From assembly GCA_965228475.1 (NCBI GenBank), contig OZ245817.1, positions 3,872,001-3,936,000 on the forward strand: a DNA stretch of 64,000 nucleotides, given 5' to 3'. The stretch is from Myxococcota bacterium (GTDB lineage: Bacteria > Myxococcota_A > UBA9160 > JAFDDA01). Below the pieces are notes generated by a model, which ran no database searches, had not been told where the DNA came from, and saw only the letters and a program-made list of their open reading frames with translations. Within the stretch, counting starts at the first letter, position 1. Each line of letters begins with the position of its first letter. The translations under genes were made by a program, and so were the position numbers. Positions 1 through 64,000 of the stretch are shown one piece after another.

Positions 1-635
1 CGAAGTACTACGCCGGAAGCCAGACGATGGACGAGGCGCGCCACGTCGAGGTCTTCAGCAAGTACCTCCACGACAAGCTCGAGTGGGAGTGGCCGATCAC
101 GCCGAGCCTGAAGGAGCTGCTCGACGCGACCATCCAGGACAGCCGCTGGGACTTCAAGTACCTCGGCATGCAGATCATGATCGAGGGTCTCGCGATGGCG
201 GCCTTCGGCAGCCTCTACCGGATGTGCCAGGAGCCGCTGCTGAAGGAGCTCCTCCACTACGTGATGCGCGACGAGTCGCGCCACGTGGCCTTCGGCGTGG
301 TGTCCCTGCAGGACTACTACAAGGACATGCCGGCGAACGAGCTCGCCGACCGCGAAGACTTCATCATCTACTCCGCCGAGCTCATGAAGAACCGCCTGGT
401 CGGCAGCCAGATCGCCGACGCGATGGGCTGGGACCAGGACGCCGTCCAGGAACACGTGCTCCAGTCCCAGGCCGGCCAGCTCTTCCGCAAGATGATCTTC
501 ATGCGCGTGGTGCCGAACCTGAAGCGGCTCGGCCTGCTGACCCCGAAGGTCCGCCAGGCGTTCACGGAGCTCGAGATCATCCAGTTCGAGGACTTCGACG
601 CGGAAGCCGACGACCGCGCGCTCGGGCTCGCCTGA
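1..635 (+). CDS. Ferritin-like/AurF-type diiron protein (5' truncated by window)
   Basis: Two ExxH diiron motifs (DEARH, DESRH) plus IEGLA; frame is open to the window start. Confidence 0.8.
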   Translation, partial: KYYAGSQTMDEARHVEVFSKYLHDKLEWEWPITPSLKELLDATIQDSRWDFKYLGMQIMIEGLAMAAFGSLYRMCQEPLLKELLHYVMRDESRHVAFGVVSLQDYYKDMPANELADREDFIIYSAELMKNRLVGSQIADAMGWDQDAVQEHVLQSQAGQLFRKMIFMRVVPNLKRLGLLTPKVRQAFTELEIIQFEDFDAEADDRALGLA

Positions 636-867
636 CCGCCGAGCCCGCACGCGAAGCTCGGGCGAGGAGCGCGGCCGGTCGGCCGGATCTGTCGCAGCAT
701 CGCGCGTGCGCAGGCCGTCGGCACCGCCGTCGCAAGGCTGAAGAAATCACGATGAAACCGAGCGCCTAGGGGCTCAGACCCCGGCGCCAACGGTCCGATG
801 GGTGGGGTGTGAGTGTCACCCCCCGAGGCATCCCGCGCGCTCGGCTCGCACCCGGCCTGGTCCGGCC

Positions 868-2469
868 GTGAAGCCCGTCTCCCCGCCGAGCTGGCTGCCG
901 GTGCGGCCCGGCGAATGGCCCCTGGTCCTCGCGACCGGGACCTTCGCCTTCCTGGCCGTCGCCCTCGCCATCGTGCTGCGCACGTGGTCGGACGCGGTCT
1001 TCCTCACGTACTTCGACGTCTCCTGGGTTCCGTGGCTGTTCGTCGCGGCCGCGGTGGTCTTCGTCCCCGCGACCTTCGGCTACGCCTGGATGGCGCCCCG
1101 GCTCGGTGCGGTCTGGCTGAACACGCTGCTCCTCGGCGCCTTCGGCATCGCGACGGTCGCCTGCGCTCGCTACGCCCAGGCGCCCTTCGGCGTCTTCGCC
1201 GCCGTCCTCGTGGTGAGCGTGTTCTCGCCGCTGGCGAACGTCATCTGTTGGAACACCATCCTCGATCGCCTCGACAGCCGGCAGTCCCGGCGCCTCGTCC
1301 CCGTGATCGGCGGCATCTCGACCTTCGGCGCCATCGGCGGCGGGGCCCTCGGCGGCGAGCTCGCGGCAATCCACGGTCACGAGGCGCTCGTGTGGATGTC
1401 CTTCGCGCTGCTGCTCTTCATGACGCCGCTGCCGCTCGTGCTCTCGGCCCCCCTGCGCCGGCGCGCGCCGCGGCACTCACCAGGCATCCAGGAGGGCTTC
1501 CAATCTCTCGCCCGCAACCGGCTGATCGGCGTGGTCGCGATGGCGACGTTCCTGATGGCGCTCTCGACCAACGTCATCGACTACCAGTTCAAGGCCCACG
1601 CCCAGGCGGCGCTCCCGAAGGAAGCGCTCGGCACCTTCTTCGCGCGCTTCCACGGCGGGACGAACCTCGCCGTGCTCGCCGTCCAGTTCTTCGTCGCGCC
1701 CGTCGTCATGCGCCGCTTCGGCGTCGGACTCGCCTTCGCGCTCCATCCGGCGATCCTGATCGGCGGCGCCGTCCTGACGCTCTTCATGCCCGTGCTGGCG
1801 GCCGTCGTGGCCCTGCGCTTCGCGGACACGGTGCTCAAGTTCACCTTCCACAAGAACTCGAACGACCTGGCCCTCACGCCCGTCCCCGCCCACGACCGTC
1901 ACCAGGCGATGGTGTTCCTGAAGGGGGTGGTCTACCCGCTCGGCGGCATCGCGGCGGGCGTGCTGCTCGCCGGCTCGGCGGCGCTCGGCTTCGACCTCAT
2001 GGCCTCGGCGGGCTTCTGGATCATGCTGCTCTCGAGCCTCTGGCTCCTGCTCGCGCGCCAGGTCCGCATGAACTACCTGCAGCAGATCGGCGAGAAGCTC
2101 TCGATCGACCTGCACCCGGTCCGCGCCCCGTCTCCCGAGCCGCCGCGCAACCTGATGAACGCCGTGAAGGGGCAGGTCGTGAAGATCCGCGAGCTCCAGC
2201 GCTCCCTGCGCGAGACGCGCGACCCGGAGGTCGGCACGGCGATCCAGCGCGCGCTCGACGATCTCTTCGGCACGATGGGGGACCTGATCGGCGACCCGCG
2301 CGCCGTCGAGGCCGCCGCCCAGCGCTACCTCTACGGGGACGGCTCCGAGCGCGCCAGCGCCGTCGAGTTGCTCGACACGCTGCTCGACACGCACCGCGTC
2401 CCCGACGCCACCGACCTGCTCGACTCGCTCTCGCGCGACCGCATGCGCGGGCTGCTCGCCGTCAGCTAG
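868..2469 (+). CDS. Npt1/Npt2 (NTT/TLC)-like MFS transporter with short helical C-terminal tail
   Basis: Multiple TM segments; 'LRTWSDAVFL', 'SRRLVPVIGGISTFGAIGGG', 'IDYQFK'; GTG start at 868 is my choice (ORF open from 802). Confidence 0.65.
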   Translation: MKPVSPPSWLPVRPGEWPLVLATGTFAFLAVALAIVLRTWSDAVFLTYFDVSWVPWLFVAAAVVFVPATFGYAWMAPRLGAVWLNTLLLGAFGIATVACARYAQAPFGVFAAVLVVSVFSPLANVICWNTILDRLDSRQSRRLVPVIGGISTFGAIGGGALGGELAAIHGHEALVWMSFALLLFMTPLPLVLSAPLRRRAPRHSPGIQEGFQSLARNRLIGVVAMATFLMALSTNVIDYQFKAHAQAALPKEALGTFFARFHGGTNLAVLAVQFFVAPVVMRRFGVGLAFALHPAILIGGAVLTLFMPVLAAVVALRFADTVLKFTFHKNSNDLALTPVPAHDRHQAMVFLKGVVYPLGGIAAGVLLAGSAALGFDLMASAGFWIMLLSSLWLLLARQVRMNYLQQIGEKLSIDLHPVRAPSPEPPRNLMNAVKGQVVKIRELQRSLRETRDPEVGTAIQRALDDLFGTMGDLIGDPRAVEAAAQRYLYGDGSERASAVELLDTLLDTHRVPDATDLLDSLSRDRMRGLLAVS

Positions 2470-2515
2470 GCCGGTCTCCAATACAGACGGGTTCCAGACG
2501 GGGCTGCGGCGCGCC

Positions 2516-3619
2516 CTAGAGCGACTCGTAGCCCTCGTTGACCCAGGCCTCGAGATCTTCCGGGATGTCGGCATCCGAGTTCGCGTAGCGCTCGGCGGCT
2601 TCGGCGCCCTGGGTCTGGGTCCACATCTCCTTGAAGTGGCCGGCGGTCCGCTCGTCGTAGAGGCCGATCTTGCGAAGCGTCGGAATGATGAACCCGGAGA
2701 CGGGCCCGTAGCGGCCGCCCGTGCGGGCGAGCTGGTCGCGGATCAGATCCCGCTCGCTCGCGAGCTTCATCATGGCTTCGATCGGGTCGACGCCGGCCTG
2801 CTCCCAGACGGACTCGATGCGCTCGCGCATGGTGTTCCCGGCGCGCGAGGCCATGAGCATGCGCGTCGCCTCGAAGGCGTAGTCCGAGAGCTCTACGCGC
2901 TCCGGCTCGGAGAGCGTCGGCACCATCCGCGCGAGGTACTTGATGCCGTATCCCGTGTGGCGCGCCTCGTCCCGCGAGACGTAGGTGAGAAGCTTCTTCA
3001 GGAGCGGCTCCTCGGTCTGGTTGCGCATGTCGCGGAAGAAGTAGAGCGCGAGTCCCTCGGTGACGACCTGCATCCCCACCGCCTTCTTCATCCAATCCTC
3101 GGTGCCGAGCACTCCGTCGAGAAGCTCGCGCAGCCCGGGCGAGATCTCGTGGACCTCCTCGAGCTTCTGGATGTACGCGGCGAACGCCTCGACGTGGCGG
3201 GCTTCGTCGAGGGTCTGGGTGGCGGCGTAGAACTTGCCGTCCATGTGCGGCACCGCGTTCACGAGCTGCGCCGCCACCATCAACGCGCCCTGCTCGCCGT
3301 GCAGGAAGTTCGAGAGCATGAACGCGGCCGACGTGCGCGAAACGCTCCAGCGGACGTCGAGGGAGAGGCTCTTCCAGAAGTCCGTTTCGGAGATCGGGAT
3401 CCCGCCCATGGAGAAGGTCTGCGTGAAGGCCTCGCGGTCGATCTCGCTCTCCCAATCGAGGTCCCGCAGCGCGATCCACTGGCGCTCGAGGGCGTTGGCG
3501 TAGAGCGTGCGGATCTCCTCGACCTCGGGCTCGTAGTTCCACTGGTAGAGCGCGGTCAGCGCCGCGCGCGTGCTCGAGGTGTTCGGGTGCGTTTCGGGAA
3601 GCTCGGGAGCGTGACTCAT
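2516..3619 (-). CDS. Ferritin-like/AurF-type diiron protein
   Basis: HGEQGA, DEARH twice, VTEGLA; ATG at 3619 overlaps the upstream stop. Confidence 0.8.
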   Translation of the reverse strand: MSHAPELPETHPNTSSTRAALTALYQWNYEPEVEEIRTLYANALERQWIALRDLDWESEIDREAFTQTFSMGGIPISETDFWKSLSLDVRWSVSRTSAAFMLSNFLHGEQGALMVAAQLVNAVPHMDGKFYAATQTLDEARHVEAFAAYIQKLEEVHEISPGLRELLDGVLGTEDWMKKAVGMQVVTEGLALYFFRDMRNQTEEPLLKKLLTYVSRDEARHTGYGIKYLARMVPTLSEPERVELSDYAFEATRMLMASRAGNTMRERIESVWEQAGVDPIEAMMKLASERDLIRDQLARTGGRYGPVSGFIIPTLRKIGLYDERTAGHFKEMWTQTQGAEAAERYANSDADIPEDLEAWVNEGYESL

Positions 3620-4650
3620 GATGCGACCTGTCTCGCCGCCGAGGGCCGTGCGGCGGTGCGAGCGTGGAAGGCGGCGATGGCGCGGTCGTGCCACGGGATG
3701 CGGGAATCCTCGGAGTGGAAGCCGACGTGGCCTCCACCGGCGGGAAGCAGCGGCTCGAGGTTCGAGTTGCAGGACCAGTCGAAGCCGCTGTAGAGCTCCC
3801 CGGGGATCCAGGGGTCGTCGAGGGCGTGGATCAGCAGCGTCGGCACCGGGATCTCGGCGAGGAAGCGCCGGGCGTGGCTCTCTTCGTAGTAGTGGGCGGC
3901 GTCGCGGAAGCCGTTGCGCGGCGCGACGAAGCGCTCGTCGAACTCCCAGATCGAGCGAACGGTGCGCACGGCCTCCCGCTCCTCGTCGGTCGTCCGAGCG
4001 CCCTCGCCGAGGGCTTCGTTGCGCATGCTCGAGAGCATCCAGGCGTGGTAGATGCGATTGCGCGGACGGAGGAAGTTGCGGGAGCTCTCGGCGAGGTCGA
4101 TCGGCGCCGAGACCGACGCCCCGGCGACGATCGGGAAGTCCCGCCCGGACTCGGCCAGGAACTTCAGCAGCGCGTTGCCACCGAGGGAGTAGCCGACGAG
4201 CAGCAGGCCGTTCCGGTCGAGCCCCCGCGGCAGCGCCGCGAGCACCTCCCGCAGGTCCTCGGTCCGGCCGGCGTGATACTGCTGGCGACACGAATCGCGC
4301 GAGGGGCCCGCACCCCGCAGGTTCAGGCGCAGCACCGTGTGCCCGGCCTCGAGCCAGAAGGCCGCGCTCGCGATCAGGTACGCGCTGTCCTCGCAACCCG
4401 AGAGGCCGTGGATCAGGACGACACAGGGTGCATCGGAAGCCGGCTCGGGGGGATGATCGAGCCGGCCGAGCAGCACGTCGCCATCGAGCATGGGAAAACG
4501 CACGCGCTCGGTCCGGGCGGCGCGCGGCTCGGTGACGGGCCCGCGCAGCATGTTCCGCACGGTCTGGAGGTCGGCCCCGAGCCAGGGACGGCGGGCCCGG
4601 AAGGCCGGCATCGGCCCGGAACCCATGGCCGAGAACGTCGCTTGCTGCAT
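3616..4650 (-). CDS. YheT-family alpha/beta hydrolase
   Basis: HGLSG, GYSLGG nucleophile elbow, DDPWI, GGHVGF. Confidence 0.85.
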   Translation of the reverse strand: MQQATFSAMGSGPMPAFRARRPWLGADLQTVRNMLRGPVTEPRAARTERVRFPMLDGDVLLGRLDHPPEPASDAPCVVLIHGLSGCEDSAYLIASAAFWLEAGHTVLRLNLRGAGPSRDSCRQQYHAGRTEDLREVLAALPRGLDRNGLLLVGYSLGGNALLKFLAESGRDFPIVAGASVSAPIDLAESSRNFLRPRNRIYHAWMLSSMRNEALGEGARTTDEEREAVRTVRSIWEFDERFVAPRNGFRDAAHYYEESHARRFLAEIPVPTLLIHALDDPWIPGELYSGFDWSCNSNLEPLLPAGGGHVGFHSEDSRIPWHDRAIAAFHARTAARPSAARQVAS

Positions 4651-4742
4651 CGCCGATCATTGTGACGGCGACGCCTGGGTGTGACAACATGTTTGGCCTC
4701 GCGTGGGCCGGCGTCCCGGAGGGGGCGGCGGCCGGAGGGGCG

Positions 4743-5135
4743 ATGTCACAGCAGGCGATCGAGGTGATCCTGACGAGCCGGCTGGCGGCGCACCTCTCGA
4801 TGGCGACGTTCCTGGTGGACGCCGAAGGCCGCCCCCTGCACATGAACGCGCGCGCCCACGAGATCCTCGGGGAACGCCTCGAGGACACCCGCGACATCAC
4901 GGCGCGCGACCTCGCGACCCTCTTCGAGACCCGCGACATGGACGGCAAGCCCATCCCGGCCGAGAAGCTGCCGCTCGTCATCGCGCTCGAGAAGCGCCAC
5001 CCCTCCCACGCACGCCTGCGCGTGCGCGGCGTCGAGGGTCAGGACCGCGACGTCGCCGTCACCGCCATCCCCCTGGTCGGCCAGGGGAGCCGCTTCGTCG
5101 GCGCCATCGCCTTCTTCTGGGAGCTCCCGAAATGA
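4743..5135 (+). CDS. Stand-alone PAS-domain protein
   Basis: FLVDAEG..MNARA..ILG PAS pattern; SD GGAGG upstream; ATGA overlap with the next gene. Confidence 0.75.
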   Translation: MSQQAIEVILTSRLAAHLSMATFLVDAEGRPLHMNARAHEILGERLEDTRDITARDLATLFETRDMDGKPIPAEKLPLVIALEKRHPSHARLRVRGVEGQDRDVAVTAIPLVGQGSRFVGAIAFFWELPK

Positions 5136-5974
5136 AAGTCACGCTGTGGGGAACGCGCGGAAGCATTCCGACTCCGGGCCCGGAGACGGCACGGTTCGGC
5201 GGCAACACGAGCTGCGTCCAGGTCGAAGGCGATGATGGGACGAACCTCGTCCTCGACGCCGGGACCGGCATCCGCCGCCTCGGCGACGCGATCGATCACC
5301 TGAACCGCGTCGACCTGCTGCTCTCCCACCTGCACATGGACCACATCCAGGGCCTCGGCTTCTTCGCGCCGCTCTACGACCCCGAGACCGAGGTGCACAT
5401 CTGGGGGCCGGCGAGCACGACCCAGGGACTCGGCAGCCGCCTCACGCGCTACCTGGCACCGCCCCTGTTCCCGGTGCTGCTGCGCGACCTGCCCTGCGAA
5501 CTGCACCTCCACGAAGTGCCGTGCGGACGTTTCCAGATCGGGGGGTTCACGGTGGAAGCCGCCATGGTCTGCCATCCCGGGCCGACCGTCGGCTACCGGA
5601 TCCGCGAGGGAGACCGGACGCTCTGCTACCTCTCGGACCACGAGCCGGCCCTCGGGCTCGAGCGCTTCGACCTCGACGCCCTCGAACCCGATTGGGTCTC
5701 GGGCTACGACCTGGCCGAGGGCGCGGACCTCCTGATCCACGACGCCCAGTACACGGACGAAGAGTACGAGGAGCGGGTCGGCTGGGGACACTCTTCGGTG
5801 TCGCAGGTGCTGACGTTCGCGCGCCTGGCGCGCGTGAAGCACCTCGTCGCCTTCCACCACGACCCCGCCCGTAACGACGAAGCCCTCGAGCAGGTGATTG
5901 CCCGCGCCGAGCGCAGCGCGGACGTGCCGTTCAAGATCACCCCCGGCGCCGAGGGTCAGACCTTCGAGCTCTGA
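5132..5974 (+). CDS. MBL-fold metallo-hydrolase (RNase Z/phosphodiesterase-like)
   Basis: WGTRGS, GGNTSC, SHLHMDH, HDAQY, GWGHS, FHHDP. Confidence 0.88.
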   Translation: MKVTLWGTRGSIPTPGPETARFGGNTSCVQVEGDDGTNLVLDAGTGIRRLGDAIDHLNRVDLLLSHLHMDHIQGLGFFAPLYDPETEVHIWGPASTTQGLGSRLTRYLAPPLFPVLLRDLPCELHLHEVPCGRFQIGGFTVEAAMVCHPGPTVGYRIREGDRTLCYLSDHEPALGLERFDLDALEPDWVSGYDLAEGADLLIHDAQYTDEEYEERVGWGHSSVSQVLTFARLARVKHLVAFHHDPARNDEALEQVIARAERSADVPFKITPGAEGQTFEL

Positions 5975-5989
5975 GGTGCGGCGCGGCCG

Positions 5990-7123
5990 CTAGGCCGGGC
6001 GTTCGTGGATCAGGATCTTGCGCACGCCGTCGAAGAGGACCTGGATCTTCCCGGGGCCTCCCGAGCCCTGCACCACCCCGTTGCCGAGGGTGCTGTGGAT
6101 GATGCTGTCTCCCGACGCGTAGCTCTCGGTGATCTTGTAGGCGCGCGGCGGACGGCTCGGGTCGGCCTCGACGAGCTCTTCCTTCGCCTCCACGGCCTTC
6201 TTGCGCGGCTTCGACTTGGGCTTCTCGCGCCCGGCCGTCGCCTCCCAGGAGAGCACCAGGCGCGGCGGCTCCCGCAATGCCGGCGCCTCTTCGCCCTGCT
6301 CGTCCTTCTCGATGTCCCAGGCCGGCGCGGGGCCGGCGAGCTCGAGGCCGAGGTACTCGACGCTCGTGCCCGTGGACTCCTCGGCCTCCTTCGCCAGGCG
6401 CAGCAGCTCGCGGATCCACACGCCGCCCTTCTGCACCGAGCGCTTGCGAACGAGCTCCCAGTAACGGCGCGTCGCGACGAGAATGAGCGCCGGCGGCTCG
6501 TCCGAGATCTCGCGGCCGAAGCGCTCGGCCGCTTCCGCGCGCATGGCTTCGGCGTTCGCGGCGGCGGCGGCGGCGTCCGAGAGCCCTTCGAGCAGGAAAC
6601 GCAGGGGCGTGTCGCCGGTCGAGCCGCGCGTGGCCTCGGGCGCCACGTACTTGAGCTTCACGACGGCGAGGCGGTCGTCGAGCAGGCCGACCATGTCGAG
6701 GTGCGAGGTCCCCTTGTCCTCGCGCTTGGCGCGGACCGGCACCCGGTGATCGAGCAGGTCGAGCACGTGATCCGGATCGTCGGGCAGGACCTTCGGCATC
6801 CACAGGCCGCGCTCGGCGCCGCGGCAGTGCGCCACGAGCGCCGCGGCCAGATCCTCCGCGTCCCGCTCCTTCGCCTTCGTCCGGCGCCGCGCGGGGTGCG
6901 GCTCGAAGAAGGCCTTGCCCGCCTCCGCGCGCTTGGGCGCTTCGGCGACGGCGCCCTGGAATGCGGCGCCCAGGCGCTCGCCGGTCAGCTCCGCGGCGGC
7001 CTTCGGAAACTCGCTGGCCAACCGCACCGACCGCTCCGCGGCCATCTCCATCAAGGGGTTTTCGCTCAAGCCCCTTCCCTCCTCATCCACGTCTCGTGGT
7101 GACGGACAAGGGTATGGAATCAC
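5990..7123 (-). CDS. Hypothetical protein: PD-(D/E)xK-like N-terminal region plus C-terminal Tudor/SH3-like domain
   Basis: 'LDMVGL..VVKLK..GDTPL..LLEGL' and C-terminal 'GDSIIHSTLGNGVV..KIQVLF'; start uncertain (possibly ~7051). Confidence 0.55.
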   Translation of the reverse strand: MIPYPCPSPRDVDEEGRGLSENPLMEMAAERSVRLASEFPKAAAELTGERLGAAFQGAVAEAPKRAEAGKAFFEPHPARRRTKAKERDAEDLAAALVAHCRGAERGLWMPKVLPDDPDHVLDLLDHRVPVRAKREDKGTSHLDMVGLLDDRLAVVKLKYVAPEATRGSTGDTPLRFLLEGLSDAAAAAANAEAMRAEAAERFGREISDEPPALILVATRRYWELVRKRSVQKGGVWIRELLRLAKEAEESTGTSVEYLGLELAGPAPAWDIEKDEQGEEAPALREPPRLVLSWEATAGREKPKSKPRKKAVEAKEELVEADPSRPPRAYKITESYASGDSIIHSTLGNGVVQGSGGPGKIQVLFDGVRKILIHERPA

Positions 7124-7167
7124 GGTCCGCTTGAAAACGTCGTGGGAGCGTCATTCTTGGCGTTCGC

Positions 7168-9876
7168 TCAAGGTTCTTCGCGTTCGGGGAGCTCGGCCAG
7201 CCACTCCCGCATGGGCGGCGCGAGCGTCTCCCGCGCTTGGATGCAGCGCTCGATGTCCTCGAGGGCGAGCGCGAGGTTGAGCTGGCGGCCGGGCAGCGCG
7301 GGTTTGCCCTCGAAGAAGCGCTCGACGGCCTCGTGGTCGCGCTCGCTGCAGAGGCCCGAAGCCATGCGAGGCAGGCTCGCGCCGCGGATCCGGCCGAGGC
7401 GGGCCACCAGCGCGTCGTGGTTCGCCGCGGTCCACTCCCAGACCGCCCGACGGGCAGTGCGGCGGGTGCCGCCGGCCACCCCGCCCCACTCCGAGGCACG
7501 CAGCGTTCCGTCGAGCACCAGCTCGAGACTCCGGACGGCCAGGGCCGGATCGTCGAAGCTGCCGAGCGCGGAGACGAGACGCTGGCGCCGTGCCGGGCGG
7601 TCGGCCCGGACGAGCGCGGAACGGACCCGCTCCCAGTGGGCCGCGTCCCCTTCCCAGGATGCCATCGGGACCAGGACGCGGAGTTCTTCGACCGTGTAGC
7701 CCTTTGCTTCGCCCGCGAGGAACGCATCGGCGGCGCGACGCGCGCGCTCGAGGATGCGGCGGTCCCGGCCGAGATCTCCGAGCGCCGGCAACAGCCGCGC
7801 GCGAAGCTGCCCGGCGTCGCGCGATTCGCTCACGGCCGGCACGAGGCCGATCTGCTCGAGATACGGGCCCAGGGCGCGCGTCACGAAATGGGCGAAGGCC
7901 TCCCCGTCCGCTTCGTCGAGGGCGCGCGACAGCGACCACAGGCCCGGCGTGATCGCCTCGGCCATCCGGCGGTGGCCGTCCTTCGAGAGCGCGAGCAGCC
8001 CGTCGAGGTAGGTCGCGGTCGAGACGTGGCCCGCTTCGAGGAGCGCGCGCAGGCCGCCCGGGAGCGCGAGCCGTTCCGAGAGCGCGAGCCGTCGCCAGTG
8101 CGTGCGGACGAGCGCCGCCTGCGCCTCCTCCGGAAGCCGCCAGCGGTAGTAGCCGAGCTCCCCGGCGTTCGGATGGATCCAGCTCGGACAACGGTCCGTC
8201 GGAAGCGCGACCGTCTCTTCCTCCTCGCTCAACAGGAAACACGCGCGGCCGCCGCCCCCGGCTTCGGGCTCCCAGCGCATGCAGACGGGAAGCGCCCAGG
8301 GCTCCGCGCGCGTGTCCCGGCCCGCGGGCTGGTAGCGTTCCTGGGAGAGTTCGACCGTGGCCGGCCCGTCGGTTTCCCCCGCGTCGCACTCGAGTTCCGC
8401 GGTGACGAGCGGCGCGCCCGGCCGGTCCACGAGGCTTCGCACGACGCTCGCCACGAGCTTTCCCGTCGCGCGGTCGAGGGCGGCGAGCAGCTCCGCCGTT
8501 CCGCCGGAGCCGTAGGCGTGATCCTCGAGATAGGCCCGGACGCCCTCGCGGAAGGCCTCCTCGCCGACCCAGGCCTCCACCATGCGGAGAACGGCGGCAC
8601 CCTTGCCGTAGGTGATGCCGTCGAAGGCGTTGTAGACGTCGCCCCCCGTGCGCACGGGCTGGCGGACGGCGCGCGCGTCGCGCTTGGAGTCGAGATACAT
8701 CACGTACTGGAGGTGGGCGGACGCGCCGAGCCCGGCCTCGAGCTCGGGCGAGAGCGCATCGACGACCTTCGTCTGCATCCAGGTCGCGAAGGACTCGTTC
8801 AGCCAGAGATCGTCCCACCAGGGAAGCGTGACCCAGTTCCCGAACCACATGTGGGCGAGCTCGTGGGCCATGGTGATCTCGGTCCACAGGCGCTCGCGCT
8901 GGGTCGCGAGGACGGGATCGTGCAGCAGGCCCTGCTCGCGGTAGGTAACGAGGCCGACGTTCTCCATCGCACCGAAGCTGAACTCCGGCACCGCGATCTG
9001 GTCGAGCTTCGCGAAGGGCATCGGGTGGCCGAACCAATCGACGAGGTACTCGAGGATGGGACGCGTCTTGCCGGCGGCGAAGGCTCCGAGTTCGCCCCGG
9101 CCGTGGGGCGTCAGGATCCGCATCACCGGGCCGCCGCCCTCGCCCTCGGGAACCGGCACGGCATCGAACTCGCCCACCGCGAGCGCCAACAGGTACGTCG
9201 GGATGGGCTTCGTCTCGTCGAAGATGAAGGTGCGCTCTTCGCCCCGCGTCACGCGGCTCACCATCGGACCGCTCGAGACGGCCATCATGTGACGCGGCAC
9301 GCGCAGCTTCACGCGGAAGGGCGTCTTGAACTCGGGCTGGTCGAAGCTCGGAAAGACGCTGCGCGCCGAGAGCGGCTGGAACTGGGTGAAGGCGTACCAG
9401 CGCTCGCGGTCGAGCACGCGGTAGAGGCCGTGGGACACCTTCGCGAAGTCGGCCTGCCAGGCGATCTCGATGCGCGCGCGGCCGGCGGCGACGGCTTCCT
9501 CGAGCACGAGGAGGAGCCCCCCGTGCAGGCCCGGCACGGGCCGCGCCGGGAGCTCCCGCCCGCCGGAGACGACGCGCGCCGAGACGAGCTCGAGCCGCTC
9601 GGCGTGGAGCGCGATCTCCCGGGTCGGCCGCGAGAGCTCGACCTCGATCCCGACCTCGCCCGAGAAGCGCTCGCCGCGCGGGTCCACGCGGAGATCGAGG
9701 TCGTAGCGGCGGGGGACGACGCTCCGGTCGAGCCGGACCCAGCCATCGACGGTCGCCGGCTCGGGAGCCGGCGCCGGGCCCGTGGGCGCCACGCCCCCAC
9801 AGGAGATCCACAGCGCCGCCAGGACCACCCCGGCCAGCGCGCGCGCTCTCGAAGTCCCTCTCACGGCGGGGAGCAT
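7168..9876 (-). CDS. pepN: M1 family aminopeptidase (ERAP1-like C-terminus), probable lipoprotein
   Basis: GAMEN, HELAH..NESFA, YGKG; N-terminal signal ending in Cys. Confidence 0.9.
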   Translation of the reverse strand: MLPAVRGTSRARALAGVVLAALWISCGGVAPTGPAPAPEPATVDGWVRLDRSVVPRRYDLDLRVDPRGERFSGEVGIEVELSRPTREIALHAERLELVSARVVSGGRELPARPVPGLHGGLLLVLEEAVAAGRARIEIAWQADFAKVSHGLYRVLDRERWYAFTQFQPLSARSVFPSFDQPEFKTPFRVKLRVPRHMMAVSSGPMVSRVTRGEERTFIFDETKPIPTYLLALAVGEFDAVPVPEGEGGGPVMRILTPHGRGELGAFAAGKTRPILEYLVDWFGHPMPFAKLDQIAVPEFSFGAMENVGLVTYREQGLLHDPVLATQRERLWTEITMAHELAHMWFGNWVTLPWWDDLWLNESFATWMQTKVVDALSPELEAGLGASAHLQYVMYLDSKRDARAVRQPVRTGGDVYNAFDGITYGKGAAVLRMVEAWVGEEAFREGVRAYLEDHAYGSGGTAELLAALDRATGKLVASVVRSLVDRPGAPLVTAELECDAGETDGPATVELSQERYQPAGRDTRAEPWALPVCMRWEPEAGGGGRACFLLSEEEETVALPTDRCPSWIHPNAGELGYYRWRLPEEAQAALVRTHWRRLALSERLALPGGLRALLEAGHVSTATYLDGLLALSKDGHRRMAEAITPGLWSLSRALDEADGEAFAHFVTRALGPYLEQIGLVPAVSESRDAGQLRARLLPALGDLGRDRRILERARRAADAFLAGEAKGYTVEELRVLVPMASWEGDAAHWERVRSALVRADRPARRQRLVSALGSFDDPALAVRSLELVLDGTLRASEWGGVAGGTRRTARRAVWEWTAANHDALVARLGRIRGASLPRMASGLCSERDHEAVERFFEGKPALPGRQLNLALALEDIERCIQARETLAPPMREWLAELPEREEP

Positions 9877-10013
9877 GGCAGGAAGCACGCGGCCTGCAAC
9901 GCAGCGGCCGCCACCCGAGCCCGTGGGCCCGGGCACACGAACCTCCAGCGATCAATCAAACGACGTCTCGGCCCGCCCGCCCGGACGTGTAAAAGCTCTG
10001 TAAGGGCGCCGGA

Positions 10014-10036
10014 TTCGAACCCCGCCGGGGTTCGAA
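10014..10036. promoter_or_regulatory. Perfect inverted repeat, candidate operator upstream of the desaturase
   Basis: TTCGAACCCC-GCC-GGGGTTCGAA in the divergent intergenic region. Confidence 0.4.
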
Positions 10037-10055
10037 AGTGTGTATCTAACGGGCG

Positions 10056-11192
10056 ATGCAGAATTCCGCGCCCGCCTCGGCTCCGGTTGGCACACCGGCC
10101 GGGACCCCCCGAAATCAGTCCGAGAGCACCTCGCCCGACAAGAACTGGAAGAAGGTCGCCGCGGCCTACGCCCGGCCGGACTGGCCGCGGGCGCTCTGGC
10201 AGCTCGCCAACACCGCCGTGCCCTTCGCGGCCGTGTGGATCGCCGTCTGGCAGCTCTCGGAGATCTCCTGGTGGCTCGTGCCGCCGGTCTCGCTGCTCGG
10301 CTCGGGCCTGCTCATGCGGCTCTTCATCATCCAGCACGACTGCGGCCACTGCTCCTGGTCGCCGTCCCAGCGCTTCAACAACCTCGTCGGCGCGGCGATC
10401 GGCGTCCTCACGATCACGCCGTACTCCTACTGGCGGCGGGTCCACGGCATCCACCACGCCACCAACGGCGACCTCGACAACCGCATCGCCGGCGACATCC
10501 CGACCATCACCCTCGACGAGTACCTGGCCCGCGACCGCATGGGCCGCCTCCGCTACCGCATCTTCCGCTCGCCGGTCGTGCTGTTCCTGTGCGGTCCGAT
10601 CTACCAGTTCTTCCTGAAGTACCGCTTCCCCTACGAGGGACTCCCGGACCCGAAGGGCCCGTGCCTGCGCAGCGCGATGTGGACGAACGTCGCGATCGTC
10701 GGCCTCCTGGCCCTGCTCCACCCGGTGATGGGCTGGCAGAAGGCCCTCCTCATCCACTCGGTGATCCTCTTCCCGGGCCTCGTGCTCGGCGTCTGGCTCT
10801 TCTACATCCAGCACAACTTCGAGGAGACCTACTGGCGCCGGCACGGCCAGTGGGACTACGCCACGGCGGCGCTGCGCGGCAGCTCCTTCTACCAGATGCC
10901 GCGCCTGCTGAACTGGCTGACGGGGGACATCGCCGTCCACCACGTCCACCACCTGAACTCGCGCATCCCGAACTACCGGCTCCGCGAGGTCCTCGCGGAC
11001 CACCCGGAGCTCGAGGACGTGAGCCGCGTAGAGTGGTGGCCGAGCTTCCGCTGCGCGTTCCTCCACCTCTGGGACGACGAGACCCAGCAGATGGTGGGGT
11101 TCCGCACGGCCCACGCGCGCGAGCGCGCCGGCGAATGGGTGCCGTTCAGCCCTGCGAACCCGTCCGGTTCGTCGGCGACGGAGTCGGCCTAG
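10056..11192 (+). CDS. Membrane fatty acid desaturase
   Basis: Three His boxes HDCGH, HGIHH, HHVHH. Confidence 0.92.
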   Translation: MQNSAPASAPVGTPAGTPRNQSESTSPDKNWKKVAAAYARPDWPRALWQLANTAVPFAAVWIAVWQLSEISWWLVPPVSLLGSGLLMRLFIIQHDCGHCSWSPSQRFNNLVGAAIGVLTITPYSYWRRVHGIHHATNGDLDNRIAGDIPTITLDEYLARDRMGRLRYRIFRSPVVLFLCGPIYQFFLKYRFPYEGLPDPKGPCLRSAMWTNVAIVGLLALLHPVMGWQKALLIHSVILFPGLVLGVWLFYIQHNFEETYWRRHGQWDYATAALRGSSFYQMPRLLNWLTGDIAVHHVHHLNSRIPNYRLREVLADHPELEDVSRVEWWPSFRCAFLHLWDDETQQMVGFRTAHARERAGEWVPFSPANPSGSSATESA

Positions 11193-12204
11193 CCCCCGCA
11201 TCGCTCGTCTGCAGCGGAATCGGCCCGGAGTCTGAATCGCTCGTCTGCAGCGGAATCCGCTTGTAGCGGAGCTTCCAGGGCGGAGCCTCGGCCGGGGCGC
11301 CGTCGGCCTCCAGGTACGGATAGATGAAGTAGTTCAGCGGTTCGCCCGCCTGGCGCGGCGCGAGCACCAGATCACGCCCGATGTTGAACGCGATGCGGTC
11401 CGCGGGGATGCGGCCGAAGTACTGGTCGTGCAGGCCGCTCTTCGAGGCCTCGCTCGCGTCCATCGGAATCCAGCCGCGCTCGGGCAGGTGGATCTGGGCC
11501 CAGCAGTGATAGCCCGGGATCTCGCCTTCCTCGGCGCCCGGCGGGATCGGGAAGCCCATGACGAAGCGCGCGGGAATCCCCTGGCTCCGGGCCATGCCGA
11601 GCAGCACGGAATGGAAGTCGGTGCAGTTGCCGTACTTCGAGGCGCAGGCCCAGACGGCGTCGCCCTTCCCCCAGCCCTTGCCCTTCTTCGCGTACTTCAT
11701 GTTCTTCACGACGTAGTCGTACATGGCGCGCACCTTGGCGTCGGGCGTCTCGGCGTCCTCCGTCACCTTCTCGCCGAGGTCCGCGATGACGCCGCCGAGC
11801 GGGATGAGGCGGTCGGCTTCGAGGTGGCGTTCGGGCGCGTCCGGGCTGTCGCGGACGATCTCCTTCGACGGAAGCCCGGCGCTCGCCTCGCGGATGGCCT
11901 CGAAGCGGCCGGTCAAGCGTCCCGCGACGGGACCGGTGCCTTCCAGGTAGACCATCCGGTTCCCGCGATCGTCCCAGGTGACCTGGTGGGCCACCGGCGA
12001 TTCGATCGCGAGGTCGATCTCGTGCTGGTCGTAGGAGAAGTTCGGAAGCGGAACCCAGAGGCGCCACGGTCCCTCGGGGAGCTTCTCGAGCTCGACCTCG
12101 AACTGGAGTTCGTAGTGGGCGGGGTCGACCCAGGGGTCGAAGCCACGCGCCGGACCGGCGACGAAGAGGGCCGTGGCGACTGCGCAAAGAAGGATCGATT
12201 TCAT
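11146..12204 (-). CDS. Secreted transglutaminase-like domain protein
   Basis: Signal peptide; GNCTDFH, HCWA, WIPMD catalytic triad pattern. Confidence 0.85.
   Translation of the reverse strand: MKSILLCAVATALFVAGPARGFDPWVDPAHYELQFEVELEKLPEGPWRLWVPLPNFSYDQHEIDLAIESPVAHQVTWDDRGNRMVYLEGTGPVAGRLTGRFEAIREASAGLPSKEIVRDSPDAPERHLEADRLIPLGGVIADLGEKVTEDAETPDAKVRAMYDYVVKNMKYAKKGKGWGKGDAVWACASKYGNCTDFHSVLLGMARSQGIPARFVMGFPIPPGAEEGEIPGYHCWAQIHLPERGWIPMDASEASKSGLHDQYFGRIPADRIAFNIGRDLVLAPRQAGEPLNYFIYPYLEADGAPAEAPPWKLRYKRIPLQTSDSDSGPIPLQTSDAGARPTPSPTNRTGSQG
11200..11257. repeat. 22-bp direct repeat with 36-bp period
   Basis: ATCGCTCGTCTGCAGCGGAATC at 11200-11221 and 11236-11257. Confidence 0.9.
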
Positions 12205-12248
12205 GGGCGCGAAGCATACAATTCGTCGGGCCGGAGGAAATGGCCGCC

Positions 12249-12767
12249 ATGGCGCTGACCCTTCATTTGCTGCGACACGCGAAGTCGAGCTGGGCCGACC
12301 CCGGCCAGTCGGACCACGACCGCCCCCTGAACTCCCGGGGACGGAAGGCGGCCACGGCGATGGGCGAATTCCTGGCCCGGGAGGGGCCGGCCCCGGACCG
12401 GGTGCTCTGCTCCTCCGCCGTCCGGACGCAGGAGACCCTCGAGCGCGTGAGCGCGGCCTTCGCCCGGAGCCCCGCCGTCGCCATCGAGGAGGGCCTCTAT
12501 CTCGCCTCGGCGGGCGAGCTGCACGCCTTCATCCGCCGCCAGAAGGCCCGCACGGCCTGCCTGCTCGTGATCGCCCACAACCCGGGCATCGGGGACCTGG
12601 CACTCGGCCTCGCGGGCAGCGGCGAGGAGGAGCCCTGGCACAGGATGCGGCAGAAGTACCCGACGGCCGCGCTCGCGACGCTCCGCTTCGAGATCGAAAG
12701 TTGGGCGGAAGCCGCCGTCTCCGGCGGCGAGCTCGTGCGCTTCGTGGTCCCGCGCGAACTCGTCTAG
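12249..12767 (+). CDS. SixA-like histidine phosphatase
   Basis: RHAKS, DHDRPL..RG, SSAVRT.ET, AHNPG. Confidence 0.88.
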   Translation: MALTLHLLRHAKSSWADPGQSDHDRPLNSRGRKAATAMGEFLAREGPAPDRVLCSSAVRTQETLERVSAAFARSPAVAIEEGLYLASAGELHAFIRRQKARTACLLVIAHNPGIGDLALGLAGSGEEEPWHRMRQKYPTAALATLRFEIESWAEAAVSGGELVRFVVPRELV

Positions 12768-12849
12768 GCAGGCGCGAGAAAGCCCGGCGGCTTGGCCTAC
12801 ACTGCGCCGCGGTGGCCGTTCGCGGGAGCCCGCCACCCAGGAGACGCCG

Positions 12850-13638
12850 ATGATCCTCGACCAGTTCAAGCTCGACGACCAGGTCTGCCTCGTGACCGGC
12901 GCGAGCCGCGGCATCGGGCGCGGCATCGCCCGGGGCTTCGCCGAAGCGGGCGCCCACGTCGTGGGCGCGGCGCGCTCGGAGGAGACCCTCGCCGAGCTCG
13001 TCGCGGAGGTCGAGGGGCTCGGCCGCAAGGCCCTGGCCGTCCCGTGCGACGTGAACGACCCGGCGAGCCTCGACGCGCTCGTGAAGCAGGCGCTCGACCA
13101 GTTCGGCCGGATCGACGTGCTGGTGAACAACGCCGGCGGAACGCCGCCGACCCCCCTCCTCCAGCTCGAGAACGAGAAGTTCGAGGAGGCCTTCCACTTC
13201 AACGTGACCACGGCCATGCACCTCTCGCGCGAGTGCGTGCGCCACATGGTCGAGCGCGGCGAGGGCGGCTCGATCATCAACATCAGCTCGGGCCTCTCGC
13301 ACATGGTCGAGCCGGGCTTCGTCGCGTACGGAACGGCCAAGGCGGCGCTCTCGCACATGACGCGCCTCATGGCCCACGAGCTGGCGCCCCACGTCCGGGT
13401 GAACGCCCTGGCCGTCGGCGCGACGCTGACGGACTCCCTCGGCATGTTCCTGAACGAAGACATCCAGAAGCAGATGTGCGATCTCACGCCGATGGGACGG
13501 CTCGGCACCGTCGAGGACATCGCCCAGGCGGTGCTCTACCTCGCCGCGCCGGCCTCGTCCTGGATGACCGGCAAGATCCTCGAGATCGACGGCGGCACCG
13601 TCGCCTCGAACTGGCCGATCAAGATCCCCGCCTTTTGA
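12850..13638 (+). CDS. SDR family oxidoreductase
   Basis: TGASRGIG, NNAG, YGTAK. Confidence 0.92.
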   Translation: MILDQFKLDDQVCLVTGASRGIGRGIARGFAEAGAHVVGAARSEETLAELVAEVEGLGRKALAVPCDVNDPASLDALVKQALDQFGRIDVLVNNAGGTPPTPLLQLENEKFEEAFHFNVTTAMHLSRECVRHMVERGEGGSIINISSGLSHMVEPGFVAYGTAKAALSHMTRLMAHELAPHVRVNALAVGATLTDSLGMFLNEDIQKQMCDLTPMGRLGTVEDIAQAVLYLAAPASSWMTGKILEIDGGTVASNWPIKIPAF

Positions 13639-14075
13639 CGGATCCGGAGAAGCTCCGCACGACCTTCGCTGCAACCTTCGGAGTCGGCGATGCTTCCTTC
13701 CGCGCGGCCGGCGGCGTCGAGGGCATCGAGCGCCTCGCCGACGACTTCTACCGCGTCATGGAGGAGTGGCCCGAGGCGCGGACCATCCTCGGCATGCATC
13801 CGCCCGACCTCACGGAGGCCCGCGACCGGCTCGCGCGCTTTCTCTCGGGCTGGCTCGGCGGACCGAGCCGCTACGCCGAGAAGTACGGCTCGATCAGCAT
13901 CCCCGGCGCCCACGCGCACCTTCCGATCGAAGCCGAAGACCGCGACGCCTGGCTCGGCTGCATGGAGCGCGCGATCGCCCGCCAGCCCTACGAGCCGGAG
14001 TTCGCCGCCTACCTGTTGGCCCAGCTCGCCATTCCGGCCGAGCGGATCCGCCAGGTCTGCGAAGGCGAGGACTGA
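13635..14075 (+). CDS. Group II truncated hemoglobin
   Basis: GG.EGIERL..DFY, FLSGWLGGP..Y, H.HLPI, WL.CM; TTG start overlapping the SDR stop. Confidence 0.85.
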   Translation: MTDPEKLRTTFAATFGVGDASFRAAGGVEGIERLADDFYRVMEEWPEARTILGMHPPDLTEARDRLARFLSGWLGGPSRYAEKYGSISIPGAHAHLPIEAEDRDAWLGCMERAIARQPYEPEFAAYLLAQLAIPAERIRQVCEGED

Positions 14076-14090
14076 GCCCGCCCCGAACGC

Positions 14091-15344
14091 CTAGGTATCG
14101 ACGTCCGCCTCGCCCTCGGAGCGCGCGATGATCGCGGCGCCGCAGGAATCGCTGAAGACGTTGACGGCGGTGCGGCCCATGTCGAGGGGGCGGTCGATCG
14201 CGAGCATCGCGCCGACGATCAGCTCCACCTCGGGCCCGCGCAGGTTCACGGACTCGAGCACCAGGAAGATGATCACGAGGCCCGCCGAGGGCACCGCCGC
14301 CGCCCCGATCGAGGCGAGCAGCGCCGTCACCACGACCACGAGCTGCTGCGACATGCTGAGGTCGACCCCGAGCACCTGGGCGATGAACAGGACCCCGGCG
14401 CACTCGTAGAGCGCCGTGCCGTCCATGTTCACCGTCGCGCCCATGGGCAGCACGAAGGACGTGATGCGGTTCGAGACCCCGACCTTCTGCTCGACGGCGC
14501 GGATCGTGACGGGAAGCGTCGCCGCCGAGGACGACGTCGAGAACGCCATCGTCAGCGGGTTCACCATGTTGCGGAAGTGGATGCGCGGGTCGATGCCGCC
14601 GAGAAATCGCAGCAGCAGCGGCAACGAAACGAACAGGTGGATCGCCAGCCCGAGGGCGATGGTCAGCATGTAGAGCGCGAGGGCCTGGAACGCCTCGAGA
14701 CCCGAGGTCCCCGCCACGCGCGCGATCAGCGCGAACACGCCGATCGGCGCGAGCCGGATGATGCCGGAGGTCAGCGCCATCATGGCCTCGAAGGCGCTCT
14801 GGAAGAATCCGACGATGCGCTCGCGATGCTCGTCCGGCAGGCCGCCCGTCGCGATCCCGAACAGGATGCAGAAGAAGATCACGGCCAGCATGTCGGGCTT
14901 GGCCGCGGCGTCGACGACGTTCAGCGGCACCATGTCGAAGAAGAGGTCCGTCACCGAGCTCGGCGTCGAGAGTTCGGGGATCGCCTTGCCCTGGGTTCCG
15001 GCGATGTTCGCGCCCTCGCCCGGCGTGAGGAGATTCACGACGAACAGGCCCGTCAGCACCGCGAGGGCGCTCGAGAGCACGTAGTAGCCGAGCGTCTTGC
15101 CGAACAGGCGGCCGAAGTTCCGTCCGCCGCCGAGCGAAGCGACGCCGGTGATGATCGACGTCACCACGAGCGGGATGATGATCATCTTGAGGAGACGCAC
15201 GAACAGCGTGCCGATCCAGCCGACGCGCTCGGCCACCGCTTCGCCGCCGGCGAGGCCCGCCACGAGGCCGGCGCCCATGCCGATGAAGATCTGCCAGTGG
15301 AGGCGTCGGAACCAGGGAAGCTCGCTCGGGTCGGGTGCGCTCAC
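14091..15344 (-). CDS. Dicarboxylate/amino acid:cation symporter (DAACS, GltP-like)
   Basis: FSTSSSAATLP, GATVNMDGT, DRPLDMGRTAVN. Confidence 0.93.
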   Translation of the reverse strand: MSAPDPSELPWFRRLHWQIFIGMGAGLVAGLAGGEAVAERVGWIGTLFVRLLKMIIIPLVVTSIITGVASLGGGRNFGRLFGKTLGYYVLSSALAVLTGLFVVNLLTPGEGANIAGTQGKAIPELSTPSSVTDLFFDMVPLNVVDAAAKPDMLAVIFFCILFGIATGGLPDEHRERIVGFFQSAFEAMMALTSGIIRLAPIGVFALIARVAGTSGLEAFQALALYMLTIALGLAIHLFVSLPLLLRFLGGIDPRIHFRNMVNPLTMAFSTSSSAATLPVTIRAVEQKVGVSNRITSFVLPMGATVNMDGTALYECAGVLFIAQVLGVDLSMSQQLVVVVTALLASIGAAAVPSAGLVIIFLVLESVNLRGPEVELIVGAMLAIDRPLDMGRTAVNVFSDSCGAAIIARSEGEADVDT

Positions 15345-15358
15345 GCTGCGACCCTACT

Positions 15359-15417
15359 GGCTCGCTTGCGCTTTGCGCAAGGAGGGGCTCGCTTGCGTTT
15401 TGCGCAAGGAGGGGCTC
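15359..15417. repeat. 27-bp tandem repeat with internal palindrome
   Basis: GGCTCGCTTGCG(C/T)TTTGCGCAAGGAGG twice plus GGCTC; internal CTTGCGC-TTT-GCGCAAG. Confidence 0.85.
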
Positions 15418-15470
15418 ACGAGCGCCGGGCGCAACCAGAAGGCCCGGGGGCGGAGTGGTAGATTCCCGGG

Positions 15471-17702
15471 ATGCAGCCGGGCCGGGCCAGCGTGGAGCAC
15501 GAAGTCGTCCTGGTGGGCGCCGGGCACGCCCACGTCCAGATCCTGCGCCGCTTCATGATGAAGCCGGTCCCGGGCGTCCGGGTGACGGTCGTCCTGGACC
15601 GCCCCGAGGCGGTCTACTCGGGCATGGTGCCGGGCTTCGTCGCGGGCCAGTACACGGCCCACGACCTCACGATCGACCCCGTGCCGCTGGCGCGCCGCGC
15701 GGGGGCGCGCGTCGTCCTCGCCCCGGCCACGCGGGTGGACGCCGGCGCGCGCCGGATCGAACTCGAAGGCCGCCCCTCCCTCGCCTACGACGTCGCGAGC
15801 CTCGACGTCGGCTCGAGCGTTCGCGGGCTCGAGCTGCCCGGCGTCCGCGAGCACGCGCTGGCCACGCGGCCGATCGGCGGCCTGGTCGCGGGGGTCGAAG
15901 CGGCGATCGCACGGGCCCGCGCGGCCCGGGGTGAAGCGCCGCTCCGGATCGCGGTGGTCGGGGCGGGCGCTGCGGGCGTCGAGCTCGCCTTCTGCCTGGG
16001 TGCGAGGCTCCGCCGGGAGCGCGTCGCCCACGCGACGTCCGTCTTCACCGCGGGCGACGAACTCCTGCCCGGCCAGCCCGCCCGGGTCCGCGACCGCCTC
16101 GCCCGTCTCCTCGCCGCGGAAGGCATCACGCTCCGGACGGGCTTCGCCGCGACCGCGGTCGAGAAGGATGCGCTGCACGGCTCGGTCGGAGGAAGCGCCG
16201 TCGTCGAGCCGGTGGACCTCGTCGTCTGGGCGGCCGGTGCGGCCCCGTCGGAGCTCCTGCGCGAATCCACCCTGCCCGCGACCGAGGCCGGCTTCCTCCG
16301 GGTGCGCGAAACGCTCCAGGTCGTCGACCAGGATGCCCTCTTCGCCGTCGGCGACTGCGCATGGCTCGACGCCCATCCCTGGATGCCGCGCGCAGGCGTC
16401 CACGCCGTGCGCGAGGGTCCGACCCTCGACCACAACCTGCGCGCGCTCCTCGCGGGGCGCCCGCTGCGCAACCACGAACCCCAGCGCGACTTCCTCACCC
16501 TGCTGAACCTCGGCGAGGGCCGCGCCTTCGGCATGAAGTGGGGCCTTGCCGTCGAGGGCCGCGCGGTCTTTCGCCTGAAGGACGCGATCGACCGGCGCTT
16601 CATGCGCCGCTTCCAGGTGCTCGACGAAGCGGGCGCACCGAGCGCGCACTTCCCCTCGGCCGAAGCCATGGGCATGGACGCCGAAGAGATGGCCTGCGGC
16701 GGCTGCGCGGCCAAGGTCGGCGCGCGGCCCCTCGAGGCAGCCCTGGCCCGGCTCCCGGCGCCGCCCGAGGACGCCTCGGTCCTGCTCGGCCTCGAAACCC
16801 CCGACGATGCGGCGCTCGTCGCCGGCCCGGGCGGCGGCGCCACGCTCACCACCATCGACGGCTTCCGCCCTTTCACCGACGACCCGTTCCTCGTCGGGCG
16901 CGTGGCCGCGATCAACGCCGCCTCGGACGTCCTGGCCAAGGGCGGAACGCCGCGCCACGCACTGGCGCTCGTGACCGTCCCGCCCGATGCCGAAGCCGAG
17001 ACCCTCGCCCAGGTCCTGGCCGGCGTGCGCGCCGCCCTCGACCCGCTCGGAGCGAGCCTCGTCGGCGGTCACACGACGGCGGGCGAGGAGCTCTTCGTCG
17101 CACTCTCGATCCTCGGCGCCGTCGAGGAGGACGCCACGCTGCTCCCGCTCTCGGGAGGGCGGCCCGGCGACGCCCTGATCCTGACGCGCGCGCTCGGCAC
17201 CGGCGTGATCCTCGCCGCGGACATGCAGGGCCGCGCCCGGGGGCCGTGGGTCGCCGAGACGCACCGGCAGATGGTGCGCCCGAACCCGCGCGCCCGCGGA
17301 GCCCACGCTGCGACGGACGTCTCGGGGTTCGGTCTCGCCGTCCACCTCGGGGAACTCGCCGAGGCGAGCGGCGTCGGCGCGCGCGTCCGGCTCGGCGCCC
17401 TTCCCCTGCTGCCCGGCGCCGAGGCGCTGTTCGCCGCGGGCCTGCGCAGCACGGCCCACCCGCAGAACGTCGCGGCGGCGAAGGTCCGCGCCGAGCCCCC
17501 CGCCGCCGACGACCCGCGCCTGGCCGCGCTCTTCGACCCCCAGACCTCGGGCGGCCTGCTGCTCGCGACCGGCCCCGAGCAGACCGAAGCGACGCTCGCG
17601 CGGCTCCACGCCGAGGGCCATCGCGACGCCTGCGTGATCGGCGAGCTCGTGCCCTTCGTGAGCTCGAGCGGCTCAGGCCCGCGCATCGACGTTCAACCTT
17701 GA
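15471..17702 (+). CDS. selD: Selenide,water dikinase fused to an N-terminal FAD/NAD(P) oxidoreductase domain
   Basis: GAGHAH, GAGAAGVE N-terminal domain; CGGCAAKV, DDAA, GGHT, TDVSGFGL, DPQTSGGLL. Confidence 0.92.
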   Translation: MQPGRASVEHEVVLVGAGHAHVQILRRFMMKPVPGVRVTVVLDRPEAVYSGMVPGFVAGQYTAHDLTIDPVPLARRAGARVVLAPATRVDAGARRIELEGRPSLAYDVASLDVGSSVRGLELPGVREHALATRPIGGLVAGVEAAIARARAARGEAPLRIAVVGAGAAGVELAFCLGARLRRERVAHATSVFTAGDELLPGQPARVRDRLARLLAAEGITLRTGFAATAVEKDALHGSVGGSAVVEPVDLVVWAAGAAPSELLRESTLPATEAGFLRVRETLQVVDQDALFAVGDCAWLDAHPWMPRAGVHAVREGPTLDHNLRALLAGRPLRNHEPQRDFLTLLNLGEGRAFGMKWGLAVEGRAVFRLKDAIDRRFMRRFQVLDEAGAPSAHFPSAEAMGMDAEEMACGGCAAKVGARPLEAALARLPAPPEDASVLLGLETPDDAALVAGPGGGATLTTIDGFRPFTDDPFLVGRVAAINAASDVLAKGGTPRHALALVTVPPDAEAETLAQVLAGVRAALDPLGASLVGGHTTAGEELFVALSILGAVEEDATLLPLSGGRPGDALILTRALGTGVILAADMQGRARGPWVAETHRQMVRPNPRARGAHAATDVSGFGLAVHLGELAEASGVGARVRLGALPLLPGAEALFAAGLRSTAHPQNVAAAKVRAEPPAADDPRLAALFDPQTSGGLLLATGPEQTEATLARLHAEGHRDACVIGELVPFVSSSGSGPRIDVQP

Positions 17703-18760
17703 GGCGAGGCGCTCGCACTTCCGCCTGGGTCGCCCTCCTCCTCGCGACGGCGCTCGGTTCTCCCGCGCTCGGCACCGACCCGGCGCGGCCCGCCCTCGAT
17801 GCGGAAGCCCCCCCGGCCTACCTGCTCGACGAGCCCGGCACGGTCGAGATCTCCCCCGAAGCCTGGTCCGCGAACCCCGGCCGCTTCGACTTCCTGCCGG
17901 GCGAGCGGCTCGACTTCGCCATCCGCTACCTCGGGGTCCCGATCGGCCGGGTCTGGCTCGAGGTCGCGCGCTTCGTCGAATGGGAAGGACGCCGCGTCGC
18001 GCACCTCGTGGCCGGCGCGAAGACGAATGCCTTCTGGTCGACGTTCTACCGCATCGACGACCGCTCCGAAGCCTTCGTCGACCTCGACCGGGCCGTCACC
18101 CTGCGCACCCGCACCCACACGCTCCACGGCCGGCGCCACGAAGTCTTCGAACAGATCGACTTCGACTGGGACACCCACTTCGTCCACATCCGGGAAGAGA
18201 AACGCCACCGAAGCCGCCTGCGGGAAGAGGGCTTCGACTTCGGCCCCTTCGTCCACGACCCCTTCGATCTCTTCTACGTGCTGCGCTCCCTGCCCCTCGG
18301 GCTCGAGACGAGCGCGCGCTTCCCCGTCTACGCCAACCGCAAGATCTACGCGTTCCACGTCGACGTGATCCGCAAGGAAACCCTCGAGGACGGCCCGCTC
18401 GGCCCGGGCGAAGTCTTCGTCCTCCGGCCCTACGACCTGCTCGACGGGGAACCCGCCGGGAGCGGCGCCGGGGAGGTCTTCGTGCGCGACGATGCGCGCC
18501 GCCTGCCGGTGCGGCTCGTCGGCTGGTTCCGCACGACGAGCCACTTCCGCGTCGCCGGCATCCGCGCGGACCTCGTGGCGTACCGCGAGCGCCTCCCGGG
18601 CTGGCCCGCGCCGCCGCCGCTCCGGCCGCGCCGGGACCCGCCGGTGATCGAGCCGAGCGAGGACGGCCGCCCGCAGTGGACGCCGCCCGCCGCGGTCCGC
18701 GAAGCGCGGGAACGGCGCGGCACCGCCCCCTACCACCGCAAGACGGATCTTTCCGGGTAG
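17699..18760 (+). CDS. DUF3108-like exported protein
   Basis: Signal peptide; 'PGERLDFAIRYLGVPIG', 'FYRIDDR', 'DDARRLPV'. Confidence 0.7.
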   Translation: MRRGARTSAWVALLLATALGSPALGTDPARPALDAEAPPAYLLDEPGTVEISPEAWSANPGRFDFLPGERLDFAIRYLGVPIGRVWLEVARFVEWEGRRVAHLVAGAKTNAFWSTFYRIDDRSEAFVDLDRAVTLRTRTHTLHGRRHEVFEQIDFDWDTHFVHIREEKRHRSRLREEGFDFGPFVHDPFDLFYVLRSLPLGLETSARFPVYANRKIYAFHVDVIRKETLEDGPLGPGEVFVLRPYDLLDGEPAGSGAGEVFVRDDARRLPVRLVGWFRTTSHFRVAGIRADLVAYRERLPGWPAPPPLRPRRDPPVIEPSEDGRPQWTPPAAVREARERRGTAPYHRKTDLSG

Positions 18761-18810
18761 CGCCGTCCCGCACACGCCGCCGGTGATAGAATGCGCTCCG
18801 AGGAGGTTTC

Positions 18811-20031
18811 ATGGCGCGGCCCGAAGACGTCGGACTCTCGAGCGAGCGGCTCGCCCGCATCGACGACCACCTGAAGCGGCGATACATCGACCCGGGCAAG
18901 ATCGCGGGCGCCCTGACCACCGTCTGGCGCCGGGGGCAGCTCGCCTACCAGTCGCCGATCGGCATGGCAGACCTCGAGCGCGGCCGCCCGATGCGCGAGG
19001 ACACGATCTTCCGCATCTACTCGATGACGAAGCCGATCACCTCGATCGCCCTCATGCAGCTCTACGAACGCGGCGACTTCCAGCTGAACGACCCGGTGCA
19101 CCGCTTCATCCCCTCCTGGCGGGACCTCGGGGTCTTCCAGATGGGGAGCTTCCCGGCGTTCCTGACGAGACCCTGCGATCGCCCGATGACCGTCCACGAT
19201 CTCCTCACCCACCAGTCGGGCCTGACCTACGGCTTCCTCCACCAGAGCAACGTCGACCACGCCTACCGCAAGCTCGGCATCGGTGACCTCGAGCGCACGC
19301 AGGACACCCTTGCCGAGACGTGCGAGAAGCTCGCGCGCGTGCCACTCGAGTTCTCCCCGGGGACGGCCTGGAACTACTCCGTCGCGACGGACATCTGCGG
19401 CCACCTCGTGGAACTCATCAGCGGCGAGCCCTTCGACGCCTACCTCCAGCGCCACGTCTTCGACCCGCTCGGCATGGAAGACACCGGCTTCTTCGTGCCG
19501 CCGGAGAAGGCCGACCGCCTGGCGAGCTGCTACGAGCGCGGCCCGGGCAAGAAGCTCCGCGTGCAGGACGACGCCACGACGAGCCCGTACCTCGAGAAGC
19601 CGAACTTCCTCTCGGGCGGCGGTGGCCTCGTCTCGACGGCGGCGGACTACCTGCGCTTCTGCCGCATGCTGCTCGGCCAGGGAGCGCTCGAAGGCGAACG
19701 CGTGATCGGCCGGAAGACCCTCGAGCTGATGACACGCAACCACCTGCCCGGCGGCGTGGACCTCCAGGAGCGCGCCCTCGGCGGCTTCAGCGAGAGCCCC
19801 TACGCGGGCGTCGGCTTCGGGCTCGGCTTCTCGGTGCAGATCGACAACGCGAAGGGCGCGGTGGTCGGATCCGAGGGCGAGTTCGCCTGGGGCGGCGCGG
19901 CGAGCACCGCGTTCTGGGTCGATCCCTCGGAGGAGCTGATCGTGCTCTACCTGACCCAGTTCATGCCGTCGCGGACGTTCAACTTCCGCGGGCAGCTGAA
20001 GGCCATCGTCTACGGCGCGATCGACGACTGA
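18811..20031 (+). CDS. Serine hydrolase, beta-lactamase class C-like family
   Basis: SMTK, LLTHQSGL, WNYS, WGGAAST. Confidence 0.9.
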   Translation: MARPEDVGLSSERLARIDDHLKRRYIDPGKIAGALTTVWRRGQLAYQSPIGMADLERGRPMREDTIFRIYSMTKPITSIALMQLYERGDFQLNDPVHRFIPSWRDLGVFQMGSFPAFLTRPCDRPMTVHDLLTHQSGLTYGFLHQSNVDHAYRKLGIGDLERTQDTLAETCEKLARVPLEFSPGTAWNYSVATDICGHLVELISGEPFDAYLQRHVFDPLGMEDTGFFVPPEKADRLASCYERGPGKKLRVQDDATTSPYLEKPNFLSGGGGLVSTAADYLRFCRMLLGQGALEGERVIGRKTLELMTRNHLPGGVDLQERALGGFSESPYAGVGFGLGFSVQIDNAKGAVVGSEGEFAWGGAASTAFWVDPSEELIVLYLTQFMPSRTFNFRGQLKAIVYGAIDD

Positions 20032-20043
20032 TCCCCGCGGCCG

Positions 20044-20508
20044 CTAGCCCTGGGCGTAGTACGCCCGGAGCCGCGCGTGCCTTCGCACGAAGATGAACCG
20101 GTAGACCCGCTCGAGCACCCGGCCAAGGGGCGCGAACCTCGGCACGAGGCTGCAGACGTCGCGGACCTCAACGCCCCCCTCGACGGCGGTCACGCTCCGC
20201 CGGTGCCGCCAGACACTCAGCAAGCCGTTCGAGGACACCTCGTCGAAGAAGGCGGGCGCCTCGACGCCGCGCAGGGCGAAGCGGTGGGCGTCGATGGGAA
20301 GCACCCCCAGCGCCAGGAAGTACGAGGTGAAGTGGCTCTTTCCGTCGGCGGGGACGTCCTCGACGGTCGGGTAGCGCGCGGGATGGGTCATCCGGACGAG
20401 GGGCGCCAGCTCGTGGTTGACGCCCTCCCAGGTGGCGATGCGGTCCCACACGTCGCGCTGCGACGCATGGGCGAGGTGGGACGCGATCTCGAACCCGAAT
20501 TCCGTCAC
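20044..20508 (-). CDS. SRPBCC/START-like hypothetical protein
   Basis: 'VWDRI...GVNHEL.P', 'WRHRR', 'FVRRH.RL'. Confidence 0.55.
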   Translation of the reverse strand: MTEFGFEIASHLAHASQRDVWDRIATWEGVNHELAPLVRMTHPARYPTVEDVPADGKSHFTSYFLALGVLPIDAHRFALRGVEAPAFFDEVSSNGLLSVWRHRRSVTAVEGGVEVRDVCSLVPRFAPLGRVLERVYRFIFVRRHARLRAYYAQG

Positions 20509-20580
20509 GGAGGCTCCCTGGTACCGAATGGCTCACCCCCGAGCGGTGACACATGCGGGCCCGAGCTGCCACCCAATTGC

Positions 20581-21291
20581 ATGAAGAACCGCACCCTCTT
20601 CCTGATGATGGGCCTCGCCGCCCTGTCGTTCTCCCAGCCGGCCCTGGCGCTGAACTTCGCGTGGACGGGTACGACCATCGACGCGCCCGTCGACGACGGG
20701 ACTGGCGTGTTCGCGGGCAACGGGGCGTTCTCTACGTTCTCCGGCACGTTCCAGACGGGCGATACCTGTGGCGCCGGCTGCTCGATCAGCAACGAGCCGG
20801 GCGAATCGGACTACGAGTTCTCCCTCGGAAGCCAGTTCGGCGGCACCCTCAGCGATGGCGTCGTCAGCACGAGTGGCGACGTCTCCTACATCAACGTCCA
20901 GGACAACATCGCACTCGACGCCGACGAGGCGGCGCTCCTGAGCTTCCTGCTCGGCGCGACGGTCACGGCCGGAACCGAGGTCGACGTCTGGACGATCGGA
21001 GCCGAGGACGACGCGGTCTACTTCGACGAAGAGCTCATCGACGGCGGCTACGTGGAGGTCGTCTTCATCTCTCTGGACACCGACCTCTTCGACGACACCT
21101 CCTTCCGCCCGGCTCCGCCGGACGCCTCCGAGGTGGATCTCGTCGCGTTCCTCATCGAGGAAGCCGAGATGGGCGAGCAGATCTACAACGCCTTCGGCAC
21201 GGTCGATTCCTTCGCGACGGTCCCCGAGCCGGGCCTCGCCCTGCTCCTCGGCGCGGGCGCCCTCGGCCTCGCACGCCGCCGCCGCGCCTAG
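20581..21291 (+). CDS. PEP-CTERM sorting domain protein
   Basis: Signal peptide; acidic body; C-terminal VPEP + TM + RRRR. Confidence 0.88.
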   Translation: MKNRTLFLMMGLAALSFSQPALALNFAWTGTTIDAPVDDGTGVFAGNGAFSTFSGTFQTGDTCGAGCSISNEPGESDYEFSLGSQFGGTLSDGVVSTSGDVSYINVQDNIALDADEAALLSFLLGATVTAGTEVDVWTIGAEDDAVYFDEELIDGGYVEVVFISLDTDLFDDTSFRPAPPDASEVDLVAFLIEEAEMGEQIYNAFGTVDSFATVPEPGLALLLGAGALGLARRRRA

Positions 21292-22500
21292 CTAGGAAGG
21301 CCCGGGCCCGAACCGCTCGATCAGGCGGAAGATCGGAACCGCCACGCGGCGCAGCGCCGGCGCCACGGCCCGGGCGAGCGCGCCCGGCTCCGCCGTGTTC
21401 CGCGCCGACCCGAACTCCTTGAGGCCGAGCTCCTCCTGGAGATCCCCGGCCAGCGTGTTCACCGGCGCGTCGAGCGGGATCCCGGTCGAGTCCGCGATGC
21501 GCGTCATGCGCTGGAAGTTCCCGACCACGGCCGCCGCGTCGACCAGCCCCTCCGGGCCGACCGCATCGAGCAGCACCTGCCGCGCGGCGGCGAGCTCGGC
21601 CTCGCTGCCGCGCACCGCCGCTTCGGTGAAGGCGAGCAGCTCCGGAGCGTGCGGGATCCCGCTGTCCGCCGCGGCCGCGTCGTCCGTGACGGCGCTGACG
21701 TCGATCTCCGCACCTGCGTTCTCGCCGCTCACCCGGAGCAGCAGGGAGTGCGAGCTCGTTCAGTAGAAGCACTCGGCCAGCGCGGAGACCCGGCCCGCGA
21801 CCAGCTCGATCTGCCGGCGGTCGAGCGTGCGGCCGCGGTCGAGATCCATCATCTCGGCGGGCGTCAGGTAGTGCGCCGCCGAGAGATCCTTCAGCTGCCG
21901 CACCTCGTCCGGCACGAGCGAGAGGGCCTTCAGCACGTTCCCCGTCTTGGGCATCCCATCGAAGAGATCCTGCTCGGCCCCGCGCGCGCCGCGCTCGGTC
22001 ACCCAGGGAACCCACGCCTCGCCCTCCACCGCACCCGGCGGGCGGTAGCGGCTCGGCGTGCCCGCCTCGGGTTCGCGGAAGGGGCGCGGCGGCACGCCGA
22101 TCCCGCGGCAGAAGGCGTCGATCGAGACCACGGTCACGATGACGCCGATCGTCTCGACGTAGTGCTCCTTCGAGAGCCCCGCCGCCATGACCTTCTCGAA
22201 CCAGACGTGGGAGAGGCGGCTCGGGTCGTTCACGACCTGGTGCACGACCTCGACCACGGCGGCCGGCACCGCGAACTCCGAATCGTGCTCGCCCTCGACG
22301 GCCAGGGGCGAGAGCGCCTCCTTGCGCTTCGCACAAAGCGTGCAGGCGGGTGCGCTGCGCACCTCGCGCGCGATGGCCGTCCGCTCGAGGCCGTTCCACC
22401 AGGTCCCGGCCTCGGCCAGCCGCACGAAGGCCCGGTGATGGGCCTGCTGAAGATCCTTGCGGACGGGGATGGCGGCGTCGGAATAGGAGGTGTCGAGCAC
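21292..22500 (-). CDS. AhpD/CMD-like protein, probable selenoprotein (Sec at TGA 21760-21762)
   Basis: ORFs 21760-22500 and 21292-21759 are in frame; junction reads ECFY-TGA-TSSH (CxxU..H); hairpin after the UGA; selD nearby. Confidence 0.8.
21700..21759 (-). promoter_or_regulatory. Candidate bacterial SECIS hairpin
   Basis: GCUGCUC-CGGGU-GAGCGGC stem-loop starting ~18 nt after the UGA. Confidence 0.55.
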
Positions 22501-22556
22501 GGCACTAGGCTGCCCTTCTACACCCTTCGATGTCAAGGCGGGGCCGGCCGACGGAC

Positions 22557-23798
22557 TCAGGGCGCGGGGAGCGTCGAGTCCGGCGGGGCGAGGAGATCGA
22601 GAATCTCGTCGTGGCTCCGGCGCGCATCCTCGCGCCCGAGCTCCACCAGCTGCGAGGTGTAGCAGCCGTCGAAGTAGAGATAGGAGAGCAGATCGGCCTC
22701 GTCGTCCGGCACGCCCTGTCGCGCGAGGCGCGTGAGGAGGCTCGCGAGCACGCCCATGTCGCGGGCATTGCCGCGGCGGGCGTGGCACTCCGCCGCGAGC
22801 CGGCCGAGGTCTTCGCTCGGGCGCAGCACCACGCTGCTCACGGGTCGGTAGCCCGCGCCGCGCTGCTCGCGCACCACGGGGTTCATCCGCTCGAGGTAGT
22901 CCGGGCCGAAGGCCCGCTCGCCCTGGGCGATCATCGCGTTCACGAGCTCGATGCGCTGGAGCTCGTACTCGAGCTGGTCGAGCGTCAGGGCGTCGAGGAC
23001 CTTGCCGAGCATGAAAGCCGGCTGGGTCACGACCTCCTCCGGGTACGGCTCGACGGCGGGGGCGGTGTCGCGCGAGCGGCGCAGCGACACGACGAGGATC
23101 CGGTCGCAGCGCAGGCGCAGCGCCGGGGAGAGCGGCGTGTTCATGCGCAGGCCGCCGTCGACGTAGTAGTTCCGCCCGATGCGCACGGCCGGGAAGAGGA
23201 ACGGGATCGCGGCGGAGGCGCGCACGTGCCGCGCGGTGATGGTCTCGCGGATGGCGTGGGAGTTCGGGTCGTGATCGAAGGGGTGGGTGTCCGCGAGCGG
23301 TCCGTCCATGAAGACCGTGACGCGCCCCGCCCGGATCTCCGTGCAGGAGATGCAGAGCGCCCGGCCGCCCTCCGCGGCGAGGTTCTCCTGCAGGTGGGTC
23401 CAGGGGACGCGCTCCTCGACCATCTCTTCGAGCGGCGTCACGTCGACGAGGCCGCCGATCACCTGACGGCGCGCGGCCGCGCCTTCCCGGGCGCTTCGCC
23501 GGAAGCCGAGCAGCCGCAGCGGGACGCCGACGACGTCGGTCCAGTCGAGCTCGAGCACGTCGGCGACGGACATCCCGGTCCAGGTATCGTCGAGCCGGCG
23601 CGCGCGATGCTCGGAGTCCATGTGGCTGCTCGCGAGGGTGTAGGCCGCGTGGATCGCACCGACCGAAGTGCCCGAGGCGACCGAGAACTCAAAGGTCCGG
23701 GGAAGCTGCGGGTAGACGTACTCGTACAGGTAGGAGAGCACCCCGGCCTCGTAGGCGCCGCGCGCCCCGCCGCCCGCCAGCACGAGCCCGGCCCTCAT
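22557..23798 (-). CDS. Patatin-like phospholipase
   Basis: GGGARG, GTSVG, DGG motifs. Confidence 0.9.
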   Translation of the reverse strand: MRAGLVLAGGGARGAYEAGVLSYLYEYVYPQLPRTFEFSVASGTSVGAIHAAYTLASSHMDSEHRARRLDDTWTGMSVADVLELDWTDVVGVPLRLLGFRRSAREGAAARRQVIGGLVDVTPLEEMVEERVPWTHLQENLAAEGGRALCISCTEIRAGRVTVFMDGPLADTHPFDHDPNSHAIRETITARHVRASAAIPFLFPAVRIGRNYYVDGGLRMNTPLSPALRLRCDRILVVSLRRSRDTAPAVEPYPEEVVTQPAFMLGKVLDALTLDQLEYELQRIELVNAMIAQGERAFGPDYLERMNPVVREQRGAGYRPVSSVVLRPSEDLGRLAAECHARRGNARDMGVLASLLTRLARQGVPDDEADLLSYLYFDGCYTSQLVELGREDARRSHDEILDLLAPPDSTLPAP

Positions 23799-26017
23799 CG
23801 CGGACCTCCGCGCGCCTGATCGACGAAGATCGGCGAGGACCATGCTCGCTCCTGCACCAGGGCGAGACAGTCGTCGGCGGCGTCCGTGCGCCAGCCCCCG
23901 TGGCACGGCGTCGTCGAGACGACCCGCCCGGCTTCATCGCGCACGGCCCGGACGTTGGCGCCATTGATGGCCGGCGTCGGTTCCTGCAAAGCGCGCACGT
24001 AGTAGACCGCGTCGCGGCCGGCGCGCGGGAACGTCGGATCCTCGAATGTGACGCGGCAGCCGCCGGGGCCCGGTTCGCACGGCAAGGTGCGCCACGGATC
24101 TTCGATGAGGAGCGCGAGCGGCTCGGCGGCGTTCGCCTGGGGCCGCACGCGCACGACCTCGATGGCGGTGATGGCGTGGCGCTCGTCGCTCGGGTGGTGG
24201 CACTCGCCGCGGCAGAGGTGTTCGAGCCGCTCGGCCGAGAGCCCGCGGACCGAGGTCTCCGGGCAGCCCGGCTGCTGCTCGAAGGCGCCGAGGGCGCGGA
24301 CCTCGAAGCGCGGCGCTTCCGAGAGCACGGCCTCGCCGCCCATCGGCACGGGTGCGGCGGGATCGTTCACGAGGTCGAACCAGAGCAGGATGCGCGGGCC
24401 GCTCGTTCCGTAGACCCGGCGCTCCATCAGCGCTTCGAAGATCGCCTCGCGCGTGCGGTCGCGGGCGTGGACCGCCGCGAGACCGCCGGGGTAGAGGAAG
24501 CTCGCCGTGCGCTCGACGTCCATCAGGCCGCGCAGGCTGCGGTCCGGCCGCGTCGCTTCCTGGGCGCGCCGGGGGTCCTGCTGCTCCCCCATGATGAACT
24601 CGCGCGTCAGGCGGTCCACGAGCGGGGAGGCGATGCCGCGCGCGTCCGTGAAGTCGGTGCGTCCGACCTGCTTGTAGCCGGTGCCGGGCCGGCCGTCGTG
24701 GTTGTCGCTCGAGCCGACCAGGCCGAAGCGGAAGCGAAGCCGCTCTCCCTCGGCGTCGCGATCTTCGCCGGAGAGCGCCAGCGCCGCCTGGGCGGACATG
24801 CCGGGGCGGAGGTTCATCGCCGGTTTGAAGCAATCGCGGCACTGATCGCAGTCGAGCCAGTCCTCGGGCTGGGTGTCCGGGATCGCGAGGTGCGGCTCCG
24901 TGCTCGCCGCCGCGGCGAGGCGGCGCGCCTCGAGGACCCGTTCCTCGCAGACGTCTTCGGGCAGGTCCCCGCAGCGCTCGCGGATGATCTCTCCGGCGCG
25001 CCAGCAGCACGGCAGGTAGCCGGGGCTCGGCTCGGGGCAGTACGGCGCCTCGGCCTCCGGGTCCGGCTCCGTGAAGCTGCGGAAGGCCTCGCTGTTGCCG
25101 TGCCCCGAATAGACTTCGAGCAGACGCTGCATGTCCGGGCGGTGGGAGGCTTCGTCGAGCTGCACGGCGAGGCTGGCGCGCGGCGGCGCGTGGATTCCCC
25201 AGGCCAGGCCGTGGGGGATCACGAGGGTCGGCAGGCCCCATTGGGCGAGCTTCTCGAACAGCACGTCCGGCGTCGGCGCGTTCTCCCGGCAGTCGGCCGG
25301 CAGCTCGCGCACGTCGACCCCGGCCGGGCAGTCTTCGATGCGCGTCATCCGCTCGACCCACCAGAGGAAGTCCGCGTAGTCCGAGAAGCCGAGGCCCGGC
25401 AGCGCCTTCATCACGCGCACCGCCTTCATGCCCGCGCCGGGCGCGCGGTTCATCGTCGCGTCGGGGAGCGAGGTGATCGGGCGCGTCGGGAGCTCGGCAT
25501 CGTCGAGCCCGGGGAAGATCACGTTCTTGTGTCCGTAGTGCTCCTCGGGCCGCGGGCCGGCCTGGGTCCACTCCCAGCCGACGAAGGCCACGAGGTCCGG
25601 GTCGGCGGGGTCCGCCGCCACGGCGTTGCACTGGCGGATGGAGTCCTTCGTCGCCTCCCACCGCTCCGGAGTCAGGCCCTCGGCGTGGTCGTTGATCGAG
25701 AAGAAGTCGAGGGCCGAGCAGTAGCGCGCGAAGTCGCAGGCATCGGCGGGCGGGTGGGCGCCTTCACTCCCGAACAGCGGGAGTTGGAAGACGAAGGAAT
25801 CGATCGAGTAGCTCGTGTGGACGTGGAGGTCGCCGAACAGGATCGGCCGCTCGCCCGAGACCTCGAGCGCCGCCCGCGCCTCGGCCTGGACGCGCTCGGC
25901 CGCTTCGACCTCGTGCGCGGGGCGGGCCGCCCCCTCGATCTCACCGGGGGAGAGGTCTTCTCCGCCACAGCCGAGGGCGAGAAGCGAGAGTGCCAGCCCG
26001 AACCCTGCCCTCTTCAT
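23795..26017 (-). CDS. DUF3604 (PHP-like) lipoprotein
   Basis: FGDLHVHTSYS.D, NDHAE, GSSDNH, ERAWSSPIF; lipobox LALGC. Confidence 0.85.
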   Translation of the reverse strand: MKRAGFGLALSLLALGCGGEDLSPGEIEGAARPAHEVEAAERVQAEARAALEVSGERPILFGDLHVHTSYSIDSFVFQLPLFGSEGAHPPADACDFARYCSALDFFSINDHAEGLTPERWEATKDSIRQCNAVAADPADPDLVAFVGWEWTQAGPRPEEHYGHKNVIFPGLDDAELPTRPITSLPDATMNRAPGAGMKAVRVMKALPGLGFSDYADFLWWVERMTRIEDCPAGVDVRELPADCRENAPTPDVLFEKLAQWGLPTLVIPHGLAWGIHAPPRASLAVQLDEASHRPDMQRLLEVYSGHGNSEAFRSFTEPDPEAEAPYCPEPSPGYLPCCWRAGEIIRERCGDLPEDVCEERVLEARRLAAAASTEPHLAIPDTQPEDWLDCDQCRDCFKPAMNLRPGMSAQAALALSGEDRDAEGERLRFRFGLVGSSDNHDGRPGTGYKQVGRTDFTDARGIASPLVDRLTREFIMGEQQDPRRAQEATRPDRSLRGLMDVERTASFLYPGGLAAVHARDRTREAIFEALMERRVYGTSGPRILLWFDLVNDPAAPVPMGGEAVLSEAPRFEVRALGAFEQQPGCPETSVRGLSAERLEHLCRGECHHPSDERHAITAIEVVRVRPQANAAEPLALLIEDPWRTLPCEPGPGGCRVTFEDPTFPRAGRDAVYYVRALQEPTPAINGANVRAVRDEAGRVVSTTPCHGGWRTDAADDCLALVQERAWSSPIFVDQARGGPR

Positions 26018-26505
26018 CGCAGCGGCACGAGCTCCTGGGCGAACGCTTCCCGCAACGCCTCGACCCGCCGGCGGTTCACGCCGCCGTCGGACCAGCCGAG
26101 CCGCGACGCCGAGCGCACGTGCACGACGCCGCCCTCTTCGTCGACGAGCAGCTCGAGATCGTCGATGAAGCGCAGGAGGGCGCTTCGGTACTCGGCGCGC
26201 AGGTAGATGCGCTGGCGCTCGACCACCTCGGCGCGCGGGTCCGCCTCGATCAGCGCCGCGAAGCGGTCGAGCGTCTCCTCGGCCCCGCCCTCGATCGGGA
26301 TCGGCGCGACGCGGCCGTCGGCGTTCCAGTTCTGGCTGGAGACGCAGTTGGGCGACTGCGGACACGGCTTCAGACGAAGGTCGAGGTGGCTCGTCGGCTC
26401 GTACAGCGCATCGTAGGAATCCGTCGAGCGGCATCCCGTCGCGCTGCCGAGGACGAGACCCGCCAGGGCGAAGACGAGAACGGAGCGCCGGGCCGGAACG
26501 CGCAT
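26014..26505 (-). CDS. DUF1499 lipoprotein
   Basis: PCPQSPNCVSS, FIDDLE, RSASRLGWSD.GVNRRRVE. Confidence 0.88.
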   Translation of the reverse strand: MRVPARRSVLVFALAGLVLGSATGCRSTDSYDALYEPTSHLDLRLKPCPQSPNCVSSQNWNADGRVAPIPIEGGAEETLDRFAALIEADPRAEVVERQRIYLRAEYRSALLRFIDDLELLVDEEGGVVHVRSASRLGWSDGGVNRRRVEALREAFAQELVPLR

Positions 26506-26525
26506 GCCCCAAGGGTACCCCTCGT

Positions 26526-27134
26526 TCAGAACGGCCAGAACCCCCCCTTGCCGAGATCGTCGCGACAGCTCGCGAGCTGGCGCCCGTAGCGTTCTGCCCG
26601 CGCGGCCACCTTGCGCGCCACGCCGTCGAGCCAGGGCTTTCGCCCGTGGGACCCACGCTTGTAGCCGGCCGGGCCCTCGTGGTACGCGAGGTAGAGCCGG
26701 TACGCGTCGGTCCGGGCCACGCCGGTGATGCGCTCGATGACGTTGCCGTACCAGCCGATGAAGTCCGCGACGTCTTCGAAGTCGTCGCGGTCCGCGCCGC
26801 GGTTTCCCGTGCGGCGCCGGTAGTCGCTCCAGGTGCCCTCGGTGACCTGGCCGTAGCCGTACGCCGAAGACTGGCGCTTCCAGGGGATCACCCAGAGAAG
26901 CTTCCTGCGCGGCGGGCGGGAGTCGTGCCGGAAGCGCGACTCCTGGTGGACGATGGCGAGCTGCGTGCCTTCGGGAACGCCCCAGCGCTCCGCGGATTCG
27001 CGCGCGGCGTCCCACCAGCTCTCGTGCTGGCGGAAGATCGCGCAGGCGTCGTCCGGGTTGCGCGGCGGCCCCTTGGCGCAGCCCACGAGCAGCGCAGCCG
27101 CGGCGAACGCAGCGATGGCGGCTCCTCGCCGCAT
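26526..27134 (-). CDS. Transglycosylase SLT-like lipoprotein
   Basis: Lipobox LVGC; HQESRF, SSAYGYGQ, LYLAYHEG. Confidence 0.85.
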   Translation of the reverse strand: MRRGAAIAAFAAAALLVGCAKGPPRNPDDACAIFRQHESWWDAARESAERWGVPEGTQLAIVHQESRFRHDSRPPRRKLLWVIPWKRQSSAYGYGQVTEGTWSDYRRRTGNRGADRDDFEDVADFIGWYGNVIERITGVARTDAYRLYLAYHEGPAGYKRGSHGRKPWLDGVARKVAARAERYGRQLASCRDDLGKGGFWPF

Positions 27135-27168
27135 GAGACCCCCCAACGACGGGAGGATAGAACGGGCC

Positions 27169-28035
27169 CTAGAACTTGGCGATCACGCTCTCGCCGAAGC
27201 CGCGGAGGGCCGCGACCTTCTTCTCGAGGGGCACCGTGTCCGCCTCGTAGGCGTTGCGGAAGCCGACGATGCAGTCCGTGATGCCCTTGTCCTCGAGCCG
27301 CCGCGCGCCGTCCACGGTGAAGCCGTCGAGGGAGATCACGTGCAGCTCGAAGGGCTCGTTCTCGCGGCCGTACTCCTTGCGGAGCTCCGCGAGGCGCGCC
27401 AGGTGGGCGTCGAGCTCCGCAGGATCTCCGCCCGCGTGCATCCAGCCGTCGCCGGCCCGCGCGGCGCGGCGCAGGGCCGCGTCCGAGTGCCCGCCGATCA
27501 GCAGCGGGATCGGCTCGCTCGGCGCGGGGCAGATCTTCAGCGCCGGGATGTCGAAGTGCTCGCCGTGGAACTCGAAGTACTCGCCCGTCCACAGGCCGCG
27601 CAGGATCTCCATCATCTCGTCCATGCGCTTGCCGCGGCCCTTCCACGCGACGCCCGAGGCGGCGAAGTCCTCGGGCCAGGGCGAGATGCCGATCCCGAAG
27701 CCGAGCCGGTTGCCCGAGAGCGCGACGATCGACGCCGCCTGCTTCGCGACGAGCACGGGCTGCCGGATCGGGAGCTTCATCACGAAGGTGGTGAACCGGA
27801 TGCGCTCGGTGACCGCGGCGAGGGCCGAGATGAGCACGAAGGGCTCGATGAAGGGCTTGCCTTCGAGGAAGCTGCGGTCGCCGTCCCCGTAGTAGGGGTA
27901 TTTCGTATCGGACTCGCGCGGGTAGCAGAGGCTGTCCGGCACGGTGAAGGAGGAGAACCCGGCCTGCTCCGCCTCGATGGCGAGCGTCGTCAGCTGGGCC
28001 GGATCGACCATGGATTCGGCGAAGGAAAAGCGCAT
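27169..28035 (-). CDS. LLM-class (probably F420-dependent) oxidoreductase
   Basis: AEQAGF, EPFVLISALAAVT, LSGNRLGFGIG, IGGHS.AALRRAA. Confidence 0.85.
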   Translation of the reverse strand: MRFSFAESMVDPAQLTTLAIEAEQAGFSSFTVPDSLCYPRESDTKYPYYGDGDRSFLEGKPFIEPFVLISALAAVTERIRFTTFVMKLPIRQPVLVAKQAASIVALSGNRLGFGIGISPWPEDFAASGVAWKGRGKRMDEMMEILRGLWTGEYFEFHGEHFDIPALKICPAPSEPIPLLIGGHSDAALRRAARAGDGWMHAGGDPAELDAHLARLAELRKEYGRENEPFELHVISLDGFTVDGARRLEDKGITDCIVGFRNAYEADTVPLEKKVAALRGFGESVIAKF

Positions 28036-28076
28036 GGGGCGGGTGTAGCATAGGCCCGAACGCCCAAGGAGAAGCC

Positions 28077-29009
28077 ATGGCCGCCTCGGAATGGACCGCC
28101 CGCGACCTCCCGGACCTGACCGGCAAGACCTACCTCGTGACCGGAGCGAACTCCGGCCTCGGCCTCGAAACCGTGCGCGCGCTGGCCGGCGCCGGCGGCC
28201 ACGTCGCCCTCGCCTGCCGGGATCTCGGCAAGGCCGGCACGGCCATCGACGCGATCAAGGCGGATCAGCCGAAGGCTTCGCTCGAGAGCCTCGAGCTCGA
28301 CCTCTCGAGCCTCGCCTCGGTGGAAGGCTTCGCGAACGTCTGGCTCGCGAGCGAGCGCCCGCTGCACGCGCTCGTGAACAACGCGGGCGTGATGGCGCTG
28401 CCCGAGCGCCGCACCGCCGAGGGGTTCGAGATGCAGCTCGGCACCAACCACCTCGGCCACTTCGCGCTGACGGGCCGGCTGCTGCCGCGCCTGCTCGCGA
28501 CCGAGGGCGCGCGCGTCGTCAACGTCAGCAGCCACATGCACAAGTTCGGCCGCATGAAGTGGGACGACCTCCAGAGCCGCAAGAAGTATTCGAAGTGGGG
28601 GGCGTACTGTCAGAGCAAGCTCGCGAACCTGCTCTTCACCTACGAACTCCAGCGCCGCCTGCACGATGCGGGCAGCCACGTCCTGGCCCTGGCCTCGCAC
28701 CCCGGCTACTCGGCGACGAACCTCCAGACCGCCGGGCCGCGCATGGAAGGGTCGAGCCTCATGGAACGCCTCTCCCTGCTCGGAAACCGGCTCTTCTCCC
28801 AGGACGCCGCCACCGGCGCCCTCCCCTCGGTCTACGCCGCCGCCGCGCCGGACGTCGCCCCGGCGGCCTACTACGGCCCGAGCCGCTTCGGCGAAGTCTG
28901 GGGCCCGCCCAAGCGCGTCCAGTCGAACAACGCCTCCCATGATCGGGAAGCCCAGGGGCGCCTCTGGGAGATTTCGGAAGAGCTCACGGGCGTGACGTAC
29001 GCGTTCTAG
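28077..29009 (+). CDS. SDR oxidoreductase (retinol dehydrogenase/WWOX-like)
   Basis: TGANSGLG, NNAGVM, GTNHLGHF, YCQSK. Confidence 0.92.
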   Translation: MAASEWTARDLPDLTGKTYLVTGANSGLGLETVRALAGAGGHVALACRDLGKAGTAIDAIKADQPKASLESLELDLSSLASVEGFANVWLASERPLHALVNNAGVMALPERRTAEGFEMQLGTNHLGHFALTGRLLPRLLATEGARVVNVSSHMHKFGRMKWDDLQSRKKYSKWGAYCQSKLANLLFTYELQRRLHDAGSHVLALASHPGYSATNLQTAGPRMEGSSLMERLSLLGNRLFSQDAATGALPSVYAAAAPDVAPAAYYGPSRFGEVWGPPKRVQSNNASHDREAQGRLWEISEELTGVTYAF

Positions 29010-29023
29010 CGTACGATCGGATC

Positions 29024-29707
29024 ATGCTCGAGGAGTTCGCGCCCTCTCTCTATACGGCGGACGGCCCGACGGTGCCGTTCCTCGGCATTCCCTACCCGAC
29101 CCGCATGGCCGTTGCGAAGCTCGGCGATGGCAGCGCGTGGGTGTGGTCGCCGATCGCGTTGACGCCCGAGCTCGAGCGGGCGGTGGAGGCGATCGGGCCC
29201 GTTCGCCAGATCGTCTCGCCCAACAAGATCCACCACCTCTTCCTCGGGGAATGGACGGAGCGCTGGCCGGAAGCCCAGGTCCACGCGCCGCCGGGGCTCG
29301 CGAAGCGGAAGCCGGAGCTCCGCTTCGATGCAGAGCTCGGCGACGAACCGGCTCCCGCCTGGGCCTCGGAGATCGATCAGGTGATCTTCCACGGCTCGCT
29401 GGCCATGGAGGAGGTCGTCTTCTTCCACCGTGCATCGCGCACGGCGATCGTCTGCGATCTCGTCCAGCGCCACGACCCGGCCGGGCTCTCGGGCTGGAAG
29501 GGGATGCTGATGCGGCTCGACGGTCTCGTCGGGGACGCCGGCAGCACGCCGCGGGAGTGGCGTGCGAGCTTCCTCCGCCGCCGCCCGGCGCGGGCGGCCC
29601 GCGAGCGGCTCCTCGGCTGGCAGCCGGAGCGGCTCATCATCGCCCACGGCGCCTGCGCGCAGAGCGGCGCCACCGGCATCCTCACGCGCGCGCTCGCCTG
29701 GATCTAG
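29024..29707 (+). CDS. DUF4336 domain protein
   Basis: TRM.V.KL, WVWSP, SPNKIHHLF, EVVFFH, IIAHG. Confidence 0.85.
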   Translation: MLEEFAPSLYTADGPTVPFLGIPYPTRMAVAKLGDGSAWVWSPIALTPELERAVEAIGPVRQIVSPNKIHHLFLGEWTERWPEAQVHAPPGLAKRKPELRFDAELGDEPAPAWASEIDQVIFHGSLAMEEVVFFHRASRTAIVCDLVQRHDPAGLSGWKGMLMRLDGLVGDAGSTPREWRASFLRRRPARAARERLLGWQPERLIIAHGACAQSGATGILTRALAWI

Positions 29708-29822
29708 GTTCCAGCGAGCGGGGCGCATCCTCCCTCAGAACTTCCCGTTGACGCTCTTCCATTCCCCGGGCGGAGGTCGCAGTCCGCGATCCACCGCTCC
29801 GAAACGGGATAGAGTCAGCCGC

Positions 29823-30569
29823 ATGGTCTGGTCGGAAGCAGAGATCGAACGGTTCGTCGAGGAGGGGTTCCTGATCCTTCGAGACGCCTTCGCCCGCGAA
29901 GTGGCCGAAGAAGGGCGCGAGTTCATCTGGCAGAAGATGGGCCTCTCTCCGGACGCCCCGGCCGATTGGAGCGAACCCATCATCCACATCCAGGAGGGGT
30001 TCAGCTGCGCGCCGTTCGACCGCGTGATGAATCCACGCCTGGAAGCCGGCCTGTCCGAACTCATGGGCCCGGGCCGGGGCGTCCTTCACGGCTACCTCGG
30101 GTGGTGGCCCGTGCTCTTCCCGGGCTTCGAGGGCCCCGGAGGTTGGCACGTGGACGGCCACTTCCAACACCATCTGACGTCGCGGGAGCAGGGTCTCGTC
30201 ACCCTTCTGCTGTTCTCGGACATCGAACCCGGCGACGGCGGGACGGCGATCTGGCCGGGCTCCCACCACACGATCGCTCGCATGCTCGCCGAAGCGGAAC
30301 CGGACGGGCTCTCCCCCGAAGCGTTGAACGCGAACCTGCCGGAGGTGGATCTCGACCAGGTCGTCGAAGTCACGGGCAAGGCCGGCGACGTCGCCATGCT
30401 CCACCCGATGTTGATCCACGGGTTCAGCGCCAACCGCGGGCGCCGCGCCCGGTTCGCCTGCAACCCGCAGTTCCCGCTGAAAGACGCCTTGAAGATAGAT
30501 CGCCCGGACGGCGCCTACTCCCCGGTCGAGCGCGCGATCCGCGCCGCGCTCGGGCGAGGCTCCGACTAG
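29823..30569 (+). CDS. Phytanoyl-CoA dioxygenase family protein
   Basis: FVEEGFL, WHVDG, PGSH, GDV..LHP..IH. Confidence 0.85.
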   Translation: MVWSEAEIERFVEEGFLILRDAFAREVAEEGREFIWQKMGLSPDAPADWSEPIIHIQEGFSCAPFDRVMNPRLEAGLSELMGPGRGVLHGYLGWWPVLFPGFEGPGGWHVDGHFQHHLTSREQGLVTLLLFSDIEPGDGGTAIWPGSHHTIARMLAEAEPDGLSPEALNANLPEVDLDQVVEVTGKAGDVAMLHPMLIHGFSANRGRRARFACNPQFPLKDALKIDRPDGAYSPVERAIRAALGRGSD

Positions 30570-31039
30570 GCCCCCGCGGCGCTCCTGGCCAGGGCCAGCG
30601 CCGCGAGGCCGAACGCCGCGATGGCGAGCGCCGTACGCCCCCAGTGCCACCGCGCCCAGCGGCCGAGCTCCGCACCGACCGCTCCCGTCGGAATCGACGC
30701 CTCGGCGAAGCTCGCGTTGGCCTTCTGGAAATAGAGCGGGAAGCTCGCGAGCACCGCGAGCGTCAGGACCGTCGAGGCGAGGAAGAGACCCTGCCCCTCG
30801 AGACCGGCCAGCCAGCCCGAAACGGTCGCGACGACCACGAGCAGCGTGCTGGCGACCTCGAGCGGGCCGAAGAACTTGAGCAGCAGGCTCGCGTGATCGC
30901 GATACCACGAGAGGAACGCAGCGGGATCCTGGGCTCGCCACATCGGAACCAGAACACCTGCTTCCGCCAGAAGCGCCCCCGCGGAGAGGCCGAGCGCAAG
31001 AACGGCCAGAACCCCCGCGGCGAATGCGATCCACTCCAT
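30566..31039 (-). CDS. DUF1772/anthrone oxygenase-like membrane protein
   Basis: Four TM segments; 'RWARWHWGRT'. Confidence 0.7.
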   Translation of the reverse strand: MEWIAFAAGVLAVLALGLSAGALLAEAGVLVPMWRAQDPAAFLSWYRDHASLLLKFFGPLEVASTLLVVVATVSGWLAGLEGQGLFLASTVLTLAVLASFPLYFQKANASFAEASIPTGAVGAELGRWARWHWGRTALAIAAFGLAALALARSAAGA

Positions 31040-31078
31040 CTCGAGACTCCTATCGCCCCACCCGACGGCGCCGGCCGT

Positions 31079-31471
31079 TCAGGAGGGATCTCCCTCGAAC
31101 TGCTTCGCCCCCTCCGGAATCACGCACCAGGACGGCTTGCTCGCCACGTGCTCGTGGAAGCTGATCTCGACGTCGGCGCCCTCGTCGAAGCAGTTCACGG
31201 ACACGGGGAACATGCGCTCGCTCGAGGTGATCTCACCGAGGGCCGTTCCGCACGTGCCGCAGAAGCAGCGGACGTACCGAAAGGATGCCTCCGGCTGGTA
31301 CTCGACGATGCTCTCGCGCCCCTGCTCCAACGTGAACGCCTCCGCTTCGACCATGGCGAACGGGGTCGCGCCGACCTTACGGCATCGCGAGCAGTAGCAG
31401 GCGCCGACGAAGCGGGGTTCGGCCGAGATCGAGAAGCGGACTTCGCCGCAGCAGCAGCTCCCCTGGATCAT
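31079..31471 (-). CDS. GFA/CENP-V family protein
   Basis: GSCCCG, CYCSRCRK, FCGTCG. Confidence 0.88.
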   Translation of the reverse strand: MIQGSCCCGEVRFSISAEPRFVGACYCSRCRKVGATPFAMVEAEAFTLEQGRESIVEYQPEASFRYVRCFCGTCGTALGEITSSERMFPVSVNCFDEGADVEISFHEHVASKPSWCVIPEGAKQFEGDPS

Positions 31472-31487
31472 TCGAAATCCTCCCGGA

Positions 31488-31874
31488 TCAGCCGACGTCG
31501 CCGGGCAGGCTGGCGAGCACGACGACGTAGCCGTCGGGATCCCGCAGCCAGCACTCCCGGTGGCCCGCGTTGGCGTTGACGTGTGGTTCTTCGACGATCT
31601 CCGCCCGGAGGTCGCGCGCCCGGCCGACGGCCGCGTCGAACGCCTCGGTCTGGAACCAGAGCAATGCGCCGTTTCCGTAGGGCTCCCGCTCGGGGTCGCC
31701 CATGTGGGGGTGCGCCTCGGGCTCCCAGGCGTGGAGCTGCAGAACGATCTCGCCGCCGTGGAGGAGCCGTTCGTAGCCTCTGCCCCCGTGGCCGCTCGAG
31801 CAGCCGAGAACCCGCTGGTACCAGCGGCTGCTCGCTTCGACGTCGCGCACGGCGATGAGCGGTTGAGGACGCAC
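31488..31874 (-). CDS. VOC/glyoxalase family protein
   Basis: V.DVEAS.RWY..VLG, RDPDGY. Confidence 0.88.
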   Translation of the reverse strand: MRPQPLIAVRDVEASSRWYQRVLGCSSGHGGRGYERLLHGGEIVLQLHAWEPEAHPHMGDPEREPYGNGALLWFQTEAFDAAVGRARDLRAEIVEEPHVNANAGHRECWLRDPDGYVVVLASLPGDVG

Positions 31875-31941
31875 GCGAACCCTCCCGAACCGACCTTATC
31901 ACGTCGGGCGCTCCCATCCGGGGGATGCGAAGCTCTGCGGC

Positions 31942-32409
31942 ATGGAACCCCTGGTGATCCGCCTCGCCGAGCCGCCCGAGCTCGAGGCCGCGACGGAAGT
32001 CTGGGTGCGCTCTCGGTGGGACGCGGAACCCGCCCTCGAGGAGCGGATGGGGTACACGCGCGAGCAGAACCACGAGCACTTCGCGAACGTCGTCGCACGC
32101 GAGAACGCGGTCTGGCTCGCGCTCCGCGCTGGCCGGATCGTCGGGCTCATGGCCTACCGGGATGGCCTCGTCGACCAGCTCTTCGTCGAACCGCGCGACC
32201 AGCGGACGGGCGTCGGGCTCGCGCTCCTCGAAAGAGCGAAGGCGCTCTCGCCGAAAGGGCTGAAGCTCTACACCCACCAGAGCAACGTCCGCGCGCGCGC
32301 CTTCTACGAGAGCCAGGGCTTCGAAGCGATCGCGTTCGGAATCAGCCCGCCGCCCGAGAACGAGCCGGACGTCACCTATGCCTGGGCACCCGGCGCGCCG
32401 GCGCGTTAG
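31942..32409 (+). CDS. GNAT acetyltransferase
   Basis: LFVEP..QRTGVG, N.RA.AFYE..GF. Confidence 0.88.
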   Translation: MEPLVIRLAEPPELEAATEVWVRSRWDAEPALEERMGYTREQNHEHFANVVARENAVWLALRAGRIVGLMAYRDGLVDQLFVEPRDQRTGVGLALLERAKALSPKGLKLYTHQSNVRARAFYESQGFEAIAFGISPPPENEPDVTYAWAPGAPAR

Positions 32410-32693
32410 CGGGCGCTCGGCCCCGGCGAGCCGAAGCGCCGAGCGGCGCGCTCACGGGCCTTCGCGGCCTCGACTTCCCGGTTGCGCGGTGCGGCTTCGG
32501 TGACGAGGGAATCGAGCAGCTCGTGCGCCACCTCGGACACCGAGGCGATGGCCTTCTCGAAGGCGGCCTGGTTCGCCCGGGAGGGCCTGTTGAACCCGCT
32601 GAGCTTGCGGACGAACTGGAGCGATGCGGCGTGGATCTCGTCCTCGGTGGCCGGCGGATCGAAGTTGTAGAGCGTCTTGATGTTGCGGCACAT
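32406..32693 (-). CDS. DUF2277 family protein
   Basis: MCRNIKTLYNFDPPAT..EI.AASLQFVRK. Confidence 0.9.
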   Translation of the reverse strand: MCRNIKTLYNFDPPATEDEIHAASLQFVRKLSGFNRPSRANQAAFEKAIASVSEVAHELLDSLVTEAAPRNREVEAAKARERAARRFGSPGPSAR

Positions 32694-32721
32694 GGGGGCA
32701 CCTCGCGTGGCTTCGGCGATT

Positions 32722-33456
32722 CTACCGCTGGAGGATCAGGCACGTGTAGCCGTACTCGTCGCCGAAGGTCTCGTAGATCTCCCGTTCGAGCCGGCTCGCG
32801 GCGTAGATCTCGCGCTCGCCGTGCCGGGCGACGGCGTCGCGCAGCGAGGCCTCGAGGCCCGCGTAGTACGCGTGCCAGTCGCTCGAAGGCAGGCGGAACG
32901 AGCCGAGCTGGTCGTAGCCGACGCTTCGCGCAAGGTCGAAGCGGGTGGCTTCGTCGCGCATGTCCGGGTACTCCGCCGCGAAGAACCGGCGCGCCCGCTC
33001 GCTCGGCTCCTCGACGAACCACACGAGCTCGGTCGCCACGAGGCAGCCGCCGGGCCGCAGGAGGGGCCGCCACCGCCGCAGCGCGTTCTCGAAGCCGATC
33101 GAGTACGCGCTGCCCTCGGCCCACAGCAGATCGAACCCCGTGCCGAAGGAATCGACGTCCGCCATGTCGGCGGCGAGCGTCGTGATGCGGCTGGCCAGGC
33201 CGCGCGCCTCGGCCTGCGCCCGAAGCGTCTCGAGGAACGGCGGGTGGAGGTCGACGGCGGTGACGTGGGCGCCGGTCTCCTCGGCCAGGACGAGCGTCGA
33301 CCCTCCGGTGCCACAGCCCAGGTCGAGCACGCGCTCGATGCCAAGCGAGTCCGGCAACGAACGAAGCGCGCGCCGCGTGGTCTCGACGCTCCCCGGGCCC
33401 TGCCGCGGAGTGCTCTCGTACAGCTCGAAGAAGAGCGCCAGTTCGTCGGGCTTCAC
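32722..33456 (-). CDS. Class I SAM-dependent methyltransferase
   Basis: RQGPGS, LDLGCGTG, FDLLWAEG. Confidence 0.88.
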   Translation of the reverse strand: MKPDELALFFELYESTPRQGPGSVETTRRALRSLPDSLGIERVLDLGCGTGGSTLVLAEETGAHVTAVDLHPPFLETLRAQAEARGLASRITTLAADMADVDSFGTGFDLLWAEGSAYSIGFENALRRWRPLLRPGGCLVATELVWFVEEPSERARRFFAAEYPDMRDEATRFDLARSVGYDQLGSFRLPSSDWHAYYAGLEASLRDAVARHGEREIYAASRLEREIYETFGDEYGYTCLILQR

Positions 33457-33836
33457 GGCTTCCCCCTCAGGAGGCCGGAGCGGGCGGCGAGGCAGGCCAC
33501 ACCACAGGCCGCCGCCGCGACGATCAGCAACCGGGAGAGCGACCCATGGAACGTGTAGAGCGGGTCCGAGGACAGCGCGAAGTGGAGCACGGCATGAACG
33601 ATCAGGAAGAAAGCGACCCCCAGCCGCGTCGCGTTTCGGACGCCCTCCTTCGGCGCGTGGCTCATCCACAGGATCGCGAAGAAGAGCGGCACGTGGAGCC
33701 CGACGAACCACTGCGACGCGGCGTCGTCCGGCAGGCTCTTCAGCAAGGGCATCAACCGCCACTCCGAATGCGTGACCGCATCGAGCTCGTGCGTGAAGAG
33801 GCAGGCGAGGCCGAGGTAGTAGAGTGCGATCGCCAC
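33453..33836 (-). CDS. DUF6713-like membrane protein
   Basis: 'THELDAV...EWR', 'F..LHVPL', 'HAVLH'. Confidence 0.65.
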   Translation of the reverse strand: MAIALYYLGLACLFTHELDAVTHSEWRLMPLLKSLPDDAASQWFVGLHVPLFFAILWMSHAPKEGVRNATRLGVAFFLIVHAVLHFALSSDPLYTFHGSLSRLLIVAAAACGVACLAARSGLLRGKP

Positions 33837-33846
33837 GATGCGAACC

Positions 33847-33880
33847 CCCTGACGGGACCGGCCCTTGGTGGCGGCGCCGG
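33847..33880 (-). repeat. Possible eroded attC arm (R' side)
   Basis: CCCTGACGGGACCGGCCCTTGGTGGCGGCGCCG loosely resembles CCTAACGGATCAGGCCTTCAGCAGCGCCG of the intact sites. Confidence 0.3.
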
Positions 33881-33888
33881 GTGCGGCT

Positions 33889-34299
33889 TCACCGCTTCGT
33901 GTCGAGGACGCGAACGAGATGGCGGAACAGGCCCTTCGAATACCAGACCGATTTCACGCGGGCGAAGGCATCGAGCGCGGGGTCGTGCTCCTCCGGGATC
34001 TCCTGCTTCGGCAGGAAGACGCCCCGGCACTTGGTGCAGCGCAGCACCGAGAGCCCACCCACCTCGCCGGAGACCAGCGTGTCCGCCCGGCACTGGGGGC
34101 ACGCTGCGCAAGGCTCCGAGAGCTCCTTGAAGCCGAGGGCCGGAGCCTGGCCACCGGCGGAACGCGCCTGGGCCGAGCGGAACGCCGTCATCTCGCCTTC
34201 GTCGAACCAGATCCCCTCGCAGGACTCGCACTGGTCGAGGTAGACGCCGAGCGCCCGCACGGGCTTCAGGTGGTGGTCGGAGCAGGAAGGGCAGTCCAT
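33889..34299 (-). CDS. Double zf-TFIIB zinc-ribbon protein
   Basis: CPSC..CESCEGIWFD.GE; CPQC..CTKCRGVFL. Confidence 0.82.
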   Translation of the reverse strand: MDCPSCSDHHLKPVRALGVYLDQCESCEGIWFDEGEMTAFRSAQARSAGGQAPALGFKELSEPCAACPQCRADTLVSGEVGGLSVLRCTKCRGVFLPKQEIPEEHDPALDAFARVKSVWYSKGLFRHLVRVLDTKR

Positions 34300-34311
34300 C
34301 GGGTCGAAACT

Positions 34312-34445
34312 ACCTGGCGATGCGGGCCTTCGGCAAAGCTCCGAGCGCTGCCTCTCAGCGCTGGCCCCGCCGTGCCCGCTGCAAAATCCTACCACGCTGA
34401 TCTGAACCCGAGTACAGGGCGCCCGCCCTTTGCCTCGCCGCCCTG
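34312..34445 (-). repeat. Degenerate family-A attC remnant
   Basis: 'gggccttcggc..gcgctgcctctcagcgctg..aatcctaccacgc' aligns by eye with the 42282 and 44497 sites; right end approximate. Confidence 0.6.
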
Positions 34446-34453
34446 CCCGCGCG

Positions 34454-34666
34454 CTAGCGGGGCTGGAGCGGCGCTGCGGACGACGCGTGGGAGGTCAGGC
34501 AGTACCGGCCGAGGGTCGCGGCCGTGGTGACGCTGCCGACCGCTGCGAACACCGCCAGGAGCGCGATCGCCGCCGCGCGCATCGGCCACGGGAGCCGGCG
34601 GGGCCGCGCGGTGAACGAGCTCGGGTACTCGACGATCCCGACCGGGTTGACGCGAGGAAGTTCCAT
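34454..34666 (-). CDS. Small single-TM hypothetical protein
   Basis: 70-aa ORF with one hydrophobic helix. Confidence 0.45.
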   Translation of the reverse strand: MELPRVNPVGIVEYPSSFTARPRRLPWPMRAAAIALLAVFAAVGSVTTAATLGRYCLTSHASSAAPLQPR

Positions 34667-34736
34667 GGCAGTTGGATGCCCGAGGCCACGGCTCCGTTTC
34701 GCGGCGTCGAGCGGCCGGGGAACACGCGCTCGCCCT

Positions 34737-35207
34737 TCAGGGGCTCTCTTCAGTACGCGCGAGGGCGAGCCGCTCGTCGACCACCGCGGCGAATCCGGGG
34801 TCGAAGGCACCGCGCTGCCGCGTCCACCAGGACCGCGTGGCCGGCATCAGGAAGGCCTGGTCGATGTCCGAGAGGTACTTCTCGCCCATGAACGAATCCA
34901 CCTCACGGGCCAGGTAGCCGAGGTGGATCCGGTTGAAGAAGGCGAAGCACAGCATCCCGAAGTGTTCGCGATCGTCCTCGGTCATCTCATCGGGGGACTG
35001 CATCGCGCGGCGCCAAACCCGGTAGAGCTCCGGGTTGGTCTGCACCTGCTCGAAGATCCCCCGGATCCCGGCCACGTAGTTCTCGTGCAGCGTGAAGCGC
35101 ACCACGTGGCTGTTCTGACGGATCTGCACGGCCAGATAGACCAGCGACCCGATCACGCCGATCGCACCGGCCAGCTCGGCGAGGGCCCCCACTGCATCCC
35201 AGTTCAT
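34737..35207 (-). CDS. Hypothetical protein with N-terminal TM (MNWDA.GA..E family)
   Basis: MNWDAVGALAELAGAIGVIGSLVYLAVQIRQN; TGGTAGGAT motif 7 nt upstream. Confidence 0.7.
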   Translation of the reverse strand: MNWDAVGALAELAGAIGVIGSLVYLAVQIRQNSHVVRFTLHENYVAGIRGIFEQVQTNPELYRVWRRAMQSPDEMTEDDREHFGMLCFAFFNRIHLGYLAREVDSFMGEKYLSDIDQAFLMPATRSWWTRQRGAFDPGFAAVVDERLALARTEESP

Positions 35208-35244
35208 GCGGAGGATCCTACCACGGCGTTTCGGGCGACCGGCG

Positions 35245-35622
35245 TCAGGCGGGGGCCGAGAAGCACAGGATGTACCCGTCCGGGTCCTCGACATAGAAGT
35301 CGCGGCGGCCCCAGGGCCGGACCTCGACGCGGCGCAGGATCCGCGCGCCTCGCCCGACGAACTCGTCGCACAGCGCGTCGACGCCGGTTGTGTCGAAGTA
35401 GACGTCGAGATGCTCGTGCTCCCTCCGATGCTCCCGGTCGGCGGTGAGCTTCCGCGCCTGCTTCAGATGGACCGTCCCGCCCTCTCGCGTCACGCTCGCG
35501 TAGAACTCTTCGTAGACGAAATCCACCGAGAACCCGAGCACATCCTCGTAGAAGCGCAGCGATCGGCCGAGGTCATCGACGAGGAGCTGGGCTGCCGCGG
35601 TAGTGATCCTCGGATCAGACAT
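35245..35622 (-). CDS. VOC/glyoxalase family protein
   Basis: RSLRFYEDVLGF, PWGRRDFYVEDPDGY. Confidence 0.88.
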   Translation of the reverse strand: MSDPRITTAAAQLLVDDLGRSLRFYEDVLGFSVDFVYEEFYASVTREGGTVHLKQARKLTADREHRREHEHLDVYFDTTGVDALCDEFVGRGARILRRVEVRPWGRRDFYVEDPDGYILCFSAPA

Positions 35623-35648
35623 CTGGCATCGACTCCGTCAGAGCAACG

Positions 35649-36386
35649 CTAACTCGCGCCACGGTAGACCGAGATCTCCACCGCATCTGGCAGATCGCTG
35701 TACTCGATGCGGGCGGTGCGGTGCTCGGAATCGTAGCGCCCGCAGGTGCGGACGTACTCGAGGTACGGCTCGGCGCCGAACATCTCGCCGACGTTGTCGG
35801 CCACCACGATGCTCCCCTCGCGCAGGAGCCCGCGCTCCTCGAGGAGCCGGAGGTCCTTCTCGTAGAGATCCTTCCAGTGGTCGAGGAAGACGAGATCGAA
35901 GGTGCCCTCGAGCGTTCCGATGACCTTCGACGAGGACCCTTCGAGGATCTCGACCCGGCCGGCGTATCCCGCGTAGGCGACGTTCGCGCGAGAAGCACGG
36001 ACCGAATCCGCGTTCACCTCGATCGAAGTGAGCCGGCCCTCCGGCCCGAGCTCGCCGGCGATCATGATTGCGGAGTAGCCGCAGTACGCCCCGAGCTCGA
36101 GCACCCGCGCGTTCGCCGGAAGGCGCCCGATCAGCTCCGCCATGAGCGGCCCCTTCTCCGGCCCGACATTCATGAGGAACCGCCGCTCACGAGCGAACCG
36201 ATCCATCGCCCGCAGCACGCCCTCCGGGTCGCCCTCCTCCGCGTTCTCCTCGACGAACCGGCGAACCTGCTCGACCCGCGGCGGCGCGCCGGTCACGAGA
36301 TCCGCCACGAACTCATATGCGCGGCGGGCCGTCCACGGGAGGGCTTTCGGGGAAAGGAAACGGGCGAGGTTCAGAAGCTGTGCCAT
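35649..36386 (-). CDS. Catechol O-methyltransferase-like protein
   Basis: MNVGPEKG, LELGAYCGYS, FLDHWK, VADNV. Confidence 0.88.
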   Translation of the reverse strand: MAQLLNLARFLSPKALPWTARRAYEFVADLVTGAPPRVEQVRRFVEENAEEGDPEGVLRAMDRFARERRFLMNVGPEKGPLMAELIGRLPANARVLELGAYCGYSAIMIAGELGPEGRLTSIEVNADSVRASRANVAYAGYAGRVEILEGSSSKVIGTLEGTFDLVFLDHWKDLYEKDLRLLEERGLLREGSIVVADNVGEMFGAEPYLEYVRTCGRYDSEHRTARIEYSDLPDAVEISVYRGAS

Positions 36387-38011
36387 GGGTGCACCTCGCT
36401 GGCTGCAAGAGCGCGGTCGGGTCAGGAAGACACGGAAACCCTACCACGACACGCAGGATCCAAGTCGACGTCGCCCGCTGTTGCATTCCTCGCCGGCCAC
36501 CTTCGGAAGAGGGCGTCTTCCCGGGAGCTTCGTGTGATAGTTTGATCAACCGTGCGGCACCTCATCGCAAGCCTCGTGTGCCTCTTCCTCGTACCCGACC
36601 TCGGGCAGAACAGGCCCGTGTGGCCCTCAGCCGAAGCGGCCCCGGCATCGACTCCGAACGCTCGTGAGGCTCCCGAGGTATTGGAGCTCCGAGCCGGCGT
36701 AGACGCCGGCGACCCCTCTGCAATGTTGAAGCTCGCGCTGCATCTACTGAAGGGGAACCCATCGCAGCAGGCCGAGGGATTCTCTCTTCTCGAAGCCGCA
36801 GCGCAATCTGGATTGGCGCCGGCCCAGCTTCTGCTGGGAGAGCTGCACATCCTGGGGCGTGCGCCGAGCGCGGAGCCCGAGCAGGCGTTCCGCTGGATGC
36901 GAAGGGCCGCCGATCAGGGCCTCGTCGAGGCCGAGTTCCAGATGGGCCAGATGTACTACCAGGGCTTCGGAACCTCGCAGGACCGCGCCGCCTCGGTCGA
37001 GTGGTATCGGAAGGCCGCCGCGCGCGGCCATGCTGGAGCGACGAATGCTCTCGGCGTGCTCCTATCCACCGACGAGGTATTCATCAAGGATCGGACAGAG
37101 GCCGCACGCTTGTACAGAGTCGCGGCCGAGTCCGGGGATGCCGTCGGCCAGTTCAACCTGGCGAAGCGGCTCGCCGACGGCGACGGCGTGAAGAAGGACC
37201 CTGCGCGCGCCACCTACTGGTTTCACCAGGCGGCTCAGCGGGGCCATGTCGCCGCCCAGTACGACCTGGGCCTCCGCTACCTCGACGGGATTGGAACGAC
37301 CCAAGATGTCGAGGAGGGTCGGTCTTGGCTCGAGCGCGCCGGCGACGCGGGCTTCGGGCCGGCGTATCGCGCCATCGCATACCGACTTCTGGCGTCACCA
37401 GCGACCCGCGCGAGCGCGGCCGAGTGGTTCGAACGCGGGGCCGAAGCGGGCGACGCACACTCGCAGATCGCCGTCGTCGAAGCACGGATCCGGGGAGAGA
37501 TCGAGCCTGAAGACCCCGCCGACGATCTACGGAAGATCTTGGCCCTTGCCGATGCGGGCGACCTCTCCGCCATGATCACGATGTCCATGGCCCACTACAA
37601 AGGCTACGGCGTCACCCAGGACCCACTGTCAGCATTCTCTTGGGCGCAGCGCGCAGCACTCGGTGGCCTCGCCCGCGGAGAGTCGATGCTTGGGATGTAC
37701 TACGGGAAGGGAATTGGCGTCCAAGCCGATCCGAAGAAGGCAGTCGAGTGGTACCGCAAGGCCGCTGCCCAGGGGGAGCCCAACGCCCAGTACTCACTTG
37801 GGGTTCACCACCTTCTCGGGAAACACGTCCGCAAGAACCCCAAGAGAGGCATCGCGTTGCTGGAGGCGGCAGCGAAGCAAGGCAACGCCGAGGCGGCCGC
37901 GGTGCTGGAGAAGCTGAGGCGGCGCCAGCGCTCCGGCGCCGCACGCTAAGGCCGGTTCTCCGCTAGCAGAGTCGGAACTTCAAGAGAAACGGGCGAGGTT
38001 CAGGAGCTGTG
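36357..38011. repeat. 26-bp direct repeat pair (36357-36382 and 37986-38011) bracketing the Sel1 gene
   Basis: GAAACGGGCGAGGTTCAG(A/G)AGCTGTG, 25/26 identical. Confidence 0.85.
36552..37949 (+). CDS. Exported Sel1-like repeat protein
   Basis: Repeated W..KAA.QG...AQ..LG..Y..G.G units; N-terminal signal. Confidence 0.9.
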   Translation: MRHLIASLVCLFLVPDLGQNRPVWPSAEAAPASTPNAREAPEVLELRAGVDAGDPSAMLKLALHLLKGNPSQQAEGFSLLEAAAQSGLAPAQLLLGELHILGRAPSAEPEQAFRWMRRAADQGLVEAEFQMGQMYYQGFGTSQDRAASVEWYRKAAARGHAGATNALGVLLSTDEVFIKDRTEAARLYRVAAESGDAVGQFNLAKRLADGDGVKKDPARATYWFHQAAQRGHVAAQYDLGLRYLDGIGTTQDVEEGRSWLERAGDAGFGPAYRAIAYRLLASPATRASAAEWFERGAEAGDAHSQIAVVEARIRGEIEPEDPADDLRKILALADAGDLSAMITMSMAHYKGYGVTQDPLSAFSWAQRAALGGLARGESMLGMYYGKGIGVQADPKKAVEWYRKAAAQGEPNAQYSLGVHHLLGKHVRKNPKRGIALLEAAAKQGNAEAAAVLEKLRRRQRSGAAR

Positions 38012-38042
38012 TCGAGGCTTCACGCTCTGCCTTCGGAGCAGG

Positions 38043-38504
38043 TTAGACACCGTAGTAGCCCAGGAGGAGACCGTTGAGCCAGCGGCCGAACAGGAAGCCC
38101 ACGGCCACCAAGCCGAGATTGAGCAACGCGTAGCTCGCGCGCGCCCACCCGGGCGGCACGGCGCGGGCCGATACCAGGGTCGCGAGGGCGAAGAAGAACC
38201 ATGCCCCGGTGCAGACGAGAAGCGGCTTCCCGAGAAGAAACATCAGAGGCAGGTCGTGGAAGACCAGACCAGAGGAGAGAAAGGTGATCACGACGGCCAG
38301 CGGCCGATTCTCGCGGCCGCCGAGCGTCCGATAGAGACGATGAAGCACGAATCCGGCGAGAGGACTCCACGTGCGCCAGAAGTTGTGGAACCCCGGCTCG
38401 AACCAACAGTCGACGAACATGCGCCGGATCACCCGAAGAGGAGGCATCGAGGCGGGGTAGCCCCGAGCCTCGAGGTATTCCTGGTAGGACGGCGCGGAGG
38501 TCAT
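38043..38504 (-). CDS. MBOAT-like small membrane protein (cassette-like)
   Basis: 'FHNFWRTWS', 'TFLSSGLVFHD'; stop lies in an R''-like GTCTAAC. Confidence 0.55.
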   Translation of the reverse strand: MTSAPSYQEYLEARGYPASMPPLRVIRRMFVDCWFEPGFHNFWRTWSPLAGFVLHRLYRTLGGRENRPLAVVITFLSSGLVFHDLPLMFLLGKPLLVCTGAWFFFALATLVSARAVPPGWARASYALLNLGLVAVGFLFGRWLNGLLLGYYGV

Positions 38505-38530
38505 CGAGAACTCGCTCGGCTCGGCGGCAG

Positions 38531-38893
38531 CTAGTGAGCGGCCGAGACTTCGTCCAGATAGAAGACGTTCCCGTCCGGATCGGCGAAGAGCGCCAGGTAC
38601 CCGCCCCACGGCTGACGGGTAGGCGGCATCGGAAAGGCAACGCCGGCCGACGAGAGACGTTCGAACTCGGCATCGAGGTCAGCGACCGCGAACCCGACGC
38701 CGGTGTGGCGACCCACCCAATCCGCCTGCTCCGCCCCCGCCACCGCCAGCCCCAGGTGCACGGGCCCCGCAGAAAGAGAGGCGTAACCGTGCCCCGTATC
38801 CGAGTGGGCAACCCGCAGGCCGAGCTTCGACTCGTAGAACCGGAGCGCCCGGTCGAGATCCGAGACGAAGACGTTGACGTAGGCGATCTTCAT
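38531..38893 (-). CDS. VOC/glyoxalase family protein
   Basis: VSDLDRALRFYESKLG, PWGG....FADPDGN; SD AGGAG. Confidence 0.88.
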   Translation of the reverse strand: MKIAYVNVFVSDLDRALRFYESKLGLRVAHSDTGHGYASLSAGPVHLGLAVAGAEQADWVGRHTGVGFAVADLDAEFERLSSAGVAFPMPPTRQPWGGYLALFADPDGNVFYLDEVSAAH

Positions 38894-38917
38894 GTCCGGC
38901 TCCTGTGATCTGCACCA

Positions 38918-39007
38918 CCAGCGCCGCGCCACTTTGTCCAACGCCAGAACTCTACCACCCGGCGTTCGGGCACGACGCCTGGCCCCTGCTGATAGCCATT
39001 GCTAGGC
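38918..39007 (-). repeat. Partial family-A attC (R'' arm and loop kept, R' arm lost)
   Basis: acgccagaactctaccac...cctgctgatagccattgctaggc resembles the 42350-42415 segment. Confidence 0.7.
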
Positions 39008-39307
39008 AGCCGGACTCTCCGGCTCCGAACCCGCGAAACGACGAACCTGGCGAAGAACCCAGCGACCATCGGAAATGAGGTAGCGACCCAAGAAGAAGAG
39101 CAAGGCGCACTTCACCGCGTTGAATGCGAGGGACGCAAGCATCTGGGAGAGTGGAGTGACCCCAGGGTGACTCTCCGGAGATGCCACAGCGGCATAGGCG
39201 ATGCTGGGCAACCACGCGACGGCGTTGACCGCAGAAAACGCAGCCTGGAGCCAGGCGTAGAGGCCCAGGACTCGTATCGCGACCTCGAGATAGTCATTGC
39301 GAGTCAA
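39002..39307 (-). CDS. Small membrane protein (cassette)
   Basis: Two hydrophobic helices; stop TAG inside R''; TTG start inferred. Confidence 0.55.
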   Translation of the reverse strand: MTRNDYLEVAIRVLGLYAWLQAAFSAVNAVAWLPSIAYAAVASPESHPGVTPLSQMLASLAFNAVKCALLFFLGRYLISDGRWVLRQVRRFAGSEPESPAA

Positions 39308-39410
39308 TGGATCTTCCCGCCGGGCCGTCTTCGGCTTGCTGCAATCCACCGCTGCGCCACCGAGACGCGCCAACAGAATGGTATCACGGCGCAACGGAAC
39401 CCATGCGATC

Positions 39411-39935
39411 TCAGCGACGGAGCCTGAAGTGCCCCTCCCGGAGGCCCGACTCTGCGGCACGCAGCACCTCCTCTTCGCTTCGACCAAGTGTGCTGATGAC
39501 ATGCGACTCGTACTCGCCCAGCTCCGCGAAGGCGGCGACCGTCGGCCGCACTCGAGCACTCGCACCGACCCCCTGGCGCTCTCGAACCCGACGTAGCGCC
39601 TCTGCCTCAGGGACGCGGAGCACCAGGTATGACGCGTCGATATCAGGGGGTAGCTCCGCCATGACTACGGGGAGAAACCACGGGCCGAAGATGCCGTCCA
39701 GCACGACCAGATACCCACCCTCGAGAAATGCACTTGCCGCCCTCGCGGTCGCGCGGACGATCGTAGTGTTCTGGGCGTGAGATTCGGGCTTCGTTGGCTC
39801 GATGAAATGAGCTGGGAAGCCATAGAACGTGTCGCCAGTGAGATGCAGTCCTTGCGGGTGGGCCTTTGAAATCGATGCGGAGAGTGTCGTCTTGCCGGCG
39901 CCGGGGCAGCCCGACACGATGATGAGGGAAGCCAT
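39411..39935 (-). CDS. P-loop kinase/AAA_33-like protein
   Basis: Walker A GCPGAGKT; VVLDG. Confidence 0.8.
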   Translation of the reverse strand: MASLIIVSGCPGAGKTTLSASISKAHPQGLHLTGDTFYGFPAHFIEPTKPESHAQNTTIVRATARAASAFLEGGYLVVLDGIFGPWFLPVVMAELPPDIDASYLVLRVPEAEALRRVRERQGVGASARVRPTVAAFAELGEYESHVISTLGRSEEEVLRAAESGLREGHFRLRR

Positions 39936-40024
39936 TCGTACCTCGGGTCTGGAGTACGGGTCAGGTCGAGCGAGATGAAGGACCTGGCTTCCTAGTTCAT
40001 TGTCGGCTCTCGGTTCGCTTCGTC

Positions 40025-40099
40025 ACCCAAGCGGGAATCCAGAAGTCTACCAAGCAGGAGTGCAGACGCGGTGGTCGTCAGCTGCAACCCTTGTCAGGC
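40025..40099 (-). repeat. Partial family-B attC (R'' arm and loop kept)
   Basis: ccagaagtctacca...gtcagctgcaacccttgtcaggcggc resembles 45804-45867. Confidence 0.7.
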
Positions 40100-40612
40100 G
40101 GCAGGCCCCTGAGAGCGCGCCTCGACCAGGATCGCGACGAACGCGTATCCGGCCATCAGAAGGAGGAATACCAAATTGAGGAGGTAGGAAAAGAACAGCC
40201 ACGGCGAGAAGAAGCCTGCGACGGTGAGGAACTGAGCGAGAACCAGGGAGATTCCGATGACGTGTACAGCCATGAGCGGCCCCGACCGGCCGATCTGGCG
40301 CTCGCCTCGCAGGTTGACGCGCCAGCGCGCCCGAGAGTGGGCGACGATGATGGCGAGATGATAGGAGCCCAGGAGCAGGCCCGAGACGCGCCATGCGTGC
40401 GTCGGCTCCAAGTGACTCGCACGCGCAAGGTCAGGGACGAAACCAAAGACGACAACCCCCAGGCTGCATCCCAGAAGTGCGATGAGCGCCGGAGCGTCGT
40501 CCGGCTGCCAGGCTCCGTTCTCGCGCCCTCCGAGCACCATGACGACACCGGTGAATCCGGCGAACGCGATGGCGACCTCGGCCAAAGAATGGAGGATGTC
40601 CTGATGCTCCAG
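40094..40612 (-). CDS. Multi-TM hypothetical protein (cassette), probable CTG start
   Basis: 'SLAEVAIAFAGFTGVV'; AGGAG SD 8 nt before an in-frame CTG. Confidence 0.7.
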   Translation of the reverse strand: MEHQDILHSLAEVAIAFAGFTGVVMVLGGRENGAWQPDDAPALIALLGCSLGVVVFGFVPDLARASHLEPTHAWRVSGLLLGSYHLAIIVAHSRARWRVNLRGERQIGRSGPLMAVHVIGISLVLAQFLTVAGFFSPWLFFSYLLNLVFLLLMAGYAFVAILVEARSQGPAA

Positions 40613-40627
40613 AATCCCGCTCCTGCC

Positions 40628-40761
40628 GCCCAACGGATCAGGCCTTCAGCAGCGCCGAGGGTGCTGACACTCAGCGCTGCACCACCGTGGCCGATGCCAG
40701 AATCCTACCACGCCGCATTCGAGCCCAAGCCCTTGGCGTCCGCTGCAAGGCATCGTTAGGC
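40628..40761 (-). repeat. attC site, family A (134 bp)
   Basis: Minus strand GCCTAAC..TGCAGCGGAC...GCTGCTGAAGGC..GTTGGGC; imperfect palindrome between co-oriented ORFs. Confidence 0.88.
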
Positions 40762-40780
40762 GGCGGGCGTTGACCACGAA

Positions 40781-41545
40781 TCAACCTTCGATGTACTCCT
40801 CGATGGTTTCCTTGTTCTTTCGAAGTGCTGCCTGGAGTTCTTCGGGCTCAGTTCCCTCGATTCGTCGGTCAAGTTCCTCCGCCACCCCTTCGACGAGCGG
40901 GTTGAACTCAACGATGTTCCAGATCCCGTGTGAAATGTTCGCGCCAAGGACACCTGCGGAGGTGCATGCGACAAGAAAGCCCCAGGAATATGAATACGTT
41001 CCGTACTCGAGCTTCTCGCAGAGTTCCTTCAGATCAAACGCTACCTTCCGCTGGTAGGCCACGTGGCACGCGTACAAGGTCTGAAGACCATTCGACGAAG
41101 CAGCCTCCAGGAACGAGCTGAGAGGCTCGGTCTTCGTGCCCTCGTCGCTCACAGAGCCGACTGGCCGAGACCCTGCCTCTGTCGACAAGCCCTTGATTAG
41201 GGTCTGAGTCTCATCGACCCGCTCCCCAACACGTTCGATCATGCTCGGAAGGGTTTCGACCTTGCGAGTCAGCTCGTCGGAGGCTTCGGACACTCGCTCT
41301 GCCGTTCCGGACAGAAGCCGGGAAGCGCCATCGAGCGTGGCAACATTCTGGGAGAAAGAAGTGTTGGAATACATCGAGTAGGCGATCGCCAACAGGGCAA
41401 GAACCAGCGACGTGACAGTCAGTGCGAACGTGATGTAGTCGACGAGTCGCGGCACGGCGCTCCACTCGATAGTGACCAGAGCAATGATGGCTAGTACCAA
41501 GATCGATACGATGTAGAACGCGTGGATCTTGTACTTCGTTTCCAT
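40781..41545 (-). CDS. Hypothetical protein with 2 N-terminal TMs and coiled-coil-like region (cassette)
   Basis: ORF fills the space between attC sites. Confidence 0.75.
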   Translation of the reverse strand: METKYKIHAFYIVSILVLAIIALVTIEWSAVPRLVDYITFALTVTSLVLALLAIAYSMYSNTSFSQNVATLDGASRLLSGTAERVSEASDELTRKVETLPSMIERVGERVDETQTLIKGLSTEAGSRPVGSVSDEGTKTEPLSSFLEAASSNGLQTLYACHVAYQRKVAFDLKELCEKLEYGTYSYSWGFLVACTSAGVLGANISHGIWNIVEFNPLVEGVAEELDRRIEGTEPEELQAALRKNKETIEEYIEG

Positions 41546-41559
41546 CGATGTTCCCTGCC

Positions 41560-41693
41560 GCCTCACGGATCAGGCCGCCAGCGGCGCCGAGGGGGCTGAC
41601 TCTCAGCGCTGAACCACCGCGACCGATGCCGAAATCCTACCACGCCGCATCCGATCAGGAGCCCTTGGCGTCCGCTGTAAGGCCTTGCTAGGC
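41560..41693 (-). repeat. attC site, family A (134 bp)
   Basis: GCCTAGC...GTGAGGC ends; internal homology to the other family-A sites. Confidence 0.85.
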
Positions 41694-42275
41694 GGCTCCG
41701 CCTGCGAGAGGCTCTCCGCATTGAGAGCACCGTTCATCTTCCAGGGTGGCGCTGGCCGCGCACGCTGGGCAAATCTGCCAGCCGGTCGGAAACGGGAGGC
41801 CGCAGTCACTGCACTCAGTTGCTCCCGTCTCGGCGCTCGTGCCACAAGCGGGGCAGTGATCGAGTTCGGTTCCAGTCTGGGCGGACTCGCCTGGAGGACT
41901 TGGCATTCGCGATTCTTCGTGCGCCTCGACCAAACGTAGAGCAGCCTCGACAGACGACTCCTCGACATAGAGCGCCAGGTTGTAACCGTGACCGGCGCTC
42001 CCTTTTACCGCACCACGAGCGTCAATCGAGGACCCCGGCGGATCGGTGTCGATCTTGCTTGAGATGCCCCTCTCCTGGAGGAATATTGCTTGCTGTTCGA
42101 GCTGCCAGGGACCTCCGTACGAGACGATCTCCAGGTTACTCAGGTACGCGAAACCGGCTGGGCTCGGCGGCGGACTCCAGGGTTCGAGCGTGACATGACA
42201 ATCCGAGCAGGTCTCGACATCAAGCCTGTACTCGATGTGGCACGAGGGGCAGAGTTTCGCGAGTACGAAGTCCAA
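41688..42275 (-). CDS. Zinc-ribbon / DUF2007-like protein (cassette)
   Basis: CPSC..CSDC at N-terminus, four CxxC at C-terminus, central 'LQERGI...LYV....EAA'. Confidence 0.72.
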   Translation of the reverse strand: MDFVLAKLCPSCHIEYRLDVETCSDCHVTLEPWSPPPSPAGFAYLSNLEIVSYGGPWQLEQQAIFLQERGISSKIDTDPPGSSIDARGAVKGSAGHGYNLALYVEESSVEAALRLVEAHEESRMPSPPGESAQTGTELDHCPACGTSAETGATECSDCGLPFPTGWQICPACAASATLEDERCSQCGEPLAGGAA

Positions 42276-42281
42276 GAAGCC

Positions 42282-42415
42282 GCCTAACGGATCAGGCCTT
42301 CAGCAGCGCCGAGGGCGCTGACTCTCAACGCCGCACTACCGAGACCGACGCCAGAATCCTACCACGCAGCATTTTGGGGATGAGCCTTGGCGCCTGCTGA
42401 TAGGCCTTGCTAGGC
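42282..42415 (-). repeat. attC site, family A (134 bp)
   Basis: GCCTAGC...GTTAGGC; 80 bp identical to the 44497 site. Confidence 0.88.
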
Positions 42416-42419
42416 GGCA

Positions 42420-42888
42420 CTAGTCAATCTTGTTGATCGGGAGGTCGACTCTCGGATCGATGGTCAGGTTGATGATGCCTTCCGCCACCTTCCGAAACCC
42501 TTCAGATGTCTTGCGTAGCTGCGAGGTTTCAAGGACTTCCCTGTCCACCCGCAAACCGCGCTTGGCCTTTGCGCTGCTCTTGGTTCTTAGCGCGCCCTCA
42601 ATATCTGCCGGTGCCCAGATCGAATGGAGCAGCTTGTTTCGCTCCATCTCAGCCTTGGTGATCGCAGTTCGAAGAGACTCGATTTCCTGGATGTACGATT
42701 CGTCGTTGGTGGATTCTTTGAGCACCGAGAGAAGAAATTTCGTTGGAATCTCTGCTGAAACGATTTCGCCGACCGTCGTATCTGCTGACAGTGCTGCTTG
42801 CAGTGGAACAGTGAGACTCAACTCAAGGACCCAACGCCTTGAGGAAATCGTCGTCGAGGTAGTGTTCAAAGAATGTCCTTCGCGCCAA
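42420..42888 (-). pseudogene. HEPN-like gene, apparently frameshifted near 42830
   Basis: RNKLLH (Rx4H) in the C-terminal frame; N-terminal 'EHYLDDDFLKALG' lies in another frame that stops soon after. Confidence 0.5.
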
Positions 42889-42918
42889 CGCAGCCGCCTG
42901 GCTAGCCCACAGGCAGCA

Positions 42919-43773
42919 TCAGATACTGACCTTGTCCGACTTGGATCTATTGCAGTCGAAACATGTGAGTCGGATGTTCTGCTCCTCTGAACTGCCGCCT
43001 TTGGAGATCGGAATCTCGTGATCGAATTCGACTTCGTTGTCTCGCAGGTGCTTGCCACACCGTTGACATGTGTAGTTGTCACGCCGTACGACCCGAATCT
43101 TTGTCTTGAAGGAGATGTATCGACCTGTTCGGCGTAGTTCGGAGGTTTCGGTCATCTGCTCAGCGTTGAATACGGCAGGGCATAGGTGACCAAAGACGTT
43201 GCACGACGCGTCGATGAGCCAACCTGGAATCTCTTCCGGGTAGTCAGCAGCATCGAACTCGTCGATCTCCCGCTGAAAGTGCTCTCTCTGTTCGTCAGTG
43301 ATGGGGCGAAGGTTGCCAACGATCCCTGTCTTGAGGGCCCGCTTCATGTCTTCGTTGACAGCAACCGCAGCCTCGCGCGTCAGATCATCACCGATGTCCC
43401 GGCCAAGACGCTGCATCATTGTGATCTCGCCAGTCGGGTCAGGCTCGTAGTCCCCTGGATTGAAGTCGGCGACGCAATCCTCGAAGTCCTGCCTAGTCTG
43501 ATCATCGAGAGGTTCGCCATGTCCGGCCATGCCGCTGGCGAGACAACCCTTGATGTACTCCAAGTGATCAACTGCATCCTCGCGTGTCTGCGGAAGCAGG
43601 GGAGATTGCTCGACCAGGGGACCGTAGGGACAGTACTTCAGCTCCCAACACGGCTTGCACACACGGTTGGCTCGCTGCTCCCACCACGATGCGAAATCAG
43701 CATCGGACAGCGTGTCCGGGAGCGCGAGTGCTCTTCGAACGGCAGGATGGAGTCGCTGTTCTGCAGACGCCAC
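42919..43773 (-). CDS. HNH endonuclease with Cys-rich N-terminal domain (cassette)
   Basis: RDNYTCQRCG..FDHEIPISKGG....N....CFDCN. Confidence 0.9.
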   Translation of the reverse strand: MASAEQRLHPAVRRALALPDTLSDADFASWWEQRANRVCKPCWELKYCPYGPLVEQSPLLPQTREDAVDHLEYIKGCLASGMAGHGEPLDDQTRQDFEDCVADFNPGDYEPDPTGEITMMQRLGRDIGDDLTREAAVAVNEDMKRALKTGIVGNLRPITDEQREHFQREIDEFDAADYPEEIPGWLIDASCNVFGHLCPAVFNAEQMTETSELRRTGRYISFKTKIRVVRRDNYTCQRCGKHLRDNEVEFDHEIPISKGGSSEEQNIRLTCFDCNRSKSDKVSI

Positions 43774-43784
43774 GATTCGATGCC

Positions 43785-43915
43785 GCCTAGCGGACTAGGG
43801 GTTTCGCTGCGGCCAACGGCCGCCGAGGTCGCAGCGCCACCCGAGTAACGACGCTAGGATTCTACCAAGTCAGTTGGAGGCTGCGTTGGTCGGCAGCTCT
43901 AACCCCGTGTCATCC
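43785..43915 (-). repeat. attC site, family B (131 bp), degenerate R''
   Basis: Shares gctgcggccaacggccgccgaggtcgcagc with the 45736 site. Confidence 0.8.
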
Positions 43916-43926
43916 GGCATCGCTCC

Positions 43927-44493
43927 CTACCTACCGCGGCGCTTCTTTCTCGCTGTCTGCTTGCGCCCCCGTTTGTGTTGGCGCTCGTAAAACAGAGTGC
44001 CTGCTTCAAAATCTCGAATGTTGCCAGGCTGGATGTCTACTCGCTTCTTGCGTTCATTGAACTGGAGCTGTGAGCCCCCTGCTCGGATTAACAGAGTCTC
44101 GATCTCTCGCTCATGAGTCTTCTCTGCGACAATGTAGAAGGAGAAGTACTGGAGTTCCGAGGAGTGAGCCTTCTTGCGGGAAGCCAGACGCCTGAACACG
44201 TTGCCGCGGCCAACGTATCGAGCGGAACCCATCGAGTCGTGAGCTACGTAGACGCCGTTTGGTGTGATCCCTTCGCTGGCAACGTCCTTTCTGACATCAT
44301 CGAGCGCATCGAATGGCAGCTTCTCTGCGACAAGAGTGAAGAGTGGCTCGATCTTTCGTGGTCGCCCACGCCCACGGGTGAGCTGACCAGCCTTAACGGA
44401 CCAGTGCGAGTTACTCCAGACGGTGGAGTAGACGGTCTTGGTGGCCTGAGGCTTCGATCGCCGCTTCTTTCGTACTGCCATGCAACCGCTCAT
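43927..44493 (-). CDS. GIY-YIG nuclease family protein (cassette)
   Basis: GVY...RYVG.G....RL, EREIETLLI, N. Confidence 0.82.
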   Translation of the reverse strand: MSGCMAVRKKRRSKPQATKTVYSTVWSNSHWSVKAGQLTRGRGRPRKIEPLFTLVAEKLPFDALDDVRKDVASEGITPNGVYVAHDSMGSARYVGRGNVFRRLASRKKAHSSELQYFSFYIVAEKTHEREIETLLIRAGGSQLQFNERKKRVDIQPGNIRDFEAGTLFYERQHKRGRKQTARKKRRGR

Positions 44494-44496
44494 GCC

Positions 44497-44630
44497 GCCT
44501 ATCGGATCAGGCCTTCAGCAGCGCCGAGGGCGCTGACTCTCAACGCCGCACTACCGAGACCGACGCCAGAATCCTACCACGCTGCCCTTGGACAGAAGCC
44601 CTCGGCGGCTGCTGATAGGCCTTGTTGGGC
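44497..44630 (-). repeat. attC site, family A (134 bp)
   Basis: GCCCAAC...GATAGGC. Confidence 0.88.
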
Positions 44631-44642
44631 AGCTGCACGGGC

Positions 44643-44912
44643 CTACTCGTCAGAATCCAGCTCCCCGGTCGCAAGAAAGGTGAGCTCGCGATCTGAGAAC
44701 TCGGACTCTTGAAGCAGCCAACGGGCTCGGTGAGCCGACTCCGCACTAACCGAGGGCCGCACCTTTGCGGGAACAGCTGCGACAGATTGGGTGACATAAA
44801 CGGATGAGGAGACTCCGCCCGAGCGGAGCATGCCCTGGACGACCTCGGCAGTACCAATCGAGTCGAACTCTAGAACGAACTCACCATCCTGGATGGAGTC
44901 GCCGTCGCTCAT
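44643..44912 (-). CDS. DUF2007-like small protein (cassette)
   Basis: 'AEVVQGMLRSGGV...V....AHRARWLL'. Confidence 0.65.
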   Translation of the reverse strand: MSDGDSIQDGEFVLEFDSIGTAEVVQGMLRSGGVSSSVYVTQSVAAVPAKVRPSVSAESAHRARWLLQESEFSDRELTFLATGELDSDE

Positions 44913-44915
44913 GCC

Positions 44916-45022
44916 GCCTAGCGGATTCGGCGCTCAGCGGCCGCCTCGCCGCAGGCGGAGGCTTGGAGCGCCCTAGGTTGATGCCAGGATTGTACCAGGG
45001 TCGGATGGAAGCCTGGGTAGGC
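44916..45022 (-). repeat. Shorter, degenerate attC site (107 bp)
   Basis: GCCTACC...GCCGCTGAGCGCCGAATCCGCTAGGC; lies between co-oriented ORFs. Confidence 0.7.
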
Positions 45023-45027
45023 GGCGC

Positions 45028-45728
45028 CTAGCCTGTCTTCCTGAACTTATACGTATCCCAGGGGGACATGCCGACTCTCGAGCGGACGAACTTTCGAACT
45101 TGGTTGGACGATATAACAGCCAGCCGGAAGACCAGCTCACTGGCGCGCCGATAACGTGTAAGGGTGACGCGGCTTTCCGCAACAACTCGATGCGCGATCT
45201 CTCCGCGAAGAGTGATTAGGTCTTCAAGTCGCGACTGTGCGCGCTCTGCCGACATGTTCTTCCAGCGCCAATTCGACGAGAGCCTCTGGAACCCGACCAT
45301 GTGAAGGAAAAGCTCATCAACCTGTTTGGGCGGGGAGTGTTTAGCCTCCGCACATAGCGATCGAGGACCTGGTCTCGGTACGAGACGAGAACATCACGCC
45401 AGCCATCTTCTGCCAGTGCCCAGACGCGCCGTGGGTCGCTTTCTTTCTGCAGGCCACCGGCACAGAGTGCCAGGATTTTCGGTGCGAACGCTCCTGGGGA
45501 CTCTGCGTGTTCCAGCGTGAAGTCAACAGCATTGACTGCAAGATCTTCGACGAATGCCTCCCAAGACCCGACCAAGAATACGATCGCACTCCGAATCAGA
45601 ATATTGGGCTCAACGAGCGGCGCGTGGGGATCGTCACGTAAGTGTTCGTAGGTCTCGACGAGCGTATCGAGATCTCTCATGCTCGCTCGCAGCGTGCCGA
45701 TATGGGATGGCTCTTCTTGTTCGGTCAA
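45028..45728 (-). CDS. HEPN-domain protein (RiboL-PSP-HEPN-like) split by a -1 frameshift
   Basis: RSAIVFLVGSWEAFVED...NTP in frame 0; LRGEIAH (Rx4H) in the -1 frame; junction at 45324-45330. Confidence 0.72.
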
Positions 45729-45735
45729 CGGCGCC

Positions 45736-45864
45736 GCCTAACGGATCAGGGGTTCAGCTGCGGCCAACGGCCGCCGAGGTCGCAGCAGCACCCGAGTGCA
45801 AAGCCAGAACCTACCACGCAACTGGAAGGCCGCGTTGGCCGTCAGCCGCAACCCCTTGTTAGGC
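45736..45864 (-). repeat. attC site, family B (129 bp), canonical ends
   Basis: GCCTAAC-AAGGGGTTGCGGCTGAC...GCAGCTGAACCCC..GTTAGGC. Confidence 0.9.
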
Positions 45865-45873
45865 GGCCCACTC

Positions 45874-46344
45874 TCAGGGGAGCCTAACCCGAACAAAGGC
45901 CGGCTTCTGCGACATTGCATGAAACACGCCGCAGTAATAGCGCCCCGTCTTGCCGTAGTTCGCGACCGCCTCGTCTTGGTTGATGCCACCGGTCCATCTG
46001 TCGCCGGGTTCGAGCCTATGGGGGAGCGGCGGGCCGAACGGAACGTTGCCGACGACGAATCTGGCGCTTGCTCGGTCGAACAACGCATGGAAGATGGACT
46101 TGTAGTGAACGCCTGCCAGGTTCGTAATCGTGGTGGCTTGGCCCCCGTGGTTCGTAACTGAGACAAAGATGAACGTGGCATCGGGGGCGCTTGGAAGGGG
46201 CGGCATCGCCTGCATGTCGGGACTGGCGTAAACCCTGATCTCGGCTCCACGTCGTCGCCACTTGTAGACGTCCCAGCCGAGCACTGCAGTGGCAACGATC
46301 GCGCCCCACCACGCAGCGACGTCTGTAAGGGAGAGAGAATCCAT
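45874..46344 (-). CDS. Hypothetical protein with N-terminal TM (first cassette)
   Basis: ORF between the attI-like site and the first attC. Confidence 0.75.
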   Translation of the reverse strand: MDSLSLTDVAAWWGAIVATAVLGWDVYKWRRRGAEIRVYASPDMQAMPPLPSAPDATFIFVSVTNHGGQATTITNLAGVHYKSIFHALFDRASARFVVGNVPFGPPLPHRLEPGDRWTGGINQDEAVANYGKTGRYYCGVFHAMSQKPAFVRVRLP

Positions 46345-46359
46345 CTGCTCGCTTGGGCC

Positions 46360-46440
46360 GCCTAGCTAGTCTATCGGTCGGCCCCCGAGTATCTCTCGGG
46401 GTCTTGATCGTTCAGTCCGGAGTCTTGGCCGTTCAGTCTA
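46360..46440 (-). other. attI-like site
   Basis: Lone R-like GCTAGGC(GGC) at 46360-46366 with no partner arm, preceded by two 21-bp direct repeats (46397-46417, 46418-46438; 18/21 identical). Confidence 0.55.
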
Positions 46441-46578
46441 GGCTCAACCGTGTCGGAAAGGGGAAGCGCTTTTCGTTCGCGAGGCTGGGCGAGCGAAGCT
46501 ACCGGGGCAGCCGGTTGGGCTGCGCGGGGATTCTGCGGGCCAGTGTGTTCGATGATGGGGTCGGCCCTGGCGCTCACG

Positions 46579-47220
46579 CTACGCGTCCGGCAGTCGGAGG
46601 CCCGTACCGCCAAGGCCGCAGTACCCACCGGGGTTCTTGGAGAGGTACTGCTGGTGGTAGTCCTCGGCGTAGTAGAACGCGGGGGCTTCGAGGATCTCGG
46701 TGGTGATGCGGGCGCCGCGGGTCTGGCCGTCGATGACTTTCTGGAAGGCGTCGCGGGTGGCTTCGGCCTGGGTGCGTTGCGCTTCTCCGTGGACGTAGAT
46801 GCCCGAACGGTATTGGGTGCCGGTGTCGTTGCCCTGGCGCATACCTTGGGTCGGGTCGTGGGCTTCCCAGAAGATGCGGAGCATTTCGCGGTAGCTCGTG
46901 GCGCTCGGGTCGAAGACGACGCGGACCACTTCGTTGTGGCCGGTCAGGCCGGAGCAGACTTCTTCGTAGGTGGGGTTCGGGGTGTGGCCGGCGGCGTAGC
47001 CGACCGCCGTGGTGTAGACGCCTTCGGCCTGCCAGAACTTGCGCTCGGCGCCCCAGAAGCAGCCCAGGCCGAACTCGGCGACTTCCATCCCTTCCGGGAA
47101 GGGCGGCGCGAGGGCGGTGCCGAGCACGTGGTGCTTCTCGGGGACGGGCATGGCGGCGCTTCTGCCGGGGAGCGCATCCGCGGCGCTCACCATCTGGGTC
47201 TTGTCTCGGAACAGGCGCAT
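46579..47220 (-). CDS. msrA: Peptide-methionine (S)-S-oxide reductase
   Basis: [27 protein letters not shown]. Confidence 0.96.
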
Positions 47221-47224
47221 CGCC

Positions 47225-47488
47225 CTACCCTCCCGCCGCGGCCTTCACGAAGGTGACGCGGTCGCCGTCCGCCACGGGTGTGCTCATGCCGCGTTTGTGG
47301 TTCACGAGCACGCCGTTCACGGCGACGGCCGCCCGCCGCGAGAGCTCGTCGAACTCGACGCCCTTCTCGCTCAACCGCGCCTCGGTGAGCTTCACGATGT
47401 CCGAGACGCTCACGGCGTGCGGCACCTCGAAGCGCCGCTCGCCGGCGGCCTTGCCCATCTCGTAAGTCAGTTCGACGGTGATCGGCAT
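47225..47488 (-). CDS. MoaD/ThiS ubiquitin-like sulfur carrier
   Basis: VAVNG, DGDRV, C-terminal GG. Confidence 0.88.
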
Positions 47489-47490
47489 GG

Positions 47491-49374
47491 CTAGGCCGCC
47501 AGCCCGAGCCGGTCGAGCGTCTTCGGCTTCGGCACGCCGTGGGCGTCCCAGCCGCGTTTCTTGTAGTAGCGCGGCAGGAGCTCGCCGAGCGGGTGGCCCG
47601 AGGCGAGGCCGTCGAAGGTCGACTCGTTCAGGATGCGCGGCGGCAGCGTGTCGTACGCCCCGTCGACCCCCTCGCGCAGGTTGTAGAGCCGCTCGAGGTT
47701 GAAGATGCGCTCGCCGATCTCCTGGAGGTGCCCGCCCGAGAAGGTCGTCCCCGTGATGTAGGTGAGCCACTTCTCGAACCAGAGCATCGGCTTCCCCTTC
47801 ACCCCCATCGCCATGCGCATGAGCGGGCCGCTGTTCTCGAACAGCGTCGTCAGCACCTTGTAGGTGAAGGAGTTCGGGTTCATGTCGTGGATCTGCTTCG
47901 GGATCATCCCGTAGGTGGTGAAGATGCAGAGCACCATGCTGTTGATCGCGCAGGCGAGGTTCTGCTGCACGATCGGGATGTCCGCCTTGAGCTTCAGGCT
48001 CTGCGGGTTGATCGTGAGCGGCCCCGTCGATTCCATGTACATGCTCGCGCCCTGCACGTGGCAGCCGCCGCGGTTGGTCGTGGCGTACTCGACGCCCTGG
48101 GCGTAGGAGCCGCGCGGGTCGTAGGCCGAGAGCTCGAGCCCCTTCACGTGCATGGCGAAGTCGTGCCCGCCGTACTTCTGGCTCATGCGCCGCACGCCTT
48201 CGGCGAGGTCGTTGCCGATGCCGTCGCGGTGGCCGATCTGCTGGATGATCTCGGAGACGCCCTCGATCTTTCCGAACTCGAGCGGCACGTCGAGCATGCC
48301 GCGCTCGTGGAGCTCCATGGCGAAGCCGAGCGAGGCGCCGAGGCTGATCGTGTCCATGCCGAGGTCGTCGGCCAGGTAGTTCCACTCGTTCACCGCCTTC
48401 AGGTCGGTGACGTCGAGGTTCGAACCGAGCAGCGCCACGGTCTCGTACTCGGGCCCCTTCACGCGGCCCTTGCCCTCGATCTCGACGTCGCGCCCGCAGG
48501 TGACCGGGCAGTGGAGGCAGCTCGACTTCACGCCGACGAGCTCCGTGTCCTCCATGTGCTCGCCCGAGAGGTTCATGGCGTCCGGGTGACTGCCCTTCTG
48601 GAAGTTCCGCGTGGGCAGGATGTTCCGACCGTTCGTGGTGTTGACGATGCCCGCCGTGCCGAAGCGCTTCAGGCTCTCGCCCATCACCGGGTGCTCTTCG
48701 AAGAGCTTGCGCACTTCCTTCGTGTAGTCGCGGAAGGCCTGCTGGTCGTCCATCTCGAGCTTGCGCTTGCCGGCGACGCTCACGGCCTTGAGCTTCTTCG
48801 AGCCCATCACCGCGCCGACGCCCGTGCGCCCGGCGATGCGCTCGTTCGAGACGATGCCCGCGTAGAGCACCTCGTTCTCGCCGGCGGGGCCGATCACCGC
48901 GTGCTCGTGGCGCTTCGGCAGGAGCGTCTGGGTCTCGTAGGTGCCCTTGCCCCAGAGATCGCTCGCGTCGAGGAACTCGACGGCGTCTTCGTCGCCGTTG
49001 ATCTGGAGGCGCACCGGGCGCTCGGAGCGGCCCGTGATGAAGAGCACGTCGATGCCGGCGCGCTTCATGCCGTAGGCGAAGGAGCCGCCGCAGGCCGCGT
49101 TGCCGATCCCGCCCGTGAGCGGGCTCTTCGCCACCACGGCGAAGCGGTTCGACTGCGGGGCGACGGAGCCGTTCAGCGGGCCCGTCGCGAAGATCAGCGG
49201 ATTCTCCGGGCCGAGCGGGTCGACGCCGGCCTCGGTGCGGTCGTAGAGGAGCCGCGTCCCGTAGCCCTTGCCGCCGATGTACTGGCGGGCGATCTCTTCG
49301 TCGAGGGGCTTCCACTGGTGGGTGCGCTGGGTGAGGTCGACCTCGAGCACGCGCCCGGCATATCCCTTGATCAT
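47491..49374 (-). CDS. Aldehyde:ferredoxin oxidoreductase family (tungstopterin) enzyme
   Basis: KSPLTG, GPAGEN, GAVMGSKKLKA, CxxCxxxC, GPEYET, GMDTIS. Confidence 0.92.
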   Translation of the reverse strand: MIKGYAGRVLEVDLTQRTHQWKPLDEEIARQYIGGKGYGTRLLYDRTEAGVDPLGPENPLIFATGPLNGSVAPQSNRFAVVAKSPLTGGIGNAACGGSFAYGMKRAGIDVLFITGRSERPVRLQINGDEDAVEFLDASDLWGKGTYETQTLLPKRHEHAVIGPAGENEVLYAGIVSNERIAGRTGVGAVMGSKKLKAVSVAGKRKLEMDDQQAFRDYTKEVRKLFEEHPVMGESLKRFGTAGIVNTTNGRNILPTRNFQKGSHPDAMNLSGEHMEDTELVGVKSSCLHCPVTCGRDVEIEGKGRVKGPEYETVALLGSNLDVTDLKAVNEWNYLADDLGMDTISLGASLGFAMELHERGMLDVPLEFGKIEGVSEIIQQIGHRDGIGNDLAEGVRRMSQKYGGHDFAMHVKGLELSAYDPRGSYAQGVEYATTNRGGCHVQGASMYMESTGPLTINPQSLKLKADIPIVQQNLACAINSMVLCIFTTYGMIPKQIHDMNPNSFTYKVLTTLFENSGPLMRMAMGVKGKPMLWFEKWLTYITGTTFSGGHLQEIGERIFNLERLYNLREGVDGAYDTLPPRILNESTFDGLASGHPLGELLPRYYKKRGWDAHGVPKPKTLDRLGLAA

Positions 49375-49429
49375 CTCGGTCCTCCGCTGAAGCCTTCATT
49401 CTATCAGCCCCGGCGGTAGAATCCGGCGC

Positions 49430-50266
49430 GTGACGGAACCGAGCCAAGCGGAGATCGAGCCGGGGACCCTCCTCGCGCGCGTGGGCGAGGTGGCCCGCGA
49501 GAGCCTCGCGAGCGGCGCCCTCGACCCCCTCGCGACCGCGACCGTCCCCCTCGAGGAAGCCGGGATCCCGCTCACGGTCCGCGTCCTCGCCGGCATGGAG
49601 CGCAAGATCGCCCTCACCCGAAAGCAGCGGCGCACGGGCACCAACCCCTTCCTGCCCCCCGATCCCGAGCTCTACGTCGGCGGCTTCACCCCGACCCACG
49701 GCGTGCTGCTGAACAAGTACCCGGTGCTTGAGGATCACCTGCTGCTCGTGACGCGCGAGTACCGGCGGCAGGAATCCGCCCTCGACCGCGACGACCTCGC
49801 CGCCGCCCTGGCCGGGCTGCGGGAGTTCCCCTCCCTCGCCTTCTACAACGGCGGGCGCGCGGCCGGGTCGAGCCAGGGGCACAAGCACCTCCAGCTCGTC
49901 CCCCTGCCCGAAGGCGGGATGCCCCTCGCCGAGCGCTACCTCGAGCCGGGCCCGAGCCGGAGTCTCCCGTTCCAATCCGCGGCACGATACTTCGACGAAG
50001 ACGACCCCGAGTCCGCCCTCGCGGCGTACCGGGAGATGCTCGAACGGGCCGGCTGCGTGACCTCCGGCGACCCGCGGCCCTACAACCTCTTGATGACACG
50101 CCGCTGGATCGCCGTCGTGCCGCGCTCCCACGGCCTCTGGAACGGGATCCCCACCAACGGGCTCGGCTATGCCGGCATCCTCTTCGCCCTCGACGACCGG
50201 CAACTTTCACACATCCGCGACATCGGGCCGCTCGGGCTGCTCCAGAAAGCCGGCGTTCCCTGGTAG
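49430..50266 (+). CDS. ATP adenylyltransferase / Ap4A phosphorylase II-like
   Basis: NPFLP, LLNKYPV, FYNGG..AGSSQ.HKHLQ, YNLL. Confidence 0.88.
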   Translation: MTEPSQAEIEPGTLLARVGEVARESLASGALDPLATATVPLEEAGIPLTVRVLAGMERKIALTRKQRRTGTNPFLPPDPELYVGGFTPTHGVLLNKYPVLEDHLLLVTREYRRQESALDRDDLAAALAGLREFPSLAFYNGGRAAGSSQGHKHLQLVPLPEGGMPLAERYLEPGPSRSLPFQSAARYFDEDDPESALAAYREMLERAGCVTSGDPRPYNLLMTRRWIAVVPRSHGLWNGIPTNGLGYAGILFALDDRQLSHIRDIGPLGLLQKAGVPW

Positions 50267-50292
50267 ACTGCGGCCCGCGCCTGGAGGCCCCG

Positions 50293-51258
50293 ATGTCCGC
50301 ACCCCACTCCCTCCGCTGGGAGAGCCTGACGAAGCAGCAGTTCGACGCCATCGACCGCGAGCGCGCCGTCGTGCTGCTCTCCTGCTCGCCGATCGAAGTC
50401 CACGGCCCGCACCTGCCGATGGGCGCCGACGCCCTCGAAGCCGACGGCCTCTCGGAGCGCGTGCTGCGCTTCCTGCCCGAGCGCCACGCGGACCGCACCT
50501 TCCTGAAGCTGCCCTTCGTCTACGCGGCGACGGACTGCGTGCCCCAGCCGGGCTCGCTCTACTTCCAGCCGAAGACCACGATCACCGTGCTCACGGACCT
50601 CGGCCGCACGCTCGCGGCCCAGGGCTTCCGCCACGTCGTGGTCGGCAACTTCCACGGCGGGCCGCGCCACTTCCTCGCCATCGAGAAGGCCTGCCGTAAA
50701 GTCCAGCGCCGCTACGGCCTCGGCATGGTCTCGCTCTTCTCGCTGATGATCACGCGGCTCACGAAGGGCACGTCGAACCTCGACGACGTGCTCGGCGCCG
50801 TCGAAGGCGTGAACCGCGCGGATCTCGAGGGCGACACCCACGGCGGCCTCGTCGAGACCTCGCAGCTCCTCGCCCTCCACGGCGACTGGGTCGACCCGGA
50901 GTACAAGTCGCTCCCGCGCCAGACCGTCGACAGCTGGCTCGAAGAAAAGGGGCAGCCCAAGAAGGAGAAGCACCCGAAGGGCCTGCCGGCGATGATCCGC
51001 GCCTTCCGCGCGACCCAGGGCTTCTTCCTCGAGCGCAGCTACACGGGGACGCCGGCCGCCGCCTCGGCCGAGATCGGCGAGCGCTTCCTCGACGTGCTCG
51101 GCGAGCGCGCCGCGGAGGGCGTGACGGAGCTCCTCGACGGAACCATCGGGCCCGAGGACTGCCACTCCCCGATCTGGAAGATGCGCTTCCTCTTCCTGAA
51201 CCCGGTCATGACCCGCGCGATCAACCGGGTGATTGGATTCCGGAACCCGATCGCGTAG
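50293..51258 (+). CDS. Creatininase family protein
   Basis: EVHGPHLPMGAD, NFHGG, HGG..ETS. Confidence 0.85.
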   Translation: MSAPHSLRWESLTKQQFDAIDRERAVVLLSCSPIEVHGPHLPMGADALEADGLSERVLRFLPERHADRTFLKLPFVYAATDCVPQPGSLYFQPKTTITVLTDLGRTLAAQGFRHVVVGNFHGGPRHFLAIEKACRKVQRRYGLGMVSLFSLMITRLTKGTSNLDDVLGAVEGVNRADLEGDTHGGLVETSQLLALHGDWVDPEYKSLPRQTVDSWLEEKGQPKKEKHPKGLPAMIRAFRATQGFFLERSYTGTPAAASAEIGERFLDVLGERAAEGVTELLDGTIGPEDCHSPIWKMRFLFLNPVMTRAINRVIGFRNPIA

Positions 51259-54200
51259 CGATCGGAGGGGTCGCGGAGGCGCCGGCCACGGGCACCGGAT
51301 CGCTCCGGAAGAGCCCCTTGATGTCCTCGAGGATCACGTAGGCGCTCGGCACCAGGAAGAGTGAGATCACCGAGGCGAAGGCCACGCCGAAGGCGAGCGA
51401 CACCGCCATCGGGATCAGGAACTGCGCCGAGACGCTGCCCTCCTGCAGGAGCGGCGTCAGCCCGGCGAAGGTCGTGATCGAGGTCAGCACGATCGGCCGG
51501 AAGCGCTTCTCCCCGGCGATGCGCACGGCCTCGAGCAGCGGCTCGCCTTCGCTCCGACAGGTGTTGATGTAGTGCACGAGCACGAGGCTCGCGTTCACCA
51601 CCACGCCCGAGAGCGCCACCACGCCGAAGATCGACATCATCGAGAGGTTCTTCACCGCCTCCTTGTCGAAGCCCTGGCCGAGGATGATGTGGCCGAGGAT
51701 CGCGCCGACCAGCCCGAAGGGGATCGCGGCCATGATGATGAGCGGCTGGCCGTAGCTTCGCAGCGGGATCGCGAGCAAGGCGTAGATCAGGACCATCGCG
51801 AAGAGATAGGTCTGCGCGACGCCGCGGATCGTCTTCGTCTGCTCCCGCTGCTCGCCGCCGAGCTCGTAGCTCATGCCCGGGTAGTCCCGAAGCAGCATGG
51901 CGAGGTAGCCCGACTGGAGGCTCCGCATCACTTCGTTCGGCGTCGTCTGGGTGAGGTCGACGTCCGCCGTCACGGTCACCACGCGCTGGCGGTCGTTGCG
52001 CTTGATGCTCGCGAAGCCCCGGCCCCGGTCCGCCCGCGCGACGGCGTAGAAGGGCACCTCGCCGCCGTCGGGCGTGCGGATGCGCAGGTTTTCGAGGTCT
52101 TCGAGGGAGCGCCGCTGCGCCTCGGGGTAGCGGACCATGACCCGCACGTCGTCGCGGCCGCGCTGGATGCGCTGGGCCTCGGCGCCGTAGAAGGCCTGGC
52201 GCACCTGGCGCGCGAGGCTGTCGAGGGTGAGGCCGAGGGGCTCGGCACTCGGGAGCAGCGCGAGCTTGATCTCTTCCTTCCCCTCCTTGAAGGAGTCGGC
52301 GATGTCGAGCACGCCCGGGTACTCGGCGAGCTTCGCCTTCAGCCGGTCCGAGGCGACCACGAGCGCATTCACGTCCGCCGATTGCAGCCGGATGTCGATC
52401 GGGTTCCCGGCCGAGAAGAGGTCCGAGTCGAAGACGAGCTCTTCCATCCCGGGGATCGGCGGCGTGATTTCGCGCCAGCGCTGGGCCACCGCCTTCGACT
52501 TGATCTCGCGCTCGTCGCCGCTCAGGAGTTCGATGCTCACCTCGCCCACGTGCGAGGCACCGCCGGCCGCGGCGGCGAGGCTCGGCGGCCCACCCGCGCC
52601 GGCGGTCTGCCCCCCGGCCACGGCGTAGACGTGCTGGACCAGGGAGACGCCGTACTCCTCCTCGAGATCGCGCTTCAGGACCTGCGCCGCCTCCTCGATG
52701 GATTCGATCGCCCGCGCGGTCTCCTCGACCGGGGTCCCGAAGGGCATCAGCAGCCGGGCCGTCACGTAGTCCGACTCGACCGCGGGGAAGAAGTTGAACT
52801 TGAGCCAGCCCGTCCCCATCAAGACGACGGAGAGCATGAGGATCACCACGCCCGTGGCGAGCGTGGCGTAGCGCCAGTGGAGCACGCGGCGAAGCGCCGG
52901 GCGGTAGACCTCGCTCGCCAGGCGTTCGAGGCTTCCTCCGAAGAAGAGCTGGACGCGCTTGAAGCCGGCCGAGATGCCGTTCTTCTTCTTCGCCGCGCCG
53001 TCCTCCTCCTGCGGCCCGTCGTCCTTCATGTGCCCGAGGTGGGCGGGCAGGATGAGCTGGGATTCGACGAGCGAGAAGATCAGGCAGAAGACCACGACGA
53101 GGCCGATCGCACGGAAGACCTGGCCCATCGGCCCGGGCGCGAGGATCAGCGGCATGAAGGCCGCGACGGTCGTTAGCACGCCGAAGATCACCGGCGTCGC
53201 GACCTCCTGGGCGCCGCGAATCGCCGAGGGCAGCATGCCCTCCCCTTTTTCCTGGTGCCGGTGGACGTTCTCCCCGACCACGATCGCGTCGTCGACGAGC
53301 AGGCCCAATACGAGGATGAACGCGAAGGCCGAGATCACGTCGATCGAGAGGCCCGTGGGCACGAACAGGGCCAGCGCCCCGAGGAACGCGATCGGCACGC
53401 CGATCGCCACCCAGAACGCGAGGCGCAGGCGCAGGAAGAGCGCGAGCATCACGAACACGAGCACGAAGCCCGCGCGGCCGTTGCGCACGAGGATGTCGAG
53501 GCGGTCGCGCAGCACCTGGGCGCCGTCGCGCCACACCGTGAGGTGCAGGCCTTCGGGGAAGAGCGTGTCGCTCTCGGTCACCCAACTCTTCACGCGCTCG
53601 ACGAGGTCGAGGACCTTCTGATCGCCGACGCGGAACACCTGGACCATCACGGCCGGCTCGCCGTCGAAGCGCGCCCACTGGCGGTCCTCGTTGAAGCCGT
53701 CGACGACGGTCGCGATCTCGCCGAGCAGGAGGCGCGTGCCGTCGGCGCGGGTCAGGACGACGATGCGCTCGAACTCGTCGCCGGTGTAGGCCTGCCCCTT
53801 GGTGCGCAGCAGGATCTCGCCGGACGCGGTCTTGATCGAGCCGCCGGGCCGGTCGAGGGAGCCCTGCCGCACGGCGCGCACGACGTCGTCGAAGGTGATG
53901 CCGTGGCGCCGCAGCGAAGCCTCGGGCACCTCGATCGAGATCTCGTAGGGCCGCACCGAGGTCAGCTCGACCTGCGTGACGTCGGGCAGCGCGGAGATGG
54001 AATCGCGCGCGCGCTCGCCGAAGGTCTTGAGATAGCGCTCGCCGACGTCGCCGTGGATGGCGATCTGGAGCGCGTTCCGCCGGACGGTGAAGTGGCTGAC
54101 GATCGGCTTCTCGGTCTCGTCCGGGAAGGTCGTGATCCCGTCGACGGCGTTCTTGATCTCCGAGAGCGCGCGGTCGACCGAGTAGCCCGTGATCAGCTCG

Positions 54201-54481
54201 GCCGAGACGCCGCAGTTGCCCTCGGCCGCGGTGGAGGTGATCTCCTCGATCCCCTCGATGCCCTCGATCTCTTCCTCGATCCGGACGCAGACGCCCTCTT
54301 CCACTTCTTCGGGCGTCGCGCCGAGGAAGGCCACGCCGATCGAGATCACCTCGACGTTGATGTCCGGGAAGCTCTTCTGGTTGATGCGCGAGAGCGAAGC
54401 GAACCCGCCGACCACGAGGAGCGCCATCAGCAGGTTCGCCGCGACGGAGTTCTCGGCGAACCAGGCGATGATGCGGCTCAC
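51221..54481 (-). CDS. RND efflux permease (AcrB/CusA superfamily)
   Basis: GLLVDDAIVVGEN, RFRPIVLTSITT. Confidence 0.93.
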   Translation of the reverse strand: MSRIIAWFAENSVAANLLMALLVVGGFASLSRINQKSFPDINVEVISIGVAFLGATPEEVEEGVCVRIEEEIEGIEGIEEITSTAAEGNCGVSAELITGYSVDRALSEIKNAVDGITTFPDETEKPIVSHFTVRRNALQIAIHGDVGERYLKTFGERARDSISALPDVTQVELTSVRPYEISIEVPEASLRRHGITFDDVVRAVRQGSLDRPGGSIKTASGEILLRTKGQAYTGDEFERIVVLTRADGTRLLLGEIATVVDGFNEDRQWARFDGEPAVMVQVFRVGDQKVLDLVERVKSWVTESDTLFPEGLHLTVWRDGAQVLRDRLDILVRNGRAGFVLVFVMLALFLRLRLAFWVAIGVPIAFLGALALFVPTGLSIDVISAFAFILVLGLLVDDAIVVGENVHRHQEKGEGMLPSAIRGAQEVATPVIFGVLTTVAAFMPLILAPGPMGQVFRAIGLVVVFCLIFSLVESQLILPAHLGHMKDDGPQEEDGAAKKKNGISAGFKRVQLFFGGSLERLASEVYRPALRRVLHWRYATLATGVVILMLSVVLMGTGWLKFNFFPAVESDYVTARLLMPFGTPVEETARAIESIEEAAQVLKRDLEEEYGVSLVQHVYAVAGGQTAGAGGPPSLAAAAGGASHVGEVSIELLSGDEREIKSKAVAQRWREITPPIPGMEELVFDSDLFSAGNPIDIRLQSADVNALVVASDRLKAKLAEYPGVLDIADSFKEGKEEIKLALLPSAEPLGLTLDSLARQVRQAFYGAEAQRIQRGRDDVRVMVRYPEAQRRSLEDLENLRIRTPDGGEVPFYAVARADRGRGFASIKRNDRQRVVTVTADVDLTQTTPNEVMRSLQSGYLAMLLRDYPGMSYELGGEQREQTKTIRGVAQTYLFAMVLIYALLAIPLRSYGQPLIIMAAIPFGLVGAILGHIILGQGFDKEAVKNLSMMSIFGVVALSGVVVNASLVLVHYINTCRSEGEPLLEAVRIAGEKRFRPIVLTSITTFAGLTPLLQEGSVSAQFLIPMAVSLAFGVAFASVISLFLVPSAYVILEDIKGLFRSDPVPVAGASATPPIATRSGSGIQSPG

Positions 54482-55752
54482 GAGCGCGGCCTCTGGGCCT
54501 CGTCCGGCAGGTCTCCCTCGGCCAGGGGAGCCTCGCCGGATGCGTCGCTTTCGCCGTCTTCGGCGAGGTTGGCGGGGTCTTCGCCCGCGACACGAACCGC
54601 CATGCCGTCGACGACGGCGGGCAGCGCCGACACCGAGACGCGTTCCCCGGCCTCGAGCCCGCTCCCGACGAGCACGTGATCCCGCTCGCGGCGCAGCACC
54701 TCGACGGGCCGCAGGCGCAGGCGTGCCTCCCCGTCGACCAGGTGCACGTACTCGGCGCCGTCTTCGCTGGCGTGGATGGCCTCGCGCGGAAGCCGGATCG
54801 CGGAGTCGATGCGGCGCCCGTCGATCTCCGCCTCGACGAAGAGGCCGACGGCCAGCGGCACGCGCTCCGGGTCGGAATCGTTCTTGCCGTAGGGGTCGTC
54901 GACGCGGGCGACGACGTGGACCATCCGACTCTTGGGATCGATCTCGCCCTCGGTGCGGACGATGTGCCCTTCCCACGTGCGCGGACGTCCGGCGAACTCG
55001 GCGCTCAGCCGGACGGCGGGGCCTTCGCCGCCGAGCTCCTTGCCGGCGTAGCCGAGCGGCAGGTCGAGCCAGCGCAGCTCGCGGTCCGGCAGCGGGAGCC
55101 GCACCTCCGCCTGGTCGACGGCGTAGAGGCGCGCGATCGGGTTGCCTCGGTTCACGAACTGGCCGACGTCGACCTGCTTGCTGCGGACCCTTCCCTGGAA
55201 GGGCGCGCGGAGCTCCGTCCGCGCGTAGTCGCGCTGGGCGCGGGAGAGGCGCGCCTTGGCTTCGCGCAGCCCGGCCTCGGCGACCCGGAACGCGTTGCGC
55301 GCGTCGTCGATGCGCGCCTTCGAGGTCACGCCCTGCTCGAGGAGTTTCTGCTGGCGCGCGAGGTCCGTCTCGGCGCGCTCGAACTCGCTCTCGGCGCGCG
55401 CCACGGCGGCGCGTGCGCTCTGGAGCTCGACGCCGGCGTCGGCGCGGTCGATGCGCACGAGCGGCTCGCCCGCATCGAAGAACCCCCCGGAGACGAGGTT
55501 CGGCGAGATCCACACGACCTCCCCCGCGATCTGGGGAACGAGGTCGCTCTCGGTGCGCGGCACGACGGTGCCCTGGGTCGAGACGGTGACGTGCACGGGC
55601 TGGGGGTCGGCCGCGATGACGCGCACCACGGGCGCCACCGGCTCGGCCGGACGGGCTTCCACCGTCGGGCGCATCTGGATCAACGTCCACGCGGCGAAGA
55701 AGCCAACGGCGAGGATCACGACGGGCACGACGAACCGGGCAGTTCGCTTCAT
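54478..55752 (-). CDS. RND membrane fusion protein
   Basis: N-terminal anchor, lipoyl-like halves flanking a coiled coil, 'RAPFQGRV'. Confidence 0.92.
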   Translation of the reverse strand: MKRTARFVVPVVILAVGFFAAWTLIQMRPTVEARPAEPVAPVVRVIAADPQPVHVTVSTQGTVVPRTESDLVPQIAGEVVWISPNLVSGGFFDAGEPLVRIDRADAGVELQSARAAVARAESEFERAETDLARQQKLLEQGVTSKARIDDARNAFRVAEAGLREAKARLSRAQRDYARTELRAPFQGRVRSKQVDVGQFVNRGNPIARLYAVDQAEVRLPLPDRELRWLDLPLGYAGKELGGEGPAVRLSAEFAGRPRTWEGHIVRTEGEIDPKSRMVHVVARVDDPYGKNDSDPERVPLAVGLFVEAEIDGRRIDSAIRLPREAIHASEDGAEYVHLVDGEARLRLRPVEVLRRERDHVLVGSGLEAGERVSVSALPAVVDGMAVRVAGEDPANLAEDGESDASGEAPLAEGDLPDEAQRPRS

Positions 55753-56438
55753 GGCGTTTCACTCTCTTCCAGGGCGCGCAAACCCGCCGCAACGAACCGG
55801 ATCATCGCGTCGAGCACTTCTTCGTCCGTCCTGCCGGCGGTCTCCGGAAGATGCCCGGTCGAGGGGGCATCTTCGAGCTGGCCGCTCGCCACGTGGACCA
55901 TCACGCCGACGGCAAACTGGAGGCCGAGGGCGATCGACTCCATCGAGCGGCCCGGAAGGGTCCGGGCCACCGCCCGGGAAAAGCGCTCGAGCGTGGGGCC
56001 GAAGATCTCTCGCTTCAGCTCGACGACGACGGGCGGCGGGTCCGAGAACAGCCGCGCCGCCACGCGACGGAAGGTCGCGCCCCCGTCCGCGTGGGAGGCC
56101 CGGTGCTCGAAGATCGGCCGGAGGAAGACGTCGAGGAGGCGCTCGAGGGAAGGCGGCGTGCCCTCCCGCTCGAGGGCGTCGAGGCGCTCGAAGCGGGCGT
56201 TGGCGACCGGCTCGATCCGGCGCCGGACCGTCTCGCGCAGGAGCTCGTGCTTCGAGCCGAAGTGGTAGTTCGCCGCGGAGACGCTCGTTCCGGCCTGCTG
56301 GGTCACCGCCCGCATCGAGGTGCCCTCGAAGCCGTGCTGCGCGAACAGGTGCTCGGCGGCGTCGAGCAGGCGCTCGCGAGTCCGGTCCGGGTCGCGGCGC
56401 TGGTCGGGGCGGGTCTCGAGGGGCTCGGCCTGGGACAT
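55749..56438 (-). CDS. TetR/AcrR family regulator
   Basis: TRERLLDAAEHLFAQHGFEGTSMR...YHFGSK. Confidence 0.93.
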   Translation of the reverse strand: MSQAEPLETRPDQRRDPDRTRERLLDAAEHLFAQHGFEGTSMRAVTQQAGTSVSAANYHFGSKHELLRETVRRRIEPVANARFERLDALEREGTPPSLERLLDVFLRPIFEHRASHADGGATFRRVAARLFSDPPPVVVELKREIFGPTLERFSRAVARTLPGRSMESIALGLQFAVGVMVHVASGQLEDAPSTGHLPETAGRTDEEVLDAMIRFVAAGLRALEESETP

Positions 56439-56447
56439 CCTGAGGTC

Positions 56448-56475
56448 TCCGAACGATCGTTCGGAACGTACGTTC
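56448..56475. promoter_or_regulatory. Tandem palindromic operators, probable TetR sites
   Basis: TCCGAACGATCGTTCGGA (56448-56465) and GAACGTACGTTC (56464-56475) just upstream of the tetR start. Confidence 0.7.
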
Positions 56476-56539
56476 GACTGGGGCCCTTGGCAACTGGCCA
56501 GGCGAAAGACCTTCGGTTTCAATGTGTTACAAAAGGGCC

Positions 56540-56788
56540 ATGCTGGAGATCGCCTTCGTGGGGGTGCTCGCCGCCCTGGTCGGCTGCTTCGTCGGCCTGC
56601 GCCGGACCCAGGAACGCCGAACGGCCACCCTGTTCGTCGCCGCGCCCTTCTTCGTGCTCTCGGCCTACGAGATGGTGGTCGCGCGGGTGATGCCCGACGC
56701 GAACATCCGCCTCGACTGGTTCGTTCTCTTCCCCTGCGTGCTCGGCCTCGTGGCCCTGCTCGCCTACCGCTGGCGAGGGCTCGAATAG
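56540..56788 (+). CDS. Small membrane protein
   Basis: Three hydrophobic segments; 'ANIRLDW'; directly upstream of xth. Confidence 0.55.
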   Translation: MLEIAFVGVLAALVGCFVGLRRTQERRTATLFVAAPFFVLSAYEMVVARVMPDANIRLDWFVLFPCVLGLVALLAYRWRGLE

Positions 56789-56790
56789 CC

Positions 56791-57564
56791 ATGCGCATCG
56801 CGACCTGGAACATCAACGGCATCCGCGCGCGGATCGATTTCATGCTGCGCTGGCTCGAGGCGCGGCAGCCGGACGTGGTCGGCCTGCAGGAGCTGAAGAT
56901 CACGGACGAAGCGTTCCCCCACGACGTCTTCGCCGAAGCGGGCTACCGGGCGCTCGTCCACGGGCAGAAGAGCTGGAACGGCGTGGCGGTGCTCCTGAAG
57001 GAAGGCGTCGAAGGAGAAGTGGAGCAGGTCGGGCTGGCGGGCCAGGAAGAGTTCGGCGCGCGGCTGATCGGCGCGCGCATCGGGGACCTCTCCTTCACCA
57101 CCGTCTACTGCCCGAACGGCAAGACCGTCGAGCACGCGGACTACCCCCGGAAGCTCGACTGGTTTTCAGCCCTGGCCGAGTACGTCGAGGGCCAGAGCCA
57201 CGACGCCGCGGTCCTGTGCGGCGACTTCAACATCGTGCCCGCCGCCATCGACAGCTGGAACGAGAAGCGCTTCGCCGGCCAGATCTTCCACACCGACGAG
57301 GAGCGCAAGCGGCTCGCGCGGCTCTTCGACGCGGGCCTCGTCGATCTGTTCCGCGCCCTCCACCCGGACGAGGCGGCCTTCTCCTGGTGGGACTACCGGG
57401 GCGGCGCCTTCCACCGCAAGCAGGGTCTGCGGATCGACTTCCTGCTCGGCACGCGCGCCGTCGTCGACCGGCTCGAGAGCGTCACGATCGACCGCGACTG
57501 GCGGAAGAAGGTCGACGGGCTCACGGCGAGCGACCACGCGCCGGTCGTCGCCGAACTCCGCTGA
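56791..57564 (+). CDS. xth: Exodeoxyribonuclease III
   Basis: ATWNING, LQELK, GDFN, FSWWDYR, RIDF, SDHAPV. Confidence 0.93.
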   Translation: MRIATWNINGIRARIDFMLRWLEARQPDVVGLQELKITDEAFPHDVFAEAGYRALVHGQKSWNGVAVLLKEGVEGEVEQVGLAGQEEFGARLIGARIGDLSFTTVYCPNGKTVEHADYPRKLDWFSALAEYVEGQSHDAAVLCGDFNIVPAAIDSWNEKRFAGQIFHTDEERKRLARLFDAGLVDLFRALHPDEAAFSWWDYRGGAFHRKQGLRIDFLLGTRAVVDRLESVTIDRDWRKKVDGLTASDHAPVVAELR

Positions 57565-57721
57565 CACGCCAGCCTCCCGAGTGACCCATTCCGGATCGGG
57601 GCGAACCCCCGAGGCCCGCGGCCGGGTTTCCCCCGAGCCGGGCATCGCATCCGCTTGAAATCCCGAAGGTTCTTCAAGTCGGGGGGACCGAGGGTCGATC
57701 CCTCGAATTGGGCCGTGTGTC

Positions 57722-60235
57722 GTGGCCCGAGGGAACTTCGTGCGCCAACGGGCCCGCACCCAACTCCGAGCGATCCTGAACGCCGGCCTCGACCCCGAGA
57801 CCGCGCCGCCGGACGAGCTGCGCCGGGTGCGGAACCTGACCGTCGCGACCGCGGGCTTCACCGTGCTCGCCGTTCCCGTGCTGATCGCGAACTTCGTGGC
57901 GCTCGGGCCGGGCTTCGGGCTCGTGCTCCTGGCCGCCATGGCCGCCGCCGTCGCCAACGTGGTGGCGCTCCGCCACGGGCACTCGATCGACCGCGCGGGC
58001 CACTTCGCGACGGGGCTTCTGCTCACCTACCTCGCCTGGTCCCTGTGGCACGGCGGCGGGGTCGAAGAGCCCTCCTTCGCGTCGATCTATCTCGTCCCGT
58101 TGACCGCCGCCCTGCTGATCAACGGGCGCGCGGCCGCGGGCTGGACCGCCGTCTGCATCGCGATCACCGGCGTCTTCTTCGTCGGCGCCAAGGAAGGCCT
58201 GCTCCCAGAAAGTCTCCTCGCCGGCAAGACGGGCGACCTCTACCTGATCCTGACCCACGTGGTCGCCCTGCTCGGCGTGAGCCTGCTCGCCGCCGCCTTC
58301 GCCCAGAACCACGAGCACCTGCGCGGCTGGCTTCGCGCCTCCAACGAGGAGCTCGAGCGCGATTCCGACTACATCCGCATCCTGCACCGCACGGCGGTGA
58401 TCGCGAACGACGCCGCCTCGGGCAACGAAGCCATGCTCGCCTCGGCCGAGCTGATCTGTGACGTCCTCGGCTGGGACGTCGGCTCCGTCTGGGTCGCCAC
58501 GGGGAAGCCGCCGCGCACGCTCGAAGCGATCGGCGGGAGCGTGCGAGACGCCGAGCGCGACGGATCGCTCCGGCGGGAGTTCTGCGCGGGACCGATCGCC
58601 GAGGGGCAATCCTTCGTCGGCCGGGCCTACCGCAACCGGGCGCCCGTGTTCTGCGACCGGGTCGGCTCCGACCCCCGCTTCGCCCACGCGGACGCCGCCG
58701 AACGCGCCGGGCTGCAGGGTGCCCTCGCCTTCCCGATCATGCTCGGCCACGAAGTGACCGGCATCTTCGAGTTCCACCGCCGCGAAGGCGGCGGGCCCGA
58801 CCGCCAGCTCCTGCGCCTCCTCACCCACGTGGGCACCCAGGTCAGCCGGGTCATGGAGCGCGAACGCGCCGAGGCCCGGATCGAGACGCTCGCGTACTAC
58901 GACGCCCTGACCGGGCTGCCGAACCGGCAGCTCTTCCAGGACCGCCTCGAGGAGGTCCTCCGTACCGCCAGCGAACGCGACCGCCCGGCGGCGCTGCTCT
59001 TCGTCGATCTCGACGGCTTCAAGCGGGTGAACGACACGCTCGGGCACGCGGTCGGCGACGCGCTGCTTCGCGAGGTGACCCGCCGCTTCGCGCAGAGCCT
59101 ACGGCTCGTCGACTTCCTGGCCCGGGCCGAGAGCGCCGGACACGCCGTCTCCCGCTTCGGCGGCGACGAGTTCACCGTGGTGCTCGAGAAGGTCCCGAAC
59201 CGGGCGGGCGCCGCCGTCGTCGCCGAGCGGCTGCTCGCGGCGCTCCAGTCCCCGATCGAGATCGACGGACACGAGGTCTTCGCCGGAGCGAGCATCGGCA
59301 TCGCCATGTACCCGGAAGACGGACCCGACGTCGACACGCTCCTGCGCCGGGCGGACGCGGCCATGTACGCCGCGAAGGGGCGCGGGCGCGGGCAGTACCG
59401 CTTCGCGACCGAGGGCGAGGCCGAGAGCGGCAGCCGGCGCATGCAGCTCGAAGGCCCCCTGCGGCGCGCGCTCCAGAACGACCAGTTCGAGCTCCACTAC
59501 CAGCCGCTGCTCGACATGCGGAGCGAAGAGACGCTCGGGGCCGAGGCGCTTCTGCGCTGGCACGAGCCGACGCTCGGGAACGTCTCGCCCGGGGAGTTCA
59601 TCCCCCTGGCCGAGCAGTGCGGCCTCATCAACGGCATCGGCGATTGGATCATCCGCGCGGCGTGCGCGCAGATCGCGGCCTGGCGGGAAGAGGGCTTCGA
59701 ACCGGTCCGCGTCGCCGTGAACCTCTCGGGGCAGCAGATCCGCGGGCCGTCGGTCGTCGACTGCGTCGCGCAGGCCCTCGAAGAGAACGGCCTCGGACCG
59801 GAGCTCCTCGAACTCGAGATCACCGAGAGCACGATCATGCGCGACGACGAGGTCACCGCGGACACGCTGCGGGCCCTGGCGGACCTCGGCGTCGGGCTCG
59901 CCCTCGACGACTTCGGGACGGGCTACTCCTCGCTCTCCCACCTGCGACGGCACCCGATCGATTCGCTCAAGCTCGACCGGAGCTTCGTCTCGGGCGTCCC
60001 CGAGAGCGGCGACGACGTCGCCATCGCCACCGCCGTCATCGCCATGGCGCACGGATTGAAGAAGCGCGTGACGGCCGAGGGCATCGAGACGCGGGAGCAG
60101 CTCGAGTTCCTGCGCGGCATGGGCTGCGACGTGGCCCAGGGCTTCCTGTTCAGCCCGGCCGTGCCGGGGAACGACTTCCGTCGCTTCCTGCAGCGCGCCA
60201 AGGACGACGAGAGCGAGCCCCGCTCGCGGCGCTAG
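57722..60235 (+). CDS. Membrane-bound GAF-GGDEF-EAL c-di-GMP enzyme
   Basis: N-terminal TMs, GAF-like region, GGDEF, EAL, DDFGTGYSS. Confidence 0.93.
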   Translation: MARGNFVRQRARTQLRAILNAGLDPETAPPDELRRVRNLTVATAGFTVLAVPVLIANFVALGPGFGLVLLAAMAAAVANVVALRHGHSIDRAGHFATGLLLTYLAWSLWHGGGVEEPSFASIYLVPLTAALLINGRAAAGWTAVCIAITGVFFVGAKEGLLPESLLAGKTGDLYLILTHVVALLGVSLLAAAFAQNHEHLRGWLRASNEELERDSDYIRILHRTAVIANDAASGNEAMLASAELICDVLGWDVGSVWVATGKPPRTLEAIGGSVRDAERDGSLRREFCAGPIAEGQSFVGRAYRNRAPVFCDRVGSDPRFAHADAAERAGLQGALAFPIMLGHEVTGIFEFHRREGGGPDRQLLRLLTHVGTQVSRVMERERAEARIETLAYYDALTGLPNRQLFQDRLEEVLRTASERDRPAALLFVDLDGFKRVNDTLGHAVGDALLREVTRRFAQSLRLVDFLARAESAGHAVSRFGGDEFTVVLEKVPNRAGAAVVAERLLAALQSPIEIDGHEVFAGASIGIAMYPEDGPDVDTLLRRADAAMYAAKGRGRGQYRFATEGEAESGSRRMQLEGPLRRALQNDQFELHYQPLLDMRSEETLGAEALLRWHEPTLGNVSPGEFIPLAEQCGLINGIGDWIIRAACAQIAAWREEGFEPVRVAVNLSGQQIRGPSVVDCVAQALEENGLGPELLELEITESTIMRDDEVTADTLRALADLGVGLALDDFGTGYSSLSHLRRHPIDSLKLDRSFVSGVPESGDDVAIATAVIAMAHGLKKRVTAEGIETREQLEFLRGMGCDVAQGFLFSPAVPGNDFRRFLQRAKDDESEPRSRR

Positions 60236-60251
60236 CCCCCCCCCGAAGCCG

Positions 60252-61433
60252 CTACGCGATGCAGCCCATCCCGTCCCGGAACGGCCCGGTCACCTCGTAG
60301 GTGATGCCGGCGCTGAGCGCGCCGCCGCGCTGGGAGCTGAAGTAGAGCCGGCGGTGGAGCGGGTCGAAGGCGGGCCCGGCGATCTCCGAGTTGTCCTGGT
60401 TCAGGATCCGCAGCAGCGGCGAAGCCGTGCCCTCGGGCGAGAGCACGACGATCTCCATGTTGCCGCCGTCCTCCGCCACGTAGAGGTCCCCGAACCGCGA
60501 GGACGCGATGTTGTCGACGCCGCTCAGCTGCTGGCCGGGGTCCGTCGCGAAGTCGTAGTGGATGCAGACGTCCTCGGCGACGGGGTCGTAGGCCCAGACG
60601 CGGTTGTCGCCCTTCGTCGTGAAGAAGACCAGACCGCGCGCCCAGACGATGCCTTCACCGCCGTCGAAGCTGGTGGCCTGGGGCACCTGCAGCCGCGTGC
60701 GCGTCGAGTCGACGTCGCGATCCGGGTCGGGTACGACGTGCCAGACGACGCTCCCGTTCGGGCCCGGCCCGACCACCTCCGCGATCTCGAGCACGCCGGA
60801 GGAGAGATCGCCGAGGGAGTCCGGGGTGAAGCGGTAGAAGCCGCCGTCGCTGCGGTCCTCGGTCAGGTAGAAGCGCATCGGATCGTTCGGGTCCTGCAGG
60901 ACGGCCTCGTGGTTGAAGCTGCCCATGGCCGGCCGGGCCTGGGCAGGGCCGCCGAGCGGGTCGCATTCCCAGACGATTCCGGTCGGCCACTCCTCACAGG
61001 AGAGCCACGTGCCCCAGAGCGTCGGGCCGCCGGCACAGTTCGTGTTCGACCCGGAGAGGATCGAGTAGGCGTCGATGATGTTCCCGTCCGCGTCGAAGCG
61101 GAGCGCGCCGACGCCGCCGCCGAGCGGGATCTCCGAGTTCGAGACGTAGACCCAGCCGCCCTGGACCGGGAAGGTCGCGCCGCCGTCCGGGAAGCCGTGC
61201 CAGGTGTATCCCGTCGAGCCGACCGGCACCGCCGCCTCCGCCAGCACCCGGGATTGGAAGCCCGCCGGCAGGAGGATGCCGTTCGCGTCCGGGGTCGCCG
61301 AAAGCGGCCCGTACGGGCCCGGGCCGGTCACCACCGGCGTCCCGCCACCGTGGGCCGTCCGGAGCAGGCTCGCCCCCATCCAGCTCCCCGCCACGGCCCA
61401 ACCGCTCGCTCGAATGAAGTCCCGACGCCGCAT
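60252..61433 (-). CDS. PhoX-like (DUF839) alkaline phosphatase, Tat-exported
   Basis: RRDFI Tat motif; NCAGG.T.WGTWLSCEE, HEA, DN, AEDG. Confidence 0.85.
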   Translation of the reverse strand: MRRRDFIRASGWAVAGSWMGASLLRTAHGGGTPVVTGPGPYGPLSATPDANGILLPAGFQSRVLAEAAVPVGSTGYTWHGFPDGGATFPVQGGWVYVSNSEIPLGGGVGALRFDADGNIIDAYSILSGSNTNCAGGPTLWGTWLSCEEWPTGIVWECDPLGGPAQARPAMGSFNHEAVLQDPNDPMRFYLTEDRSDGGFYRFTPDSLGDLSSGVLEIAEVVGPGPNGSVVWHVVPDPDRDVDSTRTRLQVPQATSFDGGEGIVWARGLVFFTTKGDNRVWAYDPVAEDVCIHYDFATDPGQQLSGVDNIASSRFGDLYVAEDGGNMEIVVLSPEGTASPLLRILNQDNSEIAGPAFDPLHRRLYFSSQRGGALSAGITYEVTGPFRDGMGCIA

Positions 61434-61549
61434 GCTGCCTCCTCCTCGACTCTCCCCCGGATTCTACCCCCATCCGGGGGGCGATAGGGGCGGGGACGCG
61501 GCGAGCCGGGCGAAGTTGACGGATCGAGCCCGGGCGCTACCACCCTGCC

Positions 61550-62098
61550 ATGACCCGAGGCACCCGCGGTCGTTCTCGCTTCGCCCTGCTGGCGCTCTCC
61601 TGCCTGTTCGTTGCCGGCGGCACCGGCTGCGGTGGGGAACAGGACGAGGGCTGGGCCGTGCGCCGCTTCGAAGCCGGCGACGCCAGCTTTGGCGCCGTCG
61701 AGAAGGACCTGCTCGGCCCCTGCAGCGTGGTGCACGTCGTCGATGGCGACACGCTCGACGTGAAGTGCCGGGCCTTTTCGGACCAGGTCCGGATGCTGCG
61801 CATCGACACGCCGGAGGCCGGCCAGCGCGGCCACGGCGAAGCGCGCGACGCCCTCGTCGATCTCATCGGGGGCCGCGAGGTCCACCTCCTGTTCGAGGAG
61901 GCCGGCGTCCGGCAGCGCGGCAACTACGGCCGCCTGCTCGCCTACGTCTACGCCGACGGCAAGAACGTGAACGTCGAACTCGTCCGGCGCGGATGGTCGA
62001 CGTTCTGGACGAAGTTCGGCGAAGGCCGCTTCGCCGACGCCTTCGCCGACGCCGAAAAGGAAGCGAAGAACGCCAACCGCGGGCTCTGGGCCCGCTAG
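61550..62098 (+). CDS. Thermonuclease (SNase) family lipoprotein
   Basis: VVDGDT, IDTPE, YGRLLAYVY, RGLW. Confidence 0.9.
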   Translation: MTRGTRGRSRFALLALSCLFVAGGTGCGGEQDEGWAVRRFEAGDASFGAVEKDLLGPCSVVHVVDGDTLDVKCRAFSDQVRMLRIDTPEAGQRGHGEARDALVDLIGGREVHLLFEEAGVRQRGNYGRLLAYVYADGKNVNVELVRRGWSTFWTKFGEGRFADAFADAEKEAKNANRGLWAR

Positions 62099-62111
62099 GA
62101 GAGCGAACCCG

Positions 62112-62390
62112 ATGAACGAAGACACGCTCCGCCAGGGCCGCATGTTCCTGAACGTGCTCTGGGTCGTCCTCGCGGTCTCGCTCTTCCTGCCCGGCGGCGG
62201 GCTCGTGGGGCTCCTGCAGACGATCTTCTGGGTCATGCTCGCCGCGCACGTGATCGAGTTCGCGATCTTCCACCGAAAGATCCTGATGGGGGCCGGCTCG
62301 GCCGGGCACCACATCGTGCAGACGCTCCTCTACGGGTTCATCCACATCAAGAAGGTCGAGCTCGAGTCCGCGGGAGCCGCGACGAACTAG
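62112..62390 (+). CDS. DUF1145-like small membrane protein
   Basis: 'AH.IE', 'TLLYGF.H'. Confidence 0.6.
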   Translation: MNEDTLRQGRMFLNVLWVVLAVSLFLPGGGLVGLLQTIFWVMLAAHVIEFAIFHRKILMGAGSAGHHIVQTLLYGFIHIKKVELESAGAATN

Positions 62391-63314
62391 ATGCCCGCGA
62401 GCGGCCGGCCCGAGCGCACGCGGGTCTACCAGAACCACCACCTCGACAGCACGCGCTGGGATGCCTTCCGCGGCCGGCCCGGCGACATCGTGATCACCAC
62501 GGCGTACAAGGCCGGCACGACCTGGATGCAGGGGATCGTCGCGAGCCTGCTCTTCGGGGATGCGCCGCCCAAGCCCGTGCCCGAGCTCTCGCCCTGGGTC
62601 GACCTGCGCGTCCCGCCGCTCGCGGAAACGATGGCAGCCCTCGAGGCCCAGACCCATCGCCGCTTCCTGAAGTCGCACCTCCCGCTCGACGGCCTGCCCT
62701 ACGACCCGGAGGCCCGCTACGTCTGCGTCGGGCGCCACGGGCCGGACGTCTTCATGTCGCTCTGGAACCACTACACCGGCTACACGCCGGAGAGCCGGGA
62801 CCGCTTCAACCTCACGCCGGGCCGGGTCGGCCCGGAGATCCCGCTGCCGCCGGAGGATCCGCGAACGCTCTGGGCCCGCTGGGCCACCGAGGGCTGGTTC
62901 GATTGGGAAGCCGATGGCTGGCCCTACTGGTCGCTGCTCCACCACGTGCGCACGTGGTGGGAGTGGCGGCACCTGCCGAACGTCCTGTTCGTCCACTTCA
63001 ACGATCTGCTCGCGGATCTCTCCGGGGAGATGCGGCGCATCGCCGGCTTCCTCGGGATCGACGTTCCGGAGAACGAGTGGGACGCGCGCGTCGAGCTCGC
63101 GACCTTCGCCTCGATGAGGCGGCGGGCCGAGAGCGTCGCGCCGAGCGGCGGCGCCGGCTTCGAGGGCGGAGCGCAGCGCTTCATCTTCAAGGGCACGAAC
63201 GGCCGCTACCGGGGCGTGCTGACGGAGGCCGACCTCGTGCTCTGGCAGAAGAACGTCACGCGCCAGCTCTCCCCCGCCTGCGCCCACTGGCTCGAACACG
63301 GCGGGCCGGTCTAG
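62391..63314 (+). CDS. PAPS-dependent sulfotransferase
   Basis: YKAGTTW, KSHLP, R...DVFMSLWNH, KGTNGR. Confidence 0.9.
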   Translation: MPASGRPERTRVYQNHHLDSTRWDAFRGRPGDIVITTAYKAGTTWMQGIVASLLFGDAPPKPVPELSPWVDLRVPPLAETMAALEAQTHRRFLKSHLPLDGLPYDPEARYVCVGRHGPDVFMSLWNHYTGYTPESRDRFNLTPGRVGPEIPLPPEDPRTLWARWATEGWFDWEADGWPYWSLLHHVRTWWEWRHLPNVLFVHFNDLLADLSGEMRRIAGFLGIDVPENEWDARVELATFASMRRRAESVAPSGGAGFEGGAQRFIFKGTNGRYRGVLTEADLVLWQKNVTRQLSPACAHWLEHGGPV

Positions 63315-63796
63315 CGGGAAGCGGACCCGCGGGCGTGCTGGATCGCGAGCGCAAGCTCGTCCGCACGCTGGGAGCCGATCAAGAGGCGGCTTCCGTTGAC
63401 GAACTCGAGGGCCACGCCGCGGTTCCCCGAGACGTTGTAGGCCTTTCCGGCCGATCCCATGCGCACGCCCCAGCCGCCGAAGTCCCGGATCGGGCGGTAG
63501 GTGCGCGCCTCCGCGCTCACGATCTCGTACCAGGGGTAGCGGTGCTGACGGGTCAGGGGGAAGAAGCGCACGGCCAGGGCGTCGCTCTGCACCTCGACGC
63601 GAAGCTCCCCGAAGAACAGCAGCCCGATCACACCGCCCCCCACCGCGAACCCGAGAAGGCCCGCCGGCACGAGGGCCTCCCGGCCCCCGATCCACACCGA
63701 GAAGACGACCGTGGCGATCCCGATCGCGATCACGGCCTTCGAGACCGGATTGCTCGAGAGCCGCTGGCATTCGAGGAAGCGGGTGTCGGCGTTCAT
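63311..63796 (-). CDS. DUF6141/bPH-like membrane protein
   Basis: Two TMs; 'YRPIRDFGGWGVR', 'GNRGV.L', 'LIGSQR'. Confidence 0.65.
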   Translation of the reverse strand: MNADTRFLECQRLSSNPVSKAVIAIGIATVVFSVWIGGREALVPAGLLGFAVGGGVIGLLFFGELRVEVQSDALAVRFFPLTRQHRYPWYEIVSAEARTYRPIRDFGGWGVRMGSAGKAYNVSGNRGVALEFVNGSRLLIGSQRADELALAIQHARGSASR

Positions 63797-63848
63797 CCAC
63801 CGGAACAGCGGCCAGCCAGGGCGCCGACGTGAGCCCGCCTTCAGGCGG

Positions 63849-64000
63849 TCAGGCGGGGAGGCGGAAGCGCGCCACCACCTCGAGGGCCTCGTCGTCCAGG
63901 GTGAGCTCCACGTCCTCGGCCCCGGCGGGGAGGCGGGCCTCGACGAACTCCGCCATGCGGACCTCGATCTGCTTCCACCAGGCGGGGGCTTCGCGGCCGG
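63849..64000 (-). CDS. C-terminal end of an unknown protein (truncated by window)
   Basis: Open frame ...WWKQIEVRMAEFVEARLP...RFRLPA-stop. Confidence 0.5.
   Translation of the reverse strand, partial: GREAPAWWKQIEVRMAEFVEARLPAGAEDVELTLDDEALEVVARFRLPA

Follow-up and report, generated by a model that had tools for sequence, protein, structure and literature searches.

What becomes of the recombination sites at the old end of an integron cassette array, and of the genes between them? This question is raised by a window of 64,000 nucleotides (the whole stretch of DNA analysed) from a Myxococcota bacterium. The original prediction held that, moving away from an attI-like end, attC sites lose their recombination arms and keep a promoter, and that old cassettes are being fixed as ordinary genes. 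Our analysis points to the following answer: this is probably the ageing end of an array, at which the attC arms have decayed while an extended -10 box in the loop was kept, likely as the promoter of the next gene, and at which old cassettes likely become fixed, host-like genes.

The window contains a second, integrase-less cassette array with a true attI. The attI homologue at its head is 46/61 identical to the attI beside intI (C1:4384174-4384234), and these two were the only attI matches in the whole genome. The genome's single intI (C1:4384365-4385318; TIGR02249, 422.6 bits, no stops) is, at ~466 kb, the nearest to the window array, and msrA abuts the window attI. The array thus lacks the adjoining intI that, with attI and array, makes a complete integron; with seven full-length attC sites and no intI within the window it is a CALIN, described as an attC cluster lacking an integron-integrase and proposed as a step between the acquisition and the stabilisation of genes (Cury et al. 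2016, PMC4889954). By alignment and folds, the sites are imperfect palindromes (R''-L''-loop-L'-R') with RYYYAAC/GTTRRRY cores that lie between single genes, as in integron arrays. The window array and the main integron have attC types in common, as well as one cassette (83% identical). An Rfam scan of the window gave no family at gathering score. The attI and the full-length sites are as follows:

46357..46417, minus strand: attI homologue, array head without adjoining intI; crossover core GCT, not GTT.
45733..45870, minus strand: attC, full-length, divergent loop type, both cores canonical; motif TGGTAGGTT; hairpin z -3.5.
44913..45042, minus strand: attC, short and divergent, cores altered; motif TGGTACAAT.
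44494..44635, minus strand: attC, full-length, canonical-type, R' core GAT; motif TGGTAGGAT.
43782..43922, minus strand: attC, full-length, divergent, both cores altered; motif TGGTAGAAT.
42279..42420, minus strand: attC, full-length, canonical-type, R'' core AGC; motif TGGTAGGAT.
41557..41698, minus strand: attC, full-length, canonical-type, both cores altered; R'' is also the TAG stop of the upstream gene.
40625..40766, minus strand: attC, the last site with both cores canonical; motif TGGTAGGAT.

Decay begins already in this proximal part, as an AAC or GTT core is non-canonical in 5/7 full-length window sites; both cores are canonical in 2/7 sites here versus 35/39 in the main array. The loop motif is TGnTAnnnT, which we take to be an extended -10 promoter box of the sigma-70 type. 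It is present in 36/37 intact sites of this genome and in 54/54 of G090, a complete genome from another family, and it is always found on the gene strand, directed towards the cassette that follows. Not all integrons share it: GnTAnnnT is absent from 21/30 intact sites of G151, and the G022 consensus does not contain it. One minor contig connects the attI with a different attC-like place, with a stretch of unread letters in between.

Further out, a profile built from the seven full-length window sites was scanned across the window. In a separate flank test the 9-mer was masked, training was on non-window attC, and candidates were ranked against 361 host TGnTAnnnT sites, x/361 being the number of host control motifs that score at least as well as the remnant flanks. 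The tail holds these remnants and one separate box:

40012..40103, minus strand: half-site that retains its left arm and loop but not its right arm; R'' forms a TGA stop; motif TGGTAGACT at 40044-40052.
39338..39406, minus strand: loop-only remnant; motif TGATACCAT at 39378-39386.
38914..39010, minus strand: half-site that retains its left arm and loop but not its right arm; R'' forms a TAG stop; motif TGGTAGAGT at 38949-38957.
36380..36500, minus strand: degenerate attC in which some L''/L' pairing can still be traced; its motif TGGTAGGGT (36438-36446) precedes the O-methyltransferase gene by 51 nt.
35215..35250, minus strand: probable compact remnant, the weakest site; its TGGTAGGAT is followed after 7 nt by an ATG, a leaderless spacing.
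34324..34430, minus strand: degenerate near-full-length attC, R boxes absent; motif TGGTAGGAT at 34386-34394.
34307..34315, minus strand: a further -10-type box (TAGTTT), distinct from the remnant, 7 nt ahead of the zinc-ribbon ATG.

The hexamers named in the original prediction are all found on the minus strand at the positions it gave (TAGACT 40044, TACCAT 39378, TAGAGT 38949, TAGGGT 36438, TAGGAT 35215 and 34386). The half-sites expected near 40025-40099 and 38918-39007 were recovered by the profile at E 1.6e-8 and 1.2e-7, each with masked flanks at 0/361; the first reaches 29 bits with the masked profile, and the motif of the second lies 55 nt before a VOC gene. The degenerate full-length copy placed at ~34312-34445 corresponds to 34324-34430 (E 0.013, 0/361 on both flanks, CM 16 bits). 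For the loop-only trace at ~39345-39392 the masked flanks are clear (0/361) and the profile alone is weak (39347-39402, E 2.6; masked 7 bits). The site at 36438, proposed as a possible remnant, was absent from the window-profile matches and from the motif-masked scan, has 6.6 bits unmasked and a fold z of +0.5, and gains support from its flanks (left flank 0/361, flank sum 2/361).

Remnants had been expected to beat controls outside the motif, which holds for 5/6; the exception is the compact remnant at 35215, whose masked flanks rank at 77/361, not significant. The window-attC profile does not match it, its CM score is 6.9 bits (E 2), and a fuller attC at this position was sought in 80 metagenome loci and not found (best full-length identity 37%). 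What supports it is the 14-mer CGTGGTAGGAT[CT][CT]T, with 0 occurrences outside the two arrays and their tails; the 9-mer alone is present in 6/361 host controls. Its hexamer does lie 7 nt from the ATG, as had been read, and this spacing was rejected as a mark of attC origin because it is host-generic, with 438 such placements among 4394 called host genes. The gradient of decay from attI is coarse and not monotonic, since 34324-34430 is more complete than 35215 yet further out. Half-site profiles without the motif are too insensitive for short remnants and recovered only 40060-40103 among them. Beyond 34.3 kb, no attC remnant was detected by the flank test or the motif-masked profile scan; TGATAAGGT at 31893 was rejected (340/361 in the flank test), and four outer motifs of the main-array tail were not significant in that test. 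A low-depth contig from a related strain has TAGCAT for the box at 34307-34315, with T-A---T unchanged. As the zinc-ribbon gene has this second -10 box of its own, the remnant at 34386 need not be its promoter.

The genes of the tail are listed below:

36552..37949, plus strand: Sel1-repeat gene, inverted; own TGATAGTTT box 8 nt before its start; a related strain has other sequence here.
35649..36386, minus strand: O-methyltransferase (Methyltransf_3); no attC-flanked homologue (0/24).
35245..35622, minus strand: VOC/glyoxalase gene, ending in R''-like GCCTGAC; the family occurs as cassettes.
34737..35207, minus strand: 156-aa membrane-type protein, no Pfam match; common cassette family.
33889..34299, minus strand: zinc-ribbon gene (Zn_ribbon_TFIIB); the family occurs as cassettes.
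29024..33836, no strand assigned: outer tail with DUF4336, PhyH, anthrone oxygenase-like, GFA, VOC, GNAT, DUF2277, methyltransferase and DUF6713; host-like GC3.

Between 30.5 and 36.4 kb the genes are, as described beforehand, mostly minus-strand (11/12) and of the Pfam types named. They are not syntenic core genes: the 29-46 kb block is absent at the same locus in G001, the one same-genus genome compared, which has four other genes between the same syntenic flanks (LemA-like, membrane protein, amino-acid permease and asparagine synthase, read from translations). Homologues with intact attC in relatives had been anticipated and were found for part of the set. The 34737 family has attC on both sides in 4/29 relative loci and a degenerate upstream attC in 4 further, and is attC-adjacent in 17/80 metagenome loci. 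Directly attC-flanked loci make up 4/80 for the VOC 35245 family, 2/6 zinc-ribbon homologues lie inside attC arrays, and cassette homologues of the GFA and VOC 38531 families occur in relatives' arrays. These comparisons establish a cassette origin, at the level of the family, for the 34737, zinc-ribbon, VOC and GFA genes. No attC-flanked homologue was found for either methyltransferase (0/24 each), and DUF6713, PhyH, the anthrone oxygenase-like gene and a 70-aa gene had no match among the relatives' arrays compared. With these methyltransferase counts and no remnant beyond 34.3 kb, the claim that every gene at 30.5-36.4 kb is a former cassette is not supported.

The same genes were also predicted to be close to host GC, and indeed GC3 at 30.5-36.4 kb is 0.85-0.94, the host median being 0.925 and the intact part of the array 0.60-0.73. 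GC3 increases with distance from attI in the window array (rho 0.84, n 28) and in the main-array tail (rho 0.59, n 23), with a rho of 0.03 inside the intact main array (n 38). It is less likely, yet plausible, that the former array extends no further than ~34.3 kb, and that the outer tail is a general hot spot of accessory genes with ordinary host promoters that were acquired in other ways; mixed gene sources, or a preferential retention of host-like genes, would then explain the GC gradient more than ageing in place. The missing outer remnants and the methyltransferases fit this account, as do the frequency of TAnnnT at 6-9 nt in the host, the different gene content that a related strain carries inside the tail, and the plus-strand genes (4/19 between 29 and 38.9 kb). 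However, remnants bracket the O-methyltransferase and VOC genes, several tail gene families recur in the array tails of G001, G006, G013, G090, G129 and G169, and in both arrays GC3 goes up in steps as the attC sites decay. A hot spot would limit the extent of the ageing-array explanation and leave selective retention standing.

Under the ageing-array explanation, the likely reason for the retention of the motif is that it serves the next gene as a promoter. In the host -10 consensus, which was derived from 430 leaderless-type genes, position -2 is G in 72%, and intergenic DNA holds 376/419 of the TGnTAnnnT in the genome; a -35 element was sought in this consensus and not found. The attC motif matches it in having an invariant T-A---T and a variable middle, and in G090 it comprises 15 different 9-mers in which only T-G-n-T-A-n-n-n-T is fixed. 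The motif likely drives the downstream gene, as a predicted promoter independent of Pc. It is improbable that the decay is real and the kept motif is instead the binding site of another protein, or a structural signal useful after the loss of recombination. Such a reading can appeal to the fact that the link to transcription is drawn from sequence, and to the intact sites, where 76-95 nt separate the motif from the next start and a transcript would include the right arm. Against this, the host consensus was derived independently, the motif varies only where -10 boxes vary and is always on the gene strand, and it outlives hairpin folding, which is lost in the remnants (z +1.4 to -0.7).

Retention was measured in this genome and in G090, the decayed sites being detected with the motif columns set to background. 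The motif is kept in 7/8 decayed sites of this genome (neutral expectation 1.4, P 1e-5) and in 13/16 of G090 (neutral expectation 2.4, P 2.5e-9), and 0/19 background matches in the masked scan carry it. Its A/T positions are kept in 28/32 versus 41/63 for neighbouring loop A/T in this genome (p 0.028), and in 55/64 versus 57/88 in G090 (p 0.005). Exact R'' and R' cores remain in 0/8 and 0/8 decayed sites here and in 1/16 and 2/16 in G090. Four of the eight decayed sites in this genome score 7-14 bits masked, in or near the background range (maximum 12.5), and the motif is lost in one decayed half-site and two intact or near-intact divergent sites of the main array. A second alignment method gave 29/38 versus 106/175 (p 0.09), but with gaps placed in masked columns. 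Global alignment with the motif masked, which gaps the motif and is unreliable for it, gave 24/53 core A/T versus 106/175 arm A/T (p 0.058), at which a faster loss of cores than of arms is not established. Decay is of the same kind in this genome's main integron and in G090. The comparisons support the view that the arms decayed and the motif was selectively kept, both in this genome's two arrays and in G090. That this retention is an artefact of motif-led detection, of profile bias to the site middle or of foreign attC with different loops is very unlikely and largely refuted already: the sites were first located by their motif, some remnants resemble divergent attC types and weak sites are near background, but detection was repeated with motif columns at background, the difference from loop A/T columns that are just as central is still significant, and foreign functional attC keep the cores that decayed sites have lost.

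The ageing array may have formed as follows. It starts at its attI without intI and has attC types and a cassette in common with the main integron; going by integron biology, IntI acting in trans would add cassettes at attI and shift older ones outward. Nearly every attC brings a gene-strand box of the host -10 type that could drive the gene downstream. Crossover cores are lost, and where R'' also serves as stop codon, TAA has often been replaced by TGA or TAG, which the host prefers; this change is silent and would prevent excision. TAA accounts for 137/4394 host stops, and in 8/15 decayed main-array sites of G090 an in-frame TGA or TAG stop is formed by R''. The arms then erode with G/C bias, by deletion of the right arm in the window, with motif A/T surviving far above the neutral rate, and codon usage, which correlates with this decay, may converge on that of the host. 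What would result in the end is an ordinary gene under a promoter of the host type, in some cases leaderless. More broadly, we lean slightly towards an order-wide class of integrons with a promoter inside attC. Every cassette would be expressible anywhere, and the array would act as a conveyor belt on which stop-codon changes and drift end recombination, selection keeps the promoter and genes graduate to chromosomal ones. If so, much small accessory gene content in these bacteria would consist of former cassettes, with promoters descended from recombination sites.

As in the CALIN (PMC4889954), the attC cluster here has no intI nearby and IntI is encoded elsewhere in the genome. The window array differs in having its own attI; CALIN cassettes are treated as cut off from Pc, whereas each attC here carries a predicted promoter, and the account of CALIN in that paper does not describe the graded selective decay seen here. 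Sedentary chromosomal integrons such as the Vibrio cholerae superintegron also have long arrays with near-identical attC, low-GC cassettes of unknown function and gene-less cassettes (Richard et al. 2022, PMC8946536; Blanco et al. 2024, PMC11551772). In the standard model, as given in these papers, most cassettes carry no promoter, those in distal positions are silent and the array is kept apart from the genome; here, in contrast, distal cassettes appear wired for expression and grade into host-like genes. Transcription is reported to begin in or across attC in DAT722 (Michael and Labbate 2010, PMC2945992) and inside attC in the gene-less cassette F2 (Blanco et al. 2024, PMC11014356). These examples are single ones backed by experiment, whereas here a sequence-supported box is fixed in an attC family that spans several families within an order. 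In the fused cassettes of class 1 integrons and Tn1331, partial or total loss of attC locks genes together permanently, with a promoter from Pc or the gene sequence (review PMC8876359); here the truncated attC keeps a predicted promoter. A full-text literature search, covering few subscription journals, returned no paper on array-wide attC promoters outliving recombination or on selective attC decay.

If attC promoters work and outlast recombination, distal cassettes would be exposed to selection and have a direct route to permanent genes. Arrays would then record gene domestication as a time series that can be read from intact cassettes through to host-like genes, and the open question of how captured genes are stabilised and expressed would become testable. 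Annotation based on attC would also underestimate the share of the genome acquired through integrons. The intI of this genome is co-oriented with its array, as in Treponema (PMC3607928).

The genome (G000) is a single contig (C1) of 5.0 Mb with 70.5% GC, of which the window covers C1:3872001-3936000, and its attC sites fall into a main array beside intI and a second array in the window, with a tail of genes beyond the end of each.

C1:4384365-4385318, sole integron integrase, intI (TIGR02249, 422.6 bits)
C1:4361.9-4383.8 kb, same direction as intI, main array of 39 attC matches
C1:4343000-4362000, tail of the main integron
Window 46357-46417, attI heading the window array (identity 46/61 with the attI next to intI)
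Window 45733 to 40625, minus strand, window array of seven full-length attC sites
Window 44643-44912, cassette 83% identical to a main-array cassette
Window 40044, 39378, 38949, 36438, 35215 and 34386, motifs of decayed attC sites (remnants; a probable one at 35215)

The genome contains only these two attI matches. With its own attI and a cassette in common with the main array, the window array is a CALIN having its own attI and is probably served in trans. Both recombination cores are canonical in 2/7 window sites vs 35/39 main-array sites, and the attI of the window array has GCT in its core; judging by these cores, the window array looks largely frozen.

The original prediction held that attC arms decay away from attI while a loop motif, TGnTAnnnT, is kept, and all six motifs it named were found where it had placed them. 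We masked the 9-mer and scored the flanks alone against attC sites of the main array and of relatives, with the remaining 361 TGnTAnnnT sites in G000 as controls. The scores at 40044, 39378, 38949 and 34386 were each reached by 0/361 controls and that at 36438 by 2/361, so that the claim of attC-like flanks held for five remnants and failed for 35215 (77/361). With a covariance model, full-length sites scored 39-124 bits and four remnants 28, 18, 16 and 12 bits; 35215 reached 6.9 bits (E = 2), and 36438 gave no match. Site 35215 is probably an attC remnant, to judge from a 14-mer that matches the attC core exactly and occurs nowhere in G000 outside the arrays and their tails, and from an R''-like stop upstream. 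Hairpin folding z-scores were -1.0 to -3.5 for intact sites and +1.4 to -0.7 for remnants. The proposed decay gradient stood in its coarse order, but a near-full-length relic (34324-34430) lies beyond the compact 35215.

We compared the decayed sites with those of G090, a complete genome from another family, whose main array has 49 intact sites and then 15 decayed ones over 19 kb; a 16th decayed site ends a second array. The G000 decayed set (n = 8) comprised five window and main-array sites and three added from another search with the motif masked, and excluded seven full-length sites with altered cores, counted as not decayed. With gaps counted as losses, invariant positions kept in R'', L'', motif, L' and R' were 26/48, 39/56, 50/64, 26/88 and 2/56 in G000, where arm loss was lopsided, and 25/80, 103/192, 70/80, 132/176 and 52/96 in G090, where erosion was heavier on the left side.

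For the retention test, the motif columns of the profile were set to background and the genome was searched again. In G000 the motif was kept in 7/8 decayed sites, with exact cores in 0/8 and 0/8. Four of these eight score just 7-14 bits in the masked search, which also gave 19 background matches of 6-12.5 bits, with the motif in 0/19. In G090, 13/16 decayed sites kept the motif, 1/16 an exact R'' and 2/16 an exact R'. When the neutral rate was set for each site from how much of its invariant A/T and G/C was retained, the expectation was 1.4 sites in G000 (P = 1e-5) and 2.4 in G090 (P = 2.5e-9). A/T retention was likewise higher in the motif than in equally central loop columns (28/32 vs 41/63, p = 0.028, in G000; 55/64 vs 57/88, p = 0.005, in G090). 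Outside the motif, T>C and A>G were among the commonest changes, and thus the A/T-rich box survives against the drift. Global alignment gave p = 0.09, but with gaps misplaced in the masked columns. One decayed main-array half-site lacks the box and has a different TGGTATTAT just after the break point. Taken together, the structure and the selective retention of the motif are well supported, and the motif outlasts the recombination arms, as predicted.

The cores may be lost faster than the arms, a trend that is only suggestive (p = 0.058). At intact G090 sites, R'' has TAA in 48/49 and serves as the stop codon in 28; in the host, TAA ends 137/4394 genes. In decayed G090 sites, R'' is an in-frame TGA or TAG in 8/15, as it is in G000 at 41557, 40012, 38914 and three main-array sites. 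Where R'' doubles as the stop, a silent stop-codon change within it would be expected to disable the attC site.

Among the 4394 host genes, called with a codon model made for this analysis, TAnnnT stands 6-9 nt before the start in 438 placements, compared with ~15-20 per position elsewhere. The 7-nt spacing at 35215, described in the original prediction as that of a leaderless promoter, is thus host-generic and alone does not point to an attC origin. In the consensus of 430 such genes, all from outside the arrays, G stands at -2 in 72% and there is no upstream signal; 376/419 TGnTAnnnT in G000 are intergenic. The attC motif thus matches the ordinary host promoter; that the retained motif acts as a promoter is a predicted link in the model. 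The motif is present in 36/37 intact sites of G000 and in 54/54 of G090, whose 15 forms share only T-G-n-T-A-n-n-n-T. Intact sites of five genomes, whose copies are non-independent within any one genome, have TGnTAnnnT in 101/114, GnTAnnnT in 10, TAnnnT in 1 and none of these in 2; G129 has GGCTACGnT in 11/12 sites. The motif is not universal, as GnTAnnnT is absent from 21/30 G151 sites and from the G022 consensus. In other attC types (L024, L047, L048, L051, L052), a TA-box near the right arm is preceded at 8-10 nt by TTGACA/TCGACA, which is not the spacing of a -35/-10 pair.

The tail genes had been called cassette-type, and this applied to several families. In 4/29 relative loci the 34737 family lies between two attC sites, and in 4 more it lies downstream of a degenerate attC; metagenome loci place it next to attC in 17/80 cases, three of them probably one sequence. 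Homologues lie in arrays for the zinc ribbon (2/6), VOC 35245 (4/80), and, once each, the GFA and VOC 38531 families. It did not hold for the two methyltransferases, with attC within ~1.5 kb in 0/24 loci each; the 32722 methyltransferase has copies at 70% identity beyond the array ends of relatives G013 and G169. No remnant is detectable past 34.3 kb in the window, so the outer tail counts as ex-cassette through association alone. A tail of this kind also follows the main integron: remnants at 4360598, 4359439 and 4358213 are significant, paralogues of genes in the window tail are present, and one gene (4354638) shares 37-39% identity with an intact cassette and carries a box of the leaderless type. 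The same small families also cluster in G022 at C9:1125000-1185000, ~580 kb away from the integron of that genome, together with two oppositely oriented partial attC sites.

GC3 was 0.60-0.73 in the intact part, 0.70-0.83 among the half-sites and 0.85-0.94 beyond 36.4 kb (host median 0.925), confirming that tail genes are close to host GC. It rose with distance in the window (rho = 0.84, n = 28) and main tail (rho = 0.59, n = 23), with no trend in the intact main array (rho = 0.03, n = 38), where the longest ORF of each cassette was used and some cassettes are gene-less. In one same-genus genome, G001, both flanks are syntenic and enclose 5.5 kb of other genes with no attC match, indicating that the tail genes are not syntenic core. 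A run X1 contig, possibly the source, matched 29000-40653 without difference; in a related strain (X4), a contig of depth 3 has ~1.1 kb extra near 34.7 kb, and ~1.1 kb of different sequence replaces the Sel1 segment.

Earlier work already describes CALINs as an intermediate on the way to gene stabilisation (PMC4889954), fused cassettes arising by attC loss (PMC8876359) and individual promoters located at or in attC (PMC2945992; PMC11014356). In the standard model, distal cassettes are silent (PMC8946536) and arrays isolated (PMC11551772), whereas in G000 a predicted promoter lies array-wide in attC and outlasts recombination. Surveys of Xanthomonas (10.1101/2025.06.18.660453) and Treponema (PMC3607928) and a review (PMC8618304) cover integron inactivation and CALINs, with no selective attC decay described in their available text; a full-text literature search, to the extent of the text available, returned no report of an array-wide attC promoter outliving recombination.

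In G000, intI lies upstream of attI and is transcribed co-directionally with its array, a layout shared by G090 and G169 and unlike the usual divergent one of G013. TAGACT just upstream of both attI regions (46410-46445 in the window, where the 8-mer GACTGAAC is present twice) is a candidate Pc -10 box. Second arrays distant from intI are common in the order (G090 C1:109232-114104; G169 C24:81231-90509; G129 C3, C11; G001 C79, C150, C240, C256). At 42407/46372, a minor contig of run X2 (depth 20 of ~250) connects attI to an attC-like place, possibly representing a variant whose first cassette differs. Among the proximal window cassettes (42919-45728) are genes for an HNH endonuclease and a HEPN-like protein, which may serve in defence, and several main-array cassettes at 4368300-4376700 without a convincing ORF form paralogous groups. 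Cumulative GC skew reaches its extremes near 5.0 and 2.34 Mb, which would make both arrays co-oriented with replication.

Follow-up and report, generated by a model that had tools for sequence, protein, structure and literature searches.

What is the block of low G+C content (60.1%, against approximately 70% in its flanks) that sits immediately downstream of host genes (AOR, thiS-like and msrA), and in the same reading direction, in the 64 kb stretch of Myxococcota DNA analysed here (the window)? The original prediction read it as an integron-type cassette array, laid out like a sedentary chromosomal integron or CALIN, with an attI-like head but no integrase. That layout was borne out: between approximately 34.3 and 46.4 kb the chromosome holds an array of integron-type cassettes, an element of a known kind, which is a CALIN as defined by Cury et al. 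2016 (PMC4889954). The left boundary first placed at 38042 was too short, since fossil attC sites run on to approximately 34.3 kb. These relics, the mutated crossover triplets and a conserved apex motif, which had been missed among the site features, go beyond the original prediction.

Each cassette unit comprises a single minus-strand ORF (two in one case) and, behind it, an attC-like site of 107−134 bp; there is one site per ORF, and all sites share a single orientation with the ORFs (table 1). Repeat searching and direct reading agree on the seven imperfect palindromes predicted (cores of 134, 134, 134, 131, 134, 107 and 129 bp), which separate co-oriented minus-strand ORFs between 40.6 and 45.9 kb. 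Direct reading also confirmed their RYYYAAC/GTTRRRY-like boxes, extended in the majority of sites to the consensus GCCGCCTAAC...GTTAGGCGGC. The division into two sequence families likewise stood, with s3, s4, s5 and s7 forming family A (79−87% identical), s6 and s9 forming family B (76% identical) and s8 a short outlier to both. The 80 bp identity noted between 42288−42367 (s5) and 44503−44582 (s7) is exact and extends by no base on either side. As predicted, several minus-strand stops fall inside R″, at 41688−41690 (the ORF upstream of s4), 40094−40096, 39002−39004 and 38043−38045; other stops lie 1−17 nt from R″. When the whole 64 kb was searched, with filters off, using a covariance model, strong matches (65−152 bits) were confined to the array and the next best were four weak relics (13−21 bits), although the scores of the seven sites prove nothing in themselves, because the model was built from them.

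Table 1. Features of the cassette array and its head in the window.
Feature	Coordinates	Strand	Details
msrA	46579..47220	-	Pfam PMSR 1.2e-61; TIGR00401 1.3e-65; GC3 0.88
Putative 'attI-like' leader	46383..46444	-	two 21-nt tandem repeats and a hairpin
Head junction	46357..46366	+	lone R′ remainder GCCGCCTAGC, G|CTAGGCGGC on the cassette-sense strand
Cassette 1 ORF	45874..46344	-	156 aa; no family found in profile searches
attC s9	45733..45867 (core 45736-45864, 129 bp)	+	family B; R′ GTT and R″ AAC intact; 127 bits
Cassette 2, HEPN (RiboL-PSP)	45028..45728	-	two overlapping ORFs, 45216-45728 and 45028-45300
attC s8	44913..45025 (core 44916-45022, 107 bp)	+	short type; R′ GCT, R″ ACC; 65.5 bits
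attC s7	44494..44633 (core 44497-44630, 134 bp)	+	family A; R′ GAT; 152 bits
attC s6	43782..43918 (core 43785-43915, 131 bp)	+	family B; R″ degenerate GTCATCC, R′ GCT; 111.5 bits
Two-ORF cassette	42420..43773	-	HNH endonuclease-domain protein 42919-43773; ORF 42420-43082 without assigned family
attC s5	42279..42418 (core 42282-42415, 134 bp)	+	family A; R′ GTT, R″ AGC; 148 bits
Cassette ORF, double zinc ribbon	41688..42275	-	profile match
attC s4	41557..41696 (core 41560-41693, 134 bp)	+	family A; R′ GTG, R″ AGC; 144 bits
attC s3	40625..40764 (core 40628-40761, 134 bp)	+	family A; GTT and AAC both intact; 147 bits
Half site s2	~39975..40102	+	R″/L″ arm and apex kept, L′/R′ arm lost; 15.3 bits
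Cassette ORF, P-loop kinase-like (AAA_18/AAA_33/CPT)	39411..39935	-	Pfam
Relic attC	39297..39410	+	between kinase-like ORF and next ORF; 13.4 bits
Truncated site s1	~38909..39010	+	R″/L″ arm and apex kept; 21 bits
Glyoxalase/bleomycin-resistance-fold ORF	38531..38893	-	profile match; decayed distal part
Weaker relics	37984-38048, 36387-36510, ~35205-35260	+	model search, local alignment
Fossil attC	34316..34439	+	apex and L′ arm recognisable, R boxes gone; 17.8 bits
Ten apex motifs	38949..45816	-	one per attC or relic; motif search

The plus strand, which corresponds to the bottom strand, reads at each site as an imperfect hairpin in which the R and L boxes pair, with two single-base bulges on the R″-side arm. 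Both bulges lie on the expected (3′) arm. Among 24 sites from five contigs, 91.6% of cells are paired compared with 78.4% in shuffles, and 79 double-change cells were counted against 32.5 (none of 500 shuffles reached either value); in slid controls the paired share never exceeded 63.6%, nor the number of double-change cells 24. Hairpin pairing is thus supported by compensatory changes, which were seen in 10 of 24 pairs. The same site family is found with unrelated flanking ORFs on four contigs from other MAGs: L020 and L028 (one MAG, labelled Gemmatimonadota), L063 (Myxococcota) and L033 (Proteobacteria), labels that may be unreliable. Family B of the window is 73−75% identical to the L020 sites, and no cassette ORF is shared between the window and any of the four contigs.

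Is the array still active? No Phage_integrase domain turned up in the 168 window ORFs scanned (65 ORFs and, from 29.7 to 64 kb, 103 more six-frame ORFs with a minimum length of 120 aa), in agreement with the predicted lack of a tyrosine recombinase nearby. The R′ GTT crossover triplet is intact in three of the seven window sites, compared with 16 of 16 in two other MAGs (6/6 in L020, 4/4 in L028 and 6/6 in L063), so the array looks inactive. The R′ half of s1 has been replaced by the start of the glyoxalase-fold gene (ATG at 38893, minus strand). The two overlapping HEPN ORFs match profile positions 15−72 and 117−182, and this split indicates a frameshift. With mutations in the majority of crossover triplets, truncation of two sites and a frameshift in one cassette gene, the sequence favours an array that is no longer recombined. 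Towards the far end, the fossil attC has a local score of 98 against s3, similar to that of s1, and GC3 climbs, though not monotonically, from 0.57−0.73 near the head to 0.83−0.86 at 34−36 kb (host msrA, 0.88; AOR, 0.97). Because site decay and G+C amelioration both rise with distance from the msrA-proximal end, the cassettes were probably inserted one by one at the junction there by an integron integrase.

The head of the array adjoins msrA, as had been stated. An intI gene is usually divergent from its cassettes, unlike msrA here, which is co-oriented with them. At the head junction, where the triplet reads GCT, the lone R′ remainder meets non-attC DNA, with no attC upstream. The 'attI-like' description fared less well: only this junction, a 21-nt tandem repeat (46438−46418 and 46417−46397, 18/21 identical) and a small hairpin (46383−46401) were found, with no integrase to tie them to. 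The 9-nt core of the repeat is absent from L020, L028, L033 and L063. By analogy with the insertions of Loot et al. (bioRxiv 10.1101/2022.09.11.507474), an ordinary genomic secondary site (attG) would leave the same head junction.

Of 32 attC sites aligned, 28 bear the motif TGnTAnnnT at their apex, read on the cassette-sense strand, a count inflated by the shared ancestry of the sites; the exceptions are three sub-family sites (L028 473−606, L028 2314−2448 and L020 3651−3785) and one site in L033. In the array the ten motifs begin at 45816, 44997, 44579, 43867, 42364, 41642, 40710, 40052, 39386 and 38957, and the fossil part adds three, at 36446, 35223 and 34394. These 13, all on the minus strand, belong to 20 matches in the window (8.9 ± 3.0 expected). 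Of the other seven, six (15471, 18811, 36552, 50293, 49374 and 31874) precede an in-frame start codon of a Pfam-supported gene by 6−32 nt. In motif-bearing sites the free middle positions of the hexamer hold 0.08−0.21 bits and the free flanking positions 0.65−1.5 bits, a comparison biased because the rows were picked by motif; TG, TA and the last T are invariant, with 16 different triplets among 41 such sites. The decayed L033 array still has 13 apex motifs. On rows picked (and thus biased) in the same way, mean pairwise identity there is 36% in the R″/L″ arm, 59% in the apex and 55% in the 3′ arm, compared with 70%, 52% and 58% in the intact array of L063.

Because the apex motif matches the extended −10 element found before this genome's own genes, we infer that each site bears a candidate promoter, which seems to outlast decay of the site; the motif is absent from approximately 9 kb of non-array sequence in L063, so the description 'host-type promoter' holds for the genome of the window only. 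Expression would then be independent of a Pc promoter, with a transcript starting in each attC, approximately 65−100 nt before the start codon of the cassette that follows. The hairpin's 5′ arm would be missing from such a transcript, leaving the R′ extension AGGCGGC unpaired; this extension lies 0−19 nt before the start codons read, and no more than 8 nt in six of the seven window junctions. The joint reading that we favour, and consider reasonably probable, is a CALIN that grew by stepwise insertion at its msrA-proximal end, no longer recombines and carries attC-borne promoters.

Long, imperfect, intergenic palindromes with no Rfam match and no integrase present might instead be a REP-, MITE- or terminator-like repeat family, but this is very improbable: strong copies occur in one low-G+C block and nowhere in the other ~50 kb, all in one orientation and one per ORF; their ends match RYYYAAC/GTTRRRY, with ORF stops in R″; the bulges consistently occupy the same arm; the stems are not followed by a T-run; and the relatives also form tight arrays (six sites in 4.1 kb, five in 2.5 kb). 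That the array still works in trans, its integrase and true attI having ended up elsewhere in the genome through rearrangement or on another replicon, is unlikely. Half of CALINs are in IntI-encoding replicons and rearrangement can split arrays, according to PMC4889954; s3 and s9 keep both triplets, s5 keeps R′ GTT and the head-proximal cassettes are the least ameliorated. Against this stand the four mutated R′ triplets and the mutated head junction, set against uniformly intact triplets in L020, L028 and L063, and the truncated sites and frameshifted gene.

Somewhat more credible, though still the lesser possibility, is a head that is an attG rather than an attI, the first cassette having entered downstream of msrA through an outside or transient integrase and the array having then grown or arrived as a block. 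IntI inserts cassettes at many genomic sites that share only a GWT consensus, which has been proposed as a source of small CALINs, and such cassettes have been shown to be expressed from resident promoters close by (bioRxiv 10.1101/2022.09.11.507474). The window array comes right after a host operon of the same orientation, with no intI remnant, and the 210 nt that separate msrA from the junction leave no room for one; the L063 array is likewise preceded by a host gene (an SDR) in the same orientation, and an integrase is lacking over 16 kb. However, at least 10−14 cassettes are many for that route, most CALINs being small (PMC4889954; bioRxiv 10.1101/2022.09.11.507474). The graded decay, increasing away from the head, points to successive insertions at a single position, as happens at an attI, and the L063 array begins with a complete attC, which is not a product of attC × attG insertion. 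The tandem repeat of 21 nt, together with an imperfect inverted repeat that surrounds the crossover, may also resemble the accessory binding repeats of attI. A comparable degree of doubt attaches to the apex motif, which may be no promoter but a feature maintained because recombination or DNA structure requires it (such as a protein-binding site in the variable terminal structure), or shared by descent only. The attC sites are homologous, no −35 is conserved at them, a sigma-70 scan requiring a −35 returned nothing there, and partial conservation extends to the positions immediately 3′ of the motif (T, C/T, G/T, G). Yet conservation follows the information pattern of a −10 element, with two middle hexamer positions nearly free; the motif is strand-specific, always in cassette sense, and marks this genome's own gene starts; and it survives in relics without R boxes (34394, 35223, 36446 and L033), the reverse of what a role in recombination predicts.

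As a CALIN, the array can be set beside known systems, here as described in parts of the cited papers. It shares with the CALINs of Cury et al. (NAR; PMC4889954) at least two attC-type sites, co-oriented cassettes mostly without known function and no intI nearby; 95% of those have no recognizable intI pseudogene in the vicinity. With seven good and approximately seven decayed sites it is larger than most (83% have fewer than six), and it differs in its head-to-tail decay gradient and in an attC family with a promoter-like apex. Xanthomonas sedentary chromosomal integrons and CALINs also occupy fixed loci by housekeeping genes (ilvD, lamG, secF and others), with integrase activity that is ancestral and often lost (bioRxiv 10.1101/2025.06.18.660453); here the host gene is msrA, the attC family is unrelated, the genome is of high G+C content and a single locus is concerned. 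Like attG insertions (bioRxiv 10.1101/2022.09.11.507474), the cassettes lie outside an integron platform and downstream of a resident promoter, but they form a long graded array rather than one or a few cassettes.

The sites themselves have the bottom-strand imperfect hairpin, R and L boxes, extrahelical bases, unpaired spacer, variable terminal structure and cleavage-point triplet of canonical attC sites from mobile integrons and Vibrio VCRs, and a length within their 57−141 bp (Loot et al. 2017, mBio, PMC5371416). They depart from these in 7-bp R boxes extended by GCC/GGC, in a lopsided unpaired spacer (5−6 nt versus 1−2 nt), in an R-proximal bulge that is mostly C (T in s5 and s7) where a G is conserved among the extrahelical bases of attC sites, and in a terminal structure that holds TGnTAnnnT. 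Cassette-borne promoters are known from cmlA, qac, qnrVC and TA cassettes and from gene-less cassettes of Vibrio superintegrons (PMC8876359; bioRxiv 10.1101/2023.11.21.568050), and the window array would share with them Pc-independent expression of distal cassettes. In the cited accounts such promoters are located either in gene-less cassettes or within the 5′ UTR of particular cassettes, whereas the candidate described here lies within the recombination site itself and is family-wide.

The G+C content of the window, approximately 70% overall, falls to 57–63% at 39–46 kb (60.1% over 39011–46357), where all plausible ORFs lie on the minus strand with long imperfect palindromes in between. The original prediction had seen these palindromes as separators of co-oriented ORFs, bounded by inverse core sites and falling into two sequence families, and this description held on re-examination: the core lengths match exactly those first given (107–134 bp), sites s3, s4, s5 and s7 form one family (A) and s6 and s9 another (B), with the short s8 in addition, and the site-family consensus for RYYYAAC/GTTRRRY is GCCTAAC...GTTAGGC. 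Stop codons lie inside R'' at four sites, as claimed; the minus-strand cassette ORFs end 0–17 nt from R'' or within it, and one cassette carries two ORFs. Because the ORFs are read on the minus strand, the plus strand is the bottom strand of the attC sites.

Features of the cassette array, its head and the apex-type motifs outside it (window positions; s3–s9 include a 3-bp GCC/GGC extension)
Feature	Position	Strand	Remark
attC relic	34316–34439		weak model match/local alignment
attC relic	~35205–35260		weak model match/local alignment
attC relic	36387–36510		weak model match/local alignment
attC relic	37984–38048		weak model match/local alignment
s1, truncated site	~38909–39010		R' half replaced by start of glyoxalase-fold gene
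attC relic	39297–39410		weak model match/local alignment
s2, half site	~39975–40102		weak model match/local alignment
s3	40625–40764	+	family A
s4	41557–41696	+	family A
s5	42279–42418	+	family A
s6	43782–43918	+	family B
s7	44494–44633	+	family A
s8	44913–45025	+	short
s9	45733–45867	+	family B
Leader hairpin	46383–46401		small
Leader tandem repeats	46438–46418, 46417–46397		two, 21 nt
msrA	46579–47220	−	adjoins array head
thiS-like ORF	47228–47449	−	ThiS/MoaD family, Pfam ThiS 2.3e-09; between AOR and msrA
Aldehyde:ferredoxin oxidoreductase gene (AOR)	47491–49374	−	upstream of msrA
Motif	15456		ATG 15471
Motif	18784		ATG 18811, GAGGAGG in between
Motif	31901		GTG 31874
Motif	36535		GTG 36552
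Motif	49406		ATG 49374 (AOR)
Motif	50261		ATG 50293

When folded as DNA, the plus strands gave hairpins of −25 to −36 kcal/mol with the R boxes and adjacent L regions paired. Alignment of 24 sites from five contigs gave a consensus hairpin of 24 pairs, and compensatory double changes were seen at 10 of these; 91.6% of the cells are paired against 78.4% in shuffles, and 79 cells show double changes against 32.5, neither value being reached in any of 500 shuffles. Slid controls gave at most 63.6% paired and at most 24 double-change cells. Selection has kept a bottom-strand imperfect hairpin with paired R and L boxes. In both alignment and folds, a pair of single-base bulges spaced 6 bp from each other sits without exception on the 3' arm of the plus strand, which is the R''/L'' arm; the bulged bases are mostly T (distal) and C (R-proximal), with the two exchanged in s5 and s7, and no G is conserved. 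According to PMC5371416, described attC sites also carry their extrahelical bases on the R''/L'' arm, but these include a conserved G, whereas the R-proximal bulge of the window sites is mostly C, or T in s5 and s7. The unpaired central spacer is lopsided, with 5–6 nt (GGATC) on the 5' side and 1–2 nt opposite. The textbook attC spacer is less lopsided, and the R boxes of the window sites are extended by three G:C pairs relative to the textbook site. The cores fit within the attC length range of 57–141 bp, with its variable terminal structure, and their least conserved part is the centre, apart from a motif at the hairpin apex (TGnTAnnnT on the cassette-sense strand).

A covariance model built from the seven good window sites and run unfiltered over the whole 64 kb gave strong matches in the array alone, which places the repeats in a cluster. 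Dispersed palindromes of the REP/MITE type were rejected on this ground, as no copy above 21 bits was found outside 34.3–45.9 kb in the 64 kb searched; Rfam at gathering threshold yielded no match over the window. No tyrosine-recombinase domain was found by Pfam in two sets of 25 and 40 ORFs, nor in another 103 six-frame ORFs (120 aa or longer, 29.7–64 kb); the 168 ORFs together cover six-frame ORFs of that length at 29.7–64 kb and GC3-supported ORFs at 1–29.7 kb. The 210 nt from msrA to the first cassette are too short for an intI remnant, and the head is adjoined by msrA, the thiS-like ORF and AOR, all on the minus strand, in place of the intI beside attI that marks a complete integron. The predicted layout of an integron-type cassette array without integrase is thus upheld, with seven good sites and Phage_integrase in none of the 168 ORFs, and such an array is what Cury et al. 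2016 (PMC4889954) define as a CALIN, a known kind of element consisting of an attC cluster without an integron integrase. Their survey reports that 95% of CALINs had no recognisable intI pseudogene nearby, and arrays of a similar kind occupy fixed chromosomal loci in Xanthomonas (bioRxiv 10.1101/2025.06.18.660453). As for island markers, the window contains no tRNA or tmRNA genes, and its GC skew is too weak to position the array relative to replication. Thousands of CALINs have been catalogued, and an array without integrase is in that respect ordinary.

The placement of msrA beside the array head was likewise confirmed. Between msrA and AOR, the thiS-like ORF was detected only as the C-terminal portion of a long stop-to-stop frame. 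The first cassette begins G|CTAGGCGGC on the cassette-sense strand (46366–46357), preceded by a leader that holds no attC and includes the tandem repeats and small hairpin; an imperfect inverted repeat surrounds the crossover at the head junction. The 9-nt core of the tandem repeat was not found in four related loci of other genomes (L020, L028, L033 and L063). Leader and junction are compatible with a candidate attI. Integron cassettes are also inserted at genomic secondary sites (attG), as set out in bioRxiv 10.1101/2022.09.11.507474, and an insertion of the first cassette by that route would leave the same junction. Apart from its candidate attI features, the leader carries CGGTAGCTT at 46496–46503 (−), one base short of TGnTAnnnT and approximately 150 nt upstream of the first cassette ATG; it may represent either a remnant attC or a weak promoter akin to Pc.

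Among the cassette ORFs, none exceeded the NCBIfam cut-off, the HNH ORF gave only weak HNH/REase-like matches in PADLOC, and an Atlas search with the 254-aa ORF returned unnamed clusters only. The zinc-ribbon cassette ORF at 41688–42275 (−) has a weak, below cut-off NCBIfam match to ‘(seleno)protein DG’, and a single gene at 15462–17702 (+) combines Pyr_redox_2 and AIRS/AIRS_C domains in a selenophosphate-synthetase-like fusion; from these two, selenium metabolism is possible.

A cassette array had been placed at 38042–46440; the array itself stands, but the left boundary was too short, as relics extend down to 34316–34439. The genes among these relics are small, mostly co-oriented and functionally unrelated, comprising two glyoxalase-fold genes, a methyltransferase and a zinc-ribbon gene, with a Sel1-repeat gene in reverse orientation. 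GC3 is 0.57–0.73 in the head-proximal ORFs and reaches 0.83–0.86 at 34–36 kb, compared with 0.88 for msrA and 0.97 for AOR. Taken together, the relic series and the GC3 trend indicate that site decay and amelioration both grow with distance from msrA, gradients that would fit entry of the cassettes beside msrA, those furthest from it being the oldest. Within one 12-kb stretch the attC sites grade from well formed to bare relics, a rare view of how a chromosome domesticates cassettes. A 38-nt direct repeat, 84% identical (36357–36394 and 37986–38023), flanks the reverse Sel1-repeat gene (36552–37949, +), one copy including the start of the methyltransferase gene. The two copies each align with the L'/R' arm of the family's sites, which makes a pair of attC relics a likelier source than a target duplication. 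To the left of the relics, 30566–34400 holds further small unrelated genes, mostly on the minus strand (GFA, glyoxalase-fold, GNAT (+), DUF2277, methyltransferase, DUF6713 and zinc ribbon). No attC trace was found in that interval, and its genes might be still older domesticated cassettes.

Several features bear on whether the array is still active. The R' GTT is intact in three of the seven good window sites, the rest reading GTG, GAT, GCT and GCT, each one base off, and the head junction triplet is GCT; the same triplet is intact in every site counted in L020 (6/6), L028 (4/4) and L063 (6/6). R'' AAC is likewise intact in three of seven, and only s3 and s9 retain both triplets. The HEPN (RiboL-PSP) cassette gene at 45028–45728 (−) is read in two overlapping ORFs, implying a frameshift inside the cassette. 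A freshly inserted cassette should have a 5' remainder that equals its own R''; judged by eye, one of eight cases does, which carries no weight either way. The original interpretation is upheld in part: an integrase acting in trans is the less likely of its readings, and on balance the array looks to be fossilising. The predicted 80-bp identity between s5 and s7 (42288–42367 and 44503–44582) is exact, with no further identical base at either end. It spans the R'-side arm and centre, the R''-side stretch after it having diverged, and the 3' arm of s7 complements the shared 5' arm better than that of s5. A block ending mid-site is unlike the product of an integrase crossover at R' and suggests gene conversion between attC sites.

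Scanning a collection of genome contigs, from which the window's own genome is absent, with a two-part attC-derived pattern yielded 73 loci, of which 68 had no covariance-model match at E ≤ 0.01. L065 gave one marginal match (28.8 bits, E 0.0093), taken as chance, and related arrays were confined to the four remaining loci: L020 and L028 (six and five sites), on two short contigs that belong to a single Gemmatimonadota-labelled MAG; L063 (six sites), from a MAG labelled Myxococcota; and L033 (seven model matches), from one labelled Proteobacteria. Identity between window family B and the L020 sites is 73–75%, as close as the 76% between s6 and s9 themselves. The window and these four loci have no cassette ORFs in common, the sole tblastn match being a translated R' region; one site family with unrelated flanking genes in different genomes is as expected of a cassette pool. 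No integrase was seen in L033 or across 16.3 kb of L063, and the L063 array, with sites of the window's family, adds another CALIN. It opens (5139–5465) with a complete attC, 190 nt past a co-oriented short-chain dehydrogenase (SDR) gene. The ends of msrA and of this SDR gene are alike at 18 of 19 nt, which we put down to chance as 14 of 500 shuffles score as high. At L033, 13 apex motifs with conserved flanks (1801–15667) reveal an array roughly twice the length found by the covariance model, with R boxes largely decayed.

The apex motif is present in 28 of 32 attC sites, a count inflated by homology among the sites: 9/9 in the window, 6/6 in L063, 5/6 in L020, 6/7 in L033 and 2/4 in L028, one attC sub-family lacking it. 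Among 41 motif-bearing centres, which were picked by pattern so that the fixed motif positions carry no weight, there is hardly any constraint on the two middle hexamer positions (0.08–0.21 bits, 16 different triplets), and neighbouring positions outside those fixed by the search are conserved (0.65–1.5 bits). On both strands of the window the motif occurs 20 times against 8.9 ± 3.0 expected. The array and its fossil part account for 13 of the 20, every one of them on the minus strand; six of the other seven precede the in-frame start codon of a Pfam-supported gene by 6–32 nt, only that at 8330 being intragenic. Their position just upstream of gene starts suggests that the motif acts as an extended −10 element in the window genome, and TGnTAnnnT behaves there as a candidate promoter element of that type. 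The motif ends 6–8 nt before the start codon in three genes (15456–15473, ATG 15471; 36535–36554, GTG 36552; 35205–35223, ATG 35207), gaps that suggest leaderless mRNAs in the source organism.

In the decayed L033 array, mean pairwise identity is 36% in the R''/L'' arm, 59% at the apex and 55% in the 3' arm, compared with 70%, 52% and 58% in the intact L063 array, and at 34394, 35223 and 36446 in the window, relics that have lost their R boxes still show the motif before genes. In all nine window attC sites the motif points toward the following cassette. The apex may accordingly be read as a putative promoter that outlives recombination function. The start codons examined follow the R' extension AGGCGGC by 0–19 nt, and by at most 8 nt in six of seven window junctions. 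That the whole attC family, spanning the window and MAGs of three phylum labels, combines a recombination site with a hairpin apex serving as an extended −10 promoter is a proposal to which we give slightly less than an even chance. Under it, each cassette would be transcribed from the attC before it, whatever its rank in the array; a transcript begun at the apex would not include the 5' arm, so that the stem masking the start region could not form and the region would be left unpaired. Once the integrase was lost, selection would keep the promoter half as the recombination boxes decayed, and cassettes would turn into ordinary genes of the host, driven by promoters derived from attC sites, which may have happened at 34394, 35223 and 36446. 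In a bolder extension, the −10 would be pre-melted in an extruded cruciform, coupling expression to supercoiling and attC folding.

Against the promoter reading stand the inflated motif count, the sub-family without the motif and the lack of a conserved −35 near the apex motif; a consensus sigma-70 scan of 37.9–46.7 kb also found just one promoter-like site (1.4 expected), which is not at an attC. A terminator scan of the same interval found nine terminator-like sites (6.2 expected), again none at an attC. Known cassette promoters lie in cassette 5' UTRs and gene-less cassettes, according to PMC8876359 and bioRxiv 10.1101/2023.11.21.568050. A phrase search for attC-borne promoters, too narrow to establish novelty, returned a single paper on an unrelated matter. 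The standard picture is one of promoterless cassettes that fall silent the further they lie from Pc. It would fail for the window attC family if the apex motif is a promoter, and the motif would then explain how platform-less arrays stay expressed. Two features go beyond the known CALIN kind: the series of decaying sites and the promoter-like apex, the latter a variant of the standard integron expression model that can be put to the test.

Follow-up and report, generated by a model that had tools for sequence, protein, structure and literature searches.

An array of attC sites in the window

The window analyzed here is a 64,000-nt stretch of a Myxococcota bacterium genome (GCA_965228475.1, OZ245817.1:3872001-3936000), and all positions are counted from its first letter. 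It holds an integron cassette array read on the minus strand, which is headed by an attI-like site (46360..46440, minus strand) with a GCTAGGC core (46366 to 46360) preceded by two 21-nt direct repeats (46397-46438). Over 61 nt, this site aligns locally with the segment that separates intI from the first cassette in the genome's main integron. The gene upstream of it is msrA, not intI (ORF 46579-47220, which we take from its sequence to be MsrA-like). An IntI is present in the genome at C1:4384365-4385318, where it adjoins the main array and matches TIGR02249 at 422.6 bits (cut-off, 265). Because the window's array begins at an attI-like site beside msrA, with no IntI next to it, we regard it by position as CALIN-like, that is, an attC cluster without its own integrase. 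The genome's intI is co-directional with the cassettes, and attI follows the intI 3′ end. Co-direction is a likeness to the reverse (“unusual”) integrons of Treponema denticola, which differ in that the accessible part of the source (PMC6557892) reports no attC-borne promoter for them. At seven minus-strand intI loci of relatives, arrays lay on one flank of intI and none lay on the other.

Seven complete attC sites lie in tandem between 40628 and 45864, spaced by 419-2215 nt, with single co-oriented ORFs between them. All seven carry the inverted cores R″ (RYYYAAC) and R′ (GTTRRRY) as GCCTAAC...GTTAGGC or close variants, and their spacers are asymmetric, at about 1 nt vs. 5 nt. Orientation (minus strand throughout) was assigned from ORF direction, not from canonical extrahelical bases. 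The main family comprises attC 3 (44497..44630), attC 5 (42282..42415), attC 6 (41560..41693), and attC 7 (40628..40761), each identified by its cores, repeats, the seven-site alignment, and a match to the arm model, and in attC 5 also by its DNA fold. In the second family, attC 1 (45736..45864, 129 nt; R″ GCCTAAC, R′ GTTAGGC) matches the arm model and folds as DNA with its arms paired (z = −4.0), while attC 4 (43785..43915) has a degenerate R″ and was placed by its cores, a direct repeat, the alignment, and an arm-model match. The short, divergent attC 2 (44906..45022) was recognized from its cores and the alignment, with the arm model matching its 3′ arm only.

The cassette ORFs between 40094 and 46344, all on the minus strand, are 45874-46344, 45216-45728 (a weak HEPN-like match, below the Pfam cut-off), 44643-44912, 43927-44493, 42919-43773 (HNH), 42420-42881, 41688-42275 (zinc ribbon), 40781-41566, and 40094-40633. 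Their start codons mostly fall 0-9 nt after the R′ box. More broadly, the longest forward ORF begins within 32 nt of the R′ end in 33 of 43 cassettes, and this leaves little room for cassettes to carry promoters of their own.

An extended −10 box within each complete site

Extended −10 (TGn) sigma-70 promoters combine TG at −15/−14 with TAnnnT, and their −35 is dispensable. The original prediction was that every complete attC here carries such a box, as TGGTAnnnT, on the minus (coding) strand, and it is indeed present in 7 of 7. The motif TGNTANNNT occurs 20 times in the window against an expected 8.93 ± 3.04, a count reached in none of 100 shuffles, and 7 of the 20 matches are these minus-strand boxes, each within an attC with R″/R′ cores. 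The main-family sites share TGGTAGGAT, at 44571..44579 in attC 3 (97th percentile of a position weight matrix [PWM] described below), 42356..42364 in attC 5, 41634..41642 in attC 6, and 40702..40710 in attC 7 (67 nt before R′), the last three identified by both motif scan and PWM. The remaining boxes are TGGTAGAAT in attC 4 (43859..43867, 100th percentile), TGGTACAAT in attC 2 (44989..44997, 76 nt before R′, 90th percentile), and TGGTAGGTT in attC 1 (45808..45816, 65 nt before R′, 81st percentile). The distance to R′, originally given as roughly 65-75 nt, is 65-76 nt when measured from the hexamer end with our boundaries. The divergent short site does carry the box, but it spans about 117 nt rather than 107 bp. 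As had been claimed of its invariant positions, TGGTA plus the last T forms the sole contiguous invariant block of the centre in the seven-site alignment.

Decayed or truncated attC-like sites hold five further boxes on the minus strand, so the array reaches below the 40628..45864 interval. At 40010..40099, an unpaired 5′ arm-model match marks a truncated attC that has lost its 3′ arm and kept its 5′ arm and box TGGTAGACT (40044-40052), upstream of an AAA-kinase-like ORF (39411-39935). At 38919..39007, the arm model and direct repeats reveal a 5′ arm and box TGGTAGAGT (38949-38957); in place of the 3′ part come an AGGAG ribosome-binding site and the start codon (ATG, 38893) of a gene of the glyoxalase family. 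A lone box, TGGTAGGGT, sits at 36438..36446, and an O-methyltransferase gene begins with its ATG (36386) about 50 nt further on. The box at 35215..35223 (TGGTAGGAT, minus strand) retains about 20 nt of attC-centre-like sequence upstream and has an ATG (35207) 7 nt downstream, a leaderless layout. Finally, a decayed attC at 34300..34450 has a recognizable centre and 3′ arm and an intact TGGTAGGAT box (34386-34394), but its R′ core is destroyed. The boxes at 34386, 35215, 38949, and 40044 have thus been kept before genes in attC that lack R′ or the entire 3′ arm, which supports reading the box as a promoter; truncated attC centres would then have been recycled as ordinary, even leaderless, gene promoters.

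The box matches the −10 signal of ordinary genes

The box is identical with a signal that this organism has at a set distance ahead of gene starts, which were defined independently of the motif by a crude GC3-based ORF filter rather than by annotation. Outside arrays, 120 of 362 TGnTAnnnT copies lie 4-12 nt before a good ORF start, with a peak at 6-8 nt, compared with 21 of 362 for the reverse-complement control; a good start falls within 200 nt in 313 of 362 vs. 192 of 362. In leaderless genes, transcription start coincides with the start codon, and the copies close before starts look like promoters of leaderless mRNAs. Among 645 TAnnnT hexamers placed 5-9 nt before a good start, the base at −14 is G in 65%, that at −15 is T in 23%, and the third hexamer base is G in 42%, and their position profile contains no −35 signal. 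In a PWM built from these 645 leaderless-gene −10 regions, the seven attC boxes rank at the 81st to 100th percentile. The genes named in the original prediction as preceded by the same motif bear this out: the selD box at 15456-15464 is separated by a 6-nt spacer from ATG 15471, the box at 18784-18792 precedes ATG 18811, and the AOR box at 49398-49406 (minus strand) precedes ATG 49374. The attC boxes are like extended −10 and leaderless promoters in general in having TG plus TAnnnT with no −35, and differ in their placement inside a recombination site.

Scans of the 38500-46600 region for conventional signals placed none of them inside an attC. A two-hexamer consensus scan, which is uninformative for −10-only promoters, found a −35/−10 pair in no attC. 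Intrinsic terminator-like sites numbered 7 against 5.5 expected, with none in an attC.

Conservation across the genome, the order, and beyond

For a genome-wide census, we used models of the two stem arms only, which are blind to the motif. They detected 42 paired attC, of which 41 have the box, with TG at −15/−14 and TAnnnT, at a centre offset of 18-26, and none has its reverse complement. The claim that every attC carries the box therefore holds well for this genome. It does not hold for the order: in 10 genomes, sites detected without the motif fell into 33 attC types (less than 85% alike), of which 15 carry the exact box on the top strand and none carries it on the bottom strand, for which composition predicts about 1 by arithmetic estimate. 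Absence from 18 of the 33 types counts against a promoter reading, and several of these types keep TAnnnT without the TG. For TAnnnT itself, the top strand has it in 22 of 33 types and the bottom strand in 5 of 33.

These comparisons bear on whether the box has any function at all. It could be a passive part of a common attC template, kept uniform through concerted evolution or recent cassette genesis. The roughly 40 main-array attC are about 90% identical overall, which fits such a template; because of this, conservation within the genome says little by itself, and within-genome counts are not independent since most sites belong to one near-identical family. Within the genome, box columns are 0.97 identical compared with 0.78 for the 20 columns upstream. 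Across the 10 genomes of the order, however, divergence with compensatory changes affects the arms and the remainder of the centre, whereas TGGTA...T persists around a variable hexamer interior (GGA, GAA, CAA, GGT, GAG, GCC, TCC, GTC, CAT, CCG, ACG, GTG, and GCA). In a 21-site alignment, conservation of ≥90% in the loop around the box is limited to TGGTA and the GGC within the CTGGC that follows, with three more single G columns at this level further 3′; the motif is conserved above the surrounding loop. Together with the strand bias and the persistence of the box in decayed sites, this makes a functionless box quite improbable.

The box occurs in three attC architectures with different flanks. 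In the 131-139-nt class, it lies 63-69 nt before R′. In the 114-116-nt class, it lies 29-30 nt before R′ within GAGTCG[box]CACGCGCGG, and in a 147-152-nt class from another family of the phylum, the exact box is present in 3 of 5 sites. Some attC types retain TGGTA without the last T (TGGTATACG, TGGTACACG, and TGGTAGGGC).

RNAalifold across 21 sites from 9 genomes gives an attC stem of 26 pairs, 14 of which show compensatory changes, and this is the imperfect palindrome typical of attC. Hairpin pairing had been named as a possible cause of conservation and can be rejected, as both consensus folds, from 7 sites and from 21 sites, leave the box unpaired; single-site DNA folds place only weak local pairs around it. 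The idea that TAG is kept as a stop codon for ORFs running into attC also fails because TAC, TAT, and TAA variants exist.

For more distant IntI relatives, we made a motif-blind attC finder because the arm models of this genome gave only 3 weak matches in 80 loci. It requires complementary AAC/GTT cores and arm pairing, and so misses sites lacking such cores; it recovers 32 of about 40 main-array sites and none in a control region. No attC-like site was found at 12 of 20 intI loci elsewhere in the class or phylum, where many of those contigs end near intI. A 9-mer at locus L135 was not counted as the same feature, as it is part of the 5′ arm and is paired to the opposite arm. At a Coriobacteriaceae locus, TAGACT is conserved in 3 of 3 attC-like sites, which hints that attC-borne promoters may occur in another phylum too.

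A promoter or a recombination element?

We consider it probable that the box is a real attC-borne extended −10 promoter. All the sequence-level checks named with the original prediction favored it. Some features fit a promoter poorly. A −35 element is absent, only 3-5 of the 6 hexamer positions agree with TATAAT, and G at −13 is nearly fixed in attC boxes, yet TGG occurs in only 105 of 362 general boxes. Because CTGGC(R)TCG is conserved 0-1 nt after the hexamer, more than a −10 must be constrained in the long class, and loss of the last T in types that keep TGGTA is unexpected for a pure −10.

Fixed TGG, the conserved CTGGC, and loss of the last T also suit an alternative in which the conserved centre, made up of TGGTA...T and CTGGCRTCG, has a role related to recombination and resembles a −10 only incidentally. 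Its contact partner might be the integrase, a host factor that bends DNA or binds single strands, or whatever process creates attC. In keeping with this, the 131-139-nt class is common to many genomes with related integrases, and the conserved CTGGC island directly adjoins the hexamer. However, the box recurs in the two other architectures, where CTGGC is missing and the distance to R′ differs, it survives in remnants no longer able to recombine, and it varies and stays fixed at the same positions as the −10 signal of this genome. In studied systems, moreover, the central part of attC tolerates sequence change, and it is there that the box sits. We therefore think this alternative unlikely. 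A sigma-54 reading of the CTGGC box was set aside because, by eye, the inspected sites do not have the GG-N10-GC spacing.

The box could also be a genuine RNA polymerase site whose role is not cassette expression. Transcription within attC could open the DNA and aid folding of the site for recombination, or the sites could be silent in vivo and the array driven mainly from the attI side, where a −10-like hexamer (TAGACT or TAAACT, with G at −14) is found at both attI sites. Against such a role, start codons come right after R′ with the ribosome-binding-site-like AGGCGG, and truncated sites appear re-used as ordinary gene promoters, including the leaderless layout at 35215. We give this possibility little credence.

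Under the promoter reading, attC would be a module with two purposes, in which the R″-L″/L′-R′ arms form the recombination hairpin and the unpaired centre presents an extended −10 on the coding strand with no −35. We infer that a housekeeping sigma-70-type RNA polymerase would bind and start about 6-8 nt past the hexamer, inside attC and downstream of the 5′ arm, and that expression would follow. The mRNA leader would then contain the 3′ half of attC only, in which the full attC hairpin could not form. The attC hairpin in Pc transcripts is thought to hinder expression of downstream cassettes, and transcripts starting after the 5′ arm would escape it. The leader would cross R′ (GTTAGGCGGC, ribosome-binding-site-like) into the next cassette, usually with a start codon within about 30 nt. 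Because the box lies upstream of the G/TT crossover, it would travel with the upstream cassette and serve whichever cassette follows, or its own ORF in an excised circle.

Comparison with known cassette promoters

According to the original prediction, no general attC design of this kind was known, and the literature searched agrees: it describes only single promoters or transcription starts at an attC. One close case, as far as the accessible parts of the sources go, is the promoter at the attC junction of cassettes 20/21 in Vibrio sp. DAT722, which nested PCR revealed at a single junction (Michael and Labbate 2010, PMC2945992). There too, a sigma-70-type promoter overlapping attC drives the next cassette, and it lent support to the idea that transcription of large arrays from promoters within them is widespread. 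That is a single promoter, whereas the box here is a fixed feature of an attC family across genomes. Gene-less Vibrio superintegron cassettes that carry promoters (Blanco et al. 2024, PMC11014356) and ORF-less cassettes of Treponema (Tansirichaiya et al. 2019, PMC6557892) similarly raise expression of downstream cassettes from within the array. In cassette F2, transcription starts within attC, which is discussed as possibly spurious and AT-driven. In those cases, the promoter is the cargo; by contrast, our box is conserved in the attC of ordinary gene cassettes in a genome of 70% G+C.

Cassette-borne promoters such as those of cmlA, qacE/qacI, qnrVC1, ere(A), and toxin-antitoxin cassettes (reviewed in PMC8876359; listed in PMC11014356) are likewise exceptions to the promoterless rule that give position-independent expression. 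In the accounts available, they sit in the 5′ UTR of the cassette whose gene they serve, whereas the box lies at the 3′ end, inside attC, and would serve the next cassette. Group IIC-attC introns carry outward-facing promoters (PMC3001079 and PMC8876359) and so also place at an attC a promoter able to drive downstream cassettes. There, an inserted mobile intron supplies the promoter, rather than the attC sequence itself.

Implications for large cassette arrays

In the standard integron model, cassettes are promoterless, expression falls with distance from Pc, and distal cassettes form a silent reserve that is reactivated by reshuffling. If the boxes act as promoters, the whole array may be expressed regardless of position, and cassettes distant from the integron's own promoter may not be silent. 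The wider proposal, that attC in the whole order and at least one further family of the phylum have a dual function, with recombining arms and a −35-independent promoter loop giving position-independent expression, strikes us as evenly balanced. Array-wide transcription, ascribed in Vibrio to scattered promoters, may then be a designed property of attC, and the 9-nt box offers a concrete and easily mutated target. A transferred cassette would deliver a gene together with a promoter for its neighbor, and the annotation of such chromosomal arrays would change. Because all cassettes would be expressed, so would the cost-benefit logic of large arrays, which would be sites of position-independent expression rather than silent gene stores.

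Results

The window covers positions 3872001-3936000 of C1, the single contig of a 5.006-Mb genome with 70.5% G+C, and its minus-strand cassette array spans about 46440 to 34300 in window coordinates. Of the seven complete attC sites (45736-45864, 44906-45022, 44497-44630, 43785-43915, 42282-42415, 41560-41693, and 40628-40761, all on the minus strand), the short one at 44906-45022 is divergent and the other six form two sequence families; five decayed or truncated attC-like sites lie lower down. The open reading frames (ORFs) of the cassettes are typical and include HNH endonuclease, zinc-ribbon, AAA-kinase-like, and glyoxalase genes; many have no family. A Sel1-repeat protein gene (465 aa; 36552-37949, plus) interrupts the lower, decayed part on the opposite strand. 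Our GC3 filter (above 0.80) called no genes in the cassette region (36500-46400) despite clear ORFs, and the arrays of relatives have a G+C of 0.61-0.68 vs. about 0.70-0.74 in flanking DNA. The lower G+C and the filter failure are consistent with cassettes of foreign composition.

No integrase gene lies beside the array. Instead, it is headed by an attI-like site (46360-46440, minus), with an MsrA-like gene and the AOR gene as upstream neighbors. This site contains two 21-nt direct repeats of the GACTGAAC type and a core of CGATAGACTAG/CTAGGC. Over 61 nt, both repeats included, it is homologous to the attI region, from intI to the first cassette, of the main integron elsewhere in the genome. 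The main integron lies at 4.361-4.385 Mb (4361000-4385318 of the contig; locus L001 covers 4382865-4386818). With the TIGR02249 model, its IntI reaches 422.6 bits, and intI is followed by about 40 near-identical (~90%) attC sites, nearly all of which contain TGGTAGGAT. Because intI and the cassettes are co-directional and attI follows the intI 3' end, the layout is that of a "reverse integron," as passages of PMC6557892 describe it for Treponema denticola. Just upstream of the crossover, each of the two attI cores has a hexamer resembling a -10 (TAGACT or TAAACT, with G at -14), which in the window may serve the array as a first promoter of its own.

The extended -10-like box, TGNTANNNT, occurred 20 times in the window vs. 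8.93 ± 3.04 expected, a count reached in 0 of 100 shuffles. Twelve of these copies are on the minus strand between 34386 and 45816, seven in complete attC sites and five in decayed ones. The motif search thereby recovered the minus-strand box that the original prediction had placed in all seven complete sites, and in the center of their alignment, TGGTA is the sole contiguous invariant block, joined by the last T of the hexamer. The accompanying claim that the motif also precedes ordinary genes held for its three examples, with an ATG 6 nt past the box at 15456, an ATG 18 nt past it at 18784, and the box 23 nt before the AOR ATG at 49398. The first of these genes, named as selD, is a 743-aa ORF (15471-17702, plus) with a leaderless layout; read by eye, the N-terminal part of its translation resembles a pyridine-nucleotide-disulfide oxidoreductase, fused to a SelD-like part.

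The decayed sites (40044, 38949, 36438, 35215, and 34386) hold the box upstream of genes. At 34386, R' is destroyed and the box is intact at 9/9 positions, while the sites at 38949 and 40044 kept the box and lost the 3' arm. At 35215, about 20 nt of attC center and the box are left, with an ATG 7 nt downstream. Likeness of these remnants was judged on visible alignments, as free gaps in DNA this rich in G+C push identity figures too high.

Pairing alone could have preserved the box, an alternative that the original prediction had itself named. Consensus folds with RNAalifold gave one long stem each for the seven window sites and for 21 sites from nine genomes. The 21-site stem has 26 pairs, 14 with compensatory changes, and encloses an unpaired center of about 78 alignment columns that includes the box. 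Single-site DNA folds formed the same arms, with only weak and inconsistent local pairs near the box. Conservation of the box only as part of the hairpin is thus not what the folds show, because the center and the box remain unpaired.

We also counted boxes in a motif-blind manner, searching the genome with nhmmer models built solely from columns 7-40 and 97-155 of A1, the two attC arms. The box was found at center offset 18-26 in 41 of 42 arm pairs, and its reverse complement in none of the 42 centers. The lone exception (4376724-859) belongs to another center class, with TGGGTGCCGTCTGGCGGCATACT. Over the genome's 34 generically detected attC sites, identity was 0.97 in the nine box columns, 0.78 in the 20 columns upstream, 0.90 in the 20 downstream, and 0.90 for the whole site. 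Because a single family accounts for most of these sites, such within-genome counts are weak evidence alone.

Among relatives, IntI was present in 36 of the 61 genomes searched in the order, this one included, and in 79 of 301 genomes of the phylum. DNA beside intI was scanned with an attC finder that ignores the center and requires complementary NNNNAAC/GTTNNNN cores separated by 45-155 nt and arms that score 11 or more for pairing; it detected 32 sites within the main array and none within a control region of 23 kb. In same-order loci with two or more sites, the exact box lay on the array strand in 18 of 43 sites and never on the other strand. Pooling these loci with the sites of our genome (79 sites) and collapsing them to types <85% alike left 33 types; the exact box was on the top strand in 15 of them and on the bottom strand in none, with roughly one expected from composition. 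TAnnnT alone was found on the top strand in 22/33 types and on the bottom in 5/33. Between types, the hexamer interior varies while TGGTA and the last T are constant. The prediction that every attC site carries the box therefore stood within this genome (41/42 arm pairs) and failed across the order (15/33 types).

The box recurs in three attC architectures. In the 131-139-nt class it precedes R' by 63-69 nt, usually with CTGGCRTCG after it, and in a 114-116-nt class with other flanks it lies 29-30 nt before R' as GAGTCG[box]CACGCGCGG. A 147-152-nt class from another family of the phylum has the exact box in three of five sites; by eye, the remaining two have CGTTATGGT or CGTTATGCT, which keep G at -14 and TAnnnT. 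The 154-159-nt class (intI-adjacent loci L028, L030, and L012) keeps TGGTA without the final T, as TGGTATACG or TGGTACACG, which stand near the 3' arm after duplicated GGTTGAC boxes. The large array at locus L031 has TAGTCT, TAGGTT, TAGTGT, or TAATCT, all without TG, and some attC types of relatives have nothing recognizably box-like. Beside distant IntI relatives from many phyla, where attC sites are mostly short, the box was found in 3 of 53 attC-like sites. On a scaffold of Coriobacteriaceae bacterium EMTCatB1 (L108:11956-18024), three of three attC-like sites of 87-105 nt adjoining a distant IntI relative have TAGACT in their centers, once as TGCTAGACT, and attC-borne -10 boxes may thus occur in another phylum.

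To place the box among the genome's promoters, we used crude gene calls (ORFs of 60 codons or more with GC3 above 0.78-0.80 and GC2 below 0.60-0.62, both arrays excluded), with starts taken from these calls rather than from annotation. Under this filter, an ORF start lay 4-12 nt downstream of TGnTAnnnT in 120/362 cases, peaking sharply at 6-8 nt, vs. 21/362 for the reverse-complement control; within 200 nt, the counts were 313/362 vs. 192/362. Dropping the TG requirement, 645 TAnnnT hexamers lay 5-9 nt before a good start (about 645 crudely filtered ORFs), with G at -14 in 65%, T at -15 in 23%, and G at hexamer position 3 in 42%. No -35 signal was found in these 645 regions. Given this placement and the lack of a -35 signal, -10-only promoters, frequently of the extended type, seem to be in use in this organism alongside numerous leaderless mRNAs, which the crude ORF filter suggests are very widespread. 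When scored with a position weight matrix trained on the 645 sites (positions -18 to -7), the boxes of the seven complete attC sites fell at the 81st-100th percentile of those training sites and the five remnant boxes at the 58th-98th.

Discussion

Our results confirm the box in attC and extend it beyond the range originally reported. Its reading as an attC-borne promoter is well supported at the sequence level, short of a demonstration. In 33 of 43 cassettes, the longest forward ORF begins at most 32 nt past the end of R', and several have an ATG immediately after GTTAGGCGGC, with AGGCGG in the ribosome-binding-site position. So short a gap offers little or no space for a separate cassette promoter. 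The promoter reading is weakened by the lack of a -35 element in the attC sites, by the types that keep TGGTA without the final T, by the non-independence of sites within a genome, and by signs of constraint beyond a -10, namely an invariant G at -13 and the CTGGC box next to the hexamer.

The sequence features are observed, and we infer from the promoter reading that polymerase binds the box, where it would start, and how expression would respond. The arms would serve recombination. On the coding strand, the loop would supply a promoter with no need of a -35, so that transcripts would start inside attC, past the 5' arm, and the leader would continue through R' into the next cassette. Lacking the partner arm, such a leader could not form the attC hairpin, which passages of a 2022 review (PMC8876359) link to premature termination and blocked translation of downstream cassettes. 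Because the box is 5' of the crossover, it travels with the upstream cassette.

The promoters listed in those passages are in cassette 5' UTRs, toxin-antitoxin cassettes, ORF-less cassettes, group IIC-attC introns, and fused cassettes, and one conserved within attC is not among them. Phrase searches of openly available full texts likewise returned nothing relevant on a promoter within attC. Promoters inside arrays are already known, among them a single one overlapping the cassette 20/21 attC of the Vibrio sp. DAT722 array (Michael and Labbate 2010, PMC2945992) and those in gene-less cassettes of Vibrio superintegrons (Blanco et al. 2024, PMC11014356); what is new is a putative promoter that would be built into the recombination site itself, conserved, and lineage-wide.
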